Shown here: positions 1 through 55,634 of the stretch, piece by piece | Position numbering within the stretch: position 1 is the stretch's first letter | Layout of the letters: each line of letters starts with the position of its first letter | Assembly (NCBI GenBank): GCA_038318285.1 | Contig: JBBQCC010000001.1 | Span: 1-55,634, forward strand | Direction of reading: 5' to 3' | Length of the DNA stretch: 55,634 nucleotides | From: Planctomycetota bacterium | Lineage (GTDB): Bacteria > Planctomycetota > UBA1135 > GCA-002686595 | Made by a program: the position numbers and the translations under genes | Notes under the pieces: generated by a model | Told to the model about the DNA's origin: nothing | Database searches by the model: none | What the model saw: only the letters and a program-made list of their open reading frames with translations

Positions 1-23
1 CCTTTGGAATCCGCAGTCTGTCC

Positions 24-677
24 GTGGTGATCGAGACCGTCCTCTTCGACCTCGACGGAACGCTGATCGACTCGATCGAGCTGATCCGGCGCTCGTACGA
101 GCACACGCTACGTGTGCACTACGATCGTGAGCTGACGCGCGAGGACTGGCTGCTGGGCCTCGGTCGACCGCTGCGCTGGCAGTTCGCGCACTACACGCAG
201 GACGAGCGCGAGATCGATGCGATGATCGCGACGTACCGTGCGTTCAACCTCGAGCACCACGACGCGATGGTCACGGGTTTTCCCGGCGCCGTGGACGCGG
301 TGCGCGCCTTGAAGGAGCGTGGCGTCGCGCTCGCGATCGTGACCAGCAAGCTGAACGCCGGTGCGCGCAAGGGCCTCGCAATCGCCGGGTTTCAGGGCCT
401 TTTCGACGTGATCGTCGGCGCGGACGACGTGCGCGAGCACAAGCCGGACCCGGCGCCGGTCGCGGCGGCGTTGGCGTTGCTCGGTCGCCCGGCGCACAGC
501 GCGGTCATGGTGGGGGACTCGCCGCACGACCTCGCGTCGGGGCGCGCCGCGGGAGCGCGCACGGCCGCGGTCGCGTGGGGGCCGTTCGAGCGCGCCGAGC
601 TCGAACGCGCGAGCCCGGATCACTGGTTGGAAGTGCCCGACGCGATCGCTGAGCTCGTCGCGACCGTCACGCGCTGA
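24..677 (+). CDS. HAD-superfamily hydrolase (phosphoglycolate phosphatase / PpaX-like)
   Basis: 217-aa ORF with GTG start. HAD motif I FDLDGTLIDS lies near the N-terminus, with motif II VTSK and motif IV VGDSPHD. Confidence 0.85.
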   Translation: MVIETVLFDLDGTLIDSIELIRRSYEHTLRVHYDRELTREDWLLGLGRPLRWQFAHYTQDEREIDAMIATYRAFNLEHHDAMVTGFPGAVDAVRALKERGVALAIVTSKLNAGARKGLAIAGFQGLFDVIVGADDVREHKPDPAPVAAALALLGRPAHSAVMVGDSPHDLASGRAAGARTAAVAWGPFERAELERASPDHWLEVPDAIAELVATVTR

Positions 678-688
678 AGCACGCGCGC

Positions 689-1348
689 TCAGCGCGCTTT
701 GGAGACGGCCTTCTTCTTCGTGGCCGGTTTCGACACCGTCTTCTTCGTGGCAGACGTCAGGGACGCGGACTTCTTCGCGGTCGCTTGCTTCATGCGTGCC
801 TTCATCGAGCCCGCCTTCTTCGAGCCCGCACTCTTCGAGCCCACATTCTTCGCCGTCGCCTTGCGCGGCCCCTTCTCTCGCACAGCCTCCATCGCGGCCG
901 TGCAGTTGGCCAGGTACGTCTTGGCCGGCAACTTCCGAATCAATTCACCGACGACATCGAGCGGCACGTCCTCGAGCTTCTTGAAGCGCACGCAGCATTT
1001 CCCCATGTCGAGCTTCTTGCCGGCCTTCGCCCACGCCGCGCGGAACCAGCGCGTCAGCGCGCTCTCGTCCTCGGGCTCGCAGGCGTAGAGACCCATGAGG
1101 TACAGTGCCATGTGATTCTTCTGCGAACCGAGGTGTGCGAACGGCAGCGGCTGCTTCGGATCGCAGTGATAGCCGTCCGGGAACACCGAGTGCGGCACGT
1201 AGTAGCCGATCATGCCGTACTGCATGCCCTCCTCGAACGTCGTGTCGAGGTTGTCGAGGATGACCTTGCGCACGGATTCGATTGCGGCGCGTCGGTCCGC
1301 GGGGAGCGAGGACAGGTAGGCGGCGACGGTCGTGGCCTTGGACTGCAT
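689..1348 (-). CDS. DUF1801 (YdhG-like) domain protein with Lys/Ala-rich histone-H1-like C-terminal tail
   Basis: 219-aa ORF. The N-terminal ~140 aa matches the DUF1801/YdhG pattern by recognition only. The last ~70 aa are K/A/S/T-rich (KSAGSKKAGSMKARMKQATAKK...TKKKAVSKAR) and are partly encoded by 15-bp tandem units around 800-859. Confidence 0.75.
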   Translation of the reverse strand: MQSKATTVAAYLSSLPADRRAAIESVRKVILDNLDTTFEEGMQYGMIGYYVPHSVFPDGYHCDPKQPLPFAHLGSQKNHMALYLMGLYACEPEDESALTRWFRAAWAKAGKKLDMGKCCVRFKKLEDVPLDVVGELIRKLPAKTYLANCTAAMEAVREKGPRKATAKNVGSKSAGSKKAGSMKARMKQATAKKSASLTSATKKTVSKPATKKKAVSKAR

Positions 1349-1437
1349 GGACGGATTCTAGTGAAGAATCCTGCACCGCGTGGTGATGCGGCGAGCCAGA
1401 CCTGCGCTGGCCCGAAGCGTCGGTTATCGTCCGCGCG

Positions 1438-4400
1438 ATGTCCCCCCGTGCGAGCTGCGTCGTGGCGTCCTGCGCCGTCGTGTTCCTCCTCGTGGCGTGT
1501 TCCGGGACCTCGACGAGTCCGCAGCCGGTCCAGCCCGCGCCGTTGGCGAAGGCTCCCGCCGCTGTGGTCCGCGCAGTCGATCCGGCGGTCGCGAAGAACG
1601 CACAGCGCTTGGCCGAGACGGGATTCGGCGGAACACCGCCGCAGTGGATCTGGTCCTCGACCACTCCGGGCGAGCGCGAGGTCGTCGTGTTGCAGCGTAC
1701 GTTCGACGTCCCGCGTCCGATCGCGCGTGCGACGCTGCGCGCTTCGGCCGACAACCACGTGCGCGTGTACTTGAACGGCGAGCTCGTCGCAGCGCACGAC
1801 GAGTGGCGCAATGCCCTGGTCGAGGACGTCGGCGTGTACGTGCACCGAGGCGAGAATGTGCTCGCGCTCGTGGCGCAGAACGAGGGCGGTCCCGCGGGCG
1901 CCTGGGCTGAACTCGTCATCGAAGATCCCGCGGGCAAGCGCGTGCGCGTCGCGACGGACGGCAGTTGGCTGGCGGCGTCGCTGCCCGACGACGCGCGCTT
2001 CGACGCGACGAAGCCGACCGCGATCGCGAATGCGCGCACGGGCCCGGCGCATGCTTTCGGCACGTTCGGCGTCGGTCCTTGGCTCGGCGCGAGCAGCTCG
2101 GCGGAAAACACCGAAGTCGCCGCAGTCACGACATCCGCCGATGCTGGAGTCGGCCACGCGCTGGCCCCGGCCGCGATCCAAGTTCCGCCCGGATTCCGCG
2201 TCGAAATGGTGCACGAAGTGCCGCGGGCGAGCGAGGGCTCGTGGGTCAGCATGGCCGAGGACCCGCGCGGCCGCATCTACGTCAGCGACCAGCACGGACG
2301 CCTGTTCCGCGTGACACCGTCCGCGATCGGCGCCGACGCGAGCACGACGCGCGTCGAACCCGTCGCCGTGGACATCGGCAGCGCGCATGGACTGTGCTGG
2401 GCGTTCGATTCGCTCTATGTCGTCGTTTCCGAGCGCGATCCGGGCCGCGTCACCGGTCTGTACCGGCTGCGCGACACGGACGGCGACGACCAGCTCGACT
2501 CGTCCGAGATGCTGCGCGAGCTGCGCGGCAATGGCGAGCACGGTCCGCACGCCGTGCGTCTCGGGCCCGACGGAGCGCTGTGGATCGTCGCCGGGAACCA
2601 CACGGACCTGCCCGATCCGCTGTTGAAGTCGCGTGTGCCGCGCACGTGGGCCGAGGACAACGCGCTGCCGCGCATCGACGATCCGGGCGGTCACGCCGTC
2701 GGTCGCATGGCGCCCGGCGGTTGGATCGCGCGTACGGACGAGAACGGCAAGGACTTCGAGCTCGTCACGTCCGGGTTCCGCAACGCGTACGACTTCGCGT
2801 TCGATCCGCTCGGCGAGGTGTTCACGTTCGACTCGGACATGGAGTGGGACGTCGGCGCGCCCTGGTACCGACCGACGCGCATCCTGCACGCGGTGAGCGG
2901 CGCCGACTTCGGCTGGCGCAACGGATCGACGAAGTGGCCCGCCGATTCGATCGACACGTGGCCGTCGGTCTGCGACATGGGCCGTGCGTCGCCGACGGGG
3001 GTCGAGTTCGGTACGCGCGCAAGATTCCCGCAGCGTTGGCGCGACGCGCTGTACGCCTGCGATTGGTCGTTCGGCACGATCTACGCCGTGCAACTCGAGG
3101 CCGACGGGGCCAGTTGGCGCGGGAAAGCCGAGGTGTTCGCGCGCGGCGAGCCGTTCCAGGTGACCGATGCGATGATCGCTCAGGACGGTGCCATGTACGT
3201 GACGACCGGCGGGCGTAACACGCGCTCGGCGATGTACCGCATCGTGTGGGCGGGCGCCGTCGACGAGCCTGCGCGCCCACCGGACCGACTGACCATCGTG
3301 CAAAAGCGCCGCCTGGAGTTGGAGCAACTGCACGTTCCGACGAAGCGCGCGTGGCAACAGCTCGAGAACATCGGCCTCGGGCTGATGAGCTCGGATCGCT
3401 TTCTGTCGGGCGCGGCGCGCGTCGCGTTGGAGTTCACGCCGGTCGACCAGTGGGGCTCGGTCCAAGCGCACTGCTCTTCGCGCGAGGCGCAACTGCAGTA
3501 CGCCGTGGCGGCGCTTCATGTCGGCGGAGCGATGGGCAACTCCGTTCTGGAGTCCCTCGAACACATTGCCGGCAATGCCCAGAGGACCGATCCGCGGGTT
3601 GATGCGCTGCGTGTCGTGCAACTGGCGCTCACGCGTGCTGACCCGACCGCCGATTGGAAACAGGCCGTCGTGGAGCGCGTCAGTCTCGATCTCGGTCCGG
3701 GACGGGAGGGGCGCGAGGCGGCGATCGTCCTCGCCCGGCTCGGATCGCCGCCGGACAGCCGCGGCTGGCTGCTTCCGGAGCGTCTGCTCGAGCGCATCGA
3801 CGCGAGCACGACGCAAGAAGACGCGATCCACTTCGCGTACTGCCTGCGCGTGGCGAAGGACGGCTGGACGCCTGCGCTGCGCGAGCGCTTCCTCGACTTC
3901 CTCGACGGTCGCGCCAAGACGTTCCAAGGCGGTGACAGCCTCACCAAGTACGTGACCCGCATCCGCGAGGACTTCGTCGTGCGCATTCCCGAACTCGATC
4001 GTGCCGCGCTCGCTGCTCGTCTCGACCCGCCGAAGGCCGCCAAAGCTGTCAGCACCGCGGCGGCCACATTCGTGCGGCGTTGGAGGCGCCCCGAGCTGGA
4101 GACGCTGCTCGCGTCGCCGCTGCACGACCGCTCGTTCGTGGCGGGAAAACAGGCCTTTTCGACGGCGACGTGCATCACGTGCCACCGCATCGGCGACACG
4201 GGCGGCGCGACGGGGCCGGACCTGACGTCCACCGCGGCGCGTTTCGGCATCGCGGACATGCTCGACGCGATCGTCGAGCCCTCGAAGACGATCTCGGACC
4301 AGTACCGCGACGTCGAGTTGCGCACGACGGAGGGCGACCTCTTCGTCGGACGCATCGAAGCCGAGCAGGGCGGCACGATCCGCTTGCGACGTACGCCCGG

Positions 4401-4569
4401 CGACGAGGTCGTCGAGATCGGGGACGCTGACGTGGAGATGCGCCGGCCTTACCCGCTGTCGCGCATGCCCAACGGTCTTCTCGACACGCTCGACGAAGAC
4501 GGCGTGCTCGACCTGTTCGCCTACCTGCGATCGGGCGGAAACGCCGCGCATCCGGCGTTTCGGCACTGA
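1438..4569 (+). CDS. PVC-type heme-binding CxxCH lipoprotein (dehydrogenase-like beta-propeller region + HEAT-like helical region + C-terminal cytochrome c domain)
   Basis: 1043-aa ORF. It has a lipoprotein-type signal (FLLVACSG) and a single c-type heme motif CITCH followed by GPDLT near the C-terminus. The architecture is typical of the Pirellula/Verrucomicrobium-type putative membrane-bound dehydrogenases. Confidence 0.8.
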   Translation: MSPRASCVVASCAVVFLLVACSGTSTSPQPVQPAPLAKAPAAVVRAVDPAVAKNAQRLAETGFGGTPPQWIWSSTTPGEREVVVLQRTFDVPRPIARATLRASADNHVRVYLNGELVAAHDEWRNALVEDVGVYVHRGENVLALVAQNEGGPAGAWAELVIEDPAGKRVRVATDGSWLAASLPDDARFDATKPTAIANARTGPAHAFGTFGVGPWLGASSSAENTEVAAVTTSADAGVGHALAPAAIQVPPGFRVEMVHEVPRASEGSWVSMAEDPRGRIYVSDQHGRLFRVTPSAIGADASTTRVEPVAVDIGSAHGLCWAFDSLYVVVSERDPGRVTGLYRLRDTDGDDQLDSSEMLRELRGNGEHGPHAVRLGPDGALWIVAGNHTDLPDPLLKSRVPRTWAEDNALPRIDDPGGHAVGRMAPGGWIARTDENGKDFELVTSGFRNAYDFAFDPLGEVFTFDSDMEWDVGAPWYRPTRILHAVSGADFGWRNGSTKWPADSIDTWPSVCDMGRASPTGVEFGTRARFPQRWRDALYACDWSFGTIYAVQLEADGASWRGKAEVFARGEPFQVTDAMIAQDGAMYVTTGGRNTRSAMYRIVWAGAVDEPARPPDRLTIVQKRRLELEQLHVPTKRAWQQLENIGLGLMSSDRFLSGAARVALEFTPVDQWGSVQAHCSSREAQLQYAVAALHVGGAMGNSVLESLEHIAGNAQRTDPRVDALRVVQLALTRADPTADWKQAVVERVSLDLGPGREGREAAIVLARLGSPPDSRGWLLPERLLERIDASTTQEDAIHFAYCLRVAKDGWTPALRERFLDFLDGRAKTFQGGDSLTKYVTRIREDFVVRIPELDRAALAARLDPPKAAKAVSTAAATFVRRWRRPELETLLASPLHDRSFVAGKQAFSTATCITCHRIGDTGGATGPDLTSTAARFGIADMLDAIVEPSKTISDQYRDVELRTTEGDLFVGRIEAEQGGTIRLRRTPGDEVVEIGDADVEMRRPYPLSRMPNGLLDTLDEDGVLDLFAYLRSGGNAAHPAFRH

Positions 4570-4592
4570 GGGTCGACGCGTAGGCTCTGCGC

Positions 4593-5351
4593 ATGGAAAT
4601 GCTGGGAGTGGTCGCGTCGTGTGGGTTCGTGGTGTCGATCTCGCTGCTGGGCGGGACGCTGGGCGGGCTGGCGGGCGCGTTCTTGTCGAGCGCCGAGAAG
4701 CCTGTACAGGCGGCCGAGGCAACGCAGAGTCCGGAGGGTTACATCACGCGCACGATCGAGGGTTTCACGGTGCACGTGGAATCGTCGCTCGCTGATTCGA
4801 GCGACGAAACGGGGAGGGATGCGCTCGCGCTGCTGGCTGCGAAGCTGCTCGACGTGCGCCGCGCCGTTCCCGAGCACGCTCTGGCGAAATTGCGCGGCGT
4901 GCCCATCTGGCTCGACCGCACCGACGCGAAGTTCCCTTGCGCCGTGTACCACCCGTCGCGCGAGTGGCTGGCCGAGAACGGCTGCGATCCGCGCAAGGCG
5001 AAGGCCGTGCAGATCGCGAACGCACGCACGTTCCTGGAATGGTCGCGCGACCAACCGGCGATGGTGCTGCACGAGCTGGCGCACGCCTACCACGACCGCA
5101 TGGCGCCGCCGGATCGCGATCGCGTCGCCGCTGCTCACGCGCGCGGTGTCGCGAGCGTCGCATACGACCACGTGCTGCGCGCGAGCGGCGCCGAGGAACG
5201 ACACTACGCGCTGACGAACCCCGAGGAGTTCTTCGCCGAGGCGACCGAGGCGTACTTCGGCACGAACGATTTCTATCCCTTCGTGCGCGCGGAACTCGTG
5301 AGGCACGATGCCGAGACGGCGAGGCTCGTCGGCGAACTCTGGTTGCGCTGA
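4593..5351 (+). CDS. Putative zinc metallopeptidase-like protein (HExxH), N-terminally anchored
   Basis: 252-aa ORF with a hydrophobic N-terminus. It carries HELAHAYH (HExxH) and a downstream EEFFAEATEAYF motif reminiscent of MtfA/M90-like peptidases. Confidence 0.6.
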   Translation: MEMLGVVASCGFVVSISLLGGTLGGLAGAFLSSAEKPVQAAEATQSPEGYITRTIEGFTVHVESSLADSSDETGRDALALLAAKLLDVRRAVPEHALAKLRGVPIWLDRTDAKFPCAVYHPSREWLAENGCDPRKAKAVQIANARTFLEWSRDQPAMVLHELAHAYHDRMAPPDRDRVAAAHARGVASVAYDHVLRASGAEERHYALTNPEEFFAEATEAYFGTNDFYPFVRAELVRHDAETARLVGELWLR

Positions 5352-5376
5352 AGAATCGAACGGGCCGTCGAACCGA

Positions 5377-6954
5377 TCACTTCGGGCTCGCTGCGCTCCT
5401 ACCGACGCGCTCGAGCGCGAGCGTGCGTCGCGCCAACTCGCTCGGTTTCACTTCTACCCAGGGCGTCTCCGCGCGCTCCGCGGCGCGCAACTGCCAGCCC
5501 TCCGCGTTGATCCCGAGCCACATCTGCGGGTCGGGCGGCACGTCTTCGAATCGCGCGATGCCCAGTGCATCGCTGATGGCCGACCATTCGCGCCAGGGCG
5601 CGATGATCGAGCCGACCTCGGGAATCGTCACGTTGGGCGACACGAACACCGTGGCGTCGGCGATCGGCTTGCCTTCGTCGCCCTGCACGAGGATCTCGAC
5701 CCGACCCGTAGCGATCATGCGGACGATCAGCGCATCGAGGGCGGGCACGACCACGGTCTGGGGTCGCGAAGCGCCACGCCCGAACATTTCCAGCGCGCGC
5801 GCTTCGTCCTCGGGCGTGGCTCCCGGTGCCAGCGTGATGCCGGCTTCGGCCAGCGTGCGCGGCGGAATCAGCGCGGAAACACAACCGCGCGCCAGTGCGA
5901 ACACATGACCCGATCCGGGCGGCAGTTCGTGAAAGACGAACGTGCCGTCGGAGGCCACGTCGGCTTCGAAGTCCTCGCCCAAGGTAGACGCGTTCGGGGA
6001 CGCCGTGCTGCGGTGCAGCGACAACATCACGTGCCCGTCGACGATGGGTCGAGGGACCCACTCGTCGAGTTGTCCGCGCAAATCCAGGGCACCACGTAGC
6101 TCTACGGCAAGGTCGACGCGCTCGTTCGCGCGGACGTCGAACTCGACGAAATCGCTGTAAAGCAAGCGATCTTCTGCACTCTGGGGTCGATGCGTCACGC
6201 GCAGCACGTGGGCTCCCGGATTGATACGCGTCGTGACCATGCGCCCGTCCGATTCGCGCGTCCATGCGCTGCGGCCCAGCATCGCCTCGCGTTCGAGATC
6301 GATCGTCACGTCGTCCACGCGTCGGTTCGCGGACTCGAACCAAGCGAGTACGGACACCACGGCGCCGCGCGCGAGCACGATGCGGTGTTCACCCGGCTCC
6401 ACGCGGAACGAACTCTCGCGATAGGGCACGAACTCCGGGTGCGTGACCTCGATGTCGATCGCGGTCGTCCGTCCATCGATGTCGGCCCAGGTCCAGCAGT
6501 CGAGGTGCGCCCGCCCGAACGCATCCGTCCGTGCCGTCAGGGCCTCGCCGCGGTATTGGAACCAGGATCCCGGCGCCGCGGCCGATCGCATGCCATCCAC
6601 GCGAATGGACGCGTCGAACACGGGTTGGTCCGACTCGTCCACGACCACGAGTTCCATCGGGAGCTTGGCTTCGAGATCGGCGACTTCGGTGCTCGCCTCA
6701 GGATCGACTGCGGGTTCGGCGGGCGGCGTTTGGACTCTGTCCGATTCGATCGCAGCCTCGACAGTGCGCGCGTCCGGCGCGCGTACTGCGGAGAGTTGCA
6801 CCGGAGCGGTCGGCGCGGCGGCCGGGCGGGCCGGTGCGGGATCCGGCGCACCGACGGCCTCGCGCGGTTCCCCGGCGAACAGACCGACGAGCACCGCAAC
6901 CAGCGCGCACAGGACTAGGACGACCGGAATGACGAGCTTGGGGCGGAGCGACAT
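5377..6954 (-). CDS. Hypothetical membrane-anchored protein with repeated beta-sandwich-like regions
   Basis: 525-aa ORF with an N-terminal TM helix (LVIPVVLVLCALVAVLVGLFA) and a Pro/Ala-rich linker. No catalytic motif was recognised. Confidence 0.6.
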   Translation of the reverse strand: MSLRPKLVIPVVLVLCALVAVLVGLFAGEPREAVGAPDPAPARPAAAPTAPVQLSAVRAPDARTVEAAIESDRVQTPPAEPAVDPEASTEVADLEAKLPMELVVVDESDQPVFDASIRVDGMRSAAAPGSWFQYRGEALTARTDAFGRAHLDCWTWADIDGRTTAIDIEVTHPEFVPYRESSFRVEPGEHRIVLARGAVVSVLAWFESANRRVDDVTIDLEREAMLGRSAWTRESDGRMVTTRINPGAHVLRVTHRPQSAEDRLLYSDFVEFDVRANERVDLAVELRGALDLRGQLDEWVPRPIVDGHVMLSLHRSTASPNASTLGEDFEADVASDGTFVFHELPPGSGHVFALARGCVSALIPPRTLAEAGITLAPGATPEDEARALEMFGRGASRPQTVVVPALDALIVRMIATGRVEILVQGDEGKPIADATVFVSPNVTIPEVGSIIAPWREWSAISDALGIARFEDVPPDPQMWLGINAEGWQLRAAERAETPWVEVKPSELARRTLALERVGRSAASPK

Positions 6955-7151
6955 GCAGCGACGTTACCCCTCTCGAATCGCACGGGTACACAGGCAAGAC
7001 GTGGCCGGGGGAGTGGGGCCGGGCCACACCCTGCCGCAGTTCCAGCACCCGCGACTAGGCCGCTGCGTCGGCGCGACTTAGACTGTTCGCCCTCTTCGCC
7101 AGGCTGCGCCACGTCCGGCGCGCCAGCGGGAGCACACGAGGAGCATCGACC

Positions 7152-8333
7152 GTGAGAGACGTCGTCATCGCCAGCGCCTGCCGCACACCGATCGGCAAGT
7201 TCCAAGGGGCACTCACGAGCTTCAGCGCGCCGCAACTCGGCGCGCTCGCCATTCGCGAAGCGCTGCGCCGCGCGGGAGTCGCGCCCGACAAGGTCGACGA
7301 AGTGATCATGGGCAACGTGCTGACCGCGGGCCTGGGCCAGAACCCGGCGCGTCAGGCGGCGATCCACGGCGGCGTGCCGAACACGGTCGGCAGCTTCACC
7401 GTGAACAAGGTCTGCGGCTCGGGCCTCAAGTCCGTGATGCTCGCGGCGCAGGCGATCCGCGCGGGCGATGCCGAGATCATCGTCGCGGGCGGTCAGGAGA
7501 GCATGACGAACGCGCCGTACTTGATGCCGGAAGCGCGCGCCGGCGTGCGGCTCGGTCACGGCAAGTTGATCGACTCCATGGTGTGGGACGGCCTGTGGGA
7601 CATCTTCAACGACTTCCACATGGGCAGCACGGGCGAGCTCGTCGCGCGCAAATACGAGATCAGCCGGCGTCAGCAGGACGAGTTCGCCGCGCAGAGTCAC
7701 CAGAAGGCGGCGGCGGCAACGGCCGCGGGCAAGTTCGACGCGGAGAAATTCGCCGTGTCGATTCCGCAGCGCAAGGGCGAGCCGATCTCGTTCACGACGG
7801 ACGAAACGGTGCGCGGCGACACGACGGCCGACTCGATCGCCAAGTTGAAGCCGGCGTTCGAAGCGACGGGCACCGTGACGGCAGCGAACGCGAGCTCGAT
7901 CAACGACGGCGCTTCGGCGCTGGTGGTCATGAGCGCGGACGCGGCCAAGAAGCTCGGTGTGAAGCCGCTCGCGCGCATCACGGGCTACGCGACCGGCGGT
8001 TGCGCGCCGGAGTGGGTCATGATGGCGCCCGAGAAGTCGATCGGCGCGTGTGCGACGAAATTGGGCAAGAAGCCCGCTGATTTCGACCTGCACGAGATCA
8101 ACGAGGCGTTCTCGGTCGCGGCCATCGCGCTGATGCGCGTGCTCGACCTGAATCCGGAGAAGGTCAACGTGAATGGCGGCGCGGTGGCGCTGGGTCACCC
8201 GATCGGCGCGTCGGGCGCGCGCGTGCTGACGACCTTGTTGCACGCGATGCAACAGCGCGACGCGAAGACGGGCATGGCGTCCTTGTGCCTCGGCGGCGGC
8301 AACGCGGTGTCGCTGTCGGTGGAGCGCGTTTGA
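7152..8333 (+). CDS. Acetyl-CoA C-acetyltransferase (thiolase II)
   Basis: 393-aa ORF with GTG start preceded by AGGAG. It has the thiolase active-site Cys context [11 protein letters not shown], the C-terminal motifs [19 protein letters not shown] and CLGGGNAVS, and the typical length. Confidence 0.95.
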
Positions 8334-8334
8334 G

Positions 8335-9210
8335 ATGAGCGCTTCCAAGTGCACCTACCAACGCGTCGCCGTCGTCGGCGCGGGCACGATGGGTAACGGG
8401 ATCGCGCAGACCTTCGCCAGCTTCGGCGCGGAGGTTCTGCTGGTCGACGTGAACGAGGATGGCCTCAAGAAGGGCGTCGCAGCGATCGAGGGATCCCTCG
8501 CGCGTTTCGTGAAGAAGGGGACACTACCTGAGGCTGACGCGCAGGCGATCCGTGCACGCGTGCGGCCCACGACGCGTCTCGAGGATGCGCGCGACGTGCA
8601 GCTGGCCGTCGAAGCCGTGTCCGAGCGCATCGACATCAAGCGCAAGGTGTTCACCGCGCTGGATGCACAGTGCCCGCCGACGACGATCCTGGCGACGAAC
8701 ACCAGTTCGATTTCGATCACCGAGATCGCCGCGGCGACGAAGCGCGCAGACCGCGTCATCGGCATGCACTTCATGAACCCCGTGCCGCTGATGAAGCTGG
8801 TCGAGCTGATCCGCGGACAAGAGACCAGTGACGACACGATGCGCGCGATTCACGCGTGCACCGAATCGCTCGACAAGACGCCGGTCGAAGCCAGCGACTA
8901 CCCGGGCTTCGTGTCGAACCGCGTGCTGATGCCGATGATCAACGAGGCGGTGTTCTGCCTCATGGAAGGCGTCGCGACCCGCGAGGGCATCGACACCGTC
9001 ATGAAGCTCGGCATGAACCACCCGATGGGTCCGCTCGCGCTGGCCGACTTGATCGGCCTCGACGTGTGCCTCGACATCCTCGAGGTCTTGCACGGCGGGC
9101 TCGGCGACGACAAATACCGTCCGTGCCCGCTGCTGCGCCGCTACGTCGCGGCTGGTCGGCTGGGCAAGAAGAGCGGCAAGGGTTTCTACGACTACCCGGC
9201 CAAGGCCTGA
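8335..9210 (+). CDS. hbd: 3-hydroxybutyryl-CoA dehydrogenase
   Basis: 291-aa ORF starting 1 nt after the thiolase stop. It has the Rossmann motif [15 protein letters not shown], and HFMNPVP and GFVSNR motifs typical of 3-hydroxyacyl-CoA dehydrogenases. Confidence 0.93.
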
Positions 9211-9224
9211 GAGAACGCAACACG

Positions 9225-10367
9225 ATGGACTTCGCGCTCGACGAGGAACTCACGCTGGTTCGCGACATGGCTCGCGGCTTCGCGGAATCGGAACTGATGC
9301 CGCGTGCGACGAAGCACGATCGGCAGGGCTTCATCGACCCCGAAGTTTTCGCGGGGATGAAAGAGCTGGGCCTGTGGGGCCTCACGATCCCCGAGGAATA
9401 CGGCGGTTCGGGCCTGGGCAACCAGGCGCTCGCGGTCGTGCTGGAGGAGGTCAACCGCGCATGCGCGTCGACCGGCGTCACGCTGTCCGTGCACAACAGC
9501 CTCGTGGGTGCGCCGCTGTGCAAGTTCGGCACGGACGCCCAGAAGAAGCAGTGGCTGCCGCGCCTCGCCTCGGGCGAGATCATTGGCGCTTACTGCTTGA
9601 CCGAACCCAACGCCGGCTCCGACGCCGGTTCGCTGCGCACAACGGCGAAAGAGGACGGTGACGACTTCCTCGTCGACGGCACGAAGGTGTGGGTCACGAA
9701 CGGCGGCTGGGCCGGGCTCTTCCTCGTGTACGTGCGCACCGAGGCCGGCACGTCGCGCGCACGCGGCGTCAGCGCGCTGCTGATCCCCGGCGACGCGCCC
9801 GGCATCACGGTGGGCAAGCCCGAGAAGAAATGCGGCATCCGCGGCAGCTCGACGACCGAGATCGAGTTCAGCGGCGTGCGCGTGCCCAAGTCGAACTTGG
9901 TCGGCACTTTGCACGAGGGATTCAAGGTCGCGATGGACACGCTCGACGGCGGTCGCATCGGCATTGCCAGCCAGGCGGTCGGCATCGGCCGCGCGTGCCT
10001 CGAGGCCGCGATCAAGTACAGCAAGGAACGCGAGCAGTTCGGCAAGGCGATCGGTCAGTTCCAGGCGATCCAGTGGAAGCTCGCCGACATGGCGACGCGC
10101 CTCGACGCCTCGCGCCTGCTCGTGCAAAAGGCCGCCTGGATGCGCGACCGCGGCGACCGCTGCTCGCAAGAAGCCGCCGAAGCCAAGATGTTCGCCAGCC
10201 AAACCGCCAACTTCTGCGCCGACGAATGCCTGCAGATCCACGGCGGCGCCGGCTACACCGACCATTTCATCGTCGAGCGCCTCTTCCGCGACGCCCGCAT
10301 CACCGAGATCTACGAAGGCGCCACCGACATCCAACGGATCGTGATCGCCCGCGCCGTGACCACCTGA
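9225..10367 (+). CDS. Acyl-CoA dehydrogenase (short-chain / butyryl-CoA dehydrogenase-like)
   Basis: The internal ATG at 9225 (MDFALDEELT...) of ORF 8856-10367 gives 380 aa. It shows ACAD family patterns ([10 protein letters not shown], catalytic-Glu region IYEGATDIQR). The upstream ORF extension overlaps hbd and is rejected. Confidence 0.93.
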   Translation: MDFALDEELTLVRDMARGFAESELMPRATKHDRQGFIDPEVFAGMKELGLWGLTIPEEYGGSGLGNQALAVVLEEVNRACASTGVTLSVHNSLVGAPLCKFGTDAQKKQWLPRLASGEIIGAYCLTEPNAGSDAGSLRTTAKEDGDDFLVDGTKVWVTNGGWAGLFLVYVRTEAGTSRARGVSALLIPGDAPGITVGKPEKKCGIRGSSTTEIEFSGVRVPKSNLVGTLHEGFKVAMDTLDGGRIGIASQAVGIGRACLEAAIKYSKEREQFGKAIGQFQAIQWKLADMATRLDASRLLVQKAAWMRDRGDRCSQEAAEAKMFASQTANFCADECLQIHGGAGYTDHFIVERLFRDARITEIYEGATDIQRIVIARAVTT

Positions 10368-10380
10368 ACTTCGCCACTCC

Positions 10381-10419
10381 GTGCCAGGCACACTTCGCCC
10401 ACCAACCTGTGCCTGGCAC
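10381..10419. terminator. GC-rich hairpin directly after the acyl-CoA dehydrogenase stop
   Basis: GTGCCAGGCAC (10381-10391) and GTGCCTGGCAC (10409-10419) are perfect reverse complements (11-bp stem, 17-nt loop). There is no U-tract, so terminator function is an inference. Confidence 0.4.
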
Positions 10420-10510
10420 ACATCGACCACATTCGTTCGGGGGAAATGCGGAGTTGGCGCGGGCGAACGCTTTCCCCAGAATGAATGCTGGCGAAGTTAG
10501 CCAGGCACCG
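10409..10510. repeat. Palindromic intergenic repeat element, copy A (diverged left arm, conserved right arm)
   Basis: The right arm 10471-10510, when reverse-complemented (CGGTGCCTGGCTAACTTCGCCAGCATTCATTCTGGGGAAA), nearly equals the unit at 20752-20795. The left arm 10409-10446 is a diverged forward copy. Confidence 0.7.
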
Positions 10511-10675
10511 AGTGCAGCACATGGAGAGAATCGTCGCCCAGCCCGAGGATCCGGAGTTGCGCTGGCACCGGGAACGGGTGCTCGCGCGATTTCCTTGGTT
10601 GCGATCGCTGCGGAGTGTCTTGGTCGTGATCGCGGCTGTCATGGGTTGCACGTACTTGATCGTGCGGCTCCTCGC

Positions 10676-11632
10676 ATGAGTGCTGCAGACGAACTTGCAC
10701 GGCGTTTTCGCGCCGGGGATCGTGCTGCGCTCGCGCGTGCGATCTCGTGGGCGGAGAACGCGAACCCGGACTACGCTGAGTTCCTGCGTGCCGTCTACTC
10801 GTTGGTGGGACGCGCGTGGCGCACCGGCATCACGGGGCCGCCGGGTGCGGGCAAGAGCACGCTGGTCAACGAACTCGCGCTCGTGCTGCGTGCGCGTCAG
10901 CGCACGGTCGGCATCCTCGCGGTCGATCCGTCGAGTCCGATCAGTGGCGGCGCGTTGCTGGGCGATCGCATCCGCATGGAGGAGCGCACGAGCGATCCGG
11001 GCGTGTTCATCCGCTCGATGGCGAGCCGCGGCAGCCATGGCGGCTTGTCACGTGCCGCGGCCGACGCTTGCGACGTGCTCGATGCGTTCGGCATCGAGGA
11101 AGTGTTGCTCGAGACGGTCGGCGTCGGTCAAGCCGAGTACGACGTCGTCTCGGCGACGGACACCGTGCTCGTGGTGCTGTGCCCCGGCGCGGGCGACGGC
11201 ATCCAAGCGATGAAGGCGGGCATCCTCGAGGTCGCCGACGTGCTCGTCGTGAACAAGGTCGACCTGCCCGGTTCCGATCGCTTGATGATGGACCTGGAGG
11301 AAGCGGCGCATGTCCGTCACGCCGGCACGGGTCGCTGGGTTCCGCCGGTCGTCGGATGCAGCGCCGGGAAATCGGAAGGCATCGACGGCGTGCTCGCTGC
11401 AATCGAGATCCATCGCGCGCACTTGGAGACTGTGGGGCTCGCCGCTGTGCGCGCGTCGAAACGCGTCGCGCACGTGCAGCGCGTGCTCGAAGCGCGCCTC
11501 GCCGACGCGTTGTGGGGACCGGGCGGCCAGCGCGAACAGGTGCGCGCGCAACTCGAATCGGGCCGCACGTCCTACGACGTCGTGGACGAGCTCTCGACGT
11601 CGCTGCTCGCGTCGCTGCGCACCCAGCCCTGA
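10676..11632 (+). CDS. meaB: Methylmalonyl/isobutyryl-CoA mutase-associated G-protein chaperone (MeaB/ArgK family)
   Basis: The internal ATG at 10676 (MSAADELARRF...) gives 318 aa. It has the P-loop GPPGAGKST, the VDPSSP..GGALLGD signature and the NKVD motif. Confidence 0.9.
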   Translation: MSAADELARRFRAGDRAALARAISWAENANPDYAEFLRAVYSLVGRAWRTGITGPPGAGKSTLVNELALVLRARQRTVGILAVDPSSPISGGALLGDRIRMEERTSDPGVFIRSMASRGSHGGLSRAAADACDVLDAFGIEEVLLETVGVGQAEYDVVSATDTVLVVLCPGAGDGIQAMKAGILEVADVLVVNKVDLPGSDRLMMDLEEAAHVRHAGTGRWVPPVVGCSAGKSEGIDGVLAAIEIHRAHLETVGLAAVRASKRVAHVQRVLEARLADALWGPGGQREQVRAQLESGRTSYDVVDELSTSLLASLRTQP

Positions 11633-11776
11633 ATCAGCGTGCTTGGTCGATGAGCGAGCCTGGCTCCTTTCTGGGTTGGCGTTTGGTTTCGCGGCTCGCC
11701 GATCGGATGTAGGCTGATCGGGGGCACAAAAACGCCCGCCACCGCTCCCGCGACTGCAACTGTTCCGGAGTCGATC

Positions 11777-13042
11777 ATGAGCCCGCGTTCCTTCCTGACC
11801 GGCCTGGCGATCCTTGCCACAACCGTCGTCTCCCACGCCAGCGTCCTTGTCGTCGCGCCCAGCGGCGCGCCTTTCACCACGATCCAAGCCGCCGTCGATG
11901 CGGCCGTGGATGGCGATGTCGTGCTCGTGAGACCGGGGACGTACGGCGGGTTCACGCTGAACGCGAAGTCGCTAGCGCTCGTCTCCGACCCCGCAGGCGC
12001 GGCTCACATCGCTGGCGCCACGCAGATCACGAACGTCGGCGTGGGGCGGATCACGTCGCTGTCGGGTTTCGCAGTCAGCGCCGGCGATTTGATCGCGACG
12101 GACTGCGCCGGCTCGCTTCGCTTCGAAGCGCTGACGTCGGATTTGCCCAGCGTGTCTCAGACGACGTACGCACACGCGCTGCTGCTATCGGACTGTGCCG
12201 ACGTCGCGATCCTGCGCTGCTTGCTGCAAGGCAGTCCTTCTCACGGCTCGTTCCCCAGCGATCCGGGTCAAGGCCTCGCGTTCAACGACTCGAACGTCGC
12301 GATCTACGACTCGAGCATCGTGGGCGGCAAGGGTTCGGACGCGCACTACATCGGCGTCGGTGGCAGTTCCCAGCCCCCGCTCTTCGGCGCGAAGGGTTGC
12401 GAAGTGGTCGGGTCGAGTCACCTCCTGCTCGCGGGGTCGACCATCACGGGCGGAGAGGGCGGCGGCGGTCTGCCCGGCATCTGCTTCCCCGGCCCGACGA
12501 ACGGAGGGTCCGGCGCGGTTGGCGGGATCGGCCTCGACATGGAGCCGAGCGTGCAAGCCTTCGCGCGCGACTCGAGCGTGCAGGGTGGAGCGGGCGGCGC
12601 CGGCGGCAGCGGTGCTTCCGGTTGCGGCACGCTCCCTGGCGCAATGGGGTCGCAGGGTCAGGCTGTCGGCGGCATGTTGACGACGCTTCCCGGATCGCGG
12701 CGCGTGCTGACGTGCGCGACGCACGTGCGCGAGCTGAACACGCTGAACTTGACGCTCGAGGGTCAACCCGGCGATGTCGTCGTGCTGAACCTGGGCACGT
12801 CCGCGCGGTGGTTGCTCGACCTTCCGCTGGGCGGAGTTCGTCTCGTCGGCCTGACTTCGCGGCGAGTGAACCTCGGCGTGATTCCGGGCTCGGGCGTGCT
12901 GAATGTCGGCCTTCCGATCGGCGACCTGGGTGCGGGCGTGGAAGCGCGCACGTACCAGTTGCAGGCCTACTTCCGCGATCTTTCGGGCGCAACGCACGCA
13001 GGTAGCGGAGCGGTGCTCGTCGCGCTCGACGCGGCGTTCTGA
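11777..13042 (+). CDS. Secreted right-handed beta-helix (pectate-lyase-fold-like) protein
   Basis: 421-aa ORF with a signal peptide. The N-terminal pattern [32 protein letters not shown] is typical of parallel beta-helix proteins, followed by Gly-rich repeats. Confidence 0.65.
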
Positions 13043-13194
13043 CGCGGGTCGGGTCCTCCCTCTCGCAGCCCGATCCGCGCCCCGCGACCTCCGCAAGGCG
13101 CGGAAGACTCGCGCGAGCCCGTATACTGCGGGTTGCGAGCATTCGGACGGACCGTGCGCGGTTCGTCCTCCGTTCGACCGGAGCCAAGAACCGC

Positions 13195-14856
13195 ATGAGC
13201 CCTCAGGACGTACTCCGTACCGACGCCGCCGCGATCTGGCAGCGTGCCTTCGACAAGGCCGAGAAGCGCGACGCCGAGTTCACCACGGTGTCGGGCGTCG
13301 AGCTCGAACCGCTGTACGGGCCCGACGACGTCCAGCTCGACCCCGAGAACGATCTCGGCATGCCCGGTCAGTTCCCGTTCACGCGCGGCGTGCATCCGAC
13401 GATGTACCGCGGGCGCCTGTGGACGATGCGTCAGTTCGCGGGCTTCGGCAGCGCAAAGCAGACGAACGAGCGGTTCAAGTACTTGCTCGCGCACGGCCAG
13501 ACGGGGCTGTCGACCGCTTTCGACTTCCCGACGTTGATGGGCTACGACTCGGACCACGAGCGCAGTCGCGGCGAGGTCGGTCAGGTCGGCGTCGCGATCA
13601 GCTGCCTGCGCGACATGGAGACCCTGATGGACGGGATCCCCATGGCCGACGTGTCGACGTCGATGACGATCAACGGGCCCGCCCCCATCTTGTTGGCGTA
13701 CTACATCGCGTGTGGCGAGCGGCAGGGCGTCGCGCCGGCGAAGCTGCGCGGCACGGTGCAGAACGACATCTTGAAGGAGTACCAGGCGCAGCACGCGTGG
13801 CTCGTTCCCGCCGAACCTGCTCTGCGGATGATCACGGACGTGATGGGCTACTGCGCGACGCATGTGCCGCAGTGGAACACGATCTCGATCAGCGGCTACC
13901 ACATCCGCGAAGCGGGCTCGACAGCGGCGCAAGAGCTGGCGTTCACGCTGGCGAACGGCATGGAGTACGTGCGTCGTGGTGTGGCGGCCGGACTCGACAT
14001 CGACGCGTTCGCGCCGCGATTGTCGTTCTTCTTCGACAGCCACATCGACTTTTTCGAAGAGATCGCCAAGTTCCGCGCGGCGCGCAGGATCTGGGCGCGG
14101 AAGATGCGCGACGAGTTCGGCGCGAAGGATCCGCGCTCGTGGATGCTGCGCTTTCACACGCAAACGGCTGGCGTGACGCTGACGGCGCAACAGCCCGAGA
14201 ACAACATCGTGCGCACGGCCTACGAAGCGTTGGCCGCGGTGCTGGGCGGAACGCAGTCGCTGCACACGAACTCGATGGACGAGACGCTGTCGCTGCCGAC
14301 CGAGAAAGCCGTCAAGATCGCGCTGCGCACGCAGCAGATCCTGGCCGAGGAGACCGAGGTTGCGCACGTCGCAGACCCGCTCGCCGGCAGCTACTTCGTC
14401 GAGGCGCAGACGAACCGCCTCGAAGCGGACGCCGAGCGCTACTTCGCCGAGATCGCCAAAAGAGGCGGCGTCGTCGCGGCGACAGAAGCCGGCTGGATCC
14501 AGCGCGAAATCCATCGTTCGGCCGTGCAGTACCAACGCGCGACCGAGCAGGACGAGAAGAAGATCGTCGGTGTGAACTGCTTCACGGAAGACGAAAGCGG
14601 CGGTCCGACGATCGAGATCCACAAGATCGACGCGGCCGTCGAGCGCGAGCAACACGAGCGGCTCGCGGACGTGCGCAAGAAGCGTGACGCCGCGAAGGCC
14701 AAGAGGGCCTTGGACGACGTGCGCGACGCGTGCGGCGGCAAGGACAACCTGCTCGAGCGCTTCGTGGCCGCCGCGCACGCCGAGTGCACGCTGGGCGAGA
14801 TCACGGACGTGCTGCGCGCGAGCTTCGGCGAGTACCGCGAGCCGAAGATCCTGTGA
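13195..14856 (+). CDS. icmA: B12-dependent acyl-CoA mutase large (substrate-binding) subunit, isobutyryl-CoA-mutase type
   Basis: 553-aa ORF with strong mutase family patterns ([63 protein letters not shown]). It has no C-terminal B12 domain, so the enzyme is split. Phe81 and Gln199 occupy the positions of MCM Tyr89/Arg207. Confidence 0.85.
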
Positions 14857-15344
14857 AGCGATTCCTCCTCGCGCTCGTCCTCTCTGTCGTTGTCGGCGCG
14901 CTCGTTGCCCTCGGAATGTTTCCCTTGCTGCACGATTCGACCGGATTTCTCGCGGACAACCGCGCGGCGGTCGTCGGCGGAATCTGCGGCTTGGTCTCCG
15001 TCCTGGTCGTTCAGCACTTCGCAGCGCGATCGCAAGTGCTCGGGGTTCCGCGCATGGCAAAATCCACGAGCCCAGGACCCATGACTCCGCTGACGCCGAA
15101 CCGCTGGGTGAAGATTGGGGCGCTAGCAATCCTGGCCGTGTTCGTAGCCGACGCCGTGCTCGGCGCTCTCCTGTTCACGAGCCACTTCTTCGCCGAGAAC
15201 GTGCACCAGCGCATGATGTTCAAGGGCGCGTTCTTCTTCCTGCTTGGCGCCCTTGGTTTCACGGGATTGCTGCGCCTCTTTTTGCGATGGGGGCTCGTCG
15301 GCAGGGAAGTTGGGTCGAGGCCTTCGACGCCCGCAGCGCTTTGA
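14853..15344 (+). CDS. Hypothetical integral membrane protein (about 4 TM helices)
   Basis: The GTG at 14853 overlaps the icmA stop (GTGA). The 163-aa product has four hydrophobic segments. There is no family recognition. Confidence 0.5.
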
Positions 15345-16669
15345 GCGCGCAGTCTTCGTTCGCAGGCTCGGACGAGAAGCCCGCCGCGCCGAAAGACAAG
15401 CGTCCGCACGTTGTCATCCTCGGCGGCGGATTCGGCGGGTTGCGCGCCGCGCGCGAGCTGGCGAAGGCTGCCGTGCGCGTCACGCTGATCGATCGGCGCA
15501 ATCACCACTTGTTCCAGCCGCTGCTGTACCAAGTGGCGACCGCGGCGCTGACGACCGCCGACATCGCATCGCCGCTGCGGCAGATCGTGCACGCGCAGGA
15601 GAACACGACCGTGCTGCTTGCGGACGCGCGCGCGATCGACGCAGACGGACGGCGCGTGGTGCTCGACAAGGGCGAGATCGCGTACGACTACCTCATCGTC
15701 GCGACGGGCGTCGAGACGAGTTGGTTCGGTCACCCTGAGTGGGCCGAGCACGCGCTCGCGTTGAAATCCGCCGACGACGCGCTGGCGATCCGCTCGCGCA
15801 TCCTGCTGGCGTACGAAGCGGCCGAGCGCACGGACGATGCCGAGGAGCGCGCGCGACTCCTGACCTTCGTCGTGATCGGCGGTGGACCGACGGGCGTCGA
15901 ACTGTCGGGCGCGCTGACCGAAATCGCGCGGCATACATTGGCTCGCAACTTCCGGCGCTTCGATCCGGCGACGACGCGCGTCGTGTTGATCGAGGGCGAA
16001 CCGCGCCTGCTGTCGGCCTTCCCCGAGGAATTGTCGCAGCGCGCAGCCGAGATCCTGCAGCGCATGGGTGTCACGCTCCGACTCAAGACGCGCGTCACGG
16101 GGATCGACGAGCACGGCGCGCACATCGGCGACGAGTCGATTCGCGCGGCCACCGTCCTGTGGGCAGCGGGCGTGCACGTCACGTCGCTGACCGCGACGAT
16201 CGGCGCGCCTCTCGATCGGCAAGGGCGACTGATCGTCGAAGCCGACCTCTCTGTTCCCGGACACCCCGAGATCCAAGTCGTCGGCGACGCGGCGCACGTG
16301 ACGCTCGAGAAATCCTCCGAGCCCGGCGGCAAGGACGAGACCGTGCCCGGCATGTGTCCCGGCGCGATCCAGATGGGCGAGCACGCGGCGCAGAACATCG
16401 CGCGCGCCGTGCGCGGTCTGTCGACCCAACCCTTCCGATATCACGACAAGGGCTCGCTGGCCGCGATCGGTCGCTCCACGGCGGTAGCGTCCATCGGACG
16501 CGTGCGCACGGCCGGATTCTGGGCCTGGGTGCTGTGGGTCTTCGTCCACATCTTCTACTTGATCGGATTCCGCAACCGAATCGCCGTGCTGTTCGACTGG
16601 GGCTGGCTGTTCGCCACCCGTCAACGCGGGGCGCGCGTGATCGTCGGGAGCCCGCGCGAGCGGAGGTAG
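15287..16669 (+). CDS. ndh: Type II NADH dehydrogenase (NDH-2) family FAD-dependent oxidoreductase
   Basis: It has two dinucleotide-binding motifs (VVILGGGFGGL and VVIGGGPTGVELSG) and a C-terminal membrane-association helix. The start is uncertain: ATG 15287 overlaps the previous ORF by 58 nt, and the alternative TTG 15341 overlaps its stop (TTGA). Confidence 0.85.
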   Translation: MGARRQGSWVEAFDARSALSAQSSFAGSDEKPAAPKDKRPHVVILGGGFGGLRAARELAKAAVRVTLIDRRNHHLFQPLLYQVATAALTTADIASPLRQIVHAQENTTVLLADARAIDADGRRVVLDKGEIAYDYLIVATGVETSWFGHPEWAEHALALKSADDALAIRSRILLAYEAAERTDDAEERARLLTFVVIGGGPTGVELSGALTEIARHTLARNFRRFDPATTRVVLIEGEPRLLSAFPEELSQRAAEILQRMGVTLRLKTRVTGIDEHGAHIGDESIRAATVLWAAGVHVTSLTATIGAPLDRQGRLIVEADLSVPGHPEIQVVGDAAHVTLEKSSEPGGKDETVPGMCPGAIQMGEHAAQNIARAVRGLSTQPFRYHDKGSLAAIGRSTAVASIGRVRTAGFWAWVLWVFVHIFYLIGFRNRIAVLFDWGWLFATRQRGARVIVGSPRERR

Positions 16670-16801
16670 GGCTTCGTCCGCGACCCGATCTGGTGCAGTT
16701 GGCCGGATCCTACTGGTGAAAAGAGCGCCGTGCGTCAAAATGGCCCGGCCCCGATCTCGGCGTGCGCCGAGCGATCCAAAGATCCCGAGCCCCGAGCCAC
16801 C

Positions 16802-17218
16802 ATGACCTCGCAGAAGATCCGCGTGCTCGTCGCGAAGCCGGGCCTCGACGGCCACGACCGCGGCGCCAAGACCGTCGCTACCGTGCTGCGCGACCGCGGG
16901 ATGGAAGTCATCTACACCGGTCTGCACCAGACGCCGGAGATGATCGCCGAAGCCGCCATGCAGGAGGACGTCGACGTGGTCGGCCTGTCGATCCTGTCCG
17001 GCGCGCACATGGAGCTGTTTCCGCGCGTGCGGGCCGAGCTCGAGAAGCGCGGCGTCGGTCACGTGTTGCTCGTCGGCGGCGGCATCATCCCGAACGACGA
17101 CATGAAAAAGCTGGAAGCCCAGGGCTTCGCGAAGCTCTTCGGACCGGGCACGCGCACCGACGACATCGGCGTGTACATCGAGACCGAGATGGCGAAGCGC
17201 CGCGCCGCGAAGGTCTGA
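16802..17218 (+). CDS. icmB: Acyl-CoA mutase small subunit (cobalamin-binding domain)
   Basis: The internal ATG at 16802 (MTSQKIRVLVAK...) gives 138 aa. It has the B12-binding DxHxxG motif (GLDGHDRGAK) and the SILSG and GGGIIP motifs. Confidence 0.9.
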   Translation: MTSQKIRVLVAKPGLDGHDRGAKTVATVLRDRGMEVIYTGLHQTPEMIAEAAMQEDVDVVGLSILSGAHMELFPRVRAELEKRGVGHVLLVGGGIIPNDDMKKLEAQGFAKLFGPGTRTDDIGVYIETEMAKRRAAKV

Positions 17219-17227
17219 GGGAGATCC

Positions 17228-17539
17228 ATGGCCGACCGCGAGATCCTGAACATCGACGAAGCCGCCGAGTTGCTCGGCGTGTCCGTGAAGACCTTCAACA
17301 AGGTCCTGCACTCCGAAGACCTGCCCGCACGCAAGATCGGTCGCGAGTGGAAGTTCTCGCGCGCCGCCCTGATCGCCTGGGTCGGCAGCGGTGAGAGTCG
17401 GCGGTTCTACAAGGAATCGAGCAGCGACTCCGCGAACGAAGAGATCACACCGGCGCCGCGACAGGCGCGGCTGCCAGAGAACGGTGCCGTGAACGGCCCG
17501 CGCGCTCGGCGCACGGCCGGCTGGCAGATCGAAGACTGA
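17228..17539 (+). CDS. Excisionase-family (MerR-like) helix-turn-helix DNA-binding protein
   Basis: 103-aa ORF. The N-terminal [21 protein letters not shown]...[20 protein letters not shown] matches the excisionase-type HTH pattern, and the tail looks disordered. Confidence 0.75.
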
Positions 17540-17550
17540 ACGAACACAAC

Positions 17551-18753
17551 ATGCAGACGGAAGCAGAGACGCACTACACGCTGCCCGACATCCGGCACGC
17601 GTTCGACCTCACGCAGGATCAGCAGATGATCCGGGATACCGTGCGCGAGTTCGCGCAGTCCGAGGTTGCGCCGCTGGCGCACGAGATCGACGAGAACCAC
17701 CGCTTTCCGATGGAGACGTGGCGGAAGATCGTCGACATGGGATTGCCGGGCATCCCGTTCCCCGAGGAATACGGCGGCAGCAACGGCGGGACGCTGGCGT
17801 ACTGCATCGCGGTCGAGGAGATCAGCCGCGTGTGCGGCTCGACGGGGCTGACGCTCGCGGCGCACTGCTCGCTGGGCACGTACCCGATCTACAAGTGGGG
17901 CAGCGACAAGCTGCGCCAGATGTACGTGCCGAAGCTCGTCGCGGGCGAGTTCATGGGCGCGTACGGCTTGACGGAGCCGAACGCGGGCTCGGACTCGGGC
18001 GGGACGCAGACGACGGCGAAGCTGGTCGGCGACGAGTACGTGCTGAACGGCGCGAAGTGCTTCATCACGAACGCGAATCACGCCGGCACGTTCATCTGCA
18101 CGGCGGTGACGCACCCGGAACTCGGTCCGAAGGGCATCAGCGCGTTCGTCGTGCCGCGCGAAACGCCCGGTTTCAGCATCGAAAAGGGCGAAGAGAAGCT
18201 CGGGATGCGCGGCAGTGACTGGGCCAGTCTCGTGTTCCAGGACGCACGGATTCCGCGAGACCACTTGCTCGGCCCCGAAGGGCAGGGCTTCACCACGTTC
18301 ATGAAGACGCTGGAGGGCGGACGCATCTCGATCGGCGCGCTCAGCCTCGGGATCGCGCAGGGTGCGCTGGACGTCGCGACGAAGTACGCGCAGGAGCGTG
18401 AGGCGTTCGGGAAGAAGCTCGCCGACCAACAGGCGGTGCAGTTCAAGCTGGCGAACATGGCGCTCGACGTCGAGATCGCGCGCCACCTCGTCTACCACGC
18501 GGCGCGTTTGAAGGACGCCGACCAGGTCTACGGCCGCGACGCCGCGATGGCGAAGCTGCACGCTTCGGAGGCGGCGATGCGCTGCACGTACGACGCGATC
18601 CAGATCCACGGCGGGTACGGGTACTCACGCGAATACCCGGTCGAGCGCATGTGGCGCGACGCGAAGCTGTGCGTGATCGGCGAGGGCACGAGCGAGATCC
18701 AACGGATCATCATCGCGCGCAATTTGTTGCGCGGGGCACCGGGGCAGAGCTGA
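17551..18753 (+). CDS. Acyl-CoA dehydrogenase (second copy)
   Basis: 400-aa ORF with ACAD patterns ([13 protein letters not shown], catalytic-Glu region [11 protein letters not shown]). Confidence 0.93.
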
Positions 18754-18795
18754 TTCCACCGTTCGGCATGCGTCGGGCCGAGGCGCGCGCGGGGT

Positions 18796-19596
18796 CTACG
18801 TCACCTGACCGAACTTCGCGCTGAGCCGTCCGGTCCAGTCCTCGAGACGCTGCTGGCAGCCCGCGTACATCGCGTCGTGCACGAATTCGAGGCCGACGCG
18901 AACGGTCGGCGTGCCCTGCTTCGCGCCACGGACCTTCGCGCGCAGGCGCATCGTTCCGCCGGATCCGGGGAACGCGAGCAGCAGCCCAACTTCGCGCGCG
19001 ATGACGATCGAGCGCGCGGACTCTACGTCCATGTGCGCGGCGAGGCCGTCGAGCGAGACGTCGCCGACGCGACCACGGCTCTTGCCGCCACCCCACGTCA
19101 CTGTGACCGTCGCGGCGAGGTCGCTGCGCGGTTCGTAGCGGGGCGAGCGGCGCAGGCTGAACCAGCGGCGCCATTCAGGCGTGACCTGCGTGCGCAACTC
19201 GTCCTCGTCGACGAAATGTAGGCCATAGCGTGTCCCACCGCTTTGCAGCGGCTCCGCGCTGGCGACGAGCGCACGCAGCGAGAGGTCGGGCAGGCGCAGC
19301 GACGTGACCATCACCACGCCGATCTGTCCGACGCGAATGTTCGGGTCGGCTGCATAGCCGAAGCGCACGCCCGCGCCCGACCAACAGCAGTCCTCGACGA
19401 TGCCGAAGAGACGCGTGCCGTCGGGTCGACGGATCTCCATCCGCACGGTTGGTCCGTGGACCATCACGACGCGGTGGAAGCGGCGTCGATCGCTCGCGCG
19501 CGGCATCGCGCCGGGCACGGTCGGTTCGCCGGCGAGTCGAATGAGTGACGAGCGGGGGAGGGGAATCGAACGGATGCGACCTTCGGGGAAGTTCAT
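18796..19596 (-). CDS. Tandem PilZ-domain protein (putative c-di-GMP receptor)
   Basis: The C-terminal domain has RRSPR (RxxxR) followed by DVSLDG (DxSxxG). The N-terminal domain has RRFHR but a degenerate second motif (CWSGAG). I chose the start at the MNFPEG Met (19596). The longer ORF to 19803 would overlap the divergent gene. Confidence 0.65.
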   Translation of the reverse strand: MNFPEGRIRSIPLPRSSLIRLAGEPTVPGAMPRASDRRRFHRVVMVHGPTVRMEIRRPDGTRLFGIVEDCCWSGAGVRFGYAADPNIRVGQIGVVMVTSLRLPDLSLRALVASAEPLQSGGTRYGLHFVDEDELRTQVTPEWRRWFSLRRSPRYEPRSDLAATVTVTWGGGKSRGRVGDVSLDGLAAHMDVESARSIVIAREVGLLLAFPGSGGTMRLRAKVRGAKQGTPTVRVGLEFVHDAMYAGCQQRLEDWTGRLSAKFGQVT

Positions 19597-19669
19597 GGTC
19601 GATGTCAGGGATCGGCGATTCCAGGCCGGAACATGAACTTCGTTCCGTAAAGACGGGCAGCGGAGGTGC

Positions 19670-19740
19670 ATGAGGGGCGGGGCCACAAGGACGAGCGAGT
19701 GCGCATGGAGGAGCGGGGCCGCAAAGACGAGCGAGTGCTC
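19670..19740. repeat. 2 x ~36-bp imperfect tandem direct repeat in a divergent intergenic region
   Basis: The two units are ATGAGGGGCGGGGCCACAAGGACGAGCGAGTGCGC (19670-19704) and ATGGAGGAGCGGGGCCGCAAAGACGAGCGAGTGCTC (19705-19740). Confidence 0.8.
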
Positions 19741-19784
19741 GCCGGACTTGCGCGCGCGGGCGCAACCCGGTCTCTTCGTGCGCG

Positions 19785-20675
19785 ATGGCTCTCGCTCCCG
19801 CATCGATGGAACCGCCCGAGTGGCGCCCGCGCCGCGTGCAGGCAGGATCGTGGACGATCACCGCGCTGTCGGACGGATGGCTGCGACTCGACGGCGGATC
19901 GATGTGGGGCGTCGTACCGGCGGCGATGTGGCGCGCGTGGACGCCGCCGGCGGAGGACAACACGATCCTGCTCGCGTTGCGGCCGTTCTTGGCGCAGCGC
20001 GGCGAGGTAAACGTGCTGGTCGAACCGGGCGTGGGCGATCGCTGGTCGCCGAAGTTGGCGCGCATCTACGGGCTCGTGCGCACACCGACGTTGCGCGAAT
20101 CCTTGCGTGCGGTCGGCGTCGAACCCGATGCGATCACGCACGTGATCGGCACGCACGCGCACTGGGATCACATCGGAGCGTGGGTTGAATCACGTGACGG
20201 CGGGGACGTCCCGACGTTTCCGCGCGCACGGCACTACTTGCCCGCGATCGAGCTGGAGGTCGCGCGCGCGGCGGACGCAGTGCGCGCAGCGAGCTATCGC
20301 GCCGAGGACGTCGAGCCGATCCGTCGTGCGGGGATCCTGACGACGCTGACCGGCTCGACCGAGATCCTGCCCGGCCTGCGCGTGCACGTGCTCGGCGGCC
20401 ATTCGGACGGCGTGTCGGTCGTCACGTTCGACGAGGATCTCGACGACGGCGCGATCTTCTGGAGCGACGTCGTGCCGACCGCGCACCACGTGCAGCCGCC
20501 GTACATCATGGCCTACGATCTCGACGTCGCGCGCAGCTTCGCGGTCCGTTCGGAATGGCTCGCGCGCGCGGCGGAACGCGGCTGGACCGGCTGCTTCTAC
20601 CACGACGTTGACCACGCGTTCGGTCGCGTGCGGCGCGAAGGGAAGCGCTACGCGGTCGAGGTCGTCGGCGAGTGA
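19785..20675 (+). CDS. MBL-fold metallo-hydrolase (lactonase-like)
   Basis: 296-aa ORF with the HxHxDH motif THAHWDH and downstream His/Asp ligand positions (LGGHSDG). Confidence 0.85.
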   Translation: MALAPASMEPPEWRPRRVQAGSWTITALSDGWLRLDGGSMWGVVPAAMWRAWTPPAEDNTILLALRPFLAQRGEVNVLVEPGVGDRWSPKLARIYGLVRTPTLRESLRAVGVEPDAITHVIGTHAHWDHIGAWVESRDGGDVPTFPRARHYLPAIELEVARAADAVRAASYRAEDVEPIRRAGILTTLTGSTEILPGLRVHVLGGHSDGVSVVTFDEDLDDGAIFWSDVVPTAHHVQPPYIMAYDLDVARSFAVRSEWLARAAERGWTGCFYHDVDHAFGRVRREGKRYAVEVVGE

Positions 20676-20719
20676 TTCGGGTCAGCGGCCCAGCGCCGCG
20701 GCGCAGTTCGCACGAATGT

Positions 20720-20832
20720 GGTCATCCGGTGCCTGGCTAACTTCGCCGGTCATCCGGTGCCTGGCTAACTTCGCCAGCATTCGTTTCGGGGAGAAAGGGC
20801 GAATGTTGGCGAAGTTAGCCAGGCACCGGATG
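20720..20832. repeat. Palindromic intergenic repeat element, copy B (28-bp perfect tandem duplication + 26-bp perfect inverted repeat)
   Basis: GGTCATCCGGTGCCTGGCTAACTTCGCC occurs at 20720-20747 and again at 20748-20775. The left arm 20751-20776 is the exact reverse complement of 20807-20832. The 30-nt loop is itself partly palindromic (CATTCG...CGAATG). Confidence 0.9.
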
Positions 20833-20863
20833 TAGGCATCGGATGTTCGCAGTCGACGTAGCA

Positions 20864-20939
20864 GTGCCAGGAACGATCGCGTCGCTTTCGCGTGCATCGG
20901 CGCTGGCCGGACGTGGATGGTCGTGGTCGTTCCTGGCAC
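20864..20939. repeat. 13-bp inverted repeat next to the kinase gene 3' end
   Basis: GTGCCAGGAACGA (20864-20876) and TCGTTCCTGGCAC (20927-20939) are perfect reverse complements. They share the GTGCCAGG core with the repeat family. Confidence 0.6.
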
Positions 20940-20949
20940 CGGACTCGTG

Positions 20950-23900
20950 TCACTGACCGAGCTTCGCGCGGCACTCGTCGAGCTTCTTGCGGTAGTCCGA
21001 GAGTCGCGTGCTCTGCGCGTCGAGCACGCGCTCGCCCATCGACACGGCTTCCTCGAGCAGCGGCAGTGCAGCCGGAGCTTCTCCGTTCGTGAGCAGCGAC
21101 GACCCTGCGGCGTAGAGCGAGCCGGCAGTGTCCCTCGATCCACCCGGCGTACGTCGGCGATCCATCGCGACCGCCTCATCGAACTCGCGGCGCGCTTCAT
21201 CCTTGCGTCCGAGCGCGTCGAGCGAGCGCGCGTGGTTCACCAAAGCGCGGGCGACGTCGTAGTGATCGCCCTTCCAGCAGCGGCGCGCCATCGCGAGCGC
21301 TTCAGCCAACCGCGCCTCGGCTGGCTCCAGCTGCTGCGCCTTCTGGTGAATCAACCCGAGCGAAGCGATCGCCGCAGCGACAGACGGATGATCGCCCGGG
21401 ATGCCGCGCTGCATCATCGCCAGCGCTTCGGTCGAGGCGAGGATCGCCTCGTCGACGCGGCCGAGGTCCGCGAGCACGCGGGCGTGCCGGTTCTGCGCGC
21501 GTGCGATGTCGGGGTGATCCGTGCCGTAGAAGCGCGTCAGGACCTCGACGCCCTCGGCTAGCAGCGGCTCGGCGCCCGCGGTTCGATCGAGACCCTCGCG
21601 GATCGCCGCCGCGAGGTCGAGCGCGCGCGCCGTGTTCGGGTTCCCGCGCGGCACGAGACGGCGCCGCATCGCGACCAGCTCGTCGACCACGGGCTCAGCG
21701 TCGGTGTACTTCCCGGCGTCCTTCAGGGTGTTGACCAGGCCTTCGAGCCCCAGCGCGACCTCGGGATGATCGCCGGGGAACAGGCGCTGGCGCATCGCGA
21801 GCGAGGCGCGGGCCATTTCCTCCGACTCCGCGGGGTGGCCCATGATGCGGCGCACGTTCGCCACACCGCTCATCGCGCGCGCGACGTCGGGGTGATCACC
21901 CGCGAAGAGCGTGCGGTACATCGCCAGCGCGCGGTCCATCTGCGCTTCGGCGTCGGCGAGCCGTCCCGAACCGATGTACGTCTGCGCGATGTTGTAGAGC
22001 GCCATCGCGACCTCGGGATGCGCGTCGTACAGGCGGTCGTACATGGCCAGGGATCGCTCGAACAGCGGGAGCGCTTCGGTGCGGCGTCCGAGGTCGTCCA
22101 CGACGCTCGCGAGGTTGTTCAGGTTCATCGCGAGCTCCGGGCTGTCCCCCGGCTGCAGGCGCTCGCGCATCGCAACGCTGCGCACGAGGAGCGGTTCGGC
22201 GGACTCCGGATGCCCGCGGTGGACGCGAACCATCGCCAGATTGTTCAGGGCGGTCGCGACCTCCTCGTCGTCGCCCGGATGCAGCTCCTCGAGGAGCGCG
22301 AGCCCGCGCTCGAACAGGGGCTCGGCGAGATCGGCGTGCCCGAGGTTCTGCTGGATCGTCGCGACGAGGTTCGTCGAACGCGCGACGTTGCGCACTTGAT
22401 CGCCGGGCCGGCTCGCGTAGATCGCGAGCGCTTTCTCGGCCAGCGGCAGCGCATCGGTGAGGCGAGCATTGCGATAGAGCACGTCCGCGATCACCCCGCG
22501 GAGTGACGCTTCGATGTCGGGCTCGTCGCGGAACGCGCCCTCGTCGAGCTGTTTCACCGCCTGTTCCATGGCCTCTGCGACGGAGATGCCCTCTTTGCCG
22601 CCGTAGTTCGGATCGGCCGAGCGCAGCGCGTCGGTCACGAACGTCGCGGTCGCCTCGGCGCGATCGCGCGCTCTGCGCTCGGCCTCGGCGTTCGCTTCGG
22701 CCAGCGCCTGCTGACGACCCGCTTCGGCGCGCTGCTCGTCGGCGATGCGCCGCTGTTCGGCCTCGGCGCGCTGCGCCACCACGGCCGAATCGCGCTCGTG
22801 TCGTGCGACATTCGCCTGCCAAGCGAACGCGACGACGCCGACCAGCAGGGCCGCGGCCACGGCCGATCCGGCCAGGACGACCGTGCGGTTGCGTCGCGAG
22901 AACTTCCGGAGGCGATACAGCGCGCTGGGGGGCGCCGCGACGACCGCGTCACCGCTCAGGTAGCGCCGCAGGTCCTGCGCCAGACCGTGCGCCGATTCGT
23001 AGCGGCGCGCGCGGTCCTTCTCGAGCGCCTTCATCGCGATCCAGTCGAGTTCGCCGCGCACGAGCCCGCCGAGCCGCTTCGGTTCGATGCGCCGGCTCGC
23101 CGCGATGCCCGCCAGCGTGTCGACCGATTGGTCCAGGCGCGTCGAGGGCTTCGGCGGGTCGACTTCGCGGATCACGCGCTGGATCTCACTGAGAAACGCC
23201 TCGTTCAGCGTGTGCGCGTCGAACGGCGTCGTGCCCGTGAGCAGCTCGTACAGCACGACGCCCAGCGCGTACACATCCGTGCGTGTGTCGATGTCGAGCG
23301 AGCCACTGGCTTGCTCGGGGCTCATGTACTGGAGCGTGCCGATGATCTGCTGGTGTTCGGTGAACAGCGTCTTGTCGGTCAGCTTGTGCTGCGTCGCCTT
23401 GGCGATGCCGAAGTCGATGACCTTGGCCTGCGGGTGCCCGTCGACCGTCGCGACGAGGATGTTCGAGGGCTTCAGGTCGCGGTGGATGATGCCCTTCGAA
23501 TGCGCGTGCTGGACCGCGTCGCAGACCTGCTCGAACAGCTCGATCCGCGCGTCGATCGTCAGGTGCTCCTCGTCGCAGTACGTCGTGATCGCGCGCCCCG
23601 CGACGTACTCCATCACGAAGTACGGGCGCCCCGTCTCCGTCGCGCCAGCGTCGATGACCCGCGCGATGTTCGGGTGGTCCATCAGCGCCAACGCCTGGCG
23701 CTCGACCTCGAAGCGCGCGACGACCTGCCGCGTGTCCATGCCCAGCTTGATGATCTTGAGCGCGACGGTGCGTGCGACGGGTTGTTGCTGCTCCGCCAGG
23801 AACACGACGCCGAAGCCGCCCTCGCCGATCTGGCGCACCAGCCGGTACGGACCGATCTGGGTGCCCGCCGTCTCCACGGTCAGGCCCTGCATGCCGAAGA

Positions 23901-24102
23901 TCCGCGTCTGCCCAAGACTCGGGGCGGTGGGCGTGACGAGGAAGCGCACGTCGTCGCCGGCGGCGAGCAGCGCGTCGATGCGCGCTCGCAGGCTCGAATC
24001 CGTACCGCACTCGCGGGCGAGGAAGTCCGACCGTTTCTCGGGGGGGATTTCGGAGGCGCGGTCGAACAGTTCGCGCACGCGCTCGTGGCTGGGCTGGGTC
24101 AT
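20950..24102 (-). CDS. Ser/Thr protein kinase with TM helix and extracytoplasmic TPR repeats
   Basis: 1050-aa ORF. It has the Gly-rich loop GEGGFGVVFLAEQ with VALKIIK, the catalytic loop HRDLKPSNIL, DFGIAK, and the TM segment VVLAGSAVAAALLVGVVAFAW. A coiled-coil and many TPR-like repeats follow (ALNNLA..., AMNLNNLA...). Confidence 0.92.
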   Translation of the reverse strand: MTQPSHERVRELFDRASEIPPEKRSDFLARECGTDSSLRARIDALLAAGDDVRFLVTPTAPSLGQTRIFGMQGLTVETAGTQIGPYRLVRQIGEGGFGVVFLAEQQQPVARTVALKIIKLGMDTRQVVARFEVERQALALMDHPNIARVIDAGATETGRPYFVMEYVAGRAITTYCDEEHLTIDARIELFEQVCDAVQHAHSKGIIHRDLKPSNILVATVDGHPQAKVIDFGIAKATQHKLTDKTLFTEHQQIIGTLQYMSPEQASGSLDIDTRTDVYALGVVLYELLTGTTPFDAHTLNEAFLSEIQRVIREVDPPKPSTRLDQSVDTLAGIAASRRIEPKRLGGLVRGELDWIAMKALEKDRARRYESAHGLAQDLRRYLSGDAVVAAPPSALYRLRKFSRRNRTVVLAGSAVAAALLVGVVAFAWQANVARHERDSAVVAQRAEAEQRRIADEQRAEAGRQQALAEANAEAERRARDRAEATATFVTDALRSADPNYGGKEGISVAEAMEQAVKQLDEGAFRDEPDIEASLRGVIADVLYRNARLTDALPLAEKALAIYASRPGDQVRNVARSTNLVATIQQNLGHADLAEPLFERGLALLEELHPGDDEEVATALNNLAMVRVHRGHPESAEPLLVRSVAMRERLQPGDSPELAMNLNNLASVVDDLGRRTEALPLFERSLAMYDRLYDAHPEVAMALYNIAQTYIGSGRLADAEAQMDRALAMYRTLFAGDHPDVARAMSGVANVRRIMGHPAESEEMARASLAMRQRLFPGDHPEVALGLEGLVNTLKDAGKYTDAEPVVDELVAMRRRLVPRGNPNTARALDLAAAIREGLDRTAGAEPLLAEGVEVLTRFYGTDHPDIARAQNRHARVLADLGRVDEAILASTEALAMMQRGIPGDHPSVAAAIASLGLIHQKAQQLEPAEARLAEALAMARRCWKGDHYDVARALVNHARSLDALGRKDEARREFDEAVAMDRRRTPGGSRDTAGSLYAAGSSLLTNGEAPAALPLLEEAVSMGERVLDAQSTRLSDYRKKLDECRAKLGQ

Positions 24103-24118
24103 CGTTGGGGGTGAGGCG

Positions 24119-24706
24119 CTACCCGTTCTCGCTCTCGATCGCGTCCCGCAGCCAAGCTCGCGCGAACGCCCAATCGCGTTTCACGGTCGCTGGGGACGCT
24201 TCGAGAGCCAGCGCGGTCTCCTCGATGCTGAGGCCCGCGAAGTAGCGCAGTCGCACGACGGCCGCCGCTTTCGGGTCCACGCCCTCCAAGCGCACGATCA
24301 TCTCGTCGAGGACCAGGAATCCGGCCGATTCCTCGGCCGAGGACGGATCTGGCAGCTGAGTCAGCTCGATCGCCGCCCGCCGCGCCGTCCCGCCGCCGCG
24401 CTGGTCGGCGGCCTTCGCGCGCGCGTGATCGATCAGGATGCGGCGCATCGCCTGTGCTGCGGCTGCGAAAAAGTGCGCGCGGTTCTGCCAAGGGATGTCG
24501 CGCGGACCGACGAGCCGCAAGTAGGCCTCGTGCACGAGCGCGGTCGCGTCCAGCGTGTGACCGACACGCTCTCCACGCAGTGCCGCCTGCGCCGCCGCGC
24601 GCAGGTCGGCGTACACCTCCGGCAGCAGCGCCGCGATGCGTTCGTCCGGACCCTGGCTGCCGTCCAGCAGCACATCGAGGGTTGCGCGCGACGGTTCGGG
24701 GTGCAT
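24119..24706 (-). CDS. ECF-type RNA polymerase sigma factor (STK-associated type)
   Basis: 195-aa ORF located 16 nt upstream of the kinase. It has the region-2-like LVHEAYLRL and the region-4 HTH LSIEETALALEASPATVKRDWAFARAWL, as in the Planctomycete-type ECF family. No anti-sigma gene is adjacent. Confidence 0.88.
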   Translation of the reverse strand: MHPEPSRATLDVLLDGSQGPDERIAALLPEVYADLRAAAQAALRGERVGHTLDATALVHEAYLRLVGPRDIPWQNRAHFFAAAAQAMRRILIDHARAKAADQRGGGTARRAAIELTQLPDPSSAEESAGFLVLDEMIVRLEGVDPKAAAVVRLRYFAGLSIEETALALEASPATVKRDWAFARAWLRDAIESENG

Positions 24707-24887
24707 CGCGAGATTATGCCTCGCCGCCCACGACCGCGATGGGAATGCGTGCCCCGGTGACCCTGGAATCTTCAGGTTCGTGAGCCGTGGGCGCCGGCGG
24801 GCGCGCTTCTCGGTTCAGCGTGCAGTCGCGACAGCCGGCGGGGTTCGCCGGACCGCGCTACGCCGGAACCCATCTCCCCGAACGACC

Positions 24888-25370
24888 ATGATCCGATCGA
24901 CCCGCTTTGCTCTCCCGTTCGTCTTGACGACCCTCGCGGCCTGCAGCGCGAACCCAGCCTCCATGTCCACCTTGACGGAGGGCGACGTGCGATCCATCCG
25001 TGCCGTCGACGAGGCCTGGGTCCAGCTCGCCATGGCCGGCAACTTCTCCGCGCTCGTCGAGCGTTGCTATACGCCCGATGCGATCCTGCTGCCGCCGAAC
25101 GAGCCGGCTGCGCGCGGGCGTACCGCGATCGAAGCCTCGCTGCGCGCTTGGCCGATGATGACGGACGCGGCGATCGACGCCGCCGAGATCGTCGGGCGCG
25201 GCGACCTCGCCTACTCGACGGGCACATGGCAGGGGACGATGCACATAGAAGGCGTCGCACCGATCCAGGACAAGGGCAAGTTCGTGGTGATCTGGCGCAA
25301 GGACGCGGAGGGGGCGTGGCGCATGACGCGCGACTGCTTCAGCTCGGACCTGCCGGCGCCGACGAAGTGA
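24888..25370 (+). CDS. SnoaL/DUF4440-like (NTF2-fold) lipoprotein
   Basis: The internal ATG at 24888 (MIRSTRFALPFVLTTLAACS) gives 160 aa. It has a lipobox (LAAC) and an NTF2-like pattern (WRKDAEGAWRMTRD). Confidence 0.75.
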   Translation: MIRSTRFALPFVLTTLAACSANPASMSTLTEGDVRSIRAVDEAWVQLAMAGNFSALVERCYTPDAILLPPNEPAARGRTAIEASLRAWPMMTDAAIDAAEIVGRGDLAYSTGTWQGTMHIEGVAPIQDKGKFVVIWRKDAEGAWRMTRDCFSSDLPAPTK

Positions 25371-25409
25371 GGTCGCCAGCAGTGCGCCCCGTCTGGCACA
25401 CTAGGCGCG

Positions 25410-25826
25410 ATGGAAGTCCGGCAGATCTTCGCGCACGAAATCGAGAGCGCATTCCCCGTCGTCGTCGAGTTGCGGACGCACCTCGACCTCGAGGAGTTCG
25501 TGAGCTCCGTGCAGCACCAATCCCAGCTCGGCTACGAACTGTGGGGCGCGTTCGAGGGTCGCACGATTCTCGGCGCCATCGGATTTCGCCCAGTACACAG
25601 CCTGTCACGCGGCGCGCACCTGTTCGTAGACGACCTCGTCGTCACCGAGAAGCAACGCACGCACGGGATCGGACGTGCGCTGATGGACTGCGCCGAGCGC
25701 GAAGCACGCCGCCACGGACTCGGCGCCGTGTACCTCGACAGCCGCGCGACGGCGCTCGCGTTTTACGCGAAGCTCGGCTACCAGCCGCACGCCGCGACGC
25801 TGGTGTGGAAGTCGCTGGCACGTTGA
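25410..25826 (+). CDS. GNAT-family N-acetyltransferase
   Basis: 138-aa ORF with the acetyl-CoA binding motif QRTHGIGRALM and the C-terminal FYAKLGY. Confidence 0.85.
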   Translation: MEVRQIFAHEIESAFPVVVELRTHLDLEEFVSSVQHQSQLGYELWGAFEGRTILGAIGFRPVHSLSRGAHLFVDDLVVTEKQRTHGIGRALMDCAEREARRHGLGAVYLDSRATALAFYAKLGYQPHAATLVWKSLAR

Positions 25827-25979
25827 CGGACTGACGGGCGGAAACCCCGGCCGAAGTTGCCCGACTCCGTACGGGGTTTTCGCACGCGCGCTGCCGCCCG
25901 CCCTAGCTCAAGCGTTTCCGCATTCCAGTCGATCCAGCGAGCACGTGCCGCGCTACCCGCGGCCGAAGGAGGCTTCGCG

Positions 25980-28055
25980 GTGCGCAACGTCTTGATCCTG
26001 GGTTCCGGTCGTTCGGGCACGAGCATGCTCGGCGGCACGTTTTCGCACGCCGGCTGGTTCGTCGGCGACGCGCCCTACGCCGGCCGCGAGGCGAACCCGA
26101 AGGGCTTCTACGAGTCCGCGGAGATCAACGGGATCAACGAGGACCTGCTCGCGGCGGTGACGCCCGCGAGCGAAGCGCTCGGCGCCTGGCAGCGTTGGCT
26201 CGCGCGACTGCCCGTCGAGGCGCAAGTGGCGCGCACGACACGTTCCGACGATCGCATCCGGCGCGCGGTCGCGCGCGCGCCGTTCGCCTACAAGGACCCG
26301 CGCTTCAGTTGGACGCTGCCCGCCTGGACACCGTTCGTCGGCGACGCGCTGCGCGTGTGTGTGTTCCGCCATCCGGCCGCGACGGCCGCATCGATCGTCA
26401 AGGAGTGCGGCGACGCCGAGTACCTGCGCAGCGTCGCGATGCACCGCGACCGCGCGCTCGCGATCTGGGCCGCGCAGTACGGGAACATCCTGCGCGAACT
26501 TTCGCGAACCGGCGAGTGGATGTTCCTTCACTTCGAACAGGTGCTCACCAGCGCGGGCCTCGACCGCATCGAGCGCGCGGTCGGCGCACCCGTGTCGCGC
26601 GAGTTCCCCGACGCCGCGCTGCGACGCTCGCTCGCGGGTGACGAACTCCAGGGCGACTTGGCCGACTTGTATGCCGAGCTCTGCGAGCGCGCGCAGTTTC
26701 GGATCGCGGATGCGACGCCGTGCACCTCGTCGCGAATCGCGGCGCCGGAGACTACGCCTGCGATCTCGATCCTCGTGGACGGTCGCCACTGCACGAGTCC
26801 TGCCTGGGACGAGTGGGAGATGCAGACCGCGGCCGCGGACACGTTCGAGGTCCTGTGGGCCGTCGAGCCCGGCGCGAACTTCTCCGAACGCGCCGGGCGG
26901 CGCACAGTCGAAGTGCGTGGCGGGCGGCCGCTCGCCGATGCGTTCGCGACGCTGGCACGCGAAGCTGCGGCGCCACGCGTCATCCTGCTCGACGGATCGC
27001 TCGTGCCGGACGCCGAGTTCGTGCAGCGGCACCTCGAGCATGCGCGCTCGGAATCGGGTGTCTTCGGCTCCGTCGCGCACGACGAGGCGAGCGCCTTGGG
27101 CCTGACGCTGACCGAGCTCGAGCGGCGCGAGCCGATACCGCGTTCGACGCTGGAACACGCCGCGTTTCCGCGCGATTGGGTCGAGTCTGGCTTCCTCGCC
27201 GACATCGACGAGTCGTGGCCCACCGCCGGTCACGCGCTCACGTGCATGGAGGACGCGCACCTCGTCGCGCGTCGCCGCGATCCCATCGAAGTGCGGGATT
27301 GGCTCGAGGAGGAGCGCCGCCGCGCCGCCGACGCCGTGTGCGCCGGTGTGTCTGGGATCGTGGAATTCGACGCTCCGCTCCTGCGGTTCGCGCAGGGCCT
27401 GACACGCGCGACGGCCGATGCGTTCGTCGTCGAGCGTCTGCCGATGCTCGCCGACATGGAGCGCGACCTCGCGCAGCTCGGCGCGCTCGACGTGCGTGTC
27501 GTGCGCAACTCGGGTGCTCCGCAAGCGCTACTGGCGCGGATGGTTCGCATCGCGTCGGATCTGCGTGACGTGGCGCACCGCGAGGGATTCCTGCGCGCGC
27601 TCGACGAGCTGGGCGCGGATTCCTGCGCGGAGCTCGTGGCGCAACGGCCCTGGCCGCTCGCCACGGAAGCACCGCGCCGCGTGCTGGCTTGGCCCGATTG
27701 GAGCGCGGACGAGCTCGAATCCCTGCTGTTCACGGTGCAGCGCGAATTGGAGGACGTCGGCGAGCGCGTGTGTCTGTGCTTGCGACACGACGGCGCGCAC
27801 GACGGACCGCTCGAAGACGCGCTCGCGCGCTTGAATGCCGTCGGCGCATCGATGTGTGCGCCCGAGATCCAGCTGGAGGTCCTCGTCGTGGACGAGCCTC
27901 TCTCGCGCGCGGATCGGACGCGACTCGGTCGCGCGGTGGACCTGTGGATCGACCTGCCCTCGAGCGCCCAGAGCGAACGCACGGGTTTCCGTGCCGATCT
28001 GGGCGCTGTGGAGAGCCGTCCCGCTCTGCTGCGTGCGCGCACGAAGGCGGGCTAG
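25980..28055 (+). CDS. Multidomain protein: N-terminal sulfotransferase domain + degenerate GT2-like region + unknown C-terminal region
   Basis: The GTG at 25980 is preceded by AAGGAGG 7 nt upstream. It has the PAPS 5'-phosphosulfate-binding loop LGSGRSGTSMLG. The middle segment PAISILVDG...VILLDGSLVPD resembles a GT-A fold without a clear DxD. The product is 691 aa. Confidence 0.7.
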   Translation: MRNVLILGSGRSGTSMLGGTFSHAGWFVGDAPYAGREANPKGFYESAEINGINEDLLAAVTPASEALGAWQRWLARLPVEAQVARTTRSDDRIRRAVARAPFAYKDPRFSWTLPAWTPFVGDALRVCVFRHPAATAASIVKECGDAEYLRSVAMHRDRALAIWAAQYGNILRELSRTGEWMFLHFEQVLTSAGLDRIERAVGAPVSREFPDAALRRSLAGDELQGDLADLYAELCERAQFRIADATPCTSSRIAAPETTPAISILVDGRHCTSPAWDEWEMQTAAADTFEVLWAVEPGANFSERAGRRTVEVRGGRPLADAFATLAREAAAPRVILLDGSLVPDAEFVQRHLEHARSESGVFGSVAHDEASALGLTLTELERREPIPRSTLEHAAFPRDWVESGFLADIDESWPTAGHALTCMEDAHLVARRRDPIEVRDWLEEERRRAADAVCAGVSGIVEFDAPLLRFAQGLTRATADAFVVERLPMLADMERDLAQLGALDVRVVRNSGAPQALLARMVRIASDLRDVAHREGFLRALDELGADSCAELVAQRPWPLATEAPRRVLAWPDWSADELESLLFTVQRELEDVGERVCLCLRHDGAHDGPLEDALARLNAVGASMCAPEIQLEVLVVDEPLSRADRTRLGRAVDLWIDLPSSAQSERTGFRADLGAVESRPALLRARTKAG

Positions 28056-28057
28056 CG

Positions 28058-28083
28058 CTGGCGCGCGTGTGAACGCGCGCCAG
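28058..28083 (+). terminator. Terminator-like GC hairpin after the sulfotransferase-fusion gene
   Basis: CTGGCGCGCG (28058-28067) and CGCGCGCCAG (28074-28083) form a perfect 10-bp stem with a 6-nt loop. It starts 3 nt after the TAG stop, and a weak T-run (AGTTTTGTT) lies ~20 nt downstream. Confidence 0.5.
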
Positions 28084-28290
28084 TCCAACGCACAGCGCAG
28101 AGTTTTGTTCCTCTTGCAACGGGCACCGACAACGGTCTCCTCGAGCGACGTCACGCAATCATCGCGATCCGCTTTCCCACCGTGCGAGCGCGTGGCACGC
28201 ATCCTGCCCTGAGTCACTTCCCGCTGGGTCCGCGATCCTCGAGCCTCTCGCTCGGTGACGGACGTGCGCCCCCTTCACGGAAGCACTCTC

Positions 28291-28884
28291 ATGACACAAA
28301 CTCGTCCTGCCCCGAATCCGACCCCGAAGAAGCCTGTCGCGCAAAACAGCGCCCCGAACTCCACGGGACGCCTGGAACTCGACGAGAAGGCCATCGAGGC
28401 CTCGAAGAAGTCCCTCGACGACGGCGTGGTGACGCCCACGTACGGCCCGTGGCGCGACGACGTGGTGCGCCTGCTGAACGACGCGCTCGCGACCGAGATC
28501 ACCTGTGTGCTGCGCTACCGCCGGCACTACTTCACGGTCGACGGCGTGGAGTCGCCGGCCATCAAGGCCGAGTTCCTCGTGCACGCCAACGAGGAGCTCG
28601 CGCATGCGGACGCGCTGGCCGAGCGCATCGTGCAACTCGGCGGTGAGCCCGACCTGAACCCCGCGACGCTCGGGGAACGCAGCCACGCCGACTACGACGA
28701 GTCGAGCTCCCTCAACGCGATGATCAAGTCGAACCTGATCGCCGAGCGGGTCGCGATCGAGACCTACCGCCAGATGATTCGCCTGATCGGCGACAAGGAT
28801 CCGACGACGAAGGGCGTCTTGGAAAAGGTGCTCGCCGACGAGGAAGAGCACGCCGACGAGTTGAAGGACTGGCTGCACAAGTGA
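28291..28884 (+). CDS. Ferritin-like di-iron protein (bacterioferritin/Dps superfamily) with N-terminal extension
   Basis: It has two ExxH di-iron motifs (NEELAHAD and DEEEHADE) in a four-helix-bundle-like sequence. The start is either ATG 28291 or GTG 28255. Confidence 0.8.
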   Translation: MTQTRPAPNPTPKKPVAQNSAPNSTGRLELDEKAIEASKKSLDDGVVTPTYGPWRDDVVRLLNDALATEITCVLRYRRHYFTVDGVESPAIKAEFLVHANEELAHADALAERIVQLGGEPDLNPATLGERSHADYDESSSLNAMIKSNLIAERVAIETYRQMIRLIGDKDPTTKGVLEKVLADEEEHADELKDWLHK

Positions 28885-28924
28885 CGCGTGCGGTCGATGC
28901 GAGCGGCCAAGCTGAGTGTCGGGC

Positions 28925-31786
28925 TCAGCCGCCCTTCTCTGCCACGCGCTCGAGCACCCGATGTTCGAGTTCGGCCCACTCGGGCATATCGCGCAGGGGG
29001 TCCAGCACGCGCTCGCTCTGCAGGTCGGCGACGTCGCTGTAGCCCGCGTCGACGGCCTGCGAGAAGGTCGCGAGTGCGCGCTGCAGGCAGCGATCGGCGA
29101 CCGTGTCGCGGTCGGACTCTTCGATCTGATCCGCCTCGCGCACCGTCGCCGAAAGCATGAGCCACTTGCCCGTCAAGCGGCGCAGCGTGCGCCAGGCGAC
29201 CGGGTACATGCTCTGCGCCTTCTCGAGTGCCTCGATCGCGCGCGGGAGCGAGCCGCTGCGCGCTTCGATCTCGCAGATGCCCAGCCACCATTCGCCCATG
29301 TACTGCGCGAACTGCGGGTTCTGCGGCTCGTTCGCGCGCACGGGCTCGAGGATCTCCATCGCGCGATGGAACAGCGCGATGCCCTCGGTCGGATCGGTCG
29401 GCCCGGTCATCCCGCCCAAGTTCGCGGTCGCGATCGCCCAGGTCGCGCGCGAGCGCAGCTCGTCGGGACGCGCCTTGCACAACGCCTCCTGGCTGTTCAT
29501 CGCGTCCTTCATCAGCGCGATCGATTCGTCGTGGGTCTCCTCGTCGCCACCCAGCGCGCCCGCGAGGCTGGCACGGCAATCGTTCAGCGCCGTCGCGTAC
29601 TCGGTGTTCGAGGGGAAGTCGCGCACGAGGCCCTCGAGGATCTCGAGCGCACGTCGGAAGTGGGGGATCGATCCGCGCCGGTCGGTGAGACGCCACGTCG
29701 TCGAACCCAGGTTGATCAGTGCGTCGCCCAGCGCCGAGCGCGCTGTACTGGAGAGCGGGTCGAGCTCGAGAGAGCGTGTCTCGACGCTCACGGCTTCCTC
29801 GAGCACGGGCAGCGCCTCGTCGGGCTGGCCGCCTTCGATCAGTTGGTAGCTGAGGCTGCACAGGCTGGCGCCCAACATGAGCAGCGAGTGCGCATCGTTC
29901 GTGCGCTCCGCCTCGCGGCGAGCGAGTTCGACGCCTTCGCGCTGGCGCTTCAGGCTCTCTTCCGTGCGTCCGAGGATGAACAGCGTCGTGGCCGAGTGCG
30001 TCATCGCGTTGCGGAGCAGGCTCGTTCGCTCGCTCTCGCGCGCAGGACCGAGGTCCGCCTTCTCGATGCGGCGCACCGCTTCCTCCGTGTCTGCGAGCGA
30101 GTCCTCGTTGTGGCCGAGCTTGCGCAGAACCTGTGCGCGTCGCATGTGCGCGAGACCCGTCTGCCAGTCGAGCTCGCCCGGCCGCAGTTCGCTCGGATCG
30201 GCGGCTTCGAGCGCGTCCACGGCTTCGCCCAGCAGTGTGAGTGCTTCTTCGTTGCGACCCATCTGACGACGAATCTCACCGACGCGCGCGCGCGCGATCG
30301 CGACGCGCGCGCTGTTCATTTCCTGGCCTTCCCCGATGCGCATCAGGTCTTCGTTCAGCGTCAGCGCGTCACCGAGGATCTTCGCGCGCAGGTCTTCCAT
30401 TCCGGGCACGTTGTCCAGGTCGCGGTCCCCGACGCGCGAGAGCAGGTCCTCGATGGACTGCGCAGCGACATCGAGGCTGGATCGTGCGCGGTCGCGCTGC
30501 GCGCGCGCGTCGTCGAGCGCAGCACGGATCTCGGCGTTCGCAGCGCGCTGCTGGATCCACAGGACGGTCGGTACGCCGAGCAGCAGGAGGAGCGCGAGCG
30601 CGATCACTGCCGCGTGCGCTGGGCGTCTTTGCGCGAAGCGCGCCGCGCGGAGCAACGGGCCCGCCGGTCGAGCCTCGATCGGGCGGTGCTCCAGGACGCG
30701 CGTCAGGTCGGCGGCCAGCGCTGCCGCGCCGTCGTAACGACGCGACGGCTCGCGATCCATGGCCGTGAGGCACACGACCGCGAGGTCTCGCGGAATCGTC
30801 GGATTCAGCCGCCGCGGCGGAATTGCGCGCCCTTCGTCGATCTTCTGCAGCATCGCCGCCGTGTTGTCGGCCGCGTAGGGCAGGGCATGCGTGAGCAGCT
30901 CGTACAGCGAAGCACCCAGCGAGTAGACGTCGCTGCGCGCTCCGCTCGAAGCGGTGCCGCCGGCCACGATCTCGGGCGGCATGTACGGCATGGACCCGAG
31001 GTGCGAGCCCGATTGCGTGAGGCGTTTCGCGCCCTGGTTCGACGACAGCCCGAAGTCGACGATCATCACGCGGCCCGTGCGCGTGATCATCACGTTGCTG
31101 GGCTTCATGTCGCGGTGCAGGACGCCGCGACGGTGCGCGTGTTCGAGCGCTTCGGCGACCTCGCGCACGATGCGGGCGATGCACTCGCACCACGTGCCGT
31201 CGTACAGCGGGGACGAGCCCTCGCCGGGAAGTTGCGCGAGCAGATCGGCGCCGCTCAGCGTCGCGATGTCACGACTGCCGAGCTTCTCCAGCACGTCGCC
31301 CAGCGATGCACCGGCGACGAGTTCCATCGCGAAGTACGGGATGCCGCGTTCCTCGCCGACGACGTACACGGGCACGATGCCGGGGTGCTGCAACCGCGCC
31401 GTGGCCTCGACTTCGCGCCGGAAACGATCGCGCGCGCCCTCGAAGTACATGTGCTCGGGACGGATCAGCTTGAGCGCCACTTCGCGATCGAGCGACGTCT
31501 GACGCGCGCGGTAGACCACGCCCATCCCGCCCGAACCGAGTCGCGAGATCAGCTCGAAATCACCGAGTCGATCGGGGAAGTCCGCGCCGCTGCCGGTCGC
31601 GCTCGCCTTCGATCCGAAGCCACCGATCAGTCCCGCCGCGCGCAGCGTGCGGATGCGGCTCTGCAGCGAGGCCGCGAGTTCGGGATGCGCCGCGCACAGC
31701 GCGTCGACGGCCACGTCGCCTTCGGACTCCATGCGGTCGAGGCACTCGACGACGAGCGCTTCGACGTCAGATGAGGAGAGGCTCAT
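28925..31786 (-). CDS. Ser/Thr protein kinase with TM helix and extracytoplasmic TPR repeats (second copy)
   Basis: The Met at 31786 (MSLSSSDVEAL) gives 953 aa. It has GSGGMGVVYRARQ with VALKLIR, HRDMKPSNVMI, DFGLS and the TM segment AAVIALALLLLLGVPTVLWI, followed by TPR-like repeats. Confidence 0.9.
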   Translation of the reverse strand: MSLSSSDVEALVVECLDRMESEGDVAVDALCAAHPELAASLQSRIRTLRAAGLIGGFGSKASATGSGADFPDRLGDFELISRLGSGGMGVVYRARQTSLDREVALKLIRPEHMYFEGARDRFRREVEATARLQHPGIVPVYVVGEERGIPYFAMELVAGASLGDVLEKLGSRDIATLSGADLLAQLPGEGSSPLYDGTWCECIARIVREVAEALEHAHRRGVLHRDMKPSNVMITRTGRVMIVDFGLSSNQGAKRLTQSGSHLGSMPYMPPEIVAGGTASSGARSDVYSLGASLYELLTHALPYAADNTAAMLQKIDEGRAIPPRRLNPTIPRDLAVVCLTAMDREPSRRYDGAAALAADLTRVLEHRPIEARPAGPLLRAARFAQRRPAHAAVIALALLLLLGVPTVLWIQQRAANAEIRAALDDARAQRDRARSSLDVAAQSIEDLLSRVGDRDLDNVPGMEDLRAKILGDALTLNEDLMRIGEGQEMNSARVAIARARVGEIRRQMGRNEEALTLLGEAVDALEAADPSELRPGELDWQTGLAHMRRAQVLRKLGHNEDSLADTEEAVRRIEKADLGPARESERTSLLRNAMTHSATTLFILGRTEESLKRQREGVELARREAERTNDAHSLLMLGASLCSLSYQLIEGGQPDEALPVLEEAVSVETRSLELDPLSSTARSALGDALINLGSTTWRLTDRRGSIPHFRRALEILEGLVRDFPSNTEYATALNDCRASLAGALGGDEETHDESIALMKDAMNSQEALCKARPDELRSRATWAIATANLGGMTGPTDPTEGIALFHRAMEILEPVRANEPQNPQFAQYMGEWWLGICEIEARSGSLPRAIEALEKAQSMYPVAWRTLRRLTGKWLMLSATVREADQIEESDRDTVADRCLQRALATFSQAVDAGYSDVADLQSERVLDPLRDMPEWAELEHRVLERVAEKGG

Positions 31787-31851
31787 GCGGTTCGGTTCCT
31801 CGGCGGGTGCTCCGGCGGTGCTAGCATCCGTGCAGGCAGACGCCGATCCCG

Positions 31852-32448
31852 ATGCCCGACGATAGCGCAGAACTCGCAGAGCAGGCAGCTCGCGGTGACG
31901 CGGGTGCGATGCAATCGCTGCTCGAGCAACACCTGGACGGCTTGCGCGCATTCGTACGGCTGCGCACCGGCCCCGAACTGCGTCGGCGCGAATCCTCCTC
32001 GGACCTGGTGCAGTCCGTGTGCCGCGAGATCCTCGAGCAAGCGCACCGCTTCCAGTACCCGAGCGAGTCCGCGTTCCGCCGCTGGCTGTACACGACGGCG
32101 CTGCGCAAGATCTCCGACCGCGCCGAGCACTGGCGCGCGCAGAAGCGCGACGTCGGCCGCGAACAGGCGTTCCCGTCGCAAGGCGGCGAGGCCGGGTTGA
32201 TGCGGCGCTACGCCTCGTTCTCGAGCCCCAGTCAACACGCGATGTTGCGCGAGGAAGTTGAGCGCGTCGAACGTGCGTTCGAGCAGCTCTCGGAGGAACA
32301 GCGCGAGGTCATCACACTCGCCCACGTCGCCGGGCAGTCGCGGGCCGAGATCGCCGAGCACATGGGGCGCACGGAAGGGGCCGTGCGCGTGCTGCTGCAC
32401 CGTTCGCTGGCGCGGCTCGCGGAGATCCTGGAAACGCCGCGAACATGA
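31852..32448 (+). CDS. ECF-family RNA polymerase sigma-70 factor
   Basis: 198-aa ORF, divergent from the kinase with a 65-bp spacer. It has a region 2 (DLVQSVCREIL, RRWLYTTALRKI) and the region-4 HTH QSRAEIAEHMGRTEGAVRVLLHRSLARL. Confidence 0.88.
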   Translation: MPDDSAELAEQAARGDAGAMQSLLEQHLDGLRAFVRLRTGPELRRRESSSDLVQSVCREILEQAHRFQYPSESAFRRWLYTTALRKISDRAEHWRAQKRDVGREQAFPSQGGEAGLMRRYASFSSPSQHAMLREEVERVERAFEQLSEEQREVITLAHVAGQSRAEIAEHMGRTEGAVRVLLHRSLARLAEILETPRT

Positions 32449-32534
32449 GGGTGCGGGTTCCGTCGGCCCGCGCTAGCCTGAGGCTCACGCCCGAACATCC
32501 CTCGGGCTCGCACGGTCCCTTCCCGGCCCTTCCC

Positions 32535-33437
32535 ATGAACCTTCGCCTCGCTGGCGCGCTGATCGCGGCGTGCCTCCTCGTTCCCTCGTTCGCTCGCGCG
32601 GACACGATCTGCTACTCGGAGACTTTTCTGAGTTCCACGACGGACTGGAAGCAGTACGCCAGTGTCCAGCAGTTCAACCCGAACCTGGGGACGCTGCTCG
32701 CCATCCAGATCCGCGTGGATTGCACGATGGTCGCGTCGTACCGCGTCGAGAGCCTGGACGCGGCTCCGGCGGCAACGGCGGCGGACATGGCCTTCCATTG
32801 GGGGCTGAACGATTACTCGGCCACGACCGTCCTCTTCGGTGCGGCCGGCGCCACGTTCCACGAGGTGTTCACCGCGTTCGATGGCGTGATCGACTTCGCC
32901 GGGACTTCCGGTGCCGTGCACCGAAACCTCACGTTCGTGGATTCGATGCAGTACACGCCCGCGCTGACACCGCTGAGCATCGCTGCGTTCGTCGGCGTGG
33001 GTTCGACCGGATTCAGCCTGTTCGCCACTTCGGCCACGAGCATCACCGGACCAGCGAACCTCATCTCGCAGTTCACGACGTCGGCCAGCATGACGATCGA
33101 GACCTGCTACACGTACGCGATCGACTGCAACCACAACGGGGTCCCCGACGACGTGGACCTGATGATGGGCGCGCCGGATCAGTACGGCCCCGGCACCTGC
33201 ATGCCCGACGGCGTCCTCGACGCGTGCCAGCCCGAACCGGACTGCGACGCGGACGGTCTCCCGAACCGCTGCAACATCCTGCAGGGCGAGCCCGATCTCT
33301 ACGGGCCGACCGCCTGCCTACCCGACGGCACGCCGGACAAGTGTCAGTTCATGCCGGACTGCGATGGCGACGGCCTGCCCGACGTGTGCGAGCCCGACAC
33401 GAACGGCAACGGCATCCCGGACGACTGCGACGTCTGA
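32535..33437 (+). CDS. Secreted protein: choice-of-anchor-like beta domain + Cys/Asp-rich calcium-binding-type repeats
   Basis: The Met at 32535 is followed by a signal peptide (MNLRLAGALIAACLLVPSFARA). The C-terminal third has repeated PDCDADGLPNRC / PDCDGDGLPDVC / DTNGNGIPDDCD units (thrombospondin-type-3-like DxDxDG). Confidence 0.75.
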   Translation: MNLRLAGALIAACLLVPSFARADTICYSETFLSSTTDWKQYASVQQFNPNLGTLLAIQIRVDCTMVASYRVESLDAAPAATAADMAFHWGLNDYSATTVLFGAAGATFHEVFTAFDGVIDFAGTSGAVHRNLTFVDSMQYTPALTPLSIAAFVGVGSTGFSLFATSATSITGPANLISQFTTSASMTIETCYTYAIDCNHNGVPDDVDLMMGAPDQYGPGTCMPDGVLDACQPEPDCDADGLPNRCNILQGEPDLYGPTACLPDGTPDKCQFMPDCDGDGLPDVCEPDTNGNGIPDDCDV

Positions 33438-33485
33438 ACCTTCGCCGCGGAACCTCGACGCGAGCACTTGCTCTCCACGAGAAGT

Positions 33486-34025
33486 TCAGCTGCCGGCCGC
33501 CGCCAGCACTTCGTGCGCGATCGCGACGTGGTGTCGCGAGTGCACGCTGCCGAACCGCGCCCACTGGGCCAGGTCGAGCGGCCCGAGCATCTGGTGGGGG
33601 ACGAACAGCACCGCGCGCTCGGCCTGCGGGTCGAAGCCGCTGCGAAACGCGGCCAGGTCGTCGACGAACTGCGCGGCCCACGATCGGGTCGTGGCCGGGT
33701 CCACGTCGGAAGGCGGTACGACCATGCGCGGCGACTTCGCCTGCCCGCGCGGCAGCGTGCCGGCGGCCAGGAAGGCCAGCGCGCGCTCGTCCTGCGCGGC
33801 GTCGGCGACGACCAGGAGGCCGGCCCCACGCGCGAGGTTCCCGAGGTTGCGCAGGATCAGCTCGTTCGCGAGCGTCGCGTGGCTCGCGTGTTCGAGAGCC
33901 GACCAACCGGAGATCGTCGGCGCGCGAGCGCTCAGCGCGCGATCGTCGAGCGCGAGCAGGCGGACGATCTCTCCCGCCGCCGCGGTAAATGCATCGAGTT
34001 CTGCACCGGCATCGAATCGTGACAT
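33486..34025 (-). CDS. DinB-family (DinB_2-like) protein
   Basis: The Met at 34025 (MSRFDAGAELD) gives 179 aa. Its His-containing helices (ALEHASHATL and HSRHHVAIAHE) are typical of the DinB four-helix metal-binding fold. Confidence 0.75.
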   Translation of the reverse strand: MSRFDAGAELDAFTAAAGEIVRLLALDDRALSARAPTISGWSALEHASHATLANELILRNLGNLARGAGLLVVADAAQDERALAFLAAGTLPRGQAKSPRMVVPPSDVDPATTRSWAAQFVDDLAAFRSGFDPQAERAVLFVPHQMLGPLDLAQWARFGSVHSRHHVAIAHEVLAAAGS

Positions 34026-34064
34026 GTCCGCGCGAGAGTACGGTAGTCTGGTCGCGGCCGCACG

Positions 34065-34835
34065 ATGCGCATCGTCTCCCTGTGCCCCAGCCTGACCGAG
34101 CTCGTCTTCGCCCTCGGGCGTGGTGACGAGTTGGTCGGAGTCACCGAGTGGTGCGTGCACCCCGAGGCCGGCGTCGCACGCGTCGAGAAGGTCGGCGGGA
34201 CGAAGACGCCCGACGTCGCACGCATCGTCGCTCTGGCACCTGACCTCGTGCTGATGAACGAGGAGGAGAACCGGCGCGAGGACGCGGAGGCGCTGCGCGC
34301 GGCGGGCCTCGAGTGCCACGTCTCGATGCCGCGTGATGCCGCGGAGACGGCGGACATGGTGCGTTCGATCGCGACGGCAATCGAGCGCCCGAAAGAGGGC
34401 GCGGCGATCGCACTCGACATCGAACGCCGAGTCGTCGAGGCTCGGCTCAAGGCCGACGGGAAGCCGCGCGTGCGCTTCGCGTACTTGATCTGGCGCAAGC
34501 CGTTCATGGCCGTGAACGGTGACACGTACGCCAGCTCGTTGCTCGAGCTGGCCGGCGGCGAGAACGTCTTCCACGATCGCGCGGATCGCTATCCGCTCGT
34601 CACTGCGGAGGAACTTGCCGCAGCCGCGCCCGATGCGATCCTCCTGTGCACGGAGCCATTCCCGTTCCAGGAGCGTCACGCCGACGAGTTGGCGACGTTG
34701 ACCGGGCTCGCGCGCCATCGCTTCGAGATCGTGGACGGCGAATACCTGTCGTGGCACGGCTCGCGCACACCGGCGGGCGTCGACTACGCGGCGTCGCGCA
34801 TCGAAGCGGCGCGCACGTCGATCGGCGCGGTCTGA
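34065..34835 (+). CDS. Cobalamin/metal-binding TroA-BtuF-like (helical backbone) protein, no signal peptide
   Basis: 256-aa ORF. The N-terminal RIVSLCPSLTELVFALG...LVGVT and KVGGTKTPDVARIVALAPDLVL are typical of class III periplasmic-binding-fold proteins. Confidence 0.72.
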   Translation: MRIVSLCPSLTELVFALGRGDELVGVTEWCVHPEAGVARVEKVGGTKTPDVARIVALAPDLVLMNEEENRREDAEALRAAGLECHVSMPRDAAETADMVRSIATAIERPKEGAAIALDIERRVVEARLKADGKPRVRFAYLIWRKPFMAVNGDTYASSLLELAGGENVFHDRADRYPLVTAEELAAAAPDAILLCTEPFPFQERHADELATLTGLARHRFEIVDGEYLSWHGSRTPAGVDYAASRIEAARTSIGAV

Positions 34836-34838
34836 GCG

Positions 34839-34854
34839 TCCGCGGCGCCGCGGA
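34839..34854. repeat. Perfect 16-bp palindrome filling the gap between convergent genes
   Basis: TCCGCGGCGCCGCGGA equals its own reverse complement. It lies between the TGA stop at 34833-34835 (+) and the stop at 34855-34857 (-). Confidence 0.8.
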
Positions 34855-36252
34855 TCAGCGCGGCTTGTAGCGCCAGACGATGTCCTTCGCGTCGTCGGTG
34901 CCGCCGTCGTCCACACCGTCGGGTCCGACGGACCACAAGATCACGAGCCCGCCGTCGTTGAACCCGCAGCGGATCGGCTTGCCGTCGAAGGGGTCGCTCG
35001 TCTTCGGGATGAATTCGAGCAACGCCTTCGCGTCGGTGCGGAACGCCAAGAGCGCCGTGCGCGCCAGCACGAGTCGTGCCTCGAGCTCGTCCGCCAGCGC
35101 CGTGATCGCGTCGGGCGCCGTGGCGAGTGCGCTGGAGATCGGTGCCATCACGCGGTCGAACCAGCCCGGTCTCGGCGGCGACGCGCGCCGGAACGCGGCA
35201 TCGTCCAGGCTCGCGATGCGCTGCCCCCAGGTGTCGAGGAAATAGGCCTGGTCGTACGAGATGCGCAGGCTCGCCGGCAGGAACGAGTTCGCGGGGAGCT
35301 CGCTCCGATCTCCGCCGTGACGGATCAGCTCGAACGCGCGGTTCCCGAACGCACGCTCACCGGTGGCTGCGGTGGCGAGCTGCGCACGCGGGCGCATCGC
35401 CTCGAGATCCCTCTCGAGCCACGCGAGGTCCGTGCCCGGGTCGAGACGGGGCAGCGCGAGCTCGATCATGCCCAGCAGGCTGCGCTCGGAATCGAACACG
35501 CCGAACGCGCCGACGAGGAACGGCGCGCCCTCGTAGATGTGCGCGACGTCGCGTTGTGCGCGCAGGAGATCGGGGACGCGATCGAGTCTTTCGGACCACA
35601 GGGCCTGCAAGAGTTCGAGCTGCAGCGATGCGCCGACGTCGATCGTCGACTGGATGGGAAGCGTGGGAAACGTCGCGCCGGTCGCCGTCAGGCTGTCGAC
35701 GATCACCTGCGGGTCGATGGGGCCGTAACGGCCCGCGAGCATTCCGACCTCGCCGTGTGCGGCCATGCCCATCGCGGTCAGCCGCACCGCTTCGAGCCCA
35801 CACGGCGGCGTCACCACGATGCCGTCGTGCGAGTTCAAGATGTCGAGCACGCGTTGCACGGCGGCGGCGGCGTTCGCGCTGGATCCGGCGCAAGTCTCGA
35901 GCGCGGCGAACGCTTCCTCGGCCTCACCGCCGAACTGACCTTGCGCGGACTTCTCGCGCAGGGCGCCGAACATTGCCGCATCGGTCAGGGCGACGGGATC
36001 CCAGCGCGTGCGCGCGGCTGTCGCTTGCGCGAGCCACTGCGTCGGTTCGGGACGCGGATCGGCCGGGCGTTGCAGGTCCTCGGGCAGCGACGGCGCGCCC
36101 GACGCGGTGATCGCCAGGAGCTCGTCGTTGCGCCACTTCGCTCCGGCGAAACGCAGTACGAACGCAGTGGCGAGCACGAGCAGCACGAGCCCGATCGTCA
36201 CGACGCCGACGAGTCCGAGGCGCATGGGCTTCTTCAGCGTGGACTGCTTCAT
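34855..36252 (-). CDS. N-terminally anchored hypothetical protein with pseudopilin(GspG)-like C-terminal motif; last gene of the multiheme operon
   Basis: The Met at 36252 (MKQSTLKKPMRLGLVGVVTIGLVLLVLATAFVL) gives 465 aa. The body is mostly helical. The C-terminus DPFDGKPIRC...LVILWSVGPDGVDDGGTDDAKDIVW resembles the end of type II secretion pseudopilins. Confidence 0.65.
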   Translation of the reverse strand: MKQSTLKKPMRLGLVGVVTIGLVLLVLATAFVLRFAGAKWRNDELLAITASGAPSLPEDLQRPADPRPEPTQWLAQATAARTRWDPVALTDAAMFGALREKSAQGQFGGEAEEAFAALETCAGSSANAAAAVQRVLDILNSHDGIVVTPPCGLEAVRLTAMGMAAHGEVGMLAGRYGPIDPQVIVDSLTATGATFPTLPIQSTIDVGASLQLELLQALWSERLDRVPDLLRAQRDVAHIYEGAPFLVGAFGVFDSERSLLGMIELALPRLDPGTDLAWLERDLEAMRPRAQLATAATGERAFGNRAFELIRHGGDRSELPANSFLPASLRISYDQAYFLDTWGQRIASLDDAAFRRASPPRPGWFDRVMAPISSALATAPDAITALADELEARLVLARTALLAFRTDAKALLEFIPKTSDPFDGKPIRCGFNDGGLVILWSVGPDGVDDGGTDDAKDIVWRYKPR

Positions 36253-36293
36253 GGGGCGGCAGGATGCATCGCCGCCCGTTCTCGCGGCAAGGA

Positions 36294-37682
36294 TCAGTCG
36301 TGCACTTGTCCGTCCGGGTGGCAGTCGTAGCAGGCTGGGCTCGTGTACGAGTACCCGCGGACGCCGTTGTGGTGACCGTTCGTCTGACTCGGCGAGTGCT
36401 CGTGGCAGTTGATGCACGCGAACTGCCGGAACGAGTTCGGTGCCGGGTGGCACTCCTGACAAGAGATGTGGTTGTGGTGGCCGCTCGTGATCGGGAATTG
36501 CGGGTGCGTGAACGTCCCGTCGCCCCACGTGCGCGTCGTGTGGCAACCCTCGCACGACATGCCGATGCCGTTGCTGGCGTGCGGCGGCTGCGACGTGTTC
36601 GCGTAGTCGCTCGCGTGGCAGTCGATGCACCCCGAGGTGATGCCGGCGTGGCTGAAGTTCGCCCCCTTCCAAGTGCGGGTGGTGTGGCAATCCTCGCACG
36701 CCGTCGAGAAGTTCTGCGCGACGTGGTTCGGCGCCGTCTGGTAGTCGCTCGCGTGGCAGTCGATGCAACCCGACGTGATGCCGTTGTGGTTGAAGTGCGC
36801 GCCGCTCCAGCTGTTGATCGTGTGGCAGTCCTGGCACATCGTCGAGAAGTTCCCCGACACGTGGTTGTCGGCGCCCTGGTAGTCGCTCGCGTGGCAGGAG
36901 AAGCAGGCCGTGCTCAAGCCGCCGAAGTCCTTGCCCATGTGACAGGCCGAGCACGACAGTCCCGAGTGGCCGCCCTGCAGCGGGAAGAAACCGTGCTCGA
37001 AGCCGGCGCGCGACCAGTCGGTCGGCAGGTGGCAGCGTTGGCAACCGTCCGTCCAGCCCTGCGCGACGTGGTTCGGCTGCAGCGCGACGGCGAGGTCCTT
37101 CTGGTGGCAGTCCGCGCAGTTCGTGCTGGCCTGCACGAAGTTCCCGACCTGTGCGCCCGGGTGGCAGGCCCAACACGCCGTCGATGCGTGCGCGCCGGCG
37201 AGCGGGAAGCGCGTCGTCGCGTGCTGTGCGATCTGTGCCTTCGGGCGCCAATCGACGGCCGTCTCCTCGTGACACGTCGTGCAACCGGATCCGAGCTTGC
37301 CCTCGTGGATGTCCTCGTGACAACCGATGCAGCCGCGCTCCGAGAACCGCGCGACCGGTCCGCGGTCGTTGTGACAGCGCAGGCATTCGGCAGCCTCGTG
37401 CGCGCCGACGAGCGCGACACCCGTCTGCGCCGCGTGATCGAACTGGAAGTCGTCACGGATCGAGTGCCAGGTCTCGCCCGCGTGGCACAGCGCGCAGTCG
37501 GCCGGGAACGTGTCGTGGGGAACGACGGGGCCGCGCTCGGCCTGCCAATGCTGCGGCGGAACCGGATCCCAATCGTGTCGCGCACTGCCGTCGATCGCGC
37601 AGGCGAGCAGGCCCAGCGCCAGGGCCAGCGCCAGGATCGCAGCGTGCGCGCGCGGCATTCCGAAAAGACTTCGCGTTTGCAT
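36294..37682 (-). CDS. Multiheme c-type cytochrome lipoprotein (17 CxxCH motifs)
   Basis: The Met at 37682 is followed by a signal with lipobox-like LGLLAC. I counted 17 CxxCH motifs by hand. Three tandem ~45-aa repeats are present (C.SCHASDY...NFST.C.DCHT...W.GA.F.H.GITSG). Confidence 0.9.
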   Translation of the reverse strand: MQTRSLFGMPRAHAAILALALALGLLACAIDGSARHDWDPVPPQHWQAERGPVVPHDTFPADCALCHAGETWHSIRDDFQFDHAAQTGVALVGAHEAAECLRCHNDRGPVARFSERGCIGCHEDIHEGKLGSGCTTCHEETAVDWRPKAQIAQHATTRFPLAGAHASTACWACHPGAQVGNFVQASTNCADCHQKDLAVALQPNHVAQGWTDGCQRCHLPTDWSRAGFEHGFFPLQGGHSGLSCSACHMGKDFGGLSTACFSCHASDYQGADNHVSGNFSTMCQDCHTINSWSGAHFNHNGITSGCIDCHASDYQTAPNHVAQNFSTACEDCHTTRTWKGANFSHAGITSGCIDCHASDYANTSQPPHASNGIGMSCEGCHTTRTWGDGTFTHPQFPITSGHHNHISCQECHPAPNSFRQFACINCHEHSPSQTNGHHNGVRGYSYTSPACYDCHPDGQVHD

Positions 37683-37690
37683 GGTGGATC

Positions 37691-39364
37691 TCAGAAGCGG
37701 GTCTGGAGCCGGACGCCGAGCGTCCACGAATCGAGGTCGTCACCCATCGTGCGGTCGCCGTACACCGACAGATCCCAGCTTTCGGTCAGCGGCACGTCCA
37801 CCGATCCGAAGATCGAGTGCTGCGCGATCTGGTCGTCTGCGCCGCTGAAATCGGACTGTGTGTACCAGAACGACTGCCAGCCGAGCCCCAGGCCCGTCGT
37901 GCCGATCGTGTCGTGCAGTTGCAGACGCGCACCCGGGCCGGAGCTGTACGAGCCCTCGGCCCACTGCGCGGCGCCCGAGATCGAACTGCCACTGCCGAAC
38001 ACCTCGGACAGCGTTGCGCCGAGTTCGCCGCTGTAGCCGTTGTCGTTTTCGTCGAACCAGTTCTCGACGCGCGCATCGACGCGCACGCGCGTGCTGAGCG
38101 ACGTCCAGCCACTCAGGCCGATCCGGTCCAGCACGCTGTTTTTCACGTCGTCGGCGCGCCGCGGCAGGAATTCGTCGCGCAGCAGCTCGGGGATGCGACG
38201 TTCCAGTGCGTTGATTGCCAGTCCGCTCGTGGCCGTCGTGCGCCACGTCGCCGTGATGCGCGCTTCGGTCAGCTCGGCACCCGAGCCCTTGATCGTGTCA
38301 CTCGAATCGTAGAGGTCCACCCAAGCCGTCGCGCGCAACGAGACGCTCTCGGAAGGGCGCACCTCGGTCTGGGCGATGACGAGGTTGCGGTCCTGCTCGC
38401 CCTCGTGCCAGGTGTTCTGGTACGCGAGGCCGACCGTCGCGCGCCGCTCCGGATCGAAGGCGTAGCGGTAGTGCACCGACGCCTGCAGATCCTGGAACGA
38501 AGTGCGATCGGCGAACGGCTCCGGCATCCAGCCGAACGACACGCCAAAATCCGATCCTCCGCGTGTGCGGTGGTTCCATTCGGCGCCGTCGAGCAGTCCG
38601 AGTTCGGGCAGTCCCGCCTGCAGGAATCGGCCGAATTGGAAGTGGTTCGGTCGATCCTCGGTGCCGCCGAACTCGTACACGAACCGGTCGATGCGCACGT
38701 GCGACTGGTCGTAGTCGTACAGCCCGTCGTCGTTCGAGACGTCGCTCTGCCGGGTGAACGCCTCGACGTCGAACCGCAGCGAACCACCGTCGCCGAACGG
38801 GTTCTCGAGGCGGACGTCCGTGCCCACGGCCGCGAGTCCGTACTTGCGCGCGCCCTCGACGTCGTCCGTACCGTCGAAGCGGAACCAGGCGCGACCCGAC
38901 AAGCGCCGTTCGCGCTCCTCGGGGGCGATGCCGAACGCGGGTGCGAGCAGCGGCGTCTCGTCGTTCCAGGTCTCGGGCGGATGGGTCCACGGCGGGTGTT
39001 CGACGGCCGGAGCGGGCGTCCCCTGGACTTGTGGCGGAGTCTTCGTGCCGGGGCGCGAGTCGGGCACGATCGCTTCGCCGCGCGTGCCGACGACGGGCTT
39101 GTCCGATCCGACGTCGAGTTCGACGCGCGCGCCGTTCGTCGTGACGGACCGCACGATCCCGGTAGCGACGGTCGTGGTCTCCAGTCGGAACTCGACGCGA
39201 TCGCCTTCGGCCAGACCGCTGGACGATCCGCGATCGACGTAGACGGCCGAGCCCGCGATGCTCGTCACGCGAATCTCGACGCGCACGTCGGCGGCCGCAG
39301 CGATTCCGCACAAGAGCACGACTCCGAACACACCGTACAGCATCGACGATGCACGCGTTCCCAT
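37691..39364 (-). CDS. Outer-membrane beta-barrel protein (porin-like) with N-terminal soluble beta domain and Pro-rich linker
   Basis: The Met at 39364 overlaps the upstream stop by 1 nt (TGATG). It has a signal peptide (MLYGVFGVVLLCGIAAAADV) and amphipathic alternating segments rich in G/S/T/Y/W/D/R. The C-terminus WTLGVRLQTRF has an OMP-type terminal Phe. The product is 557 aa. Confidence 0.75.
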   Translation of the reverse strand: MGTRASSMLYGVFGVVLLCGIAAAADVRVEIRVTSIAGSAVYVDRGSSSGLAEGDRVEFRLETTTVATGIVRSVTTNGARVELDVGSDKPVVGTRGEAIVPDSRPGTKTPPQVQGTPAPAVEHPPWTHPPETWNDETPLLAPAFGIAPEERERRLSGRAWFRFDGTDDVEGARKYGLAAVGTDVRLENPFGDGGSLRFDVEAFTRQSDVSNDDGLYDYDQSHVRIDRFVYEFGGTEDRPNHFQFGRFLQAGLPELGLLDGAEWNHRTRGGSDFGVSFGWMPEPFADRTSFQDLQASVHYRYAFDPERRATVGLAYQNTWHEGEQDRNLVIAQTEVRPSESVSLRATAWVDLYDSSDTIKGSGAELTEARITATWRTTATSGLAINALERRIPELLRDEFLPRRADDVKNSVLDRIGLSGWTSLSTRVRVDARVENWFDENDNGYSGELGATLSEVFGSGSSISGAAQWAEGSYSSGPGARLQLHDTIGTTGLGLGWQSFWYTQSDFSGADDQIAQHSIFGSVDVPLTESWDLSVYGDRTMGDDLDSWTLGVRLQTRF

Positions 39365-41757
39365 CAGAACCCTCCTCGGCGCGCGACGTGGCAATCGCCG
39401 CACTCGACGCCCAGCGGCTTGTAACGGACGGCGCTGCCCCCGCCCGGGAGCGCCCAGGGCACGTGACACGCCGAACAGGCGAGTTGCGCGTGCGTGGTGT
39501 CGAGCGCGAAGCGCGCGTCGTGCTGGTGGTCGAAGCGGAGCGCGAGGAAGTCGGGCGCCGTCGCATGGCACGTCGCGCAGTCCGTCGATCCGTTTCGCGA
39601 GAACTGGCCCGCGTGCGGATCCGCGTGACAATCCGAGCAGTTCGTGCCGGCTGCGCGCGCGAAGCCGCGCGCGCCGAATGCCGTGTTGGAGGCCGCGCCG
39701 CCGCTGCGCGGGTGGCAACTCGCACAGCCCGCATCGGCGTGCACGCCCGTCAGGGCGAAACCCGTCCACGCAGCGTGGTCGAAAGCGCTCGCAGCGACCT
39801 CGGTGAACGATTCGGTCGTGTGACAGCGCGCGCACCCGGTGCGGCCGCCGACGTCGCCCGGGCGCCTCGGCCCATCGAACGCGCCCGCGTGCACATCGGT
39901 GTGACACGTCGCGCAGTTCTGGAACGAGCCTTCGCCGGCGTGGACGGTCGACCGCAGCGCGCGCTCGACACCGGCGGCGGTCGCGACCGCGCCGGAAACT
40001 TGCACGATCTCGCTGCCGCTCGGGTGACACGTCGCGCAGTCCGCTCGCGCGTGCGCGCCGTCGAGCGCGAAGCCGGTCGAGCGCGTGTGATCGAAGGCGT
40101 CGCGCGCTTGCTCGAAGCCATGCGGATCGTGGCAGGCCGTGCATGTCGGTGCATCCGGTCGCCGCGCGAAGAACCCGCCGTGCGCGTCGACGTGACACGT
40201 CGCGCAGTCCTCCGGCGACCCGGGGTAGGACTCGGCGACGACGCCGAAGCTGCGCCCGCGCTCGTCCGGTGCGGCGCGAGCGGCGTGACAGGCGGCGCAC
40301 TCGGACTCGGCGTGGGCGCCGACCAGCGCGAATCCGGTCCAGCGCGCGTGGTCGAAGGTCTCGGCGGCGACGTGCTGGAAGTCCGTCGTCGTGTGACAGG
40401 TCGCGCAGTCGTCAGCGCGCGCATTCGTGGCTGCGCTCGCGGTCGCCGCAAGACTCGCGGCCTTCTGCGCGAAGAAGCCTGTGTGCGCGTCGGCGTGGCA
40501 TGCGCTGCACGTCGCATTGGTGCCGTGGAAGACGCGCGGCGCGTCGCCGATCTGCGCGTGACACGCGCGACAGGCCGTCTTTGAGTGCGCGCCGGTCAGC
40601 GCGAACGCAGTGCGCGCGTGCTGGGCGAAGCCGAATGCCGGCGGGTCGAAGCGCTCGCGTTCGTGGCAGGCTAGGCAGCCGCCCTGCGCGAAAGCTCCCG
40701 TCTGGAACTGTCCGCCGTGCGGATCGGCGTGACAGGACGCGCAGTCGTCGGGCGTGCGCCCCGGGTGTGAGGCGCGGAAGTCGGCGAAGGCCTCTGCGTG
40801 TGCGTCCGGCGCCCTCAAGGTCGCGTGGCAGTCCGTGCAGGCGGCCGCGGCGTGCGGCGCGACGAGCGGGAAGCCGGTGAGGGCGTGCTCCGCGACGGTC
40901 AGGGTGCGCGGGCTGGCGAACGGACCGCCCGCGACCGGGTGGCAGCTCGCGCACGTCGCGCCGCGCTCGACGGCGATGCGCGCGACGATCGCGCTGATGA
41001 ACGGGGATGCGTGGGGCGATGCGTGACAGGCCTCGCAGCTGCGCGGAGTGCGCGTCGCCGTCTCGCCGCCGCCGGCCTCGATGGCGAACGCGGTGCCGGG
41101 CGCGTGACAGGCGACGCAGCTCGCCTGGGCGTGCACGCCGACGAGCGCGAACGAACTCGGGTGTTCGAACTCGGCGACGACGGCGAACGGCTCCGTCTCG
41201 CCGTGGCACGAGCGGCAGTCGGGCAACTTGCCCGCGTGCGGATCCTGGTGACAGCCCGCGCAATCCTGCGACTTGCCCGTGAAGCGCTGCGCGTCCTTTT
41301 CGAGCAGGACGACGTCGGCGTTTGCGTGACAGGCGCGGCAGGCGAGGCTCGTGTGCACGCCGCTCAGCGCGAAGCCCAGGCCCTCGTGCGCGAACGCATC
41401 GCGGTCGGCGACGCCGGCGAGCGCGAAGGCTCCTGCGCTGACCAACTCGAAGTCCACGCCATGGTGTTCTGCGTGGCACGTGCCGCAGCGCGCCACGTTG
41501 GGCAGCTTGCCGTGGAATCCAGTGCCCGCGGCGACTTGCGCCTCGACGTCCGCGTGGCACTCCGCACAGGCGGCGCGCATTTCGTCGGGCGATCCGCCAT
41601 GACACACGGCGCAGTCGTCGCCGTCGATCGAGGCCGACTTCTCGTGCACTGCGCTGATCGGGCCTGGGGACGCCGATTGCGTGTCCCACAACGCCAGCGA
41701 GATCGCCAGCAATGCCGAAGCGACCCCCAGCCAGATTCCCGCCGTGCGCGACTTCAT
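39364..41757 (-). CDS. Giant multiheme c-type cytochrome (26 CxxCH motifs; tandem c7-like tri-heme modules)
   Basis: The Met at 41757 overlaps the upstream stop (ATGA). It has an N-terminal signal/anchor (IWLGVASALLAISLAL). I counted 26 CxxCH motifs by hand. There are eight recurrences of F-x-H...F-x-L-x-G-x-H-x(4-5)-CxxCH. The product is 797 aa. Confidence 0.92.
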   Translation of the reverse strand: MKSRTAGIWLGVASALLAISLALWDTQSASPGPISAVHEKSASIDGDDCAVCHGGSPDEMRAACAECHADVEAQVAAGTGFHGKLPNVARCGTCHAEHHGVDFELVSAGAFALAGVADRDAFAHEGLGFALSGVHTSLACRACHANADVVLLEKDAQRFTGKSQDCAGCHQDPHAGKLPDCRSCHGETEPFAVVAEFEHPSSFALVGVHAQASCVACHAPGTAFAIEAGGGETATRTPRSCEACHASPHASPFISAIVARIAVERGATCASCHPVAGGPFASPRTLTVAEHALTGFPLVAPHAAAACTDCHATLRAPDAHAEAFADFRASHPGRTPDDCASCHADPHGGQFQTGAFAQGGCLACHERERFDPPAFGFAQHARTAFALTGAHSKTACRACHAQIGDAPRVFHGTNATCSACHADAHTGFFAQKAASLAATASAATNARADDCATCHTTTDFQHVAAETFDHARWTGFALVGAHAESECAACHAARAAPDERGRSFGVVAESYPGSPEDCATCHVDAHGGFFARRPDAPTCTACHDPHGFEQARDAFDHTRSTGFALDGAHARADCATCHPSGSEIVQVSGAVATAAGVERALRSTVHAGEGSFQNCATCHTDVHAGAFDGPRRPGDVGGRTGCARCHTTESFTEVAASAFDHAAWTGFALTGVHADAGCASCHPRSGGAASNTAFGARGFARAAGTNCSDCHADPHAGQFSRNGSTDCATCHATAPDFLALRFDHQHDARFALDTTHAQLACSACHVPWALPGGGSAVRYKPLGVECGDCHVARRGGF

Positions 41758-44135
41758 CCGAATAGATGCGCGTAGCGCAGCGCGAGGAAGACGTGCCAGC
41801 CGGTGATCAGGACCATGAACAGTGCCGCCCAGCGGTGGAACCAGCGCCAGGAAGCCAGGATCGTGCGCAGATCCTCGAAGTGCGCGGCCATGAGCGCCGT
41901 GCGGTGCGCCCGGCGCGCGAGCTCGGTCATGCGTGCCACATGATGGGTCGCAATGCCCTCCGCGACCGCCTGCGTGCGCAGCGCGGCGACGCGCCGACGG
42001 GCCGCGCGCTGGCTGGTCAACAGGGCGCGAATGCGGGCCCAGTACGAACCCTGCCAGCGTTCCTCCGTGACGACGCGCTCGACCTCCGCGCGCAGCTTGT
42101 CGGCGAACCCGCCGCGGCCGCGGTCCCACTCCGCCGACAGCGCGGCGAGTTGGCTGCGCACTTCGTCGAGCTCGAGCTCGCGCCCGTTCGCCGCCCGCGG
42201 CACGAACGAATAGAGGTAGCGTCCGATCGCGCCCGTCAGAACCAGGAACGCCATCGCCCACGCCGCATGACCGCCGACGGTCGATCGCGGATCCATGGCG
42301 CCGTGAACCAGGACGAGCAGCAGTGCGCCGATGCCGGTCGCGACGTGCGACGTCATCCAACCGCGCAGCGATCCCGGGATCCAGGCGAGCCGCAGATTGC
42401 GGCGCGCGAGGTACGCGAGGTTCGCCAGCACGAGGGCGGCGGCACCGAAGCCGCACGCGAGACCGATCGTGCCGGTGGGCGAGAGCAGGGCATGGTCGGG
42501 ATGGTGGGGGCGCGCGCTCGGCGCCGCGCCGTAGTAATCCGCGTGCGTCAGGACCCAGCCCAGCACCAGAACCGCGAGCCCGAGCGCGACGCACAGCGCC
42601 GGGACGAGACCCGTGCCCTGCTCGGCGAGCGGCGCCGGCTTCTCGTGCTGGCTCGGATCGAGCGATACGCCCGAGGCTTCGAGCACCTCGGTCGGCGGCG
42701 TTCCGCCCGCGAACACGAAGACCTCGTCGTTCGCCACCTGGGTCGTGCTTCCGTCCGCGAGCCGCAGCGCAACGGAGTCCTCGGCGATCGAGAGCACTTG
42801 GCTGCCGAACAGCGCCGTCAGTTGACCATCTCGCAACGCGTCCGCGACGTGCGCCTCGTTGCGCGACTTCAGGCGGAAGAACGCGTCCTTGCGGTACGAG
42901 ATCGAGACGTGATTTCCCGGCTGTTCCGCGAGGCCGAGGGCGGCTTCGACCGCGCTGTCGCCGCCGCCGACGACCAGAATTCGCCGCCCCTGGTACGAGT
43001 GCGCGTCCAGGAGCGAGTACGACACCTTGTTCAGGTCCTCGCCCGGAACGCCCAGCTTGCGCGGCGTGCCGCGTCGGCCGAGGGCGAGCACGACGCTGCG
43101 CGCGTCGAGGTGTCCCGTCAGCGTGTGGACGCGCAGGATGCCGTCGTCGAGCGTCTCGACGCGCTGGAACTGTTGGCCGCGGTGGATCGCGAGTTCGTGC
43201 TCGCGCACGACGCGTTCCCACAGCTCGATCAGCTCCTCTTTCGAGTAGCTCGTGCGCGTGAGCCGACCGACGAGCGGCAGGTCCACCGGCTGCGTCATGA
43301 CGAGCTTGCGGCGCGGGTACTTCGCGACCGTGCCGCCCAGCTCATCCTGTTCCAGCGTCGTGTACGACAGCCCGAGTTCCTTGGCCCGCAGCGAGCAGGC
43401 GATGCCCGCCGGGCCGGCGCCGACGATGACGAGGTCGAGCACATCCGATGTCTCGACTTCCGCGACCGCGACGCCGCCTCCGGCCTCCGCACGCGACGGC
43501 GTTGCATTTCCCCGGCGTCGCAGGCTGGGCGCGCTGACGAGCCGTGCGCGTCGCGCCGCCTCGTCTGCCGCTGCCGTGCCGTGCGCGATGGCGGTGCGCA
43601 CGAGCGCGTATCCCGTGACCTCGCCCGCCAGGAACAGTCCCGGCACGTGCGCGGACTCGTGGTTCTCGCGCAACACCGGCAGGTCTTTGCGATCGCTGAT
43701 GTCGCCGAGGGTGAGCGCAATCGCGCCGACCGGGCATTCCGCCGCGCAGCGTCCGTGGCCGACGCAGCGCGCGCCGTGCACGACGACCGCTTGACCGTGG
43801 ACGAGCTCGAGCACGCCCTCTTCGGGACACGCGGCGACGCAGGTGCCGCACCCGATGCAGCGCGACAGGTCGATGTGCGGATGCTGCAAGCGCGCGCGGT
43901 GACTGCCGGTCGCGCGCGCGCGATCCCGCTCCGCCAGCGTCTCGCGCAGTTGGCCCGACTCGGCTCGCCGCAGCGCGATGAGCCCGAGCGTCACGGCCAA
44001 GCCCACGACGAGGGCGATGAGTAGGATCCAGATCAAGGTGGACGCGCCGAACAAGTCCAGTGCCGAAAAGACCGTCCGCGACTTCGGTCTGCGTGGCGAC
44101 CGACTCTCCGGCCTCTTGGTTCGGCGGGGGAGCAT
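41754..44135 (-). CDS. Membrane fusion oxidoreductase: TM + 2x[4Fe-4S] ferredoxin + FAD/NAD(P)-binding (TrxR-like, no CxxC) + 5-TM domain with two H-x13-H helices
   Basis: 793-aa ORF. It has the cluster motifs CIGCGTCVAACP and CVGHGRCAAECP, and the dinucleotide motifs VIVGAGPAGIA and ILVVGGGDSAVEAAL. The C-terminal TM helices SHVATGIGALLLVLVHG and FHRWAALFMVLITGWHV each carry two His 14 residues apart. Confidence 0.85.
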   Translation of the reverse strand: MLPRRTKRPESRSPRRPKSRTVFSALDLFGASTLIWILLIALVVGLAVTLGLIALRRAESGQLRETLAERDRARATGSHRARLQHPHIDLSRCIGCGTCVAACPEEGVLELVHGQAVVVHGARCVGHGRCAAECPVGAIALTLGDISDRKDLPVLRENHESAHVPGLFLAGEVTGYALVRTAIAHGTAAADEAARRARLVSAPSLRRRGNATPSRAEAGGGVAVAEVETSDVLDLVIVGAGPAGIACSLRAKELGLSYTTLEQDELGGTVAKYPRRKLVMTQPVDLPLVGRLTRTSYSKEELIELWERVVREHELAIHRGQQFQRVETLDDGILRVHTLTGHLDARSVVLALGRRGTPRKLGVPGEDLNKVSYSLLDAHSYQGRRILVVGGGDSAVEAALGLAEQPGNHVSISYRKDAFFRLKSRNEAHVADALRDGQLTALFGSQVLSIAEDSVALRLADGSTTQVANDEVFVFAGGTPPTEVLEASGVSLDPSQHEKPAPLAEQGTGLVPALCVALGLAVLVLGWVLTHADYYGAAPSARPHHPDHALLSPTGTIGLACGFGAAALVLANLAYLARRNLRLAWIPGSLRGWMTSHVATGIGALLLVLVHGAMDPRSTVGGHAAWAMAFLVLTGAIGRYLYSFVPRAANGRELELDEVRSQLAALSAEWDRGRGGFADKLRAEVERVVTEERWQGSYWARIRALLTSQRAARRRVAALRTQAVAEGIATHHVARMTELARRAHRTALMAAHFEDLRTILASWRWFHRWAALFMVLITGWHVFLALRYAHLFG

Positions 44136-44444
44136 CGCATCCCCAAGCCTGGGAGTGCTTTAGGACGAAAGTACCATCCCGGCCTCTGAGCCGGGACGGG
44201 CGGGTCGCACCGCTGCCGAACGCGGTCTGTGCGGCGGCGCACGCCCCAGCGTCCAGATCGTGGACGTCGGCTGGTCCCGTGCATCGCTCCCGGGGATGGG
44301 AATCCGACCCCCTCGCGGACCCACGGATCCGGTTCACGATTGCATCCTCTGGGCGCCGGGTGGGGAATGTACGCGCCGCTGCCCCCTCGCCCCCAAGACG
44401 GGTCGGACAGCTCTTTCCCAACCGCTTCGCACCGAGGCTCCCTC

Positions 44445-45926
44445 ATGCATCGCACTCTGAAGCTCTCCACGTTTCTCGCACTCTCGCCGGCGCTCTTCGC
44501 TCAGGGCACGAAGCCCTACGAAGGACCCGGTCCCGTCGCCGAAGGCGGGTGCAACCCGGGCAACACCGCCAACCTGTGCGTGCCCGTCGACAGCACGCAC
44601 CAGGTCGTCGTGTTCGACGGTGTCGGCGGCAGCGGCCCGGCGAATCCGCTCGACCCGTGCCAGCGCAACGACGACGACGTCACGCTGGCGATCAACCTGC
44701 CGTTCACGTTCGACCTGTTCGGCTCGCCCCAGACGCAGGTGTTCATCAACAACAACGGGAACATCTCGTTCGGCTCGAGCTTCACCACGTTCACTTCGAC
44801 CGGCTTCCCCGTCGCCGGCTTCCCGATGATCGCGCCCTTCTGGGCCGACGTGGACACGCGCGACGGCGGGAGCGGCGTCGTCTACTACAAGATCGATGCG
44901 AACCGCCTGACGGTCACGTGGGACCACGTCGGCTACTACAGCTCCCACTCCAACCTGCTGAGCACCTTCCAGGTCATCATCAGCGACGGCACCGATCCCC
45001 TCGTGGGCCTCGGGCAAAACGTCTGCTTCTGCTACGGCGACATGGGCTGGACGACGGGCGACGCCTCGAGCGGCGTCGGCGGCTTCGGAGGCGTGCCCGC
45101 GACCGTGGGCATCAACGCCGGTGACGGCACGAACTTCTTCCAGCTCGGCCTCTTCGACCAGACGGGCAACGCCTACGACGGTCCGGGCGGCGCGAACGAC
45201 GGCGTCGACTTCCTCGACAACACGCGCCAGTGCTTCGTCACGGGCACGATCCAGAACTCGCCGCCGATCTTCATCAACAGCCCGAGCGGCTGCTTGGGCG
45301 CGTCCGTCGGCGTGCCTTTGACCTTCACCGTGCAAGCGATCGGTCCCGAGGCCGGTCAGACGGTGAACATCGTCGAGACGTCGGGCACGCCGAACGTCGT
45401 GTGCGTGCCGACGCCGGGCAACCCGGCCTCGATCCAGTGCACGTTCACGCCGAGCAGTGGCCAGACGGGCATCACGAACCTCGTGTTCGTGGCGACGGAC
45501 GACTTCATGCCGCCGGCGAGCTCGCAGCTCACCGTCTGCATCGACGCGGCCGAGTGCCACCAACTCGTCGGGCGCGGAGGCACGGGTTCGAACGTCGTGC
45601 TGTTCGGCCACGCCTTCGCAACGCACCTGACCTCGGTACGCCAGTCCTGGCCGGTCACGCTCTCGAGTCACCCGAGCCTGCGCGTGCCCCTGCTGACGAC
45701 CGGCCAACTGAACTTTTCGGTGCAGACGGTCATGTACAACCCGTCGGCATTCCCCACGAATCCCTCGCAGTGGTCCGCGCGGATGCGCCTCACCGTTCTG
45801 CCCGGCGCGATCGTGCAGGGCGAGCTGTTCGACACCTGGAACGGCATCCACCAGTCGCTCGCGACCTACCTCGACGGGAACGGCGACGCCTTCATGACCT
45901 TCCCGTTCACGATCGACGGGATGTGA
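44445..45926 (+). CDS. Secreted nidogen-like (NIDO) domain protein
   Basis: The Met at 44445 is followed by a signal peptide (MHRTLKLSTFLALSPALFAQG). The segment LPFTFDLFG...VFINNNGNISFG...IAPFWADVDTR...VYY matches the NIDO-domain pattern. The product is 493 aa. Confidence 0.72.
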   Translation: MHRTLKLSTFLALSPALFAQGTKPYEGPGPVAEGGCNPGNTANLCVPVDSTHQVVVFDGVGGSGPANPLDPCQRNDDDVTLAINLPFTFDLFGSPQTQVFINNNGNISFGSSFTTFTSTGFPVAGFPMIAPFWADVDTRDGGSGVVYYKIDANRLTVTWDHVGYYSSHSNLLSTFQVIISDGTDPLVGLGQNVCFCYGDMGWTTGDASSGVGGFGGVPATVGINAGDGTNFFQLGLFDQTGNAYDGPGGANDGVDFLDNTRQCFVTGTIQNSPPIFINSPSGCLGASVGVPLTFTVQAIGPEAGQTVNIVETSGTPNVVCVPTPGNPASIQCTFTPSSGQTGITNLVFVATDDFMPPASSQLTVCIDAAECHQLVGRGGTGSNVVLFGHAFATHLTSVRQSWPVTLSSHPSLRVPLLTTGQLNFSVQTVMYNPSAFPTNPSQWSARMRLTVLPGAIVQGELFDTWNGIHQSLATYLDGNGDAFMTFPFTIDGM

Positions 45927-45939
45927 CGCGCGCCCGTCG

Positions 45940-45966
45940 CACGGGTCCGTGAGCCACGGACCCGTG
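45940..45966 (+). terminator. Strong GC hairpin after the NIDO-like gene
   Basis: CACGGGTCCGTG (45940-45951) and CACGGACCCGTG (45955-45966) form a perfect 12-bp stem with a 3-nt loop, 14 nt after the stop. It lies in a convergent gap, so it may act bidirectionally. There is no U-tract. Confidence 0.5.
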
Positions 45967-46075
45967 ACGCGGCGCGCATGCTGCTGAACGGAACGACCGC
46001 CCGCGGGGACCCCCACCCGCGGGCGGTCCCCATGCAGCGGCCTGTTCAGCGACCCCCCTTCTCGACGGCCCCTCT

Positions 46076-46915
46076 TCAGCGACCGACGACGAGCGCCACG
46101 CAGCTCGAGTGCAGCGCATTTTCCGCGCGCTCCCCGTTCGTCCGCGGATCGTCGAGGCGCGTGTGCACGGAGATGGCGGCGAAACCCGCATCGCGCAGCG
46201 CGTCCGCGATCTCGGGGATCGACCACAGCCGCCAGCGGTAGACGAATGCGTCGGGTAGGTCGAGCACGACTTCGCCGGCGTGCAGCACGCGGAACGAGAT
46301 CGTGTTCACGACCTCCGCGGTGCGCGGATCGGCGCTGCGCTGCTCCCACAACCAGCGGATCTCGCTGCCGTCCGGCTCGATGCGGCGTCGCTCCAACGTG
46401 CCGAGGCGCCAGGCCGACTCGCCGCCGTACGTGTCCAGCGCGACGATCCCGCCCGGCACGAGGCGACGGCGTGCGCTGCGAGCCCAGCCGACGAGTTCCG
46501 AGCGCGCGTGCAGTTCGCCGATCGAGAAGTTGCCGGCGTGTACCACGTCGGCCGGTCCGAGCGATGCGATCTCCGGCGCGCGCACGTCCAGCACGTGCGT
46601 CGCGACGCGCGGGTGCGGCACAGCGGCGAGGCTCGCGCCGTCCCGGTCCACCGCGACCGCGCGACCGCCCGCGACGCGCTCGACCCACGCGCGCGAGATG
46701 GCGGCGGAACCGGCGAAGTCCTCGCAGAGCACGGTAGGTTCGCCGCCCGCAGACGCTCGGTGCAGCGCGAGCAAGAAATCGACGATGCGCACGGGGTTCT
46801 GCACCGTGCGTTCGTACAGCTGGTTTGGCGTGAGGTTCTCCGCGCGCATCGCCCGCGAAGCAGAGTCGGAATCCACTCTCACTTCCAGCCCGCAGTAGAC
46901 TGATCGGCTCGTCAT
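46076..46915 (-). CDS. Class I SAM-dependent methyltransferase-like protein
   Basis: The product is 279 aa from Met 46915, with an alternative Met at 46849. It has the motif-I-like LCEDFAGSAAIS and the post-I AVDRD. The start at 46915 would overlap the divergent gene's ATG by 2 nt. Confidence 0.65.
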   Translation of the reverse strand: MTSRSVYCGLEVRVDSDSASRAMRAENLTPNQLYERTVQNPVRIVDFLLALHRASAGGEPTVLCEDFAGSAAISRAWVERVAGGRAVAVDRDGASLAAVPHPRVATHVLDVRAPEIASLGPADVVHAGNFSIGELHARSELVGWARSARRRLVPGGIVALDTYGGESAWRLGTLERRRIEPDGSEIRWLWEQRSADPRTAEVVNTISFRVLHAGEVVLDLPDAFVYRWRLWSIPEIADALRDAGFAAISVHTRLDDPRTNGERAENALHSSCVALVVGR

Positions 46916-49900
46916 GATCCGACCTTCCCTCCGCTCGATCCTCGTCGTCGGCGCGCTGTGTGCGCCCGTCCTCGCCCATCCGTCGCAGTCCGCGAGCCCC
47001 TCGGGGCGCATCCTCGCCTTCCTGGCGGCGCCTCCGGCGCAACAGGCCGCGGATCCGACTGTCCCGTTCGAGATCGAGCCGTTCACGGCCGTGGCGGGCG
47101 ACGTCCTCGCCTACGTCGTGCGCGTGCCCACGGGCGCCGGCGGGGCGCGCGGCATCGAAGTGCACTACACGGACGGTCGGCATACGCCCGCGCCGGAGTG
47201 CGCCGAGCCGGGGACGTGGCGGACGATTCGCGTTCCGCTCCTAGCCGGCGCCGAGGTCGGCGGGCTCGAACTCGTCGCGCGCGGGGCCAATGGCGCACAG
47301 GTCGCGTTCCAGGTCGACGACGTGCGCGTCGAGCACGAAGACGGCACGACGACGGACGTGTTCCACGAGGATCTCCCGGGCGGCACGCGTCGCCTGGGCG
47401 GCGGCGAGACGTCCGCGGGGGCAGTCCTCGTGGCGCTCACGGACGATTTCGTGCGCGACGGCGTGCGCACGCGCGCCGACGTCGGCGACCCCTGGGCCGC
47501 GATCGACTTGTCGGCCCTGTGCGCACTCGATCGCGCCGCGGATCCGCTCGACGTCACGGTGTTGCCGCGCGGGCTGACGTGGACCGGACCCTGCGTGCCG
47601 CTCCGCTTCGCGCGGGCCGCCGACCGCGCGTCCTTCGCCGCGCGCGGCCAGCGTCTCGGTTTCGAACCGCTGGACGGTGGCCGCTTTTACGAGGTTTGGC
47701 TCGCGCTCGCGAACACGACGCAGGCCGACATCGACACGCAGATCGAAGTGCAGGGCGTGGACCGCGGCCGCACGCCGATCTCGCTGCGCGTCCCCGCGCG
47801 TGGACCGGACGGTTACGCGCCGCGCGAGGGCGACGGCTACCCCGCGCGCGAATTCGCGTTGATCGAAGTCGACGTCGCGTCCGCGTGGAGCCTGCAGTCG
47901 CTCCAACTGCCCGACGATCCGCGCCTGCGCGTGCTGGCTGTCACCATCGCGTGGCGTCGCGACGGCGCCGCGGATCCGCGGTTCCGCGCGCGCTGTCTGG
48001 CGCGTGCCGCGGCGACCGGCGCGGACTTGAGCGAGGAGGATCGGGCCGGATTGGTGCGCTACGTCCAGAACCGCCAAGCGGCGGCCGTGTTCGGCGGTGT
48101 CGCGGACGACGATGCGCGTGAGCGCGCGCTGTTCCAGGCCCTTCTCGCGGGCGACGCGGGCGAGTTCCGGACACAGCTCGAGGAACTCGTCGCGGCCCAG
48201 CGCGAACTCGGCGACGGCCGCAAGGCGGCGCGCATCGACCTCTTGGCCTCCATCCCGCGCGCGAGAGATGACGCCCTGGCGGCGCGCGATCTCGCGGCGG
48301 CCCTGGCCGAGGGTGTGTTGCCGGCGGACATGCCCGTGCTGGCCGGGGACGGCGCGGCGATCACGGTCCTCGCGCGCCGCGATCCGGCCGCGCTGGAACG
48401 CCTCGTACAGCGTGTCCACGACAAGACGTGGGTGACGTTCGGCGCGAGCATCGGATCGCGCGCCGCGGCGCGCTTCGGTGCCGACGGACTCGCGCACGAA
48501 CTCGTGCAGGACAAGCTCTCCGAGATCGAGCAGCTCGGCGCGACCAGCGGCGTGGACCGGCTCGACGGCGATCTCGGTCGCCTGCAGAACCTGCCGCAGA
48601 TGCTCGCCGCGGCCGGCACGCGCGTCGTGGTGTTGGGCGACGTGGGGGAGAAACTCGCGGCGCCGTTCGCGCTGTGGGAATCAGCCGGCTCCCAGGTCAC
48701 GATGCTGACGACGCCCGTCGTCCGCGAAGGTCCGCTGCGGCTCGATCCCGCGCGCTGGCAGCTCTGGATGGCGACCGCCGCGGCGGGAGCGACGATCCGG
48801 CCGCCGATCCCGGTCCTGTGCGACGTCTCGGCCCCCGTCGCGCGCGAGACGCAGTCGTACGCCGCGAAGTTGGCCGGCGCGGATCTCGCGCCGACGCTCG
48901 CGTGGAGTTCGCTCGAGGAGGTCGTGGCCGCGGCCCGTCCGCGCACTCGACCGGCGAATACTCCGGCGATGCGTCCGCTGGCGCGCGACGGAATGCGCGC
49001 CGAACTCGGTGCGCGCGCGGCCGTGCGTTCGGCGGAGCGGGAACTGGGCCGCCTGGGCGTCGCGGAATCGCTCGCCGTCCTGGACGGCGGCGCTGACGCG
49101 GGCGCGCGGCTCGCGAGTCTCTGGGGCGCGTTGATCGACGCTGCGAACAGTGACGCACAGGTTGCCGTGCGCGGCGCAGTGCGGGTCGGCGCACAGGCCG
49201 CGAACGACGCGACGACGCGGCTCTCGCGGCTGCGTCCAGTCGTTCCGCACGCCGGGCCGGGTGTGCCGCTGGCCGTGCTGGACGTCGTGCCCTGGCCGCG
49301 CACGACGCTGCTCGAGTTTCCCGGCGCCGAGCTGCGCATCGCGGACTCGGCTGGCGATCTGCCCATGCAGCGCACGGCGAGCGGCGGCGTCCTCGTCGAG
49401 TATGCCTCGCTGGGTCTGCAGCCGACCGCCGTGCGCGTGCGCCGCGATGCGTTGGCCGAACCAAAGGCTGCGAAGCGCGTGCGCCTCGAGGGTTGGACGG
49501 TCCGCACGGACGATCTGGAGGTCGTCGTCGATCCGAAGACGGGGCTCGTCGCGCGTTTGCGCGTGCCGGCGAAGGACGTCGACCTCTTGACCGAGGCCGG
49601 CGCAGGGCTGAGTTGGATCGCGCTAGGCTCCGCGCCCGAGGCGGTCGACCACCTGGACTCGATCGAGTACGTCGAGCGCGGTCCGCTGCGCGCGATCGTG
49701 CGGACCGTGCATTCGTCGGCGCGCGCGCGCGTCGAGACGGAGATTCGCGTCACCCCCGGTTCGTACGGGCTCGAGATCCGCTCGCGCGCGACGCTGGTCG
49801 ACCGCGGCGGCGACCTCGTCGCGAGCTTTCCGCTGCGCAACGCGGCGGCGAACGCGCTCGTGTCGATTCCGTTGGGCTCGACGGCCATCGTGCCCAGCGC

Positions 49901-50480
49901 GTCCGACCTGCACGCGCTGGACGGCTGGGCCGCGGCGACGGACGGCCGTGCCACGTTCGCGCTGCTGGGCGAGAACGGCGCGGCCTACCGGTGGAACGAG
50001 AGGACCTTCGAGGTCCTGCTGGCCGAGGCCGGCGCTGCCGAGACGCGGGCCGGATCGTTCCGCGTCCTCGGCAACGTGGGCGCGTGGAAAGCGGCGGGCC
50101 TCGACGCGGCCCTGCTCGAAGCGGTGCAGCCACCGCTGCGCGTGGCGTTCGATTCGAACGCCGCGCCCGGCGACACGCGCGAACCGCTCGTGCGGATTGC
50201 GCGCATCGAGCGCGACGGACGCCGCTCGATCGGACTCGACGGGGGCCTCTTGCCGCTGTCCGTCGAGCCCGGTCCGGACGGCACCATCGACATCCGCTTC
50301 GTCGAAGTCCGCGGCGAGGCGGCCCGCGTGCAGATCGACATCGCGCGCGAGCCGTTCGGTGCGCGCCGCGTCGATCTGCTCGGCAACACGACGAGCAACT
50401 GCACCGTGACCGGACGCAGCCTGGACGTCGGCGTGGAAGCCGGGCATCTCGAGACCGTGCGTGTCAGGCTCGGACCGTGA
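46914..50480 (+). CDS. Large secreted protein with divergent GH38 (alpha-mannosidase)-like central and C-terminal domains
   Basis: 1188-aa ORF with a signal peptide (MIRPSLRSILVVGALCAPVLAHP). The C-terminal half follows the GH38 mid/C-domain pattern (VVPWPRT..., YVERGPLRAIV..., final ...VDLLGN...LETVRVRL). I did not find the canonical HxHxD metal site. The family call is tentative. Confidence 0.6.
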   Translation: MIRPSLRSILVVGALCAPVLAHPSQSASPSGRILAFLAAPPAQQAADPTVPFEIEPFTAVAGDVLAYVVRVPTGAGGARGIEVHYTDGRHTPAPECAEPGTWRTIRVPLLAGAEVGGLELVARGANGAQVAFQVDDVRVEHEDGTTTDVFHEDLPGGTRRLGGGETSAGAVLVALTDDFVRDGVRTRADVGDPWAAIDLSALCALDRAADPLDVTVLPRGLTWTGPCVPLRFARAADRASFAARGQRLGFEPLDGGRFYEVWLALANTTQADIDTQIEVQGVDRGRTPISLRVPARGPDGYAPREGDGYPAREFALIEVDVASAWSLQSLQLPDDPRLRVLAVTIAWRRDGAADPRFRARCLARAAATGADLSEEDRAGLVRYVQNRQAAAVFGGVADDDARERALFQALLAGDAGEFRTQLEELVAAQRELGDGRKAARIDLLASIPRARDDALAARDLAAALAEGVLPADMPVLAGDGAAITVLARRDPAALERLVQRVHDKTWVTFGASIGSRAAARFGADGLAHELVQDKLSEIEQLGATSGVDRLDGDLGRLQNLPQMLAAAGTRVVVLGDVGEKLAAPFALWESAGSQVTMLTTPVVREGPLRLDPARWQLWMATAAAGATIRPPIPVLCDVSAPVARETQSYAAKLAGADLAPTLAWSSLEEVVAAARPRTRPANTPAMRPLARDGMRAELGARAAVRSAERELGRLGVAESLAVLDGGADAGARLASLWGALIDAANSDAQVAVRGAVRVGAQAANDATTRLSRLRPVVPHAGPGVPLAVLDVVPWPRTTLLEFPGAELRIADSAGDLPMQRTASGGVLVEYASLGLQPTAVRVRRDALAEPKAAKRVRLEGWTVRTDDLEVVVDPKTGLVARLRVPAKDVDLLTEAGAGLSWIALGSAPEAVDHLDSIEYVERGPLRAIVRTVHSSARARVETEIRVTPGSYGLEIRSRATLVDRGGDLVASFPLRNAAANALVSIPLGSTAIVPSASDLHALDGWAAATDGRATFALLGENGAAYRWNERTFEVLLAEAGAAETRAGSFRVLGNVGAWKAAGLDAALLEAVQPPLRVAFDSNAAPGDTREPLVRIARIERDGRRSIGLDGGLLPLSVEPGPDGTIDIRFVEVRGEAARVQIDIAREPFGARRVDLLGNTTSNCTVTGRSLDVGVEAGHLETVRVRLGP

Positions 50481-51343
50481 CGGCGCACAAGGGCGCCGAG
50501 GAACTCGCGGAATGGCTGCGTGCCCAGCGCGAGGGTTGGAGCGCGGCCGCGGCGTCCTGGGACGAGTGGTTCGACGCGTTCGAGGCCTTCGCCGCGCCGC
50601 TGACGGTCGAGCTGCTCGCGCGCGCGCAGGTCGAGTCGGGTCTCTCCGTGATCGACGTCGGTTGCGGCAACGGCGTTCCCTCGCTGGCGGCGGCGCGTCG
50701 CGTAGCGCCGAATGGGCGCGTGACGGGTGTGGATCTGGCGCAGCCGATGGTCGAGAACGCGCGCCGTCGCGCAGCGTCCGCGGGCATCGCGAACGCCGAG
50801 TTCCGGGTCGCGAGTGCGGACGACCTGGCGGGACTCGGCCCGTTCGACGCGGCGATCTCGCGCTTCGCGCTGATGCTCGTGCCCGATCCGGACGCCGCCG
50901 CGCGATCGATCCGCGGAGTGCTGCGCCCCGGCGCGCGCTTCGCCGCCTGTGTGTGGGGGACCGCACCCGAAGTCCCGTTCTGCGCCATCGCACCGGCGAC
51001 GATGCGATCTGCGCTGGGCATCGAGCCCGCGGCCGAGGACGCGCCCGGTCCGACGCGCCTGGGCGCTCCCGGTCGGTTGGCCGACGTGCTGCGCGCGGGC
51101 GGGTTCAGCGACGTCGCCGAGGCCACGTTGCGCGTCGAACCGCGCTTCGAGTCGGTCGAGGAGGCCGCGCGCTTCTACTGCGAGGGCTCGGGCACCATTC
51201 GGCGTGCACTCGACGCGCGCGCAGCGGCGGACCGCGAGCGTTTCGAGTCGGCGTTGCAGCGCGCGCTCAGTGCCTGTCGATGCGACGACGGTTCGGTCGT
51301 GATGCCGTCGACCGTGCGCATCGCGGTCGGTCGCGCGGGCTGA
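50477..51343 (+). CDS. Class I SAM-dependent methyltransferase
   Basis: The GTG at 50477 overlaps the previous stop (GTGA). It has SAM motif I VIDVGCGNG and post-I GVDLAQPM. The product is 288 aa. Confidence 0.85.
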   Translation: MTAHKGAEELAEWLRAQREGWSAAAASWDEWFDAFEAFAAPLTVELLARAQVESGLSVIDVGCGNGVPSLAAARRVAPNGRVTGVDLAQPMVENARRRAASAGIANAEFRVASADDLAGLGPFDAAISRFALMLVPDPDAAARSIRGVLRPGARFAACVWGTAPEVPFCAIAPATMRSALGIEPAAEDAPGPTRLGAPGRLADVLRAGGFSDVAEATLRVEPRFESVEEAARFYCEGSGTIRRALDARAAADRERFESALQRALSACRCDDGSVVMPSTVRIAVGRAG

Positions 51344-51384
51344 CTGGGCGCCGCGCGAGCCGCGCCGGGGCCCGCGCGTGGTTC

Positions 51385-52797
51385 TCACTTCTGCGCGTCG
51401 TCCACCTGGATCCACCAGGCGCGTTCCGACTCGAGCAGGCCCTTCTCGTCCTTCAAGACCCAGGGCCACTTCTCGCCGCGCAGCTTCGTCGTGTCCTTGG
51501 CGCGGCAGACGACGAGGTACTTGCCCGGCTCGAGATCCGTCGCCTTCAGATCGAGGCGGTGTTTCCCGTCCATTTCGGTGCGCACGCGGCCCCAAGGCTC
51601 GTCCGTGATCGGCATCAGCGCGCCGCGGCGGGATCGATCGCGCGCGCCCGGTTTCGACGCGCGGATGCCGGGAGTCGAATCCTTGCCGGTGCTCGGAAAG
51701 CGTGCCTCGGGCAGGATCCACCACGTGACCTCGAGCGCGTGTGACGTCGGTCGCATCACCTGCACGTCGAACGTCAGCCCGTCGCGACCCATCACGATCG
51801 GCGGCTTGTTGCGCAGCGGCTGCGCCTCGGGCACGACGTCGTCGATCGGATCCACGTAGTCGTAGATGCGCAACACGAGCGCTTCCTGGCACACGAGGCA
51901 GAAGCGTTCGCCGCTCGACATCGTGCATCCCGTGCTCGTGGGTCGCCACGCGCCGCGCACGCGCCCAGCCGCGCCCTCGTACACCCCGACGCCGGGGTGC
52001 TTGGCCTCGAGCCAGTGCGCCCAAGGCACGAGCTTCGGATCCTCGGTGTCCGACACGTTCGCGGCGCGATTCGGCGGCCGCGAAGGATCGCCCTGGTGCG
52101 CCGACTGCGCGGTCTCGTACTCGTCGCCGAGCCTTCCGAACGCGTGTCCCCATTCGTGCACCGTCGTGGTCGCTTCCCGACCGCCGATCGTGGCGATGCC
52201 GCCGCCGCCGGTGCCGAGCACGCCGTTGCGCACGAAGCAGATGGCCATGCTGTCGTGGGCGGGCATCTCGTCGAACATCGCATTCACACGACTGCGATCG
52301 ATGACGACGTGCCCGGCAAAGGTCTCGCCCGTGCTGGCGTTCAGCGCGGTGTCGTAGTCGCGCCCGAATCCGTCGACGCCGTTCTCCGCGCTGACGAGGT
52401 CGCAGCGCAGGAAGTTCAGGTAGTTCCAGTATTCGCGGTACGTCGGATTGCGCTCGAACAGCGGCGGGATATCGGCGGCGAACTTCGCGAAGTTCTTCAT
52501 GTGCTCGAGTTCGTAACCGTCGCCCATCAACACGATGTCCACGCGGTTCGACGACGGTCCGTTCTGGACGACGTAGTCCCAGCCGAGGAACGCGGAGGGC
52601 GTCGAGCGCCGCACTGCGATCTTGCCCGCGTCGGTCTCGGGCGACTTCTTCGCGAGCCGCTGGTACGCGGTCCGCGCTTCGGGATAGCGGCCGGCGCGCG
52701 CGGCCGCTTCGGCCTTGTCGAGCACCGCGCGCGCATCGTCCTCGGTGTCGACGCGCGCGAGCAACAGGAGGGGCAGGATCCAAACCGCGCGGTGCAT
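51385..52797 (-). CDS. M64-family (IgA-peptidase-like) zinc metallopeptidase, secreted
   Basis: The Met at 52797 (MHRAVWILPLLLLA) is followed by a signal peptide. It has the HExxH context VHEWGHAFGRLGDEYE, and VDIVLMGDGY as in peptidase M64. The product is 470 aa. Confidence 0.82.
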   Translation of the reverse strand: MHRAVWILPLLLLARVDTEDDARAVLDKAEAAARAGRYPEARTAYQRLAKKSPETDAGKIAVRRSTPSAFLGWDYVVQNGPSSNRVDIVLMGDGYELEHMKNFAKFAADIPPLFERNPTYREYWNYLNFLRCDLVSAENGVDGFGRDYDTALNASTGETFAGHVVIDRSRVNAMFDEMPAHDSMAICFVRNGVLGTGGGGIATIGGREATTTVHEWGHAFGRLGDEYETAQSAHQGDPSRPPNRAANVSDTEDPKLVPWAHWLEAKHPGVGVYEGAAGRVRGAWRPTSTGCTMSSGERFCLVCQEALVLRIYDYVDPIDDVVPEAQPLRNKPPIVMGRDGLTFDVQVMRPTSHALEVTWWILPEARFPSTGKDSTPGIRASKPGARDRSRRGALMPITDEPWGRVRTEMDGKHRLDLKATDLEPGKYLVVCRAKDTTKLRGEKWPWVLKDEKGLLESERAWWIQVDDAQK

Positions 52798-52886
52798 GAT
52801 GCGGAGTCTAGCGAGCGCGCACGTGCTGGGCAGAACCTGCCGAATCCTTACGCGGTGCGTTGGATCTCGGCGATCTCGCGCAGCTG

Positions 52887-53360
52887 CTAGGGCAGCAGCA
52901 CGAACTCCGTTGCCACGAACCGGTCGCCCTCGATGCGGCCGACGACGTACGCGCGCCTCACTGCGTTGCAGAAGCCGTCGTCTGCATGCGCGTCGCCGTG
53001 GTCGTCGATCCGCGATCCGTCCACGAAGTACGCCCGGCCCTCGATGCGGACGGCGAGGTCGCAGCCAGGCGGGGGGAGTCCGAGTCGGCATTGACCGCAC
53101 GCGGCATCCACTTCGCCGGCGAATTCACGATCCACCGCTGTGCTCGCCCCCGTCTCCGCGTGCGGAGTGCGACACGCGGACAGCGAACACGCGAACAACG
53201 CGAGCACGACGCAGAGCACGACGCAGAGCAAGTCCACGACGCGACGCCCGTGCCCCGACACGTGTTGGACGCGCCGTTGTGTGCTCGACGCACGATCATT
53301 CGGACCGAACGCTGGGAGCGGAAACGCGGCTACGGCACCGGCGACGCGAGCGAGAATCAT
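52887..53360 (-). CDS. Small Cys-rich hypothetical protein (possible lipoprotein)
   Basis: The ATG at 53360 lies 6 nt downstream of GGAGG. It has a hydrophobic segment with LFACSLSAC and a C-terminal domain with CGQC...GC...GDAHADDGFC. The start is ambiguous because the upstream 15-bp repeats add in-frame ATGs up to 53405. Confidence 0.5.
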   Translation of the reverse strand: MILARVAGAVAAFPLPAFGPNDRASSTQRRVQHVSGHGRRVVDLLCVVLCVVLALFACSLSACRTPHAETGASTAVDREFAGEVDAACGQCRLGLPPPGCDLAVRIEGRAYFVDGSRIDDHGDAHADDGFCNAVRRAYVVGRIEGDRFVATEFVLLP

Positions 53361-53366
53361 GGGGGA

Positions 53367-53441
53367 CCTCCACATCGCATACCTCCACATCGCATACCTC
53401 CACATTGCACGCCCCCAGATTGCACACCTCCAGATTGCAGA
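53367..53441. repeat. 5 x 15-bp tandem repeat immediately upstream of the 52887-53360 gene
   Basis: The units are CCTCCACATCGCATA x2, CCTCCACATTGCACG, CCCCCAGATTGCACA and CCTCCAGATTGCAGA. On the coding (-) strand each unit reads ..ATG..GGAGG. Confidence 0.9.
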
Positions 53442-53489
53442 CCGCTCGCCTGCGCGAGCCTTGGCGGGGGTTCGGCCCCGAAGTTCCGA

Positions 53490-54419
53490 TCAGCGCCGTG
53501 CGAGCTCGTCCGGCAGCTTGAACTCGACGTTCTCGGGCACGCCCAGCATCTCGCGGACGTCCTCCGCGCCGAGCTCCGTCAAGCGGGCGAGCACGCGCTG
53601 CACGAGGCTCTCGGGCGCCGATGCGCCGGCCGTCACGCCGACGCGCTGCTTGCCGGCGAGCCAACTCGGCTCGATCTCGCGCGCGTCGTCGATCAGGTAC
53701 GAAGTCACGCCGCGCCGCGCCCCGAGCTCGGCCAAGCGGTTCGAGTTGCTCGAGTTCTTCGATCCGATCACCAGCAGGAGGTCGATCTGCTCGTCCGCCA
53801 GCCGCTTCACGGCGTTCTGGCGATTCTGCGTCGCGTAGCAGATGTCTTTGAGCTCGGGACCCTGGATCGCCGGGAAGCGCCGCGTCAGCGCGTCGATCAC
53901 GTCGCGCGTGTCGTCGATCGACAGCGTCGTCTGCGTGACGTACGCCAGGCGGCTCTCGTCCCGCACCACGAGGTTCTGCACTTCCTCGACCGTCGACAGG
54001 ACGTACACCGGTCCGCGGATGCGACCGCGCGTGCCCTCGACCTCGGGGTGACCGGGGTGACCGATCAACACGACCTCGTGACCCTTGCCGGCGTAGTTCT
54101 GCGCCTGCACGTGCACCTTCGTCACGAGCGGACACGTCGCGTCGATGATGCGCAGTCCGCGCTCCTGCGCCGTGCGCACGACGATGTCGGACACGCCGTG
54201 CGCGCTGAAGATCGTGACGGAGCCGGGCGGCACTTCGACCAAGTCATCGATGAACTTCACGCCGCGCGCCGAGAGGTCCTCGACGACATGGCGGTTGTGC
54301 ACGATCTCGTGCAGCACGAAGACGGGCGCGCCGTGCAGTTCGAGCGCGCGCTCGACGATCTCGATCGCGCGGTCTACTCCGGCGCAGAAACCGCGGGGGT
54401 TGGCGAGGCGGACGTCCAT
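53490..54419 (-). CDS. ispH: 4-hydroxy-3-methylbut-2-enyl diphosphate reductase
   Basis: The Met at 54419 ([19 protein letters not shown]) gives 309 aa. The three conserved cluster Cys contexts are present ([21 protein letters not shown]), along with the SSNSNRL motif. Confidence 0.95.
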
Positions 54420-54891
54420 GGAGTGCCCATTCTGGCGTGAGATCGCGCGGGCTTCGACGGTCCGATCGTGAAAGCTCGCGGACGGGGTGCGGATCGCGTT
54501 CCCGATCGCCACTCGAGATCCCCGACTCGCGCCGAGGATCCGTCTTGGGCGGCAGTGGGTCGCTCGCTGACCCATGACGAACCGCCTGCTCTCCGCGGTG
54601 CTCGGACCCCTCGTTGGTGGCCCAGTCGATCGTCACGTCCGTTGCGGAGCGAAGGTGCTCGAGTGCGGGGCGGGGACACGCTGGTATCCCTGATCCCATC
54701 CCCCGTTCGCTGCACGGCGCGCGCCGAGTTTGATTCCGCACCGTTTTCCGGGGACCTGCGCTCGCCGCGGAGGTACTGGGCGCGCAACGATCCCTGCGCG
54801 AGTCGAAGCCCCGGCCGAGCGGCTGGGTCCAGAGGCTGGCGCTCGTACGTCTCGCCGCTGGATCTACACTCGGCGCGGAGGTTTCACGCTC

Positions 54892-55554
54892 ATGCTCAAG
54901 TCCCTGATCGGCGCGACGGTGCTCGCGTACCTTTCTTCCTGCGTCGTCCACGTCCACGTGCACGAGGCTCCGCGCGAAACGGTGATCGCCGCGGCCGAGC
55001 CAGTGCACGAGTCGCACACGACGACCCACGCAGCGGCGCACGAGTCCCGACGGAGCTCGCCGGTGGTCCGCGGCACTGTTGTCGACACGTCAGGCGAACC
55101 GGTTCGAGCGCGAGTCGCGATCGTCGGCCCGAACGGGTCGATGTCCATGACCTCGGACGATGCGGGGCGGTTCTCGATCGAATCGCCCATGTCCGACGAT
55201 CTCGTCGTGCACGCCAGCACGGAGGACGGCCGAGTCGCGGTCCAGTCGGTGCACGGCGCCGGAGACGTGCGGCTCGTTGTGATGCCCGGCGGCACGATCA
55301 CGATCGACTTCACTGGCGAACAGAACATGCGTTGCGCCGTGTTCCAGGGCGACGTGCGCCTGGAGGACTTCACGCTGCGCGCGAAGTTGGACCGGACGCA
55401 GGTCATCGTGCCGGCGGGCGACATCCGCCTGCAGGTCTACGGAGGCGGGACGAGTCCTCACGGTGGTCCCGGCTACACCCAGGACCAGCACGTCACGATC
55501 GCCGTGGGCGAGTCGAAGGACGTGAAGTTCTCCATCAGCACGCTGGCGTTCTGA
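54892..55554 (+). CDS. Hypothetical lipoprotein with carboxypeptidase-regulatory-like beta-sandwich
   Basis: The ATG at 54892 is preceded by GGAGG. It has a lipobox-like LSSC, a His-rich linker, and VRGTVVDTSGEPVRARVAIVGPNG typical of CarboxypepD_reg-like domains. The product is 220 aa. Confidence 0.62.
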   Translation: MLKSLIGATVLAYLSSCVVHVHVHEAPRETVIAAAEPVHESHTTTHAAAHESRRSSPVVRGTVVDTSGEPVRARVAIVGPNGSMSMTSDDAGRFSIESPMSDDLVVHASTEDGRVAVQSVHGAGDVRLVVMPGGTITIDFTGEQNMRCAVFQGDVRLEDFTLRAKLDRTQVIVPAGDIRLQVYGGGTSPHGGPGYTQDQHVTIAVGESKDVKFSISTLAF

Positions 55555-55557
55555 CCG

Positions 55558-55634
55558 CGCGTACGGAGCCCGCGTACGGAGCCAGGTGAAATCGTCCGGG
55601 GTTTCCGCGCCGCAGCGACCTGCAACGCGGAAAC
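55558..55634. repeat. 13-bp perfect tandem duplication followed by a 9-bp-stem hairpin at the window edge
   Basis: CGCGTACGGAGCC occurs at 55558-55570 and again at 55571-55583. GTTTCCGCG (55601-55609) pairs with CGCGGAAAC (55626-55634). The feature is truncated by the window end. Confidence 0.6.

Follow-up and report, generated by a model that had tools for sequence, protein, structure and literature searches.

Related porin-cytochrome systems

In MtrCAB of Shewanella and the OmaB-OmbB-OmcB Pcc system of Geobacter, a periplasmic multiheme cytochrome is held in a large barrel, where it meets a lipoprotein multiheme cytochrome. The two cytochromes carry 10 + 10 hemes in Mtr and 8 and 12 in Pcc, the MtrB barrel has 26 strands, and both draw their electrons from quinol through CymA, ImcH, or CbcL. 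To our knowledge, every characterized Gram-negative EET pathway uses quinol dehydrogenases of this set. He et al. 2017 (PMC5566968) predicted the porin-cytochrome c clusters PCC3 and PCC4 in Proteobacteria such as Sideroxydans and Leptothrix. The conserved inner membrane protein of these clusters, which has five TM segments, W-x3-H-x13-H on TM3 and TM5, and [S/T]GxxG on TM4, was proposed there to be a cytochrome b active on quinone. The PCC3 periplasmic cytochrome has 21–27 hemes, in steps of three, and the heme number of the extracellular cytochrome is variable (PMC5566968).

We analyzed a 55,634-nucleotide window of Planctomycetota DNA containing an operon of five close-spaced minus-strand ORFs (g1–g5, positions 34855–44135; all gene and domain coordinates given here are on the minus strand). 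Compared by parts list and motif signature, the operon resembles PCC3/PCC4 in having a barrel, a very heme-rich periplasmic cytochrome, a second, putatively extracellular cytochrome of variable heme number, and a 5-TM inner-membrane protein. Here the 5-TM part forms a single polypeptide with a ferredoxin domain and a TrxR-fold flavoprotein; in relatives, the gene for this flavo-FeS module lies beside it or on the same contig. The gene order differs from that of PCC3, and the operon type is carried by Planctomycetota, whereas Elusimicrobiota and Myxococcales have split forms. The initial annotation did not recognize the combination as a described system; the layout of a porin, two multiheme cytochromes, and a 5-TM W-x3-H-x13-H protein had in fact already been described for PCC3/PCC4 (PMC5566968), although the description of PCC3 makes no mention of a flavo-FeS input module.

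On balance, we lean toward reading g1–g4 as a trans-envelope porin-cytochrome-type conduit whose entry point connects straight to a flavo-iron-sulfur dehydrogenase on the cytoplasmic side. The NAD(P)H-type flavin/iron-sulfur fusion suggests a bypass of the quinone pool toward extracellular acceptors.

Operon layout and the start of g1

The ORF map agreed with the five genes and junctions of the initial annotation. The longest reading of g1 (41754–44135) overlaps g2 (39364–41757) by 4 nt (ATGA), g2 overlaps g3 (37691–39364) by 1 nt (TGATG), and gaps of 8 and 41 nt separate g3 from g4 (36294–37682) and g4 from g5 (34855–36252), respectively. The start of g1 was revised. Because its homologues begin with M-x-W-x-L-L, which corresponds to a TTG codon at 44036, g1 is probably 760 aa long (41754–44036) and not 793 aa, and the non-coding stretch upstream is more likely ~408 bp than 309 bp. 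Residue numbers follow the 793-aa ORF (ATG at 44135), the longest reading.

The upstream region defined by the ORF map and start analysis (44037–44444, assigned to neither strand) is shared with a divergently transcribed NIDO-domain gene and is presumably the location of the promoter. A consensus scan of positions 34000–45000, a type of scan that is uninformative for a high-GC phylum, returned no sigma-70-like promoter and no intrinsic terminator.

Domain composition of the entry protein g1

Relatives of g1 number in the thousands, are ~740 aa long, and are annotated just as “NAD(P)-binding domain-containing protein.” A hydropathy scan placed an N-terminal TM anchor at aa 37–55 (43971–44027); where the locus is split, the stand-alone flavo-FeS proteins have this anchor as well. 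An Arg-rich stretch follows the anchor, so that, by the positive-inside rule, the next two domains should be cytoplasmic. In agreement with the motifs first read from the sequence, Pfam assigned a 2×[4Fe-4S] ferredoxin-like domain to aa 85–140 (43716–43883; Fer4_10, Fer4_7, and Fer4_21), in which the cluster cysteines C93, C96, C99, C103, C124, C130, and C134 are invariant, and an FAD/NAD(P)H flavoprotein domain to aa 234–500 (42636–43436; Pyr_redox_3, E 4e-45). The flavoprotein domain has the thioredoxin-reductase fold without the CxxC disulfide: CATC of TrxR aligns with SLLD in g1, and HRR with YRK, keeping the Arg of the 2'-phosphate motif. Its top PDB matches, by sequence and by fold, were YpdA/Bdr, of which YpdA is NADPH-dependent, and TrxR-type ferredoxin-NADP+ reductases. 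Like g1, these proteins have Rossmann motifs for FAD and NAD(P)H and lack the redox-active CxxC. The TrxR-type reductases exchange electrons with Fe-S ferredoxins; in g1, by contrast, the flavoprotein is membrane-anchored, and a single chain joins it covalently to its ferredoxin-like partner and to the putative cytochrome b module in the membrane. The AF2 model of full-length g1 is of moderate quality (pLDDT 71, pTM 0.46).

The C-terminal part of g1 (aa 505–793, 41757–42623) is a 5-TM putative di-heme-b module, delineated by invariant residues, AF2 helices, sub-threshold Pfam matches, and stand-alone homologues. Its motifs are W593-x3-H597-x13-H611, T634-G-x-x-G638, and W763-x3-H767-x13-H781. 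The histidines of the two H-x13-H helices, which had been picked out in the initial annotation, are invariant among 23 g1 homologues, and both W-x3-H-x13-H motifs and [ST]GxxG are kept in 67 stand-alone homologues (~295 aa) with identity to the g1 membrane domain down to 26%. Hydropathy, the AF2 helices, and the anchor with its Arg-rich stretch place one His pair in each leaflet. Sub-threshold matches to Pfam Ferric_reduct recurred in 10 of 13 homologues (g1 itself scored 15.9 against a threshold of 28 bits); others matched cytochrome b561 or DUF4405, for which heme b binding has been demonstrated experimentally (PMC11334425). Judged by these profiles, the module is a distant relative of the ferric-reductase/DUF4405 di-heme cytochromes b. 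An earlier description of g1 as analogous to NOX/FRE reductases yet built from unrelated parts is thus at odds with the matches of its membrane module.

The likeness to NOX/FRE, bacterial MsrQ (which is paired with the flavin reductase Fre), DUF4405, and PepSY-like cytochromes lies in two bis-His hemes b stacked across the membrane by two H-x13-H helices, an arrangement that is putative in g1. As in this group, electrons would enter from an NAD(P)H flavoprotein in the cytoplasm and exit at the outer face. The differences are the dehydrogenase, which in g1 is an N-terminal TrxR fold with 2×[4Fe-4S] and not the FNR-type module of NOX (FAD_binding_8/NAD_binding_6); the five TM helices, interrupted by a helical insert of ~110 aa on the cytoplasmic side; and the proposed acceptor, a multiheme cytochrome wire in place of O2, Fe-chelates, or MsrP.

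Gene order, split forms, and the question of quinone

Our sample of 80 Planctomycetota loci showed g1–g4 in the same order at almost all of them. Across the loci, g2 was found in 74/75, g3 in 67/68, and g4 in 61/62, with the order kept in 60/60, so the fusion protein does co-occur with the barrel and the two cytochromes elsewhere. No flanking gene family was kept in more than 12 of the related loci. One g1 homologue, L037, lacks neighboring cytochrome genes.

Outside the fused form, the parts of g1 are divided between two or three neighboring genes; this was seen in Elusimicrobiota, in Myxococcales, and on unbinned metagenome contigs. At such split loci, in these two groups and on other contigs, the stand-alone membrane protein adjoins a Fer4+Pyr_redox gene and g2-, g3-, and g4-like genes. 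Among 31 contigs ≥5 kb from a clade further removed, 21 also carried the flavo-FeS gene, and some distant contigs have none nearby. Because the same parts are found either fused or adjacent, the flavo-FeS and di-heme membrane modules appear to be functionally linked, in the manner of a Rosetta stone.

The 5-TM module might nevertheless be a quinone-active cytochrome b. In that case g1 would act as NAD(P)H:quinone oxidoreductase, as quinol:cytochrome c oxidoreductase, or as both, and the conduit would stay tied to the menaquinone pool. The quinol dehydrogenases of the characterized EET pathways are in line with this, as are the weak matches of the module to cytochrome b561/Ni_hydr_CYTB, a quinone-reactive family, and its cytochrome b6 helix-B-like motif; the same role was proposed for inner-membrane proteins of this signature (He et al. 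2017, PMC5566968). However, an NAD(P)H-type flavo-FeS module is fused or encoded nearby across several phyla (adjacent in the split loci checked individually), and therefore a complete cofactor chain can be drawn without quinone. No recognizable quinone-binding motif was found in g1, although no such motif is specifically searchable. We regard coupling to quinone as fairly unlikely and retain direct wiring of the flavo-iron-sulfur module to the cytochromes as the preferred reading.

The two cytochromes and the barrel

The 797-aa g2 is a periplasmic cytochrome c with Cytochrome_C7 and c3 repeats, and its 26 CxxCH motifs, at 30.7 aa per heme, match the original count. An N-terminal TM helix followed by SPGPLSxVHA is conserved in 68 homologues; uncleaved, this helix probably holds g2 in the inner membrane. 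Among homologues the heme number is 20–29, in steps of three (e.g. 26, 23, and 20).

For g3, a 557-aa outer-membrane protein, AF2 modelling (pLDDT 83.9, pTM 0.76) gave, after a signal peptide, a small N-terminal β domain (aa 26–101), a Pro-rich linker, and a 22-strand β-barrel (aa 154–556). The OMP-type C terminus ...LQTRF is present as annotated; of the homologues, 50 end in F and 11 in L. Foldseek returned large barrels only, such as PapC/FimD (TM ~0.45), and the strand number argues against an ordinary small-pore porin, as general porins have 16–18 strands.

The 462-aa g4 is a lipoprotein cytochrome c with the lipobox LLAC and 17 CxxCH motifs, as first reported. Among 66 homologues, a strict lipobox pattern identified a lipoprotein-type Cys after a hydrophobic stretch in 52, and a lipobox-like Cys motif was read by eye in the other 14. 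Their heme number is very variable (13–46). We consider g4 a candidate outer-surface component.

Despite the similar logic, family-level homology to Mtr/Pcc is absent: NCBIfam DmsE/MtrA and OmcA/MtrC scores were far below cut-off, and g3 matched no Pfam family. The heme complement is 26 + 17 compared with 10 + 10 in Mtr, the barrel has four strands fewer than MtrB, and g1 would take the place of the quinol-fed entry of Mtr/Pcc.

The default orientation of a lipoprotein is toward the periplasm, g3 has no detectable MtrB homology, and MsrQ-type di-heme proteins are known to supply periplasmic enzymes (PMC11334425). These points would suit a shorter route, in which g1 and g2 feed a reaction in the periplasm or at the inner face of the outer membrane (detoxification, for instance, or reduction of a soluble acceptor), with g4 on the periplasmic side and g3 importing or exporting a substrate in place of housing a cytochrome. 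We find such a route highly improbable. The strict four-gene synteny, in which a 20–29-heme wire goes together with a 22-strand barrel and a second multiheme lipoprotein, follows the logic of Mtr/Pcc. Conserved genes for a catalytic periplasmic enzyme were absent from the neighborhood of the related loci, and g4 is hypervariable in heme number, a trait also reported for the extracellular PCC3 cytochromes.

Proposed electron path and its direction

In the trans-envelope conduit that we favor, the FAD of the TrxR-fold domain would be reduced by NAD(P)H, probably NADPH; alternatively, reduced ferredoxin could enter at the Fe-S level of g1. Electrons would then pass through the two [4Fe-4S] clusters to a predicted heme b on the cytoplasmic side (H597/H767), cross the membrane to a second on the periplasmic side (H611/H781), and reach the membrane-proximal hemes of the anchored g2. 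By bridging the periplasm and inserting into the g3 barrel, g2 would deliver them to g4 at the outer membrane and hence to extracellular acceptors, e.g. Fe(III)/Mn(IV) minerals or humics. Such a path would run from the negative to the positive side, assisted by the membrane potential and conserving no energy, which would make it an electron-disposal valve and not a coupling site. If so, it could serve to re-oxidize NAD(P)H under fermentative or oxygen-limited growth.

Inward flow is generally assumed for PCC3 in iron oxidizers; these clusters were discovered in Fe(II) oxidizers and modelled as uptake systems, and multiheme wires are in principle reversible. Applied here, electrons taken from a cathode, or from Fe(II) or reduced humics outside the cell, would reach g1 and, through it, NAD(P)+ or ferredoxin for biosynthesis. 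On bioenergetic grounds, however, reduction of NAD(P)+ (about −320 mV) by Fe(II)- or humic-level donors would be uphill, and flow to the negative side would oppose the membrane potential. The operon encodes no recognizable ion-translocating or bifurcating partner for g1, and the flanks of the window carry heterotroph-type metabolism genes and no autotrophy genes. Uptake by this route therefore seems improbable to us, and outward flow is the direction that we prefer.

g5 as an accessory gene

The product of g5 is a 465-aa membrane-anchored protein, as originally described; it has one N-terminal TM helix and had no match in Pfam, NCBIfam, or the PDB. The co-conservation proposed for all five genes held for g1–g4 and failed for g5, which was present in just 8 of the 56 related loci with enough downstream DNA. 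The conserved unit therefore comprises four genes, and g5 is a lineage-specific accessory outside this core.

Gene Organization and Conservation of the Cassette

The locus consists of five minus-strand open reading frames in a window of ∼69% G+C. These are g1 (41754–44135, the longest ORF from an ATG start), predicted to encode an inner-membrane fusion protein; g2 (39364–41757), a periplasmic cytochrome c with 26 CxxCH motifs; g3 (37691–39364), an outer-membrane barrel with a signal peptide and the C terminus LQTRF; g4 (36294–37682), a cytochrome with 17 CxxCH motifs and the lipobox LLAC; and g5 (34855–36252), a 465-aa protein with a single N-terminal transmembrane helix. From g1 to g5 they are joined by ATGA, by TGATG, and then by gaps of 8 and 41 nt. 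Our ORF map matched the positions and junctions of the initial annotation exactly and confirmed its heme-motif counts, the g3 signal peptide and C terminus, the g4 lipobox, and the g5 anchor. Consensus scans of 34000–45000 found no promoter or terminator, a result that says little for Planctomycetota.

The initial annotation also described g1 as a 793-aa protein. Its domains were recovered, but its length is probably too great. Homologues of g1 start with M-x-W-x-L-L, which aligns to a TTG codon at 44036, and the closest relatives are 756–763 aa long. The ATG-started form (44036–44135) carries 33 additional Arg/Pro-rich residues that are absent from most close homologues. The alignment indicates that g1 is probably a 760-aa protein initiated at TTG 44036 and that the longer ORF is probably over-extended. 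Residue numbers below follow the 793-aa ORF.

A scan using one genome per species returned 535 stretches encoding g1 relatives, and the best 80 of these were fetched. The labels of nearly all name Planctomycetota or one of its lineages (Pirellulaceae, Phycisphaerales, and Brocadiaceae among them), with just “bacterium” or a different taxon name given for a few. Among the loci of these best 80 of 535 that had enough downstream DNA, the g1 homologue was followed by g2 in 74/75, by g3 in 67/68, by g4 in 61/62, and by g5 in 8/56 loci. The order g2-g3-g4 was kept in 60 of 60, and no flanking gene family was common to more than 12 loci. Because the order of g2–g4 is constant and no flanking family is widely shared, the conserved cassette is g1–g4. 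Genome neighborhoods thus bear out the proposed five-gene unit for g1–g4, which are co-conserved in the same order, but not for g5. The latter occurs solely in this organism's nearest relatives and had no match in Pfam, NCBIfam, or the PDB (up to E 10 for Pfam and the PDB); a GspG-like assignment of its C terminus was dropped for want of a supporting match.

The sole exception to the g2-g3-g4 order is locus L037, where the genes after a g1 paralogue with 54% identity (9887–12202) are unrelated. The 10 kb downstream contain neither cytochrome nor barrel genes, and CxxCH was absent from the ORFs examined there. This homologue may have its partner genes elsewhere or use another acceptor. In some Planctomycetota MAGs the cassette is present two or three times, on different contigs (L038/L056 and L048/L064/L077), and some of the copies are truncated by short contigs.

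The N-terminal Half of g1 Resembles an NAD(P)H:Iron-Sulfur Oxidoreductase

Pfam placed a Fer4 dicluster domain at aa 85–140 of g1 and a Pyr_redox_3/thioredoxin reductase (TrxR)-like domain at aa 234–500 (Pyr_redox_3, E 4e-45). Across 23 full-length homologues (54–82% identical), seven of the eight cysteines in the two [4Fe-4S] motifs are invariant, as are the glycines of the FAD motif GAGPAG and the NAD(P)H motif GGGDSA. By sequence and fold, the nearest relatives of the flavoprotein domain are the NADPH-dependent YpdA/Bdr enzymes and TrxR-type ferredoxin-NADP+ reductases (FNRs). A Foldseek search with the full g1 model placed YpdA and FNR on top (E 1e-18 to 1e-15); the matches were dominated by the flavoprotein domain and gave no information on the membrane domain. 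With these enzymes g1 shares the two-Rossmann TrxR fold, the FAD and NAD(P)H motifs, and the lack of a redox-active CxxC. Its score against the YpdA equivalog model was 162 bits versus a cut-off of 340, so the domain falls outside YpdA proper. In g1, SLLD stands at the position of the TrxR redox disulfide CATC, and YRK at that of the HRR 2′-phosphate motif; therefore, g1 is not a disulfide reductase, and a thioredoxin/disulfide reductase assignment was ruled out by the absent CxxC.

The N-terminal half of g1 thus resembles an NAD(P)H:iron-sulfur oxidoreductase to which a ferredoxin-like partner has been fused, and NADPH, NADH, and ferredoxin are the alternative candidates for its electron donor. 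The protein begins with an anchor helix followed by an Arg-rich segment, as seen in both hydropathy and AF2 secondary structure, so the Fe-S and flavin domains are expected to be cytoplasmic by the positive-inside rule.

The Membrane Module Carries a Putative Di-heme-b Signature

Residues 500–793 of g1 (294 aa) form five helices according to hydropathy and the AF2 model. Helix 3 contains W593x3H597x13H611, helix 4 contains T634GxxG638, and helix 5 contains W763x3H767x13H781, with all four histidines invariant in the 23 homologues. His-597 and His-767 are close to where TM3′ and TM5′ end on the cytoplasmic side, and His-611 and His-781 to the periplasmic ends; as modeled, a transmembrane wire of two hemes would be laid out in this way. 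The module also bears a helical insert of ∼110 residues on its cytoplasmic side. The whole-g1 model is of moderate quality (pLDDT 71, pTM 0.46). An exhaustive HMMER search with the membrane domain returned 1108 proteins at E ≤ 1e-3, and the doubled W-x3-H-x13-H with [ST]GxxG was kept in 67 stand-alone relatives of 265–335 aa taken from these. The first residue of the TM4 motif is Ser in 17 and Thr in 44 of 68 relatives.

The membrane region of g1 had no significant Pfam match of its own: Ferric_reduct (PF01794) scored 15.9 bits against a gathering cut-off of 28, and the match to DUF4405 was also weak. When 13 homologous domains were searched, Ferric_reduct reached E ≤ 0.01 in 10 (best 2.6e-6), DUF4405 matched eight, and Ni_hydr_CYTB (prokaryotic cytochrome b561) matched six. 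A profile search of the PDB gave only a non-significant match to helix B of cytochrome b6 (E 0.2). For the membrane module, the Ferric_reduct matches of the homologues speak against the earlier view that g1 is built from parts unrelated to the NOX/FRE reductases. In common with these enzymes, g1 has two H-x13-H helices supplying four putative heme-b ligands, all invariant. In contrast, it lacks their C-terminal FNR-type dehydrogenase (FAD_binding_8, NAD_binding_6) and has only TrxR-fold Pyr_redox domains, located N-terminal to the membrane module. For DUF4405 proteins, heme b binding has been demonstrated by experiment, and AlphaFold models of them are similar to MsrQ (PMC11334425).

The “conserved inner membrane protein” of PCC3 and PCC4, two classes of predicted porin-cytochrome clusters, is described as a protein of ∼300 aa that spans the membrane five times, bears W-x3-H-x13-H on both TM3 and TM5 and SGxxG on TM4, and was likened to a ferric reductase domain (He et al. 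2017, PMC5566968). The g1 module matches all of these features, in this case within a larger fusion. The same authors proposed a quinone-active cytochrome b (PMC5566968), and this backs the main rival explanation, in which quinones, too, react with the membrane module; the presence of a cytoplasmic input module of the NAD(P)H/ferredoxin type argues against the assumed quinone coupling. A search of a word-indexed protein database with the g1 membrane-domain profile recovered only fragments of the fused family and no proteobacterial PCC3 inner-membrane protein.

The Outer Components Resemble Those Predicted for PCC3

The cytochromes g2 and g4 have 30.7 and 27.2 residues per heme, respectively, with no CX3CH or CX4CH motifs. 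Most g2 homologues in the 80 loci have 26 hemes and the others 23, 20, or 29, values that together with the heme density of g2 agree with the definition of the PCC3 periplasmic cytochrome. The steps of three hemes suggest a construction from triheme c7-like modules. A conserved, uncleaved-looking N-terminal helix in these homologues is followed by SPGPLSxVHA and the first CxxCH, suggesting that g2 is an inner-membrane-anchored wire whose first hemes lie beside the periplasmic heme b of g1.

The g3 protein, without a match in Pfam or NCBIfam, was modeled as a small periplasmic β domain, a linker, and a 22-strand barrel (pLDDT 83.9, pTM 0.76). Foldseek retrieved only other large barrels, such as the PapC/FimD usher pores (TM ∼0.45), and MtrB was absent from the top 50 matches. 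From standard barrel geometry (n = 22, S ∼24), we estimated a Cα-Cα diameter of ∼40 Å. TonB receptors with 22 strands, whose diameter range is comparable, hold a plug domain. The earlier concern that g3 might be an ordinary small-pore porin is therefore not supported by the model, which points to a large barrel. The N-terminal β domain (aa 26–101) is conserved, with near-invariant Asp-44, Gly-46, Asp-55, Arg-72, and Glu-82. It is joined to the barrel via a Pro-rich linker, and its matches, all very weak, are to OB/S1/CusF-like domains; a role as a plug or as a docking site for the periplasmic cytochrome is conceivable.

A cysteine following a hydrophobic stretch was found by a strict lipobox pattern in 52 of 66 g4 homologues, and the remaining 14 have lipobox-like Cys motifs by eye. 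The heme number of g4 homologues varies freely from 13 to 46 in the 80 loci, paralleling the variability reported for extracellular PCC3 cytochromes (10–35 hemes).

With a 22-strand barrel, a 26-heme cytochrome, a 17-heme lipoprotein, and the C-terminal module of g1, the cassette has, as far as component types and sequence motifs go, the published defining features of PCC3, itself a system of predicted function. MtrCAB, in contrast, was not matched: TIGR03508 and TIGR03507 (the MtrA/DmsE and OmcA/MtrC families) scored 70 bits against a cut-off of 192 and 42 against 209, and membership of the cassette in MtrCAB was rejected on these thresholds.

The initial annotation took the combination not to be a described system. 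This was too broad for the PCC3-type parts, which had already been predicted, but it agrees with our search for the flavo-Fe-S fusion. In the openly accessible literature, we found no description of such a fusion or of a flavo-Fe-S partner of PCC-type inner-membrane proteins. The supplements of He et al. contain none of the domain names and accessions searched for, nor FAD or “Planctomyc-” (PMC5566968). The one mention that may be related is a FeGenie-style “porin-cytochrome c complex” annotation in MAG OFTM248, the source of one of the fetched g1–g4 loci (L033). What is new is chiefly the input module, cytoplasmic and of the NAD(P)H/ferredoxin type.

Split Forms Occur in Other Phyla

The flavo-Fe-S and membrane modules are also encoded by separate genes. 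In one Elusimicrobiota MAG and four further contigs, a Fer4+Pyr_redox_3 gene of 450–482 aa lies directly 5′ of the membrane-protein gene, with a 4-nt overlap in four of the five. Its product is 45–49% identical to the N-terminal half of g1 and likewise has an N-terminal anchor helix. The reverse order occurs in a Myxococcales MAG (L088), where the membrane-protein gene precedes a gene for a 666-aa Fer4+Pyr_redox protein with 37% identity to the same half of g1. A third form, on one contig, encodes the membrane protein, a separate ferredoxin, and a separate flavoprotein in that order. Six longer split loci were available: all six encode a g2-like cytochrome (12–35 hemes), five encode a g4-like cytochrome, and five contain an unannotated ORF with an aromatic/hydrophobic C terminus, three of these ORFs being weakly similar to g3. 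At L088, the flavo-Fe-S protein (10926–12926) has an N-terminal extension of ∼220 residues and the g2-like cytochrome has 35 hemes, so that the architecture of the system varies further.

A more distant clade was recovered by scanning metagenome contigs with a narrow clade alignment of stand-alone membrane proteins. Where contigs extend downstream of the membrane-protein gene, nearly all encode a g2-like multiheme cytochrome directly after it (20, 23, or 33 hemes where complete), usually with a 10-heme cytochrome next. A homologue of the g1 N-terminal half (38–42% identical) was present in 21 of the 31 contigs of at least 5 kb, either divergently oriented or a few kilobases downstream within the fetched DNA. 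Together, the split and distant-clade contexts indicate that the association of a flavo-Fe-S module with the membrane cytochrome is general and ancient, the Planctomycetota fusion being one arrangement of it.

A Proposed Route from Cytoplasmic Reductant to the Cell Surface

The best-supported reading is an outward chain. Within g1, electrons would pass from NAD(P)H to FAD and the two [4Fe-4S] clusters, and then to the inner-leaflet and outer-leaflet hemes b. From the outer heme they would enter g2 and, through g3, reach g4 and an extracellular acceptor. Bioenergetic considerations would favor outward flow, in which electrons run down the potential gradient with help from the membrane potential. 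Inward flow delivering electrons to NAD(P)+ would be uphill in potential and against the membrane potential, and the cassette contains no coupling subunit. An outward conduit of this kind would conserve no energy and would serve as a redox valve.

To our knowledge, all characterized Gram-negative extracellular electron transfer pathways enter the periplasm via a quinol dehydrogenase (CymA, ImcH, CbcL, or CbcBA). Entry through a fused dehydrogenase of the NAD(P)H/ferredoxin type would solve the problem differently: it would conserve no energy, could be fast, and would be helped along by the membrane potential. We propose tentatively, and with somewhat less than even confidence, that the cassette represents a widespread quinone-free class of extracellular electron transfer in which cytoplasmic NAD(P)H or ferredoxin feeds a membrane-bound flavo-Fe-S/di-heme-b protein, a 20–33-heme periplasmic wire with a barrel, and the cell surface, for redox balancing. 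Its hosts would be Planctomycetota for the fusion and, for the split forms, Elusimicrobiota, Myxococcota, and numerous organisms of soils and sediments. Such a conduit would in effect be a “NOX wired to a nanowire” of prokaryotes.

This proposal supplies a concrete hypothesis for the unexplained PCC3/PCC4 inner-membrane protein. If it is true, these proteins in general may not be quinone-coupled, contrary to the assumption held since 2017. Fermentative or microaerobic heterotrophs such as Planctomycetota could then dump reducing equivalents on minerals or humics. Given the 535 stretches encoding g1 relatives and the split forms outside Planctomycetota, the system could play a part in how iron, manganese, and humics are cycled in soils, sediments, and wastewater systems. 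The g1 fusion would also be a compact candidate part for engineered NAD(P)H-to-electrode wiring.

Genes Flanking the Cassette

The genes flanking the cassette in the window are functionally unrelated to it; they encode a Ser/Thr kinase, an ECF sigma factor, DinB, a periplasmic binding protein, a NIDO-domain protein, a GH38-like protein, an M64 peptidase, and IspH. The kinase, a protein of ∼1000 aa with TPR repeats, adjoins the ECF-type sigma factor gene, and upstream of this pair a large and a small ORF form another of similar appearance (the pairs span 28925–32448 and 20950–24706). A secreted 330-aa protein without a Pfam match (32445–33437, plus strand) ends in a repeated Cys/Asp-rich motif, DCDxDGLPxxC. 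The divergent neighbor of the cassette (44445–45926, plus strand) encodes a secreted product with a NIDO (Nidogen-like) domain (E 8e-26), a domain known mostly from animals.

Follow-up and report, generated by a model that had tools for sequence, protein, structure and literature searches.

A 26-heme c-type cytochrome of repeated tri-heme units in a conserved, uncharacterised five-protein system of several bacterial phyla

Porin-cytochrome clusters of the PCC3 type occur in Sideroxydans, Leptothrix and other Proteobacteria; they are predicted systems, uncharacterised biochemically, for which a periplasm-spanning cytochrome of 21-27 hemes has already been proposed (He et al. 2017, PMC5566968; Hoover et al. 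2023, PMC9900912). That a cytochrome with more than 20 hemes might span the periplasm is thus an earlier proposal and not new here. The same logic of a barrel, a periplasm-side cytochrome and a lipoprotein cytochrome is found in Shewanella MtrCAB (PDB 6R2Q) and Geobacter OmaB-OmbB-OmcB, where MtrA (10 hemes) and OmaB (8 hemes) stop short of the inner membrane and need the quinol dehydrogenases CymA, ImcH and CbcL as well as soluble carriers. Tandem tri-heme domains, in turn, are known from the dodecaheme cytochromes GSU1996 and GSU0592 (PDB 3OV0, 3OUQ, 3OUE), in which c3/c7-class units are joined head to tail, as they are in the protein described below.

The window analysed here, a stretch of 55,634 nucleotides from a Planctomycetota bacterium, contains a minus-strand operon whose genes we call A to E. 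Gene B (39364..41757, minus strand) encodes a 26-heme c-type cytochrome of 797 aa, with a mass of 81.8 kDa as apoprotein and ~97.8 kDa including hemes. On the minus strand this interval is a single 797-aa open reading frame (MKSRTAG...ARRGGF, followed by the stop), while the plus strand translates to nonsense with stops. As the first-pass annotation had noticed, the start codon of the cytochrome overlaps the stop codon of the upstream oxidoreductase gene A (ATGA); similarly, its own stop overlaps the start of gene C (TGATG). The program-made list of reading frames runs the gene B frame upstream to 43221 because few stop codons occur at 70% GC, and the start was placed at 41757 by a third-position GC frame plot together with homolog N-termini.

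A motif count of gene B gave 26 CxxCH sites, which hold all 52 of its cysteines, against a mean of 0.25 expected by chance in shuffles of the same composition. The density, 30.7 aa per heme, agrees with the original hand count of 26 motifs at one per ~30 residues. The protein contains 60 His and only 2 Met, and 26 His besides those of CxxCH are invariant or near-invariant in the family; the extra His first noted in the repeats are thus numerous enough to serve all 26 hemes. This conservation strongly indicates, at the level of sequence, that every heme is bis-His ligated with no open coordination site, and that gene B is a pure electron-transfer protein. His-Met ligation of any gene B heme was rejected. 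GSU1996 domains contain a His-Met heme, whereas gene B would be bis-His throughout. A catalytic role for B, for example as a nitrite, hydroxylamine, sulfite or sulfur reductase, is accordingly very improbable: single-sequence phmmer searches matched B only weakly to hydroxylamine oxidoreductase (E about 1e-4), but the matched parts are confined to CxxCH-rich stretches, the gene B sequence contains no CxxCK or other variant heme motif, and a conserved distal His on every heme would close the sites at which a substrate could bind.

Gene B is a real 26-heme cytochrome of repeated three-heme units. An N-terminal membrane helix is followed by a membrane-proximal tri-heme head at residues 49-121 (41395..41613, minus strand; CxxCH at 49, 64 and 91), seven complete tri-heme modules at residues 122-741 (39535..41394, minus strand; starts at 122, 197, 289, 378, 468, 555 and 659) and a di-heme tail at residues 742-797 (39367..39534, minus strand). 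The tail carries an invariant R-Y-K-P-L-G beta-hairpin, with strands at residues 766-769 and 775-778 in an AF2 model of the protein (pLDDT 75.7, pTM 0.36). The first-pass annotation had described about eight tandem tri-heme modules; the tandem build stood, and the number is more exactly a head, seven full modules and a di-heme tail. Its repeat of ~90 aa corresponds to modules of 75-104 aa with three CxxCH each. Likewise, the eight recurrences it listed of F-x-H...F-x-L-x-G-x-H...CxxCH are recovered as seven strict regular-expression matches to F/A-x-H...F-x-L-x(3)-H-x4-CxxCH (at 122, 289, 378, 468, 555, 659 and 742) plus a spacing variant at 197, and its five to seven recurrences of CxxCH-x-D-x-H-x-G-x-F as six matches to CxxCH-x-[DS]-x-H-x(2-3)-F (at 241, 339, 417, 518, 615 and 707) plus a variant at 166, making seven. 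In pairwise alignments, module pairs scored 108-180 as compared to 41 +/- 10 (maximum 75.5) for shuffled modules, and the repeat is therefore real beyond composition. A Foldseek search of gene B against the PDB gave no match.

The modules had also been called c7-like. Pfam Cytochrome_C7, a model proposed as a check, matches gene B well above its cut-off (E 3.2e-29), with module 198-273 covering model positions 4-66 of 67. GSU1996 (3OV0) is the best PDB sequence-profile match, a weak and Cys/His-driven one (E 3.8e-9, high bias) whose alignment rests mainly on the CxxCH motifs. TIGR04257 gave 21.8 bits against a cut-off of 40, a score that leaves gene B outside the family of c7 polymers of GSU1996 type. 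Judged by sequence, its likeness to c7 and GSU1996 is generic rather than a matter of family membership. Indeed, unlike GSU1996, the modules of gene B have an extra GF-x-L-x-G-x-H insert and the CxxCH-x-D-x-H-x-G-x-F motif, and the protein holds over twice as many hemes, has a probable membrane anchor and stands in a porin-cytochrome gene context. Profile similarity to MtrA, DmsE and MtrF is also weak, and TIGR03508 gave 70 bits against a cut-off of 192.

The partners of gene B are encoded on either side of it. Gene A (41754..44135, minus strand) encodes an inner-membrane fusion protein of 793 aa that matches the Fer4 and Pyr_redox_3 domains and comprises an N-terminal TM helix, a 7-Cys ferredoxin (about 85-140) whose second Fer4 motif has three Cys, not four, an FAD/NAD(P)H flavoprotein (about 234-496) and a 5-TM domain (505-793). 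Across 75 species, conservation is at least 97% for its GxGxxG/GGGDSA motifs, its seven Fer4 Cys and its four TM His. Homologs open with a TM helix and then a positively charged stretch, and therefore the soluble domains should be cytoplasmic. From the motifs of the 5-TM domain (W593-x3-H597-x13-H611, TGAIG634 and W763-x3-H767-x13-H781) we infer a di-heme-b-type membrane domain with two b-hemes. Gene C (37691..39364, minus strand) encodes an outer-membrane protein of 557 aa: after a signal peptide come a small beta domain (26-101) and a Pro-rich linker, then a beta-barrel of 22 predicted strands (154-556), and the sequence ends in ...LQTRF; the top Foldseek PDB matches of its AF2 model (pLDDT 84.4, pTM 0.77) are PapC/FimD usher pores and porins, with E down to 7.8e-10. 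The initial placement of the cytochrome between an inner-membrane redox fusion and an outer-membrane barrel is thus upheld, the barrel being a prediction. Gene D (36294..37727, minus strand), which probably starts at the ATG at 37682, encodes a further multiheme cytochrome; it has 17 CxxCH motifs, and its LLAC resembles a lipobox. Gene E (34855..36252, minus strand), the last of the operon, encodes a protein of 465 aa that has a single TM helix, at its N-terminus, and matches no family; it is conserved in the closest relatives only. The operon directly adjoins a Peripla_BP_2 binding-protein gene, a neighbour that the closest relatives share and all others have lost, and a ferritin-like gene lies 6 kb from the operon.

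Gene B belongs to a conserved, uncharacterised five-protein system of several bacterial phyla. The order A-B-C-D is kept in ~80 species genomes, including that of Rohdeia mirabilis Pla163, the one cultured species with the cluster. In Verrucomicrobiota and Elusimicrobiota the equivalent of gene A is split into two adjacent genes, and in these phyla and others the flavo-FeS, ~300-aa membrane-protein, B-like, D-like and barrel genes are adjacent and separate, so that the gene A fusion acts as a Rosetta-stone link.

Compared by the published descriptions of PCC3, the system of genes A-D closely parallels the PCC3 design. Both comprise a porin, a variable outer multiheme cytochrome, a many-heme periplasmic cytochrome and an inner-membrane protein. 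Both periplasmic cytochromes are made of tri-heme repeats and vary in steps of three (21/24/27 hemes in PCC3, 17/20/23/26/29 here), and both have few residues per heme (26-27 aa in PCC3, 30.7 in gene B). The L. cholodnii PCC3 porin, like gene C, is predicted to have 22 strands, and the inner-membrane protein of PCC3/PCC4 has the signature seen in gene A, namely 5 TM helices, S/TGxxG and two Wx3Hx13H motifs (PMC5566968). Unlike in PCC3, this membrane protein is fused to (in other phyla, beside) an NAD(P)H flavoprotein with a ferredoxin domain, which points to NAD(P)H, not the quinone pool, as the cytoplasmic partner. Gene B further differs in its longer repeats (about 60-66 aa in PCC3), its 3n+2 heme arithmetic with distinct head and tail, and its N-terminal membrane helix, and the hosts are Planctomycetota, Verrucomicrobiota and Elusimicrobiota instead of Proteobacteria.

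The N-terminal hydrophobic helix of gene B occupies residues 5-24 by hydropathy (41686..41745, minus strand; helix 6-28 in the AF2 model) and is followed by the motif P31-G32...H38, whose three residues are invariant in the family. Ahead of the invariant SPG...H motif, a -3/-1 site with small residues is missing from about 40 of 66 homologs, so that family-wide the helix is a probable uncleaved inner-membrane anchor, as had been suspected, and gene B is probably tethered there. Gene B itself has candidate signal-peptidase sites (SLA/LW and QSA/SP), which could mean that this member is cleaved and soluble. Complete relatives across phyla have 17, 20, 23, 26 or 29 hemes, a 3n+2 series, with exactly 26 in 104 of the 120 closest homologs. 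The 23-heme relatives lack gene B residues ~512-612, and a 29-heme relative has an 85-aa insert. Head and tail are colinear across the family, and the head together with M1-M3/M4 is colinear in all members; shorter forms miss central modules only, with the variable spacers at about residues 420-690. Conservation peaks in the tail, at 64% mean identity, and this end may be where the outer-membrane partners dock. A wire that spans the periplasm, as first proposed, and that is adjustable fits both this series and the conserved ends.

The family data also bear on whether B is instead a store or shuttle of electrons in the periplasm, soluble or only loosely tethered, its signal peptide cleaved and other carriers finishing the path. 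Capacitor roles have been suggested for GSU1996-type polymers and PCC3 cytochromes (PMC9900912), and the candidate cleavage sites of gene B would suit one. One MAG, JAEUHZ01, has a 26-heme cluster (L006) and a 23-heme cluster (L072), and possession of both lengths speaks against wires strictly fitted in length to the width of the periplasm. The span of 17-29 hemes implies a ~two-fold range in length, and at about 0.8-1 nm per heme the 17-heme forms may fall short of typical periplasm width. We nevertheless consider such a store rather unlikely, since most homologs have no cleavage site, conserved ends with variable spacers are what two fixed docking ends would lead one to expect, heme numbers are quantised and, within lineages, strongly conserved while those of the outer cytochrome D vary freely, and the operon contains no small periplasmic cytochrome gene.

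We favour, at somewhat better than even confidence, a role for gene B as the central, inner-membrane-anchored conductor through which reducing power from the cytoplasm reaches an outer-membrane porin-cytochrome. It is inherited together with the flavo-FeS/di-heme-b-type inner-membrane protein, the predicted barrel and the lipoprotein D, itself a multiheme cytochrome. In A, the flavoprotein domain in the cytoplasm would oxidise NAD(P)H and pass electrons through the Fe-S clusters of A to two transmembrane b-hemes, for which H597/H767 are the putative ligands towards the cytoplasm and H611/H781 those towards the periplasm. From there the electrons would enter B at its first hemes, which the uncleaved helix and the SPG...H38 motif would keep at the membrane surface; the heme chain would then conduct them through the periplasm, and they would leave by the C-terminal tail to barrel C, lipoprotein cytochrome D and an extracellular acceptor. 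If so, cytoplasmic reducing equivalents would be exported without quinones. Compared with MtrCAB-type systems, the 26 hemes of B would replace the intermediate steps, electron input would be NAD(P)H-linked, and the barrel would have 22 predicted strands against 26 in MtrB.

The same conduit might run inward, with Fe(II), Mn(II) or reduced humics outside the cell as electron donors to the cytoplasmic side, and bis-His multiheme chains are reversible conductors. PCC3, the closest described analogue, is found in Fe(II) oxidisers and has been modelled as an uptake system (PMC5566968, PMC9900912). Such reverse flow is unlikely here, since the partner in the cytoplasm is a flavoprotein of NAD(P)H type that carries Fe-S clusters: on bioenergetic grounds, reduction of NAD(P)+ (about -320 mV) by Fe(II) would be strongly uphill, and inward-moving electrons would oppose the membrane potential. 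Genes for a quinone-site protein, an oxidase or carbon fixation are absent from the window, and Rohdeia mirabilis is described as an aerobic heterotroph, not an iron oxidiser.

With outward conduction still the preferred reading, gene A invites comparison with NOX and ferric reductases (FRD), in which a cytoplasmic NAD(P)H flavoprotein likewise feeds two stacked b-hemes on two Hx13H helices (analogy in PMC5566968). The flavoprotein of gene A differs in being Pyr_redox_3/YpdA-like and N-terminal to the membrane domain; gene A also has the extra ferredoxin domain and no Pfam FRD match, and it would hand its electrons to a multiheme c-type wire, not straight to O2 or Fe(III). This resemblance in outline, the abutting Peripla_BP_2 gene and the nearby ferritin-like gene would suit an assimilatory ferric reductase that, like eukaryotic FRE/NOX, spends NAD(P)H on extracellular or mineral Fe(III) for uptake. 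We think this quite unlikely, as only the closest relatives keep the binding-protein neighbour, neither an Fe(II) transporter nor a Fur-type regulator is evident beside the cluster, and more than 40 hemes and a barrel would be a costly route.

Finally, the '16-heme + 26-heme' operon of GSU2495 and SEEP-SRB1 resembles genes B and D in combining 26 hemes with a neighbouring cytochrome of ~16-17 (Skennerton et al. 2017, PMC5539420; PMC12977616). Its core also includes a six-bladed beta-propeller and a peptidyl-prolyl isomerase, both absent here, and its proteins have signal peptides and no TM helices, unlike the operon of gene B. By these operon descriptions the two are set apart, and the shared 26/17 pairing looks coincidental because the partner cytochrome, gene D, varies from 7 to 28 hemes among relatives.

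The coordinates first proposed for the 26-heme cytochrome, gene B (39364-41757), are right, but its coding strand is the minus strand, since the plus-strand translation is riddled with stops and the reverse strand yields a single 797-aa ORF. The start was set at 41757 from a third-position GC plot and the N-termini of homologs. Mechanical ORF listing runs the same frame upstream to 43221, an artefact of the scarcity of stop codons at about 70% GC that inflates such lists; in the window this frame (39364-43221, minus strand) stays open for 488 codons upstream of the real start, reading out of frame through gene A. A frame plot, the ORFs and domain scans together define a five-gene minus-strand operon, A-B-C-D-E, with overlapping or very short junctions. 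As the first-pass annotation had reported, B adjoins a redox fusion protein (A), the start codon of B overlapping the stop of this upstream gene (ATGA); the stop of B similarly overlaps the start of the downstream gene C (TGATG). A promoter and terminator consensus scan of the window between 34 and 46 kb, which is uninformative for this organism, found none.

The 26 CxxCH motifs originally counted by hand were recovered by script, against a mean of 0.25 in same-composition shuffles of B, giving a density of one heme per 30.7 aa. All 52 cysteines lie inside these motifs, and the protein (81.8 kDa as apoprotein, about 98 kDa with hemes) contains 60 histidines and 2 methionines, one of them the initiator. 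Motif searching and alignment of the pieces revealed a tri-heme head (CxxCH at residues 49, 64 and 91), preceded by a predicted hydrophobic N-terminal helix (residues 5-24) and, after the helix, an SPG...H38 stretch that is invariant in homologs. After the head come seven full tri-heme modules, each 75-104 aa long and beginning at residues 122, 197, 289, 378, 468, 555 and 659, and then a di-heme tail (residues 742-797). The proposal of tandem tri-heme modules therefore holds, with "about eight" of them resolving into seven full modules, the tri-heme head and the di-heme tail. The full-module pattern is F-x-H ... GF-x-L-x-G-x-H-x4-CxxCH ... CxxCH-x-D-x-H-x-G-x-F ... CxxCH, and each full module carries three hemes and three spare histidines. 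Pairwise module scores of 108-180 are far above those of shuffled modules (41 +/- 10), so composition does not explain the repeat. Across 66 aligned homologs the 26 CxxCH motifs are kept invariant or nearly so, and exactly 26 further histidines show the same conservation, bearing out the expectation of extra histidines for bis-His ligation. This match in number would supply a distal histidine for every heme and leave no free coordination site, and it is for this reason that B, judged from its sequence, is an electron-transfer protein and not an enzyme. A catalytic role by way of hydroxylamine oxidoreductase was considered and rejected, as the match in a single-sequence phmmer search against the PDB was weak and motif-driven only.

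Comparison with the Pfam Cytochrome_C7 family, which had been suggested as a check, matched four stretches of B (E 3.2e-29). The best of these (residues 198-273; model positions 4-66 of 67) corresponds to one module, which indicates that the module is c7-sized and broadly c7-like. The broad PF14522 ("c7 and related") was the sole c7-type model to pass, at 101 bits against a cut-off of 24.8. B scored below the cut-off both for TIGR04257 (nanowire_3heme, describing GSU1996-type polymers; 21.8 bits against 40) and for TIGR03508 (DmsE/MtrA decaheme; 70.2 bits against 192.2, with 26 hemes compared to ten). When a profile of the B family was searched against the PDB, the best match was GSU1996, the Geobacter dodecaheme c7-type polymer (3OV0, E 3.8e-9), followed by OcwA, MtrF, UndA and MtrA; these alignments are driven mainly by the CxxCH columns, and the GSU1996 match carries high compositional bias, so we dropped it as an indication of family membership. 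Both proteins consist of tandem domains with three CxxCH motifs each. However, each GSU1996 domain reportedly contains one His-Met ligated heme, whereas none is possible in B given its 2 methionines and 26 conserved non-motif histidines. The GSU1996 relationship drawn at first reading is accordingly replaced by membership of the generic c3/c7 class, outside the GSU1996 family.

Whether the N-terminal helix is an uncleaved anchor, as had been suggested, received a mixed answer: about 40 of the 66 homologs are without a conserved signal-peptidase site, in line with the suggestion, but the window's own B has possible cleavage sites. The AF2 model of B (pLDDT 75.7, pTM 0.36) contains short helices only, at the heme sites, and would fit a chain of loosely fixed modules. 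A Foldseek search of this model against the PDB gave 0 matches at E <= 10, which says nothing on the fold because multiheme cytochromes have too little secondary structure. Hemes are spaced by about 0.8-1 nm in GSU1996, MtrA and OmcS; by analogy, the 26 hemes of B would extend over roughly 20-26 nm, on a par with a typical Gram-negative periplasm.

The operon partners of B are predicted to belong to both membranes. Protein A (41754-44135, minus strand) combines an N-terminal TM helix, a ferredoxin domain with seven conserved cysteines rather than 8, an FAD/NAD(P)H flavoprotein (Pyr_redox_3, E 4e-45; closest named model YpdA-like, without the CxxC disulfide) and a five-helix C-terminal membrane domain. 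The latter (residues 505-793) displays W593-x3-H597-x13-H611, TGAIG634 and W763-x3-H767-x13-H781 on predicted helices, its histidines being at least 97% conserved. Protein C (37691-39364, minus strand) matches no family by sequence and ends in ...LQTRF; its AF2 model, built with 49 homologs (pLDDT 84.4, pTM 0.77), shows a signal helix, a small beta domain, a Pro-rich linker and 22 strands, and in Foldseek it matches PapC/FimD usher pores and many porins. Ahead of the barrel, residues 26-150 of C hold the small beta domain, which is conserved and about 75 aa long, and the Pro-rich linker. The Elusimicrobiota homolog has both, and this region may be a periplasmic docking or plug domain. Protein D (36294-37727, minus strand) has 17 CxxCH motifs and a lipobox-like LLAC, and protein E (34855-36252, minus strand) has one TM helix and no family match.

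The 120 closest homologs of B are full-length proteins from Planctomycetota MAGs, all annotated as hypothetical, with 26 hemes in 104 and 23 hemes in 12. A scan of one genome per species returned at least 584 relatives, of which the best 80 were used to collect loci; apart from a few MAG entries labelled just "bacterium" or "uncultured bacterium", these 80 belong to Planctomycetota, and among them is the cultured Rohdeia mirabilis Pla163, of a species described as an aerobic heterotroph, with its locus at NZ_CP036290.1:529956-548340. According to tblastn with the window proteins, the A-B-C-D order is kept nearly throughout these loci where the contig is long enough, while E and the adjacent Peripla_BP_2 gene accompany it in the closest relatives only. 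Across the Planctomycetota loci B carries 26 or 23 hemes and D carries 7 to 28. In the 23-heme forms of B exactly one module is absent (residues ~512-612), and a 29-heme form is longer by an insertion of 85 aa. The tail is the best-conserved segment, with 64% mean identity in the Planctomycetota alignment. Among 120 relatives of a shorter, 17-heme form, the complete proteins have 17 (37 proteins), 20 (28), 23 (14), 26 (10), 29 (1) or 19 (2) hemes. Heme counts in the B family thus form a 3n+2 series. When the 26-, 20- and 17-heme proteins are aligned globally, they match colinearly from the anchor through the first ~13 hemes and once more along the final ~100 residues; central modules alone are missing from the shorter forms. 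A strict reading in which B acts as a ruler of the periplasm was downgraded, as one MAG (JAEUHZ01, "new MAG-30") has two whole clusters, one with a 26-heme and one with a 23-heme B (L006 and L072); this reading is also made doubtful by the two-fold range of lengths that 17-29 hemes imply. A second MAG, JANOGB01, similarly holds the whole cluster in two copies (L075 and L078). The 23-heme subfamily has an outer cytochrome with 7 hemes, after which comes an additional protein of about 960 aa with 11 hemes.

To follow the system beyond Planctomycetota we used the membrane domain of A in an exhaustive search, which found 1109 relatives, many of them stand-alone proteins of about 275-310 aa matching end to end. 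As their annotated names were uninformative, neighbourhoods were read instead at four loci, from an Elusimicrobiota MAG, a Verrucomicrobiota MAG and two further contigs. At all four, a Fer4+Pyr_redox protein (~450-480 aa), a membrane protein (~300-360 aa) and a B-like cytochrome are encoded next to each other, often by overlapping genes; the split counterparts of A lie at 6059-8403 (L084), 6652-8891 (L085), 4747-7004 (L086) and 4487-7001 (L087). A D-like cytochrome and a protein of ~550 aa are encoded nearby, downstream in three of the four loci and upstream in the Elusimicrobiota locus. At the one locus where they were compared, the latter protein and barrel C share 28% identity over 253 residues (E 1e-9); from size, position and the Elusimicrobiota end sequences, we infer that it is the counterpart of C at the remaining loci as well. 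In BLASTP, A aligned with the flavo-FeS protein at 49% identity (E 7e-138) and with the stand-alone membrane protein at 36% (E 2e-42), B with the 20-heme form at 35% (E 2e-81) and with the 17-heme form at 34% (E 4e-65), and D with its counterpart at 44% (E 7e-122). On these alignments A is a fusion of flavo-FeS and membrane proteins that are encoded by neighbouring genes in other phyla; the flavoprotein is thereby linked in function to both the membrane protein and the cytochrome.

Based on published descriptions and motifs, the nearest described system is PCC3, the porin-cytochrome gene clusters of Sideroxydans, Leptothrix and other Proteobacteria. PCC3 was defined bioinformatically by a porin, a variable extracellular cytochrome with 10-35 or more hemes, and a periplasmic cytochrome with 21, 24 or 27 hemes in 7-8 repeats of ~60-66 aa, at 26-27 aa per heme (PMC5566968, PMC9900912). 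Its inner-membrane protein of ~300 aa has 5 TM helices, with SGxxG on TM4 and Wx3Hx13H on TM3 and TM5, a signature reported for PCC4 as well, and the membrane proteins of PCC3 and PCC4 have been likened to ferric-reductase/NOX domains (PMC5566968). The operon described here likewise places a barrel gene (C, with 22 predicted strands and a porin/usher fold match) beside cytochrome genes. B, with its 26 hemes in tri-heme repeats at 30.7 aa per heme, resembles the periplasmic cytochrome; D, a putative lipoprotein with 17 CxxCH motifs (7-28 in relatives), may correspond to the second, extracellular cytochrome of variable heme number; and residues 505-793 of A carry the same signature, with T for S in TGAIG634. 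In contrast to PCC3, the membrane domain is fused to a flavo-FeS module, which links the system to an NAD(P)H flavoprotein-ferredoxin, B has a membrane helix, an explicit head, spacer and tail, and 3n+2 hemes, and the host phyla are not those of PCC3. Periplasm spanning by the PCC3 cytochrome was already proposed by its authors (PMC5566968, PMC9900912), so the interpretation of B as a spanning cytochrome, while largely reasonable, is not new in concept. Identity with the 26-heme cytochrome of Geobacter and SEEP-SRB was rejected on gene context: the GSU2495 / SEEP-SRB1 operon encodes a six-bladed beta-propeller, a PPIase and cytochromes without TM helices (PMC5539420), whereas B has an N-terminal helix and adjoins a flavo-FeS-membrane fusion, a barrel, a lipoprotein cytochrome and an unknown TM protein, with neither propeller nor PPIase. 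The shared heme number of 26 is probably a coincidence. Literature searches on PCC3, on Planctomycetota extracellular electron transfer and cytochromes, and on Hx13H multiheme proteins returned no description of the B family.

By sequence, B is an all-bis-His, modular protein with conserved ends and a variable number of spacer modules. It is inherited together with three partners: a flavo-FeS/His-pair membrane protein, a barrel predicted to lie in the outer membrane and a lipoprotein cytochrome that varies. Homologs of A start directly with a TM helix followed by a positively charged segment, which suggests that the soluble domains of A are cytoplasmic, where NAD(P)H is available. The five C-terminal helices of A would then run in-out-in-out-(long cytoplasmic loop)-in-out and, by analogy to ferric reductases and NOX, H597 and H767 may hold a cytoplasmic-side b-heme and H611 and H781 a periplasmic-side one. 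The helix of B would keep heme 1 at the membrane surface, with H38, about a dozen residues past the helix, as its putative distal ligand, and electrons would travel from module to module as far as the conserved tail, where the barrel and the lipoprotein cytochrome would take them over. An outward direction is favoured on established bioenergetic grounds: the donor, NAD(P)H, has a low potential, and electrons leaving the cell move with the membrane potential. Tentatively, the B family may be a length-adjustable wire with a fixed inner-membrane head, a fixed outer-membrane tail and 5-9 interchangeable tri-heme units. It would take its electrons straight from a NOX-like NAD(P)H-flavo-FeS-di-heme-b exporter and form, with the barrel and the lipoprotein cytochrome, a complete, hard-wired path that connects cytoplasmic NAD(P)H to the exterior independently of quinones, a reading that we regard as possible rather than probable.

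Known routes of extracellular electron transfer begin with quinol dehydrogenases and use small diffusing periplasmic cytochromes. The B family may exemplify a different solution, in which one tethered, NAD(P)H-fed cytochrome reaches the outer membrane without the quinone pool. If so, such a route would be kept in Planctomycetota, Verrucomicrobiota and Elusimicrobiota. As hundreds of species-level genomes carry the system, in phyla that are not counted as electroactive, more organisms than now recognised would be capable of reducing minerals, humics or electrodes. It would also suggest a function for the unexplained PCC3/PCC4 inner-membrane protein of iron oxidisers, for which fusion A offers a concrete hypothesis. 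What stands out most is an inner-membrane module linked to NAD(P)H, a length that is adjustable in quantised steps, where a 3n+2 series with constant ends amounts to a natural experiment on wire length, and the cultured carrier, Rohdeia mirabilis Pla163, which opens the system to experiment.

Several other genes in the window deserve mention. The Peripla_BP_2 gene (iron-siderophore/B12-type; 34065-34835, plus strand) abuts the operon, is convergent toward its 3′ end and is kept in the closest relatives (L003-L007, L029), and a ferritin-like gene (28213-28884, plus strand) lies ~6 kb from the operon; the two give a weak hint of an iron link. A gene divergent from the operon (44229-45926, plus strand) encodes 565 aa that include a Nidogen-like (NIDO) domain (E 1.7e-25), which is better known in animal extracellular matrix proteins. 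A protein of ~1060 aa (1387-4569, plus strand), unrelated to the operon, is similar to the large "planctomycete-type" cytochrome c proteins; close to the C-terminus it weakly matches mono-heme Cytochrom_C, and it also has a weak match, below threshold, to DUF7133. Finally, two Ser/Thr-kinase/TPR proteins of ~1000 aa (20950-24814, minus strand, and 28925-32448) are each encoded next to an ECF sigma-factor gene, one pair being co-directional and overlapping and the other divergent, and these pairs could be regulators.

Follow-up and report, generated by a model that had tools for sequence, protein, structure and literature searches.

A ferredoxin-flavoprotein fusion with a four-histidine membrane domain is a candidate input module of porin-cytochrome conduits in Planctomycetota

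How might reducing power in the cytoplasm be handed to a row of large multihaem cytochromes? The question is raised by four neighboring genes in a 55,634-nucleotide stretch of Planctomycetota DNA (assembly GCA_038318285.1, contig JBBQCC010000001.1; hereafter the window), the first of which encodes a fusion protein:

41754..44135, minus strand: fusion ORF, 793 aa from the first ATG, 760 aa from the probable TTG start at 44036
39364..41757, minus strand: cytochrome c with 26 CxxCH motifs, 797 aa, with an N-terminal signal or anchor (Pfam Cytochrome_C7, MtrC/MtrF domain II/IV, Cytochrom_CIII)
37691..39364, minus strand: 557-aa secreted protein, putative outer-membrane beta-barrel, with a signal peptide (AAA/AD) and the ending ...LQTRF
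36294..37682, minus strand: cytochrome c with 17 CxxCH motifs, 462 aa, putatively at the cell surface, with a lipoprotein signal (LGLLAC)

The frame of the fusion ORF has a GC3 of 0.87, the level anticipated for a genuine gene when the genome has 69% GC; a 752-aa ORF on the opposite strand failed the codon-position filter and was set aside as a shadow ORF. Most orthologues, which are 756-761 aa long, begin with MxWxLL, corresponding in the window to an in-frame TTG at 44036 (codon 34). Judged by this alignment, the TTG is probably the true start, so that the first 33 residues, rich in Arg and Lys, are probably not translated. Pfam, NCBIfam, Foldseek and AlphaFold2 together recovered every part of the fusion named in a preliminary description of this DNA, in the order N-terminal membrane anchor, di-cluster ferredoxin domain, YpdA/TrxR-type flavoprotein without CxxC and five-helix C-terminal domain. 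That description had also called the fusion unusual, which did not hold: we found 256 fusion loci in GTDB species genomes, among them that of the cultured Rohdeia mirabilis Pla163, and the best 80 of the 256 were all from Planctomycetota, making this a common Planctomycetota family and no oddity. Existing annotations of its members do not go beyond "hypothetical protein", "thioredoxin reductase" or "NAD(P)-binding domain-containing protein", and the literature searched contained no experimental work on any of them. The features of the fusion protein are, from its N-terminus:

43971..44033, minus strand: N-terminal membrane anchor, residues 35-55, N-terminus outside, followed on the cytoplasmic side by RR and a long Arg-rich helix
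43716..43883, minus strand: di-cluster ferredoxin domain, residues 85-140 (Pfam Fer4_10/Fer4_7 and related models)
43536..43673, minus strand: displaced C-terminal FAD-binding element, residues ~155-200 (PGLFLAGEVTG plus helix)
42648..43442, minus strand: FAD and NAD(P)H binding domains of YpdA/TrxR type, residues 232-496 (Pyr_redox_3, YpdA model, Foldseek)
41757..42617, minus strand: five-helix membrane domain, putative di-haem b module, residues 507-793 (AlphaFold2, invariant residues)
42303..42368, minus strand: helix 3, W593-x3-H597-x13-H611 with invariant G601 (orthologue and relative alignments)
42204..42278, minus strand: helix 4, residues 620-644, with T634-G-A-I-G638-R639 as its (S/T)GxxG motif
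41880..42200, minus strand: Arg-rich helical cytoplasmic insert between helices 4 and 5, residues 646-752 (AlphaFold2 helices 649-751)
41772..41879, minus strand: helix 5, W763-R-W-F-H767-R-W ... H781 (alignments), the only stretch matching Pfam haem-b families

Both 4Fe-4S motifs claimed for the ferredoxin domain were present, the first, CIGCGTCVAACP (residues 93-104), in canonical form (C93-x2-C96-x2-C99-x3-C103-P). The second, CVGHGRCAAECP (residues 124-135), departs from the canonical pattern in reading C124-x2-H127-x2-C130-x3-C134-P, with His in place of the second Cys; such a CxxHxxCxxxCP motif could accommodate either a [3Fe-4S] cluster or a [4Fe-4S] cluster with a His ligand. H127 was invariant in 39/39 orthologues, and in a set of 71 the position was occupied by His (63), Ile (5), Val (2) or Ala (1).

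The flavoprotein carries the two dinucleotide motifs originally described, VIVGAGPAGIA (residues 236-246) and ILVVGGGDSAVEAAL (residues 386-400), with C247 as the sole Cys between them, and CxxC was absent from the flavoprotein region of all 71 orthologues. Residues 236-496 matched Pyr_redox_3 (Pfam, E 4e-45), the best NCBIfam match was YpdA (TIGR04018), and Foldseek ranked YpdA/Bdr (7apr, E 8e-18) first with TrxR-type FNRs next, in line with the FNR/YpdA-like assignment made earlier. The common FAD/NADPH fold without CxxC is shared with YpdA/Bdr and the TrxR-type ferredoxin:NADP reductases (7apr, 6gar, 3ab1, 3lzw). Two closer identities were rejected: true thioredoxin reductase (TIGR01292), by the missing CxxC and a score of 78.6 bits against 343, and the YpdA/Bdr equivalog, by a score of 162 bits against a cut-off of 339.9 and by replacement of the functionally important, conserved Cys of YpdA GGGPCG with Ala (GAGPAG) in 71/71 orthologues. 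The window protein differs from YpdA/Bdr not only in this Ala but also in sharing its chain with a membrane anchor, a ferredoxin domain and a membrane domain, and in having its FAD element moved ahead of the Rossmann fold. Residues 155-197 matched positions 345-387 of the 391 of the Pfam GIDA profile, the alignment to YpdA took in YpdA 6-271 only while residues 157-196 paired weakly with YpdA 285-324, and a GD motif lay ahead of GxGPAG in 64 of the 71 orthologues. Since the FAD "GD" element precedes the first GxGxxG, the FAD domain is, by its sequence, circularly permuted. The S-Y-R-K...R segment that follows GGGDS makes NADPH the likelier form of the donor.

The predicted cytoplasmic segments hold 8, 4 and 20 Lys plus Arg, against 1, 1 and 0 in the periplasmic ones, which fits the cytoplasmic flavin domain previously deduced from loop charges. 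An AlphaFold2 helix (residues 31-75) spans the anchor region, and the segment behind the anchor accounts for the first 8 of these charges. The orientation of this N-terminal helix had been left as an open point; the likely start at TTG 44036 resolves it as N-out, RR-in, which would place the Fe-S domain in the cytoplasm.

AlphaFold2 modelled the C-terminal helices at residues 510-530, 556-579, 590-611, 620-644 and 753-788 (pLDDT 88.8 for the membrane domain alone). As first noticed, two His lie 14 positions apart in helix 3 (H597/H611) and two in helix 5 (H767/H781). An alignment of homologues had been proposed as a check on them, and all four, together with W593 and W763, proved invariant in 39 full-length orthologues (54-85% identity), in 42 stand-alone relatives (24-36% identity) and in 27 longer relatives; the stand-alone and longer sequences form a distant set of 69 at 24-43% identity. 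The (S/T)GxxG motif of helix 4 begins with Thr in 65 and Ser in 6 of 71 orthologues, and its domain positions G136, G139 and R140 are invariant in the stand-alone relatives. The cytoplasmic insert, with its 20 Lys plus Arg, opens with an invariant segment, PRAANGRE (P646, A648, A649, N650, G651, E653). The domain presents W-x3-H-x13-H on two parallel helices; invariant Gly residues lie in helices 3 and 4, and Arg residues stand where the helices end on the cytoplasmic side. Two H-x13-H pairs on parallel helices with packing Gly and flanking Arg are the classic di-haem b pattern, and we infer from it that the four His bind two b haems.

The membrane-domain family comprises 1108 representative clusters, fused or stand-alone, the stand-alone relatives being 270-300 aa long. 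The window domain scored 15.9 bits with Ferric_reduct (PF01794; gathering cut-off 28) and 16.2 bits with DUF4405 (PF14358; cut-off 26.7), and was assigned to neither. Among 43 stand-alone relatives, Pfam matches were to DUF4405 (32/43, best 4.4e-8), Ferric_reduct (13/43) and Ni_hydr_CYTB (13/43). The DUF4405 gathering score was passed by 2 of 10 relatives (34.0 and 27.9 bits, profile positions 40-64 of 66), and PF01794 scored no higher than 22.5 bits in the ten relatives given individually, over one helix only, and E 1e-4 to 1e-5 in two alignment scans of relatives. The Pfam similarity to haem-b families therefore covers a single His-bearing helix of about 25 residues. A match to a non-redox family, which would have told against the haem reading put forward initially, was looked for, and only these haem-b families were resembled. 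In structural searches of the PDB with Foldseek, the membrane-domain model found no solved relative at E <= 0.001; the best match (E 0.32) was an unrelated helical domain, and STEAP1 (6y9b) ranked 36th at E 2.6. The long helical insert may mask a match of the core fold in this search. A profile search of PDB sequences with the domain returned coiled-coil noise only. Haem b binding has been demonstrated with a purified DUF4405 protein (Huang et al. 2024, PMC11334425), and proteins of that family likewise have four central His on transmembrane helices; unlike the window domain, they are described as six-helix proteins and occur in flavinylation (ApbE) clusters, not in multihaem cytochrome clusters.

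The ATG of the 26-haem cytochrome overlaps the stop codon of the fusion gene (ATGA at 41757), so the earlier claim of a co-translated 26-haem partner stood, and the coupling is widely kept. Among 66 Planctomycetota loci with enough flank, a multihaem ORF lay directly downstream in 64, with its first CxxCH about 145 nt past the fusion stop, and this ORF had 23 or 26 haems in 60 of the 66; the two fused loci at which we found no downstream cytochrome were L049 and L066. Next comes a non-haem, barrel-sized ORF of ~1.7 kb and then a second multihaem ORF (7-38 haems), ~4.1 kb downstream in most loci. The gene in the barrel position of the window overlaps its neighbor by 1 nt. Its 557-aa product had no match in Pfam, NCBIfam or the PDB and was weakly homologous to proteins in the same position of clusters with split genes (E 4e-11 and 8e-12); its size, signal, C-terminal Phe and position suggest an outer-membrane barrel.

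In such split clusters, which belong to other phyla, one gene encodes the flavoprotein (44-49% identity to the N-terminal part of the fusion) and another the four-His protein. The two genes lie side by side and overlap in four loci (L005, L088, L089, L004) and stand at opposite ends of one cytochrome/barrel cluster in two (L091 and L092). The separate flavoprotein retains the membrane anchor, as in L089, which begins MFYSIAILFIAVLLLL.

A protein of the four-His type, and its di-haem reading, have already been published for the PCC3/PCC4 porin-cytochrome clusters (PMC5566968). The inner membrane protein described there in 2017 by bioinformatics is ~300 aa long, with five helices, of which the third and the fifth bear WX3HX13H and the fourth SGXXG, and was predicted to hold two b haems and proposed to link to the quinone pool (PMC5566968). 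The clusters comprise a porin with a "periplasmic" cytochrome of 21-27 haems and an "extracellular" one of 10-35 haems (PMC5566968; Hoover et al. 2023, PMC10734462); those published are mostly proteobacterial, and the Fe-S gene found in PCC4 subgroup II is of another kind (pfam13247) (PMC5566968). The window locus is like them in motifs and cluster content, with five helices, both WX3HX13H motifs, (T/S)GXXG, 26- and 17-haem cytochromes and a barrel candidate. The best 120 matches of a profile search included no named proteobacterial protein. The literature searched contained no NAD(P)H/Fe-S module tied to the four-His protein; PMC5566968 reports no NAD(P)H flavoprotein partner and lacks the terms thioredoxin, FAD and pyridine nucleotide. 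Like MtrCAB, the locus combines a putative barrel with two cytochromes, one multihaem and periplasmic, the other a lipoprotein putatively at the surface, and it gives Pfam matches to MtrC/MtrF domains and the DmsE/MtrA family, but it has 26 and 17 haems against 10 and 10, a barrel candidate without detectable MtrB similarity, and an inner-membrane partner that is no quinol dehydrogenase such as CymA.

With slightly more confidence than doubt, we propose that the fusion protein sits in the inner membrane as the input module of an electron conduit of porin-cytochrome type, which would run from NAD(P)H through FAD, Fe-S and two b haems to the cytochromes. The cytoplasmic TrxR-fold flavoprotein, of the ferredoxin:NADP reductase kind, would load its FAD with a hydride taken from NAD(P)H and pass single electrons to the covalently attached two-cluster ferredoxin domain. 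From there they would reach a haem b held between H597 and H767 near the cytoplasmic face, then a second between H611 and H781 near the periplasmic face, and then the first haems of the co-translated 26-haem cytochrome, which would deliver them through the 557-aa barrel to the 17-haem surface lipoprotein. The chain would bypass the quinone pool and build no membrane potential; its role would be to discharge surplus reductant onto Fe(III), humics or other acceptors of that sort. A wire of this kind had been suggested from the start, and the domains, the invariance of the four His, the haem-b resemblances and the synteny all support it. Unless the cluster potentials are raised, electrons leaving NAD(P)H for a low-potential ferredoxin cluster have to move slightly uphill.

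Like logic, from NAD(P)H over flavin, inner and outer haem b to an acceptor across the membrane, is known from NOX, FRE/FRO, bacterial NOX5, SpNOX and MsrQ (PF01794), and the likeness extends to bis-His pairs on the third and fifth helices, the 13-residue spacing and an FHRW-type motif (family knowledge and PMC5566968). The window protein differs from NOX/FRE in that its dehydrogenase is of the two-Rossmann TrxR/YpdA type and precedes the membrane domain, rather than being of FNR type and following it; two predicted Fe-S clusters are interposed, there are five helices, not six, and the proposed acceptor is a multihaem cytochrome, not O2 or an Fe(III) chelate.

The alternative that survives best, although we regard it as unlikely, is that the four-His domain exchanges electrons with menaquinone, the flavoprotein and Fe-S domains being an arm as in di-haem succinate:quinone reductase or an NDH-2-like NAD(P)H:quinone reductase, and the cytochromes being fed via quinol. 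A flavoprotein with Fe-S clusters and a di-haem five-helix anchor does recall the type B succinate:quinone reductases. A quinone-active cytochrome b was proposed for the identical motif set by He et al. (PMC5566968), and Ni_hydr_CYTB, a weakly matched family, is quinone-reactive; however, the haem-b family matches span the His-bearing helix only, no quinone-site motif was identified in the fusion protein, and covalent fusion together with translational coupling to the cytochrome makes a complete chain without a diffusible carrier. It is a good deal less probable that electrons flow inward, from extracellular Fe(II) or a cathode via the cytochromes to the ferredoxin domain or to NAD(P)+. In principle a multihaem conduit can work in both directions, and PCC3 clusters occur in Fe(II) oxidisers, for which electron uptake was proposed (PMC5566968, PMC10734462), but by established bioenergetics such flow would oppose the membrane potential across two haems and a gap of several hundred mV to NAD(P)+, with no coupling device visible; moreover, the genes in the window are of heterotroph type (beta-oxidation, methylmalonyl-CoA mutase, a GH38-like protein), and no carbon-fixation genes were seen within it. 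Equally improbable is that the four His bind one haem or metal site or are structural, in a membrane-tethered NAD(P)H oxidoreductase with a regulatory or maturation link to the cytochromes: Foldseek and the PDB profile search gave no significant structural match, yet the di-haem b pattern of its His, Gly and Arg speaks against this, as do resemblances to haem-b proteins only, one of them experimentally confirmed.

To our knowledge, every entry point to extracellular electron transfer characterised so far in the inner membrane (CymA, ImcH, CbcL, the Cbc complexes and Gram-positive Ndh2/DMK/EetAB) uses the quinone pool. If the proposed input module is real, NAD(P)H feeding a conduit directly would solve the task in another way. 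Tentatively, and with somewhat more doubt than confidence, we suggest a quinone-independent entry point in which one polypeptide combines FAD with two Fe-S clusters and a pair of b haems and connects cytoplasmic NAD(P)H directly to a 26-haem cytochrome that spans the periplasm, to a barrel and to a surface cytochrome. It would be a two-protein complex in other phyla, and would represent a bacterial counterpart of NADPH oxidase or ferric reductase built of other components (ferredoxin and a permuted TrxR-type FNR in place of an FNR-type domain) and widespread in Planctomycetota. The uncharacterised "4-His" membrane protein of PCC3/PCC4-type clusters would then gain a concrete function, its partner in the non-proteobacterial clusters being a cytoplasmic dehydrogenase and not quinol. 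For the organisms themselves, the system would be a redox valve that conserves no energy, through which fermentative or microaerobic heterotrophs may shed electrons onto minerals or humics.

The open reading frame that the preliminary description placed at 41754-44135 is present as described: on the minus strand, 41754..44135 encodes 793 amino acids, and a GC3 of 0.87 marks its frame as coding. A long ORF on the opposite strand (41766..44024) failed the codon-position test and was rejected as a coding frame. Among 39 full-length orthologues, thirty-odd start with MxWxLL, two residues ahead of the first hydrophobic helix, and exactly at this position the fusion carries an in-frame TTG at 44036 (window 44034-44036, minus strand; codon 34). 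The 33 Arg/Lys-rich residues added by a start at the ATG at 44135 are probably not translated. Initiation at the TTG yields a protein of 760 aa, compared with 756-761 aa in the closest relatives, and removes the Arg/Lys-rich leader, so that the anchor reads N-terminus out, RR in. The orientation of this helix, which had been left open, is thereby settled, and the Fe-S and flavin domains are by the charge rule cytoplasmic. Counting Lys and Arg with the TTG start gave 8 after the anchor, 4 in the loop between helices 2 and 3 and 20 in the insert between helices 4 and 5, all segments predicted to be cytoplasmic, and 1, 1 and 0 in the first and second periplasmic loops and the C-terminal tail, respectively. 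By the same rule helices 3 and 5 share an inside-to-outside direction, which places H597/H767 near the cytoplasmic face and H611/H781 near the periplasmic face, in agreement with the earlier proposal of one His pair near each membrane face and a flavin domain in the cytoplasm.

Features of the soluble part of the fusion are as follows.

Residues 85-140: di-cluster ferredoxin domain (Pfam)
Residues 124-135, window 43731-43766, minus strand: second Fe-S motif, C124-x2-H127-x2-C130-x3-C134-P (CxxHxxCxxxCP)
Residues ~155-200, window 43536-43673, minus strand: strand-helix element closing the FAD domain (PGLFLAGEVTG...), before the first GxGxxG
Residues 236-496: Pyr_redox_3 (Pfam, E 4e-45)

The second Fe-S motif had been taken as canonical, whereas it carries H127 at the position of the second Cys. 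This His is invariant in 39/39 close orthologues, and a split homologue, encoded at locus L089, likewise carries CIGHGACERACP at this motif. Among 71 species-level orthologues position 127 is His in 63, Ile in 5, Val in 2 and Ala in 1 (non-His in 8/71). The pattern suggests that cluster II is a His-ligated [4Fe-4S] or a [3Fe-4S] cluster and, since the Ile, Val and Ala variants offer no ligand, leans to [3Fe-4S] in at least some members. The top NCBIfam model for the fusion was YpdA with 162 bits, far under the 340-bit cut-off, followed by thioredoxin reductase (79 bits). An AlphaFold2 model built from the 39 orthologues (mean pLDDT 75) matched YpdA/Bdr best in the PDB by Foldseek (7apr, E 8e-18), along with TrxR-type ferredoxin:NADP reductases (6gar, 3ab1, 3lzw); no match extended beyond the flavoprotein part. 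CxxC is absent from the flavoprotein part of all 71 orthologues (0/71) and the Cys of the YpdA motif GGGPCG is replaced by Ala in 71/71, indicating that the flavoprotein is FNR/YpdA-like and not a true thioredoxin reductase, as first described, and that it is not a YpdA orthologue either. Alignments further indicate that the flavoprotein is circularly permuted, its C-terminal FAD element having moved ahead of the first Rossmann motif. The YpdA alignment spans only YpdA 6-271 of 326, while residues 157-196 pair with YpdA 285-324, a piece not significant by itself, and residues 155-197 align to positions 345-387 of the 391-position Pfam GIDA profile. A disordered linker (residues 204-229) lies between the displaced element and the first Rossmann motif. 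Owing to the permutation, the ferredoxin domain would be attached directly to the FAD-binding element.

Conservation of the four His, a check that the preliminary description had proposed, was complete: they are invariant in the 39 full-length orthologues (54-85% identity), in 42 stand-alone proteins of ~290 aa (24-36% identity) and in 27 relatives of 330-650 aa. W593 and W763, each four residues before a His, as well as G601, G635, G638, R639 and R578 are also invariant; H752 and H623 are conserved among close orthologues only. The membrane domain forms a separate family of 1108 representative clusters at E <= 1e-3, whose members have it fused, on its own or behind a disordered N-terminal tail. 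One apparent fusion of the membrane domain with a cytochrome, the 838-aa library protein P0121, was rejected as a frameshifted read-through of two adjacent genes: it lacks one WX3HX13H, beyond which the sequence is out of frame. In relatives of 380-650 aa the N-terminal extensions are low-complexity, acidic or Pro-rich, and no redox domain was found in them. The long disordered tails of four such stand-alone proteins (P0170, P0181, P0185 and P0212; L005:3311-4660) share the short motif (V/I)(I/V)(L/M)P(D/E), possibly a site of docking to the separate flavoprotein.

We then compared the membrane domain with known families. Alone, the domain gave sub-threshold matches to Ferric_reduct (E 0.014) and DUF4405 (E 0.015); across the family, DUF4405 was matched by 32/43 members (best 4.4e-8), Ferric_reduct by 13/43 and Ni_hydr_CYTB by 13/43. 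All these matches are restricted to ~25 residues of the last helix, the W-R-x-x-H-R-W...H segment, and at the level of sequence they reflect a common haem-helix motif, not homology of the whole domain. For a confident AlphaFold2 model of the isolated domain (pLDDT 88.8), Foldseek gave no significant hit among PDB structures, the top hits being chemoreceptor and F-BAR helical bundles; the divergent alignment, run as a profile against PDB sequences, returned nothing relevant, only designed coiled coils matching the cytoplasmic insert. Neither the score nor the Foldseek fold match placed the domain in PF01794, though the long helical insert may hide a match of the core, and no non-redox family was matched. 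Haem b binding is documented for a purified DUF4405 protein, in which four central His are placed as in MsrQ and PepSY-type cytochromes (PMC11334425). In function, the closest analogues of the fusion are the NOX/FRE flavocytochromes.

Downstream of the fusion lie the following genes.

39364..41757, minus strand: 797-aa cytochrome with 26 CxxCH, its ATG overlapping the fusion stop
37691..39364, minus strand: 557-aa secreted protein ending in ...LQTRF, one-base overlap with the 26-haem cytochrome gene
36294-37682, minus strand: 462-aa cytochrome with 17 CxxCH and lipobox LGLLAC, starting eight bases after the 557-aa gene
34855-36252, minus strand: 465-aa protein without family match, membrane-anchored at its N-terminus, after a 42-nt gap following the operon

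The overlap and the motif count bear out the earlier claim of a co-translated 26-haem cytochrome. The 557-aa protein, a putative barrel, had no match in family-model and PDB searches, and the 17-haem cytochrome resembles MtrC and OmcA, lipoprotein cytochromes of the cell surface, in having a lipobox. In the related locus L001 the place of the 465-aa gene is occupied by a 456-aa protein without Pfam match; this is not so in locus L002. Nearby genes encode a ferritin-like protein (28213-28881, plus strand), a Peripla_BP_2 periplasmic binding protein of the iron, haem or B12 type (34047-34832, plus strand), which adjoins the operon in L001 too, and, divergently, a secreted protein with a NIDO (Nidogen-like) domain unusual in bacteria (44229-45926, plus strand). 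Two large proteins combine Ser/Thr kinase and TPR domains (20953-24814 and 28928-32308, both minus strand), one of them encoded immediately downstream of an ECF sigma factor of the Planctomycete type (PF07638). The region is ordinary chromosome. The possibility of a mobile or horizontally acquired island was rejected because GC stays even along the whole window and a related MAG shows synteny in the flanks (LytB, M64 peptidase, GH38-like, periplasmic binding protein, DinB).

Scanning one genome per species, we found a relative encoded at 256 loci. The best 80 were all from Planctomycetota, cultured Rohdeia mirabilis Pla163 (NZ_CP036290.1, ~535.5-538.0 kb) among them, a set biased towards this phylum by the query, A4, a closer alignment than the divergent A2. 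The 4-His ORF was located in 76 of these 80, and in 70/76 that ORF also has the motifs of the Fe-S and flavoprotein parts. A multihaem ORF follows in 64/66 of the best 80 loci with at least 2.5 kb downstream, its first CxxCH ~145 nt past the fusion stop; 26-haem ORFs account for 38 loci and 23-haem ORFs for 22. Next come a haem-free ORF of ~1.7 kb and, at ~+4.1 kb, a second multihaem ORF (7-38 haems). The two Planctomycetota loci with a fused gene and no multihaem ORF downstream, L049 and L066, possibly hold paralogues with another partner. L066 and L026 come from the same MAG, and L026 does have cytochromes.

Analysis of seven stand-alone 4-His proteins with readable contigs revealed the same units as separate genes. 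At L005, L088, L089 and L004 the gene directly upstream is an orthologue of fusion residues ~30-500 (44-49% identity), N-terminal anchor included, and cytochromes and a homologue of the putative barrel follow. At L091:8001-14824 and L092:4597-11422 the 4-His gene is followed by two cytochrome genes and then the putative barrel gene, and the Fer4/flavoprotein gene closes the cluster. At L090:9107-16915 (Ca. Eisenbacteria) the 4-His gene precedes three genes for cytochromes, the third product exceeding 1571 aa, and no flavoprotein gene was found within the 8 kb read. The gene arrangement (adjacent in 4/7 loci, at the cluster ends in 2/7) indicates that the 4-His unit has the flavoprotein/Fe-S unit as its partner across phyla, the two being joined in Planctomycetota.

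The four-His membrane module has been described before. In the putative porin-cytochrome clusters PCC3 and PCC4, with members for example in Sideroxydans lithotrophicus ES-1 and Leptothrix cholodnii SP-6, a protein of ~300 aa adjoins a porin and very haem-rich cytochromes; of its five helices, the third and fifth each carry WX3HX13H and the fourth carries SGXXG. It was likened to the ferric reductase domain, with the proposal that it is a quinone-active cytochrome b holding two haems (He et al. 2017, PMC5566968). In PCC3 the periplasmic cytochrome has 21-27 haems and the extracellular one 10-35 (Hoover et al. 2023, PMC10734462). Compared by motifs and gene content, the window cluster matches the PCC3/PCC4 pattern in every feature. 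The Fer4/TrxR-type flavoprotein partner is absent from both papers (PMC5566968, PMC10734462), and our literature search for the fusion found PCC3/PCC4 and DUF4405 haem work, none of it linking the 4-His protein to a Fer4/TrxR-like flavoprotein. A peat 'EET1-4' preprint and a Verrucomicrobia porin-cytochrome paper describe other systems.

The best-supported reading of the fusion and its operon is a linear chain, of which the parts, their order, their side by the charge rule, their conservation and their linkage are observed. NAD(P)H would reduce the FAD of the cytoplasmic flavoprotein, with NADPH the likely donor because S413-Y-R-K...R421 after GGGDS resembles HRRxxxR, a motif of E. coli TrxR. 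Electrons would pass from FAD through the two Fe-S clusters, the ferredoxin domain lying between FAD and the inner haem, to a haem b held by H597/H767 and a second held by H611/H781, and then to the 26-haem cytochrome, the candidate barrel and the 17-haem surface lipoprotein. The earlier di-haem electron-wire interpretation is supported as far as computation goes. A quinone site on the membrane domain is possible. Running inward, the same chain would reduce NAD(P)+, a strongly uphill reaction for which no coupling is visible. Outward flow through the linear chain is favoured by membrane potential and redox potentials; as in NADPH oxidases it would use up, not build, membrane potential, so that its role is likely disposal of reducing equivalents. 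In the literature searched, neither the joining or pairing of the 4-His module and an NAD(P)H-type flavo-iron-sulfur module nor the quinone-independent entry into a porin-cytochrome conduit that it would imply appears to have been described; with a cultured strain among the carriers, the idea of such an entry is directly testable.
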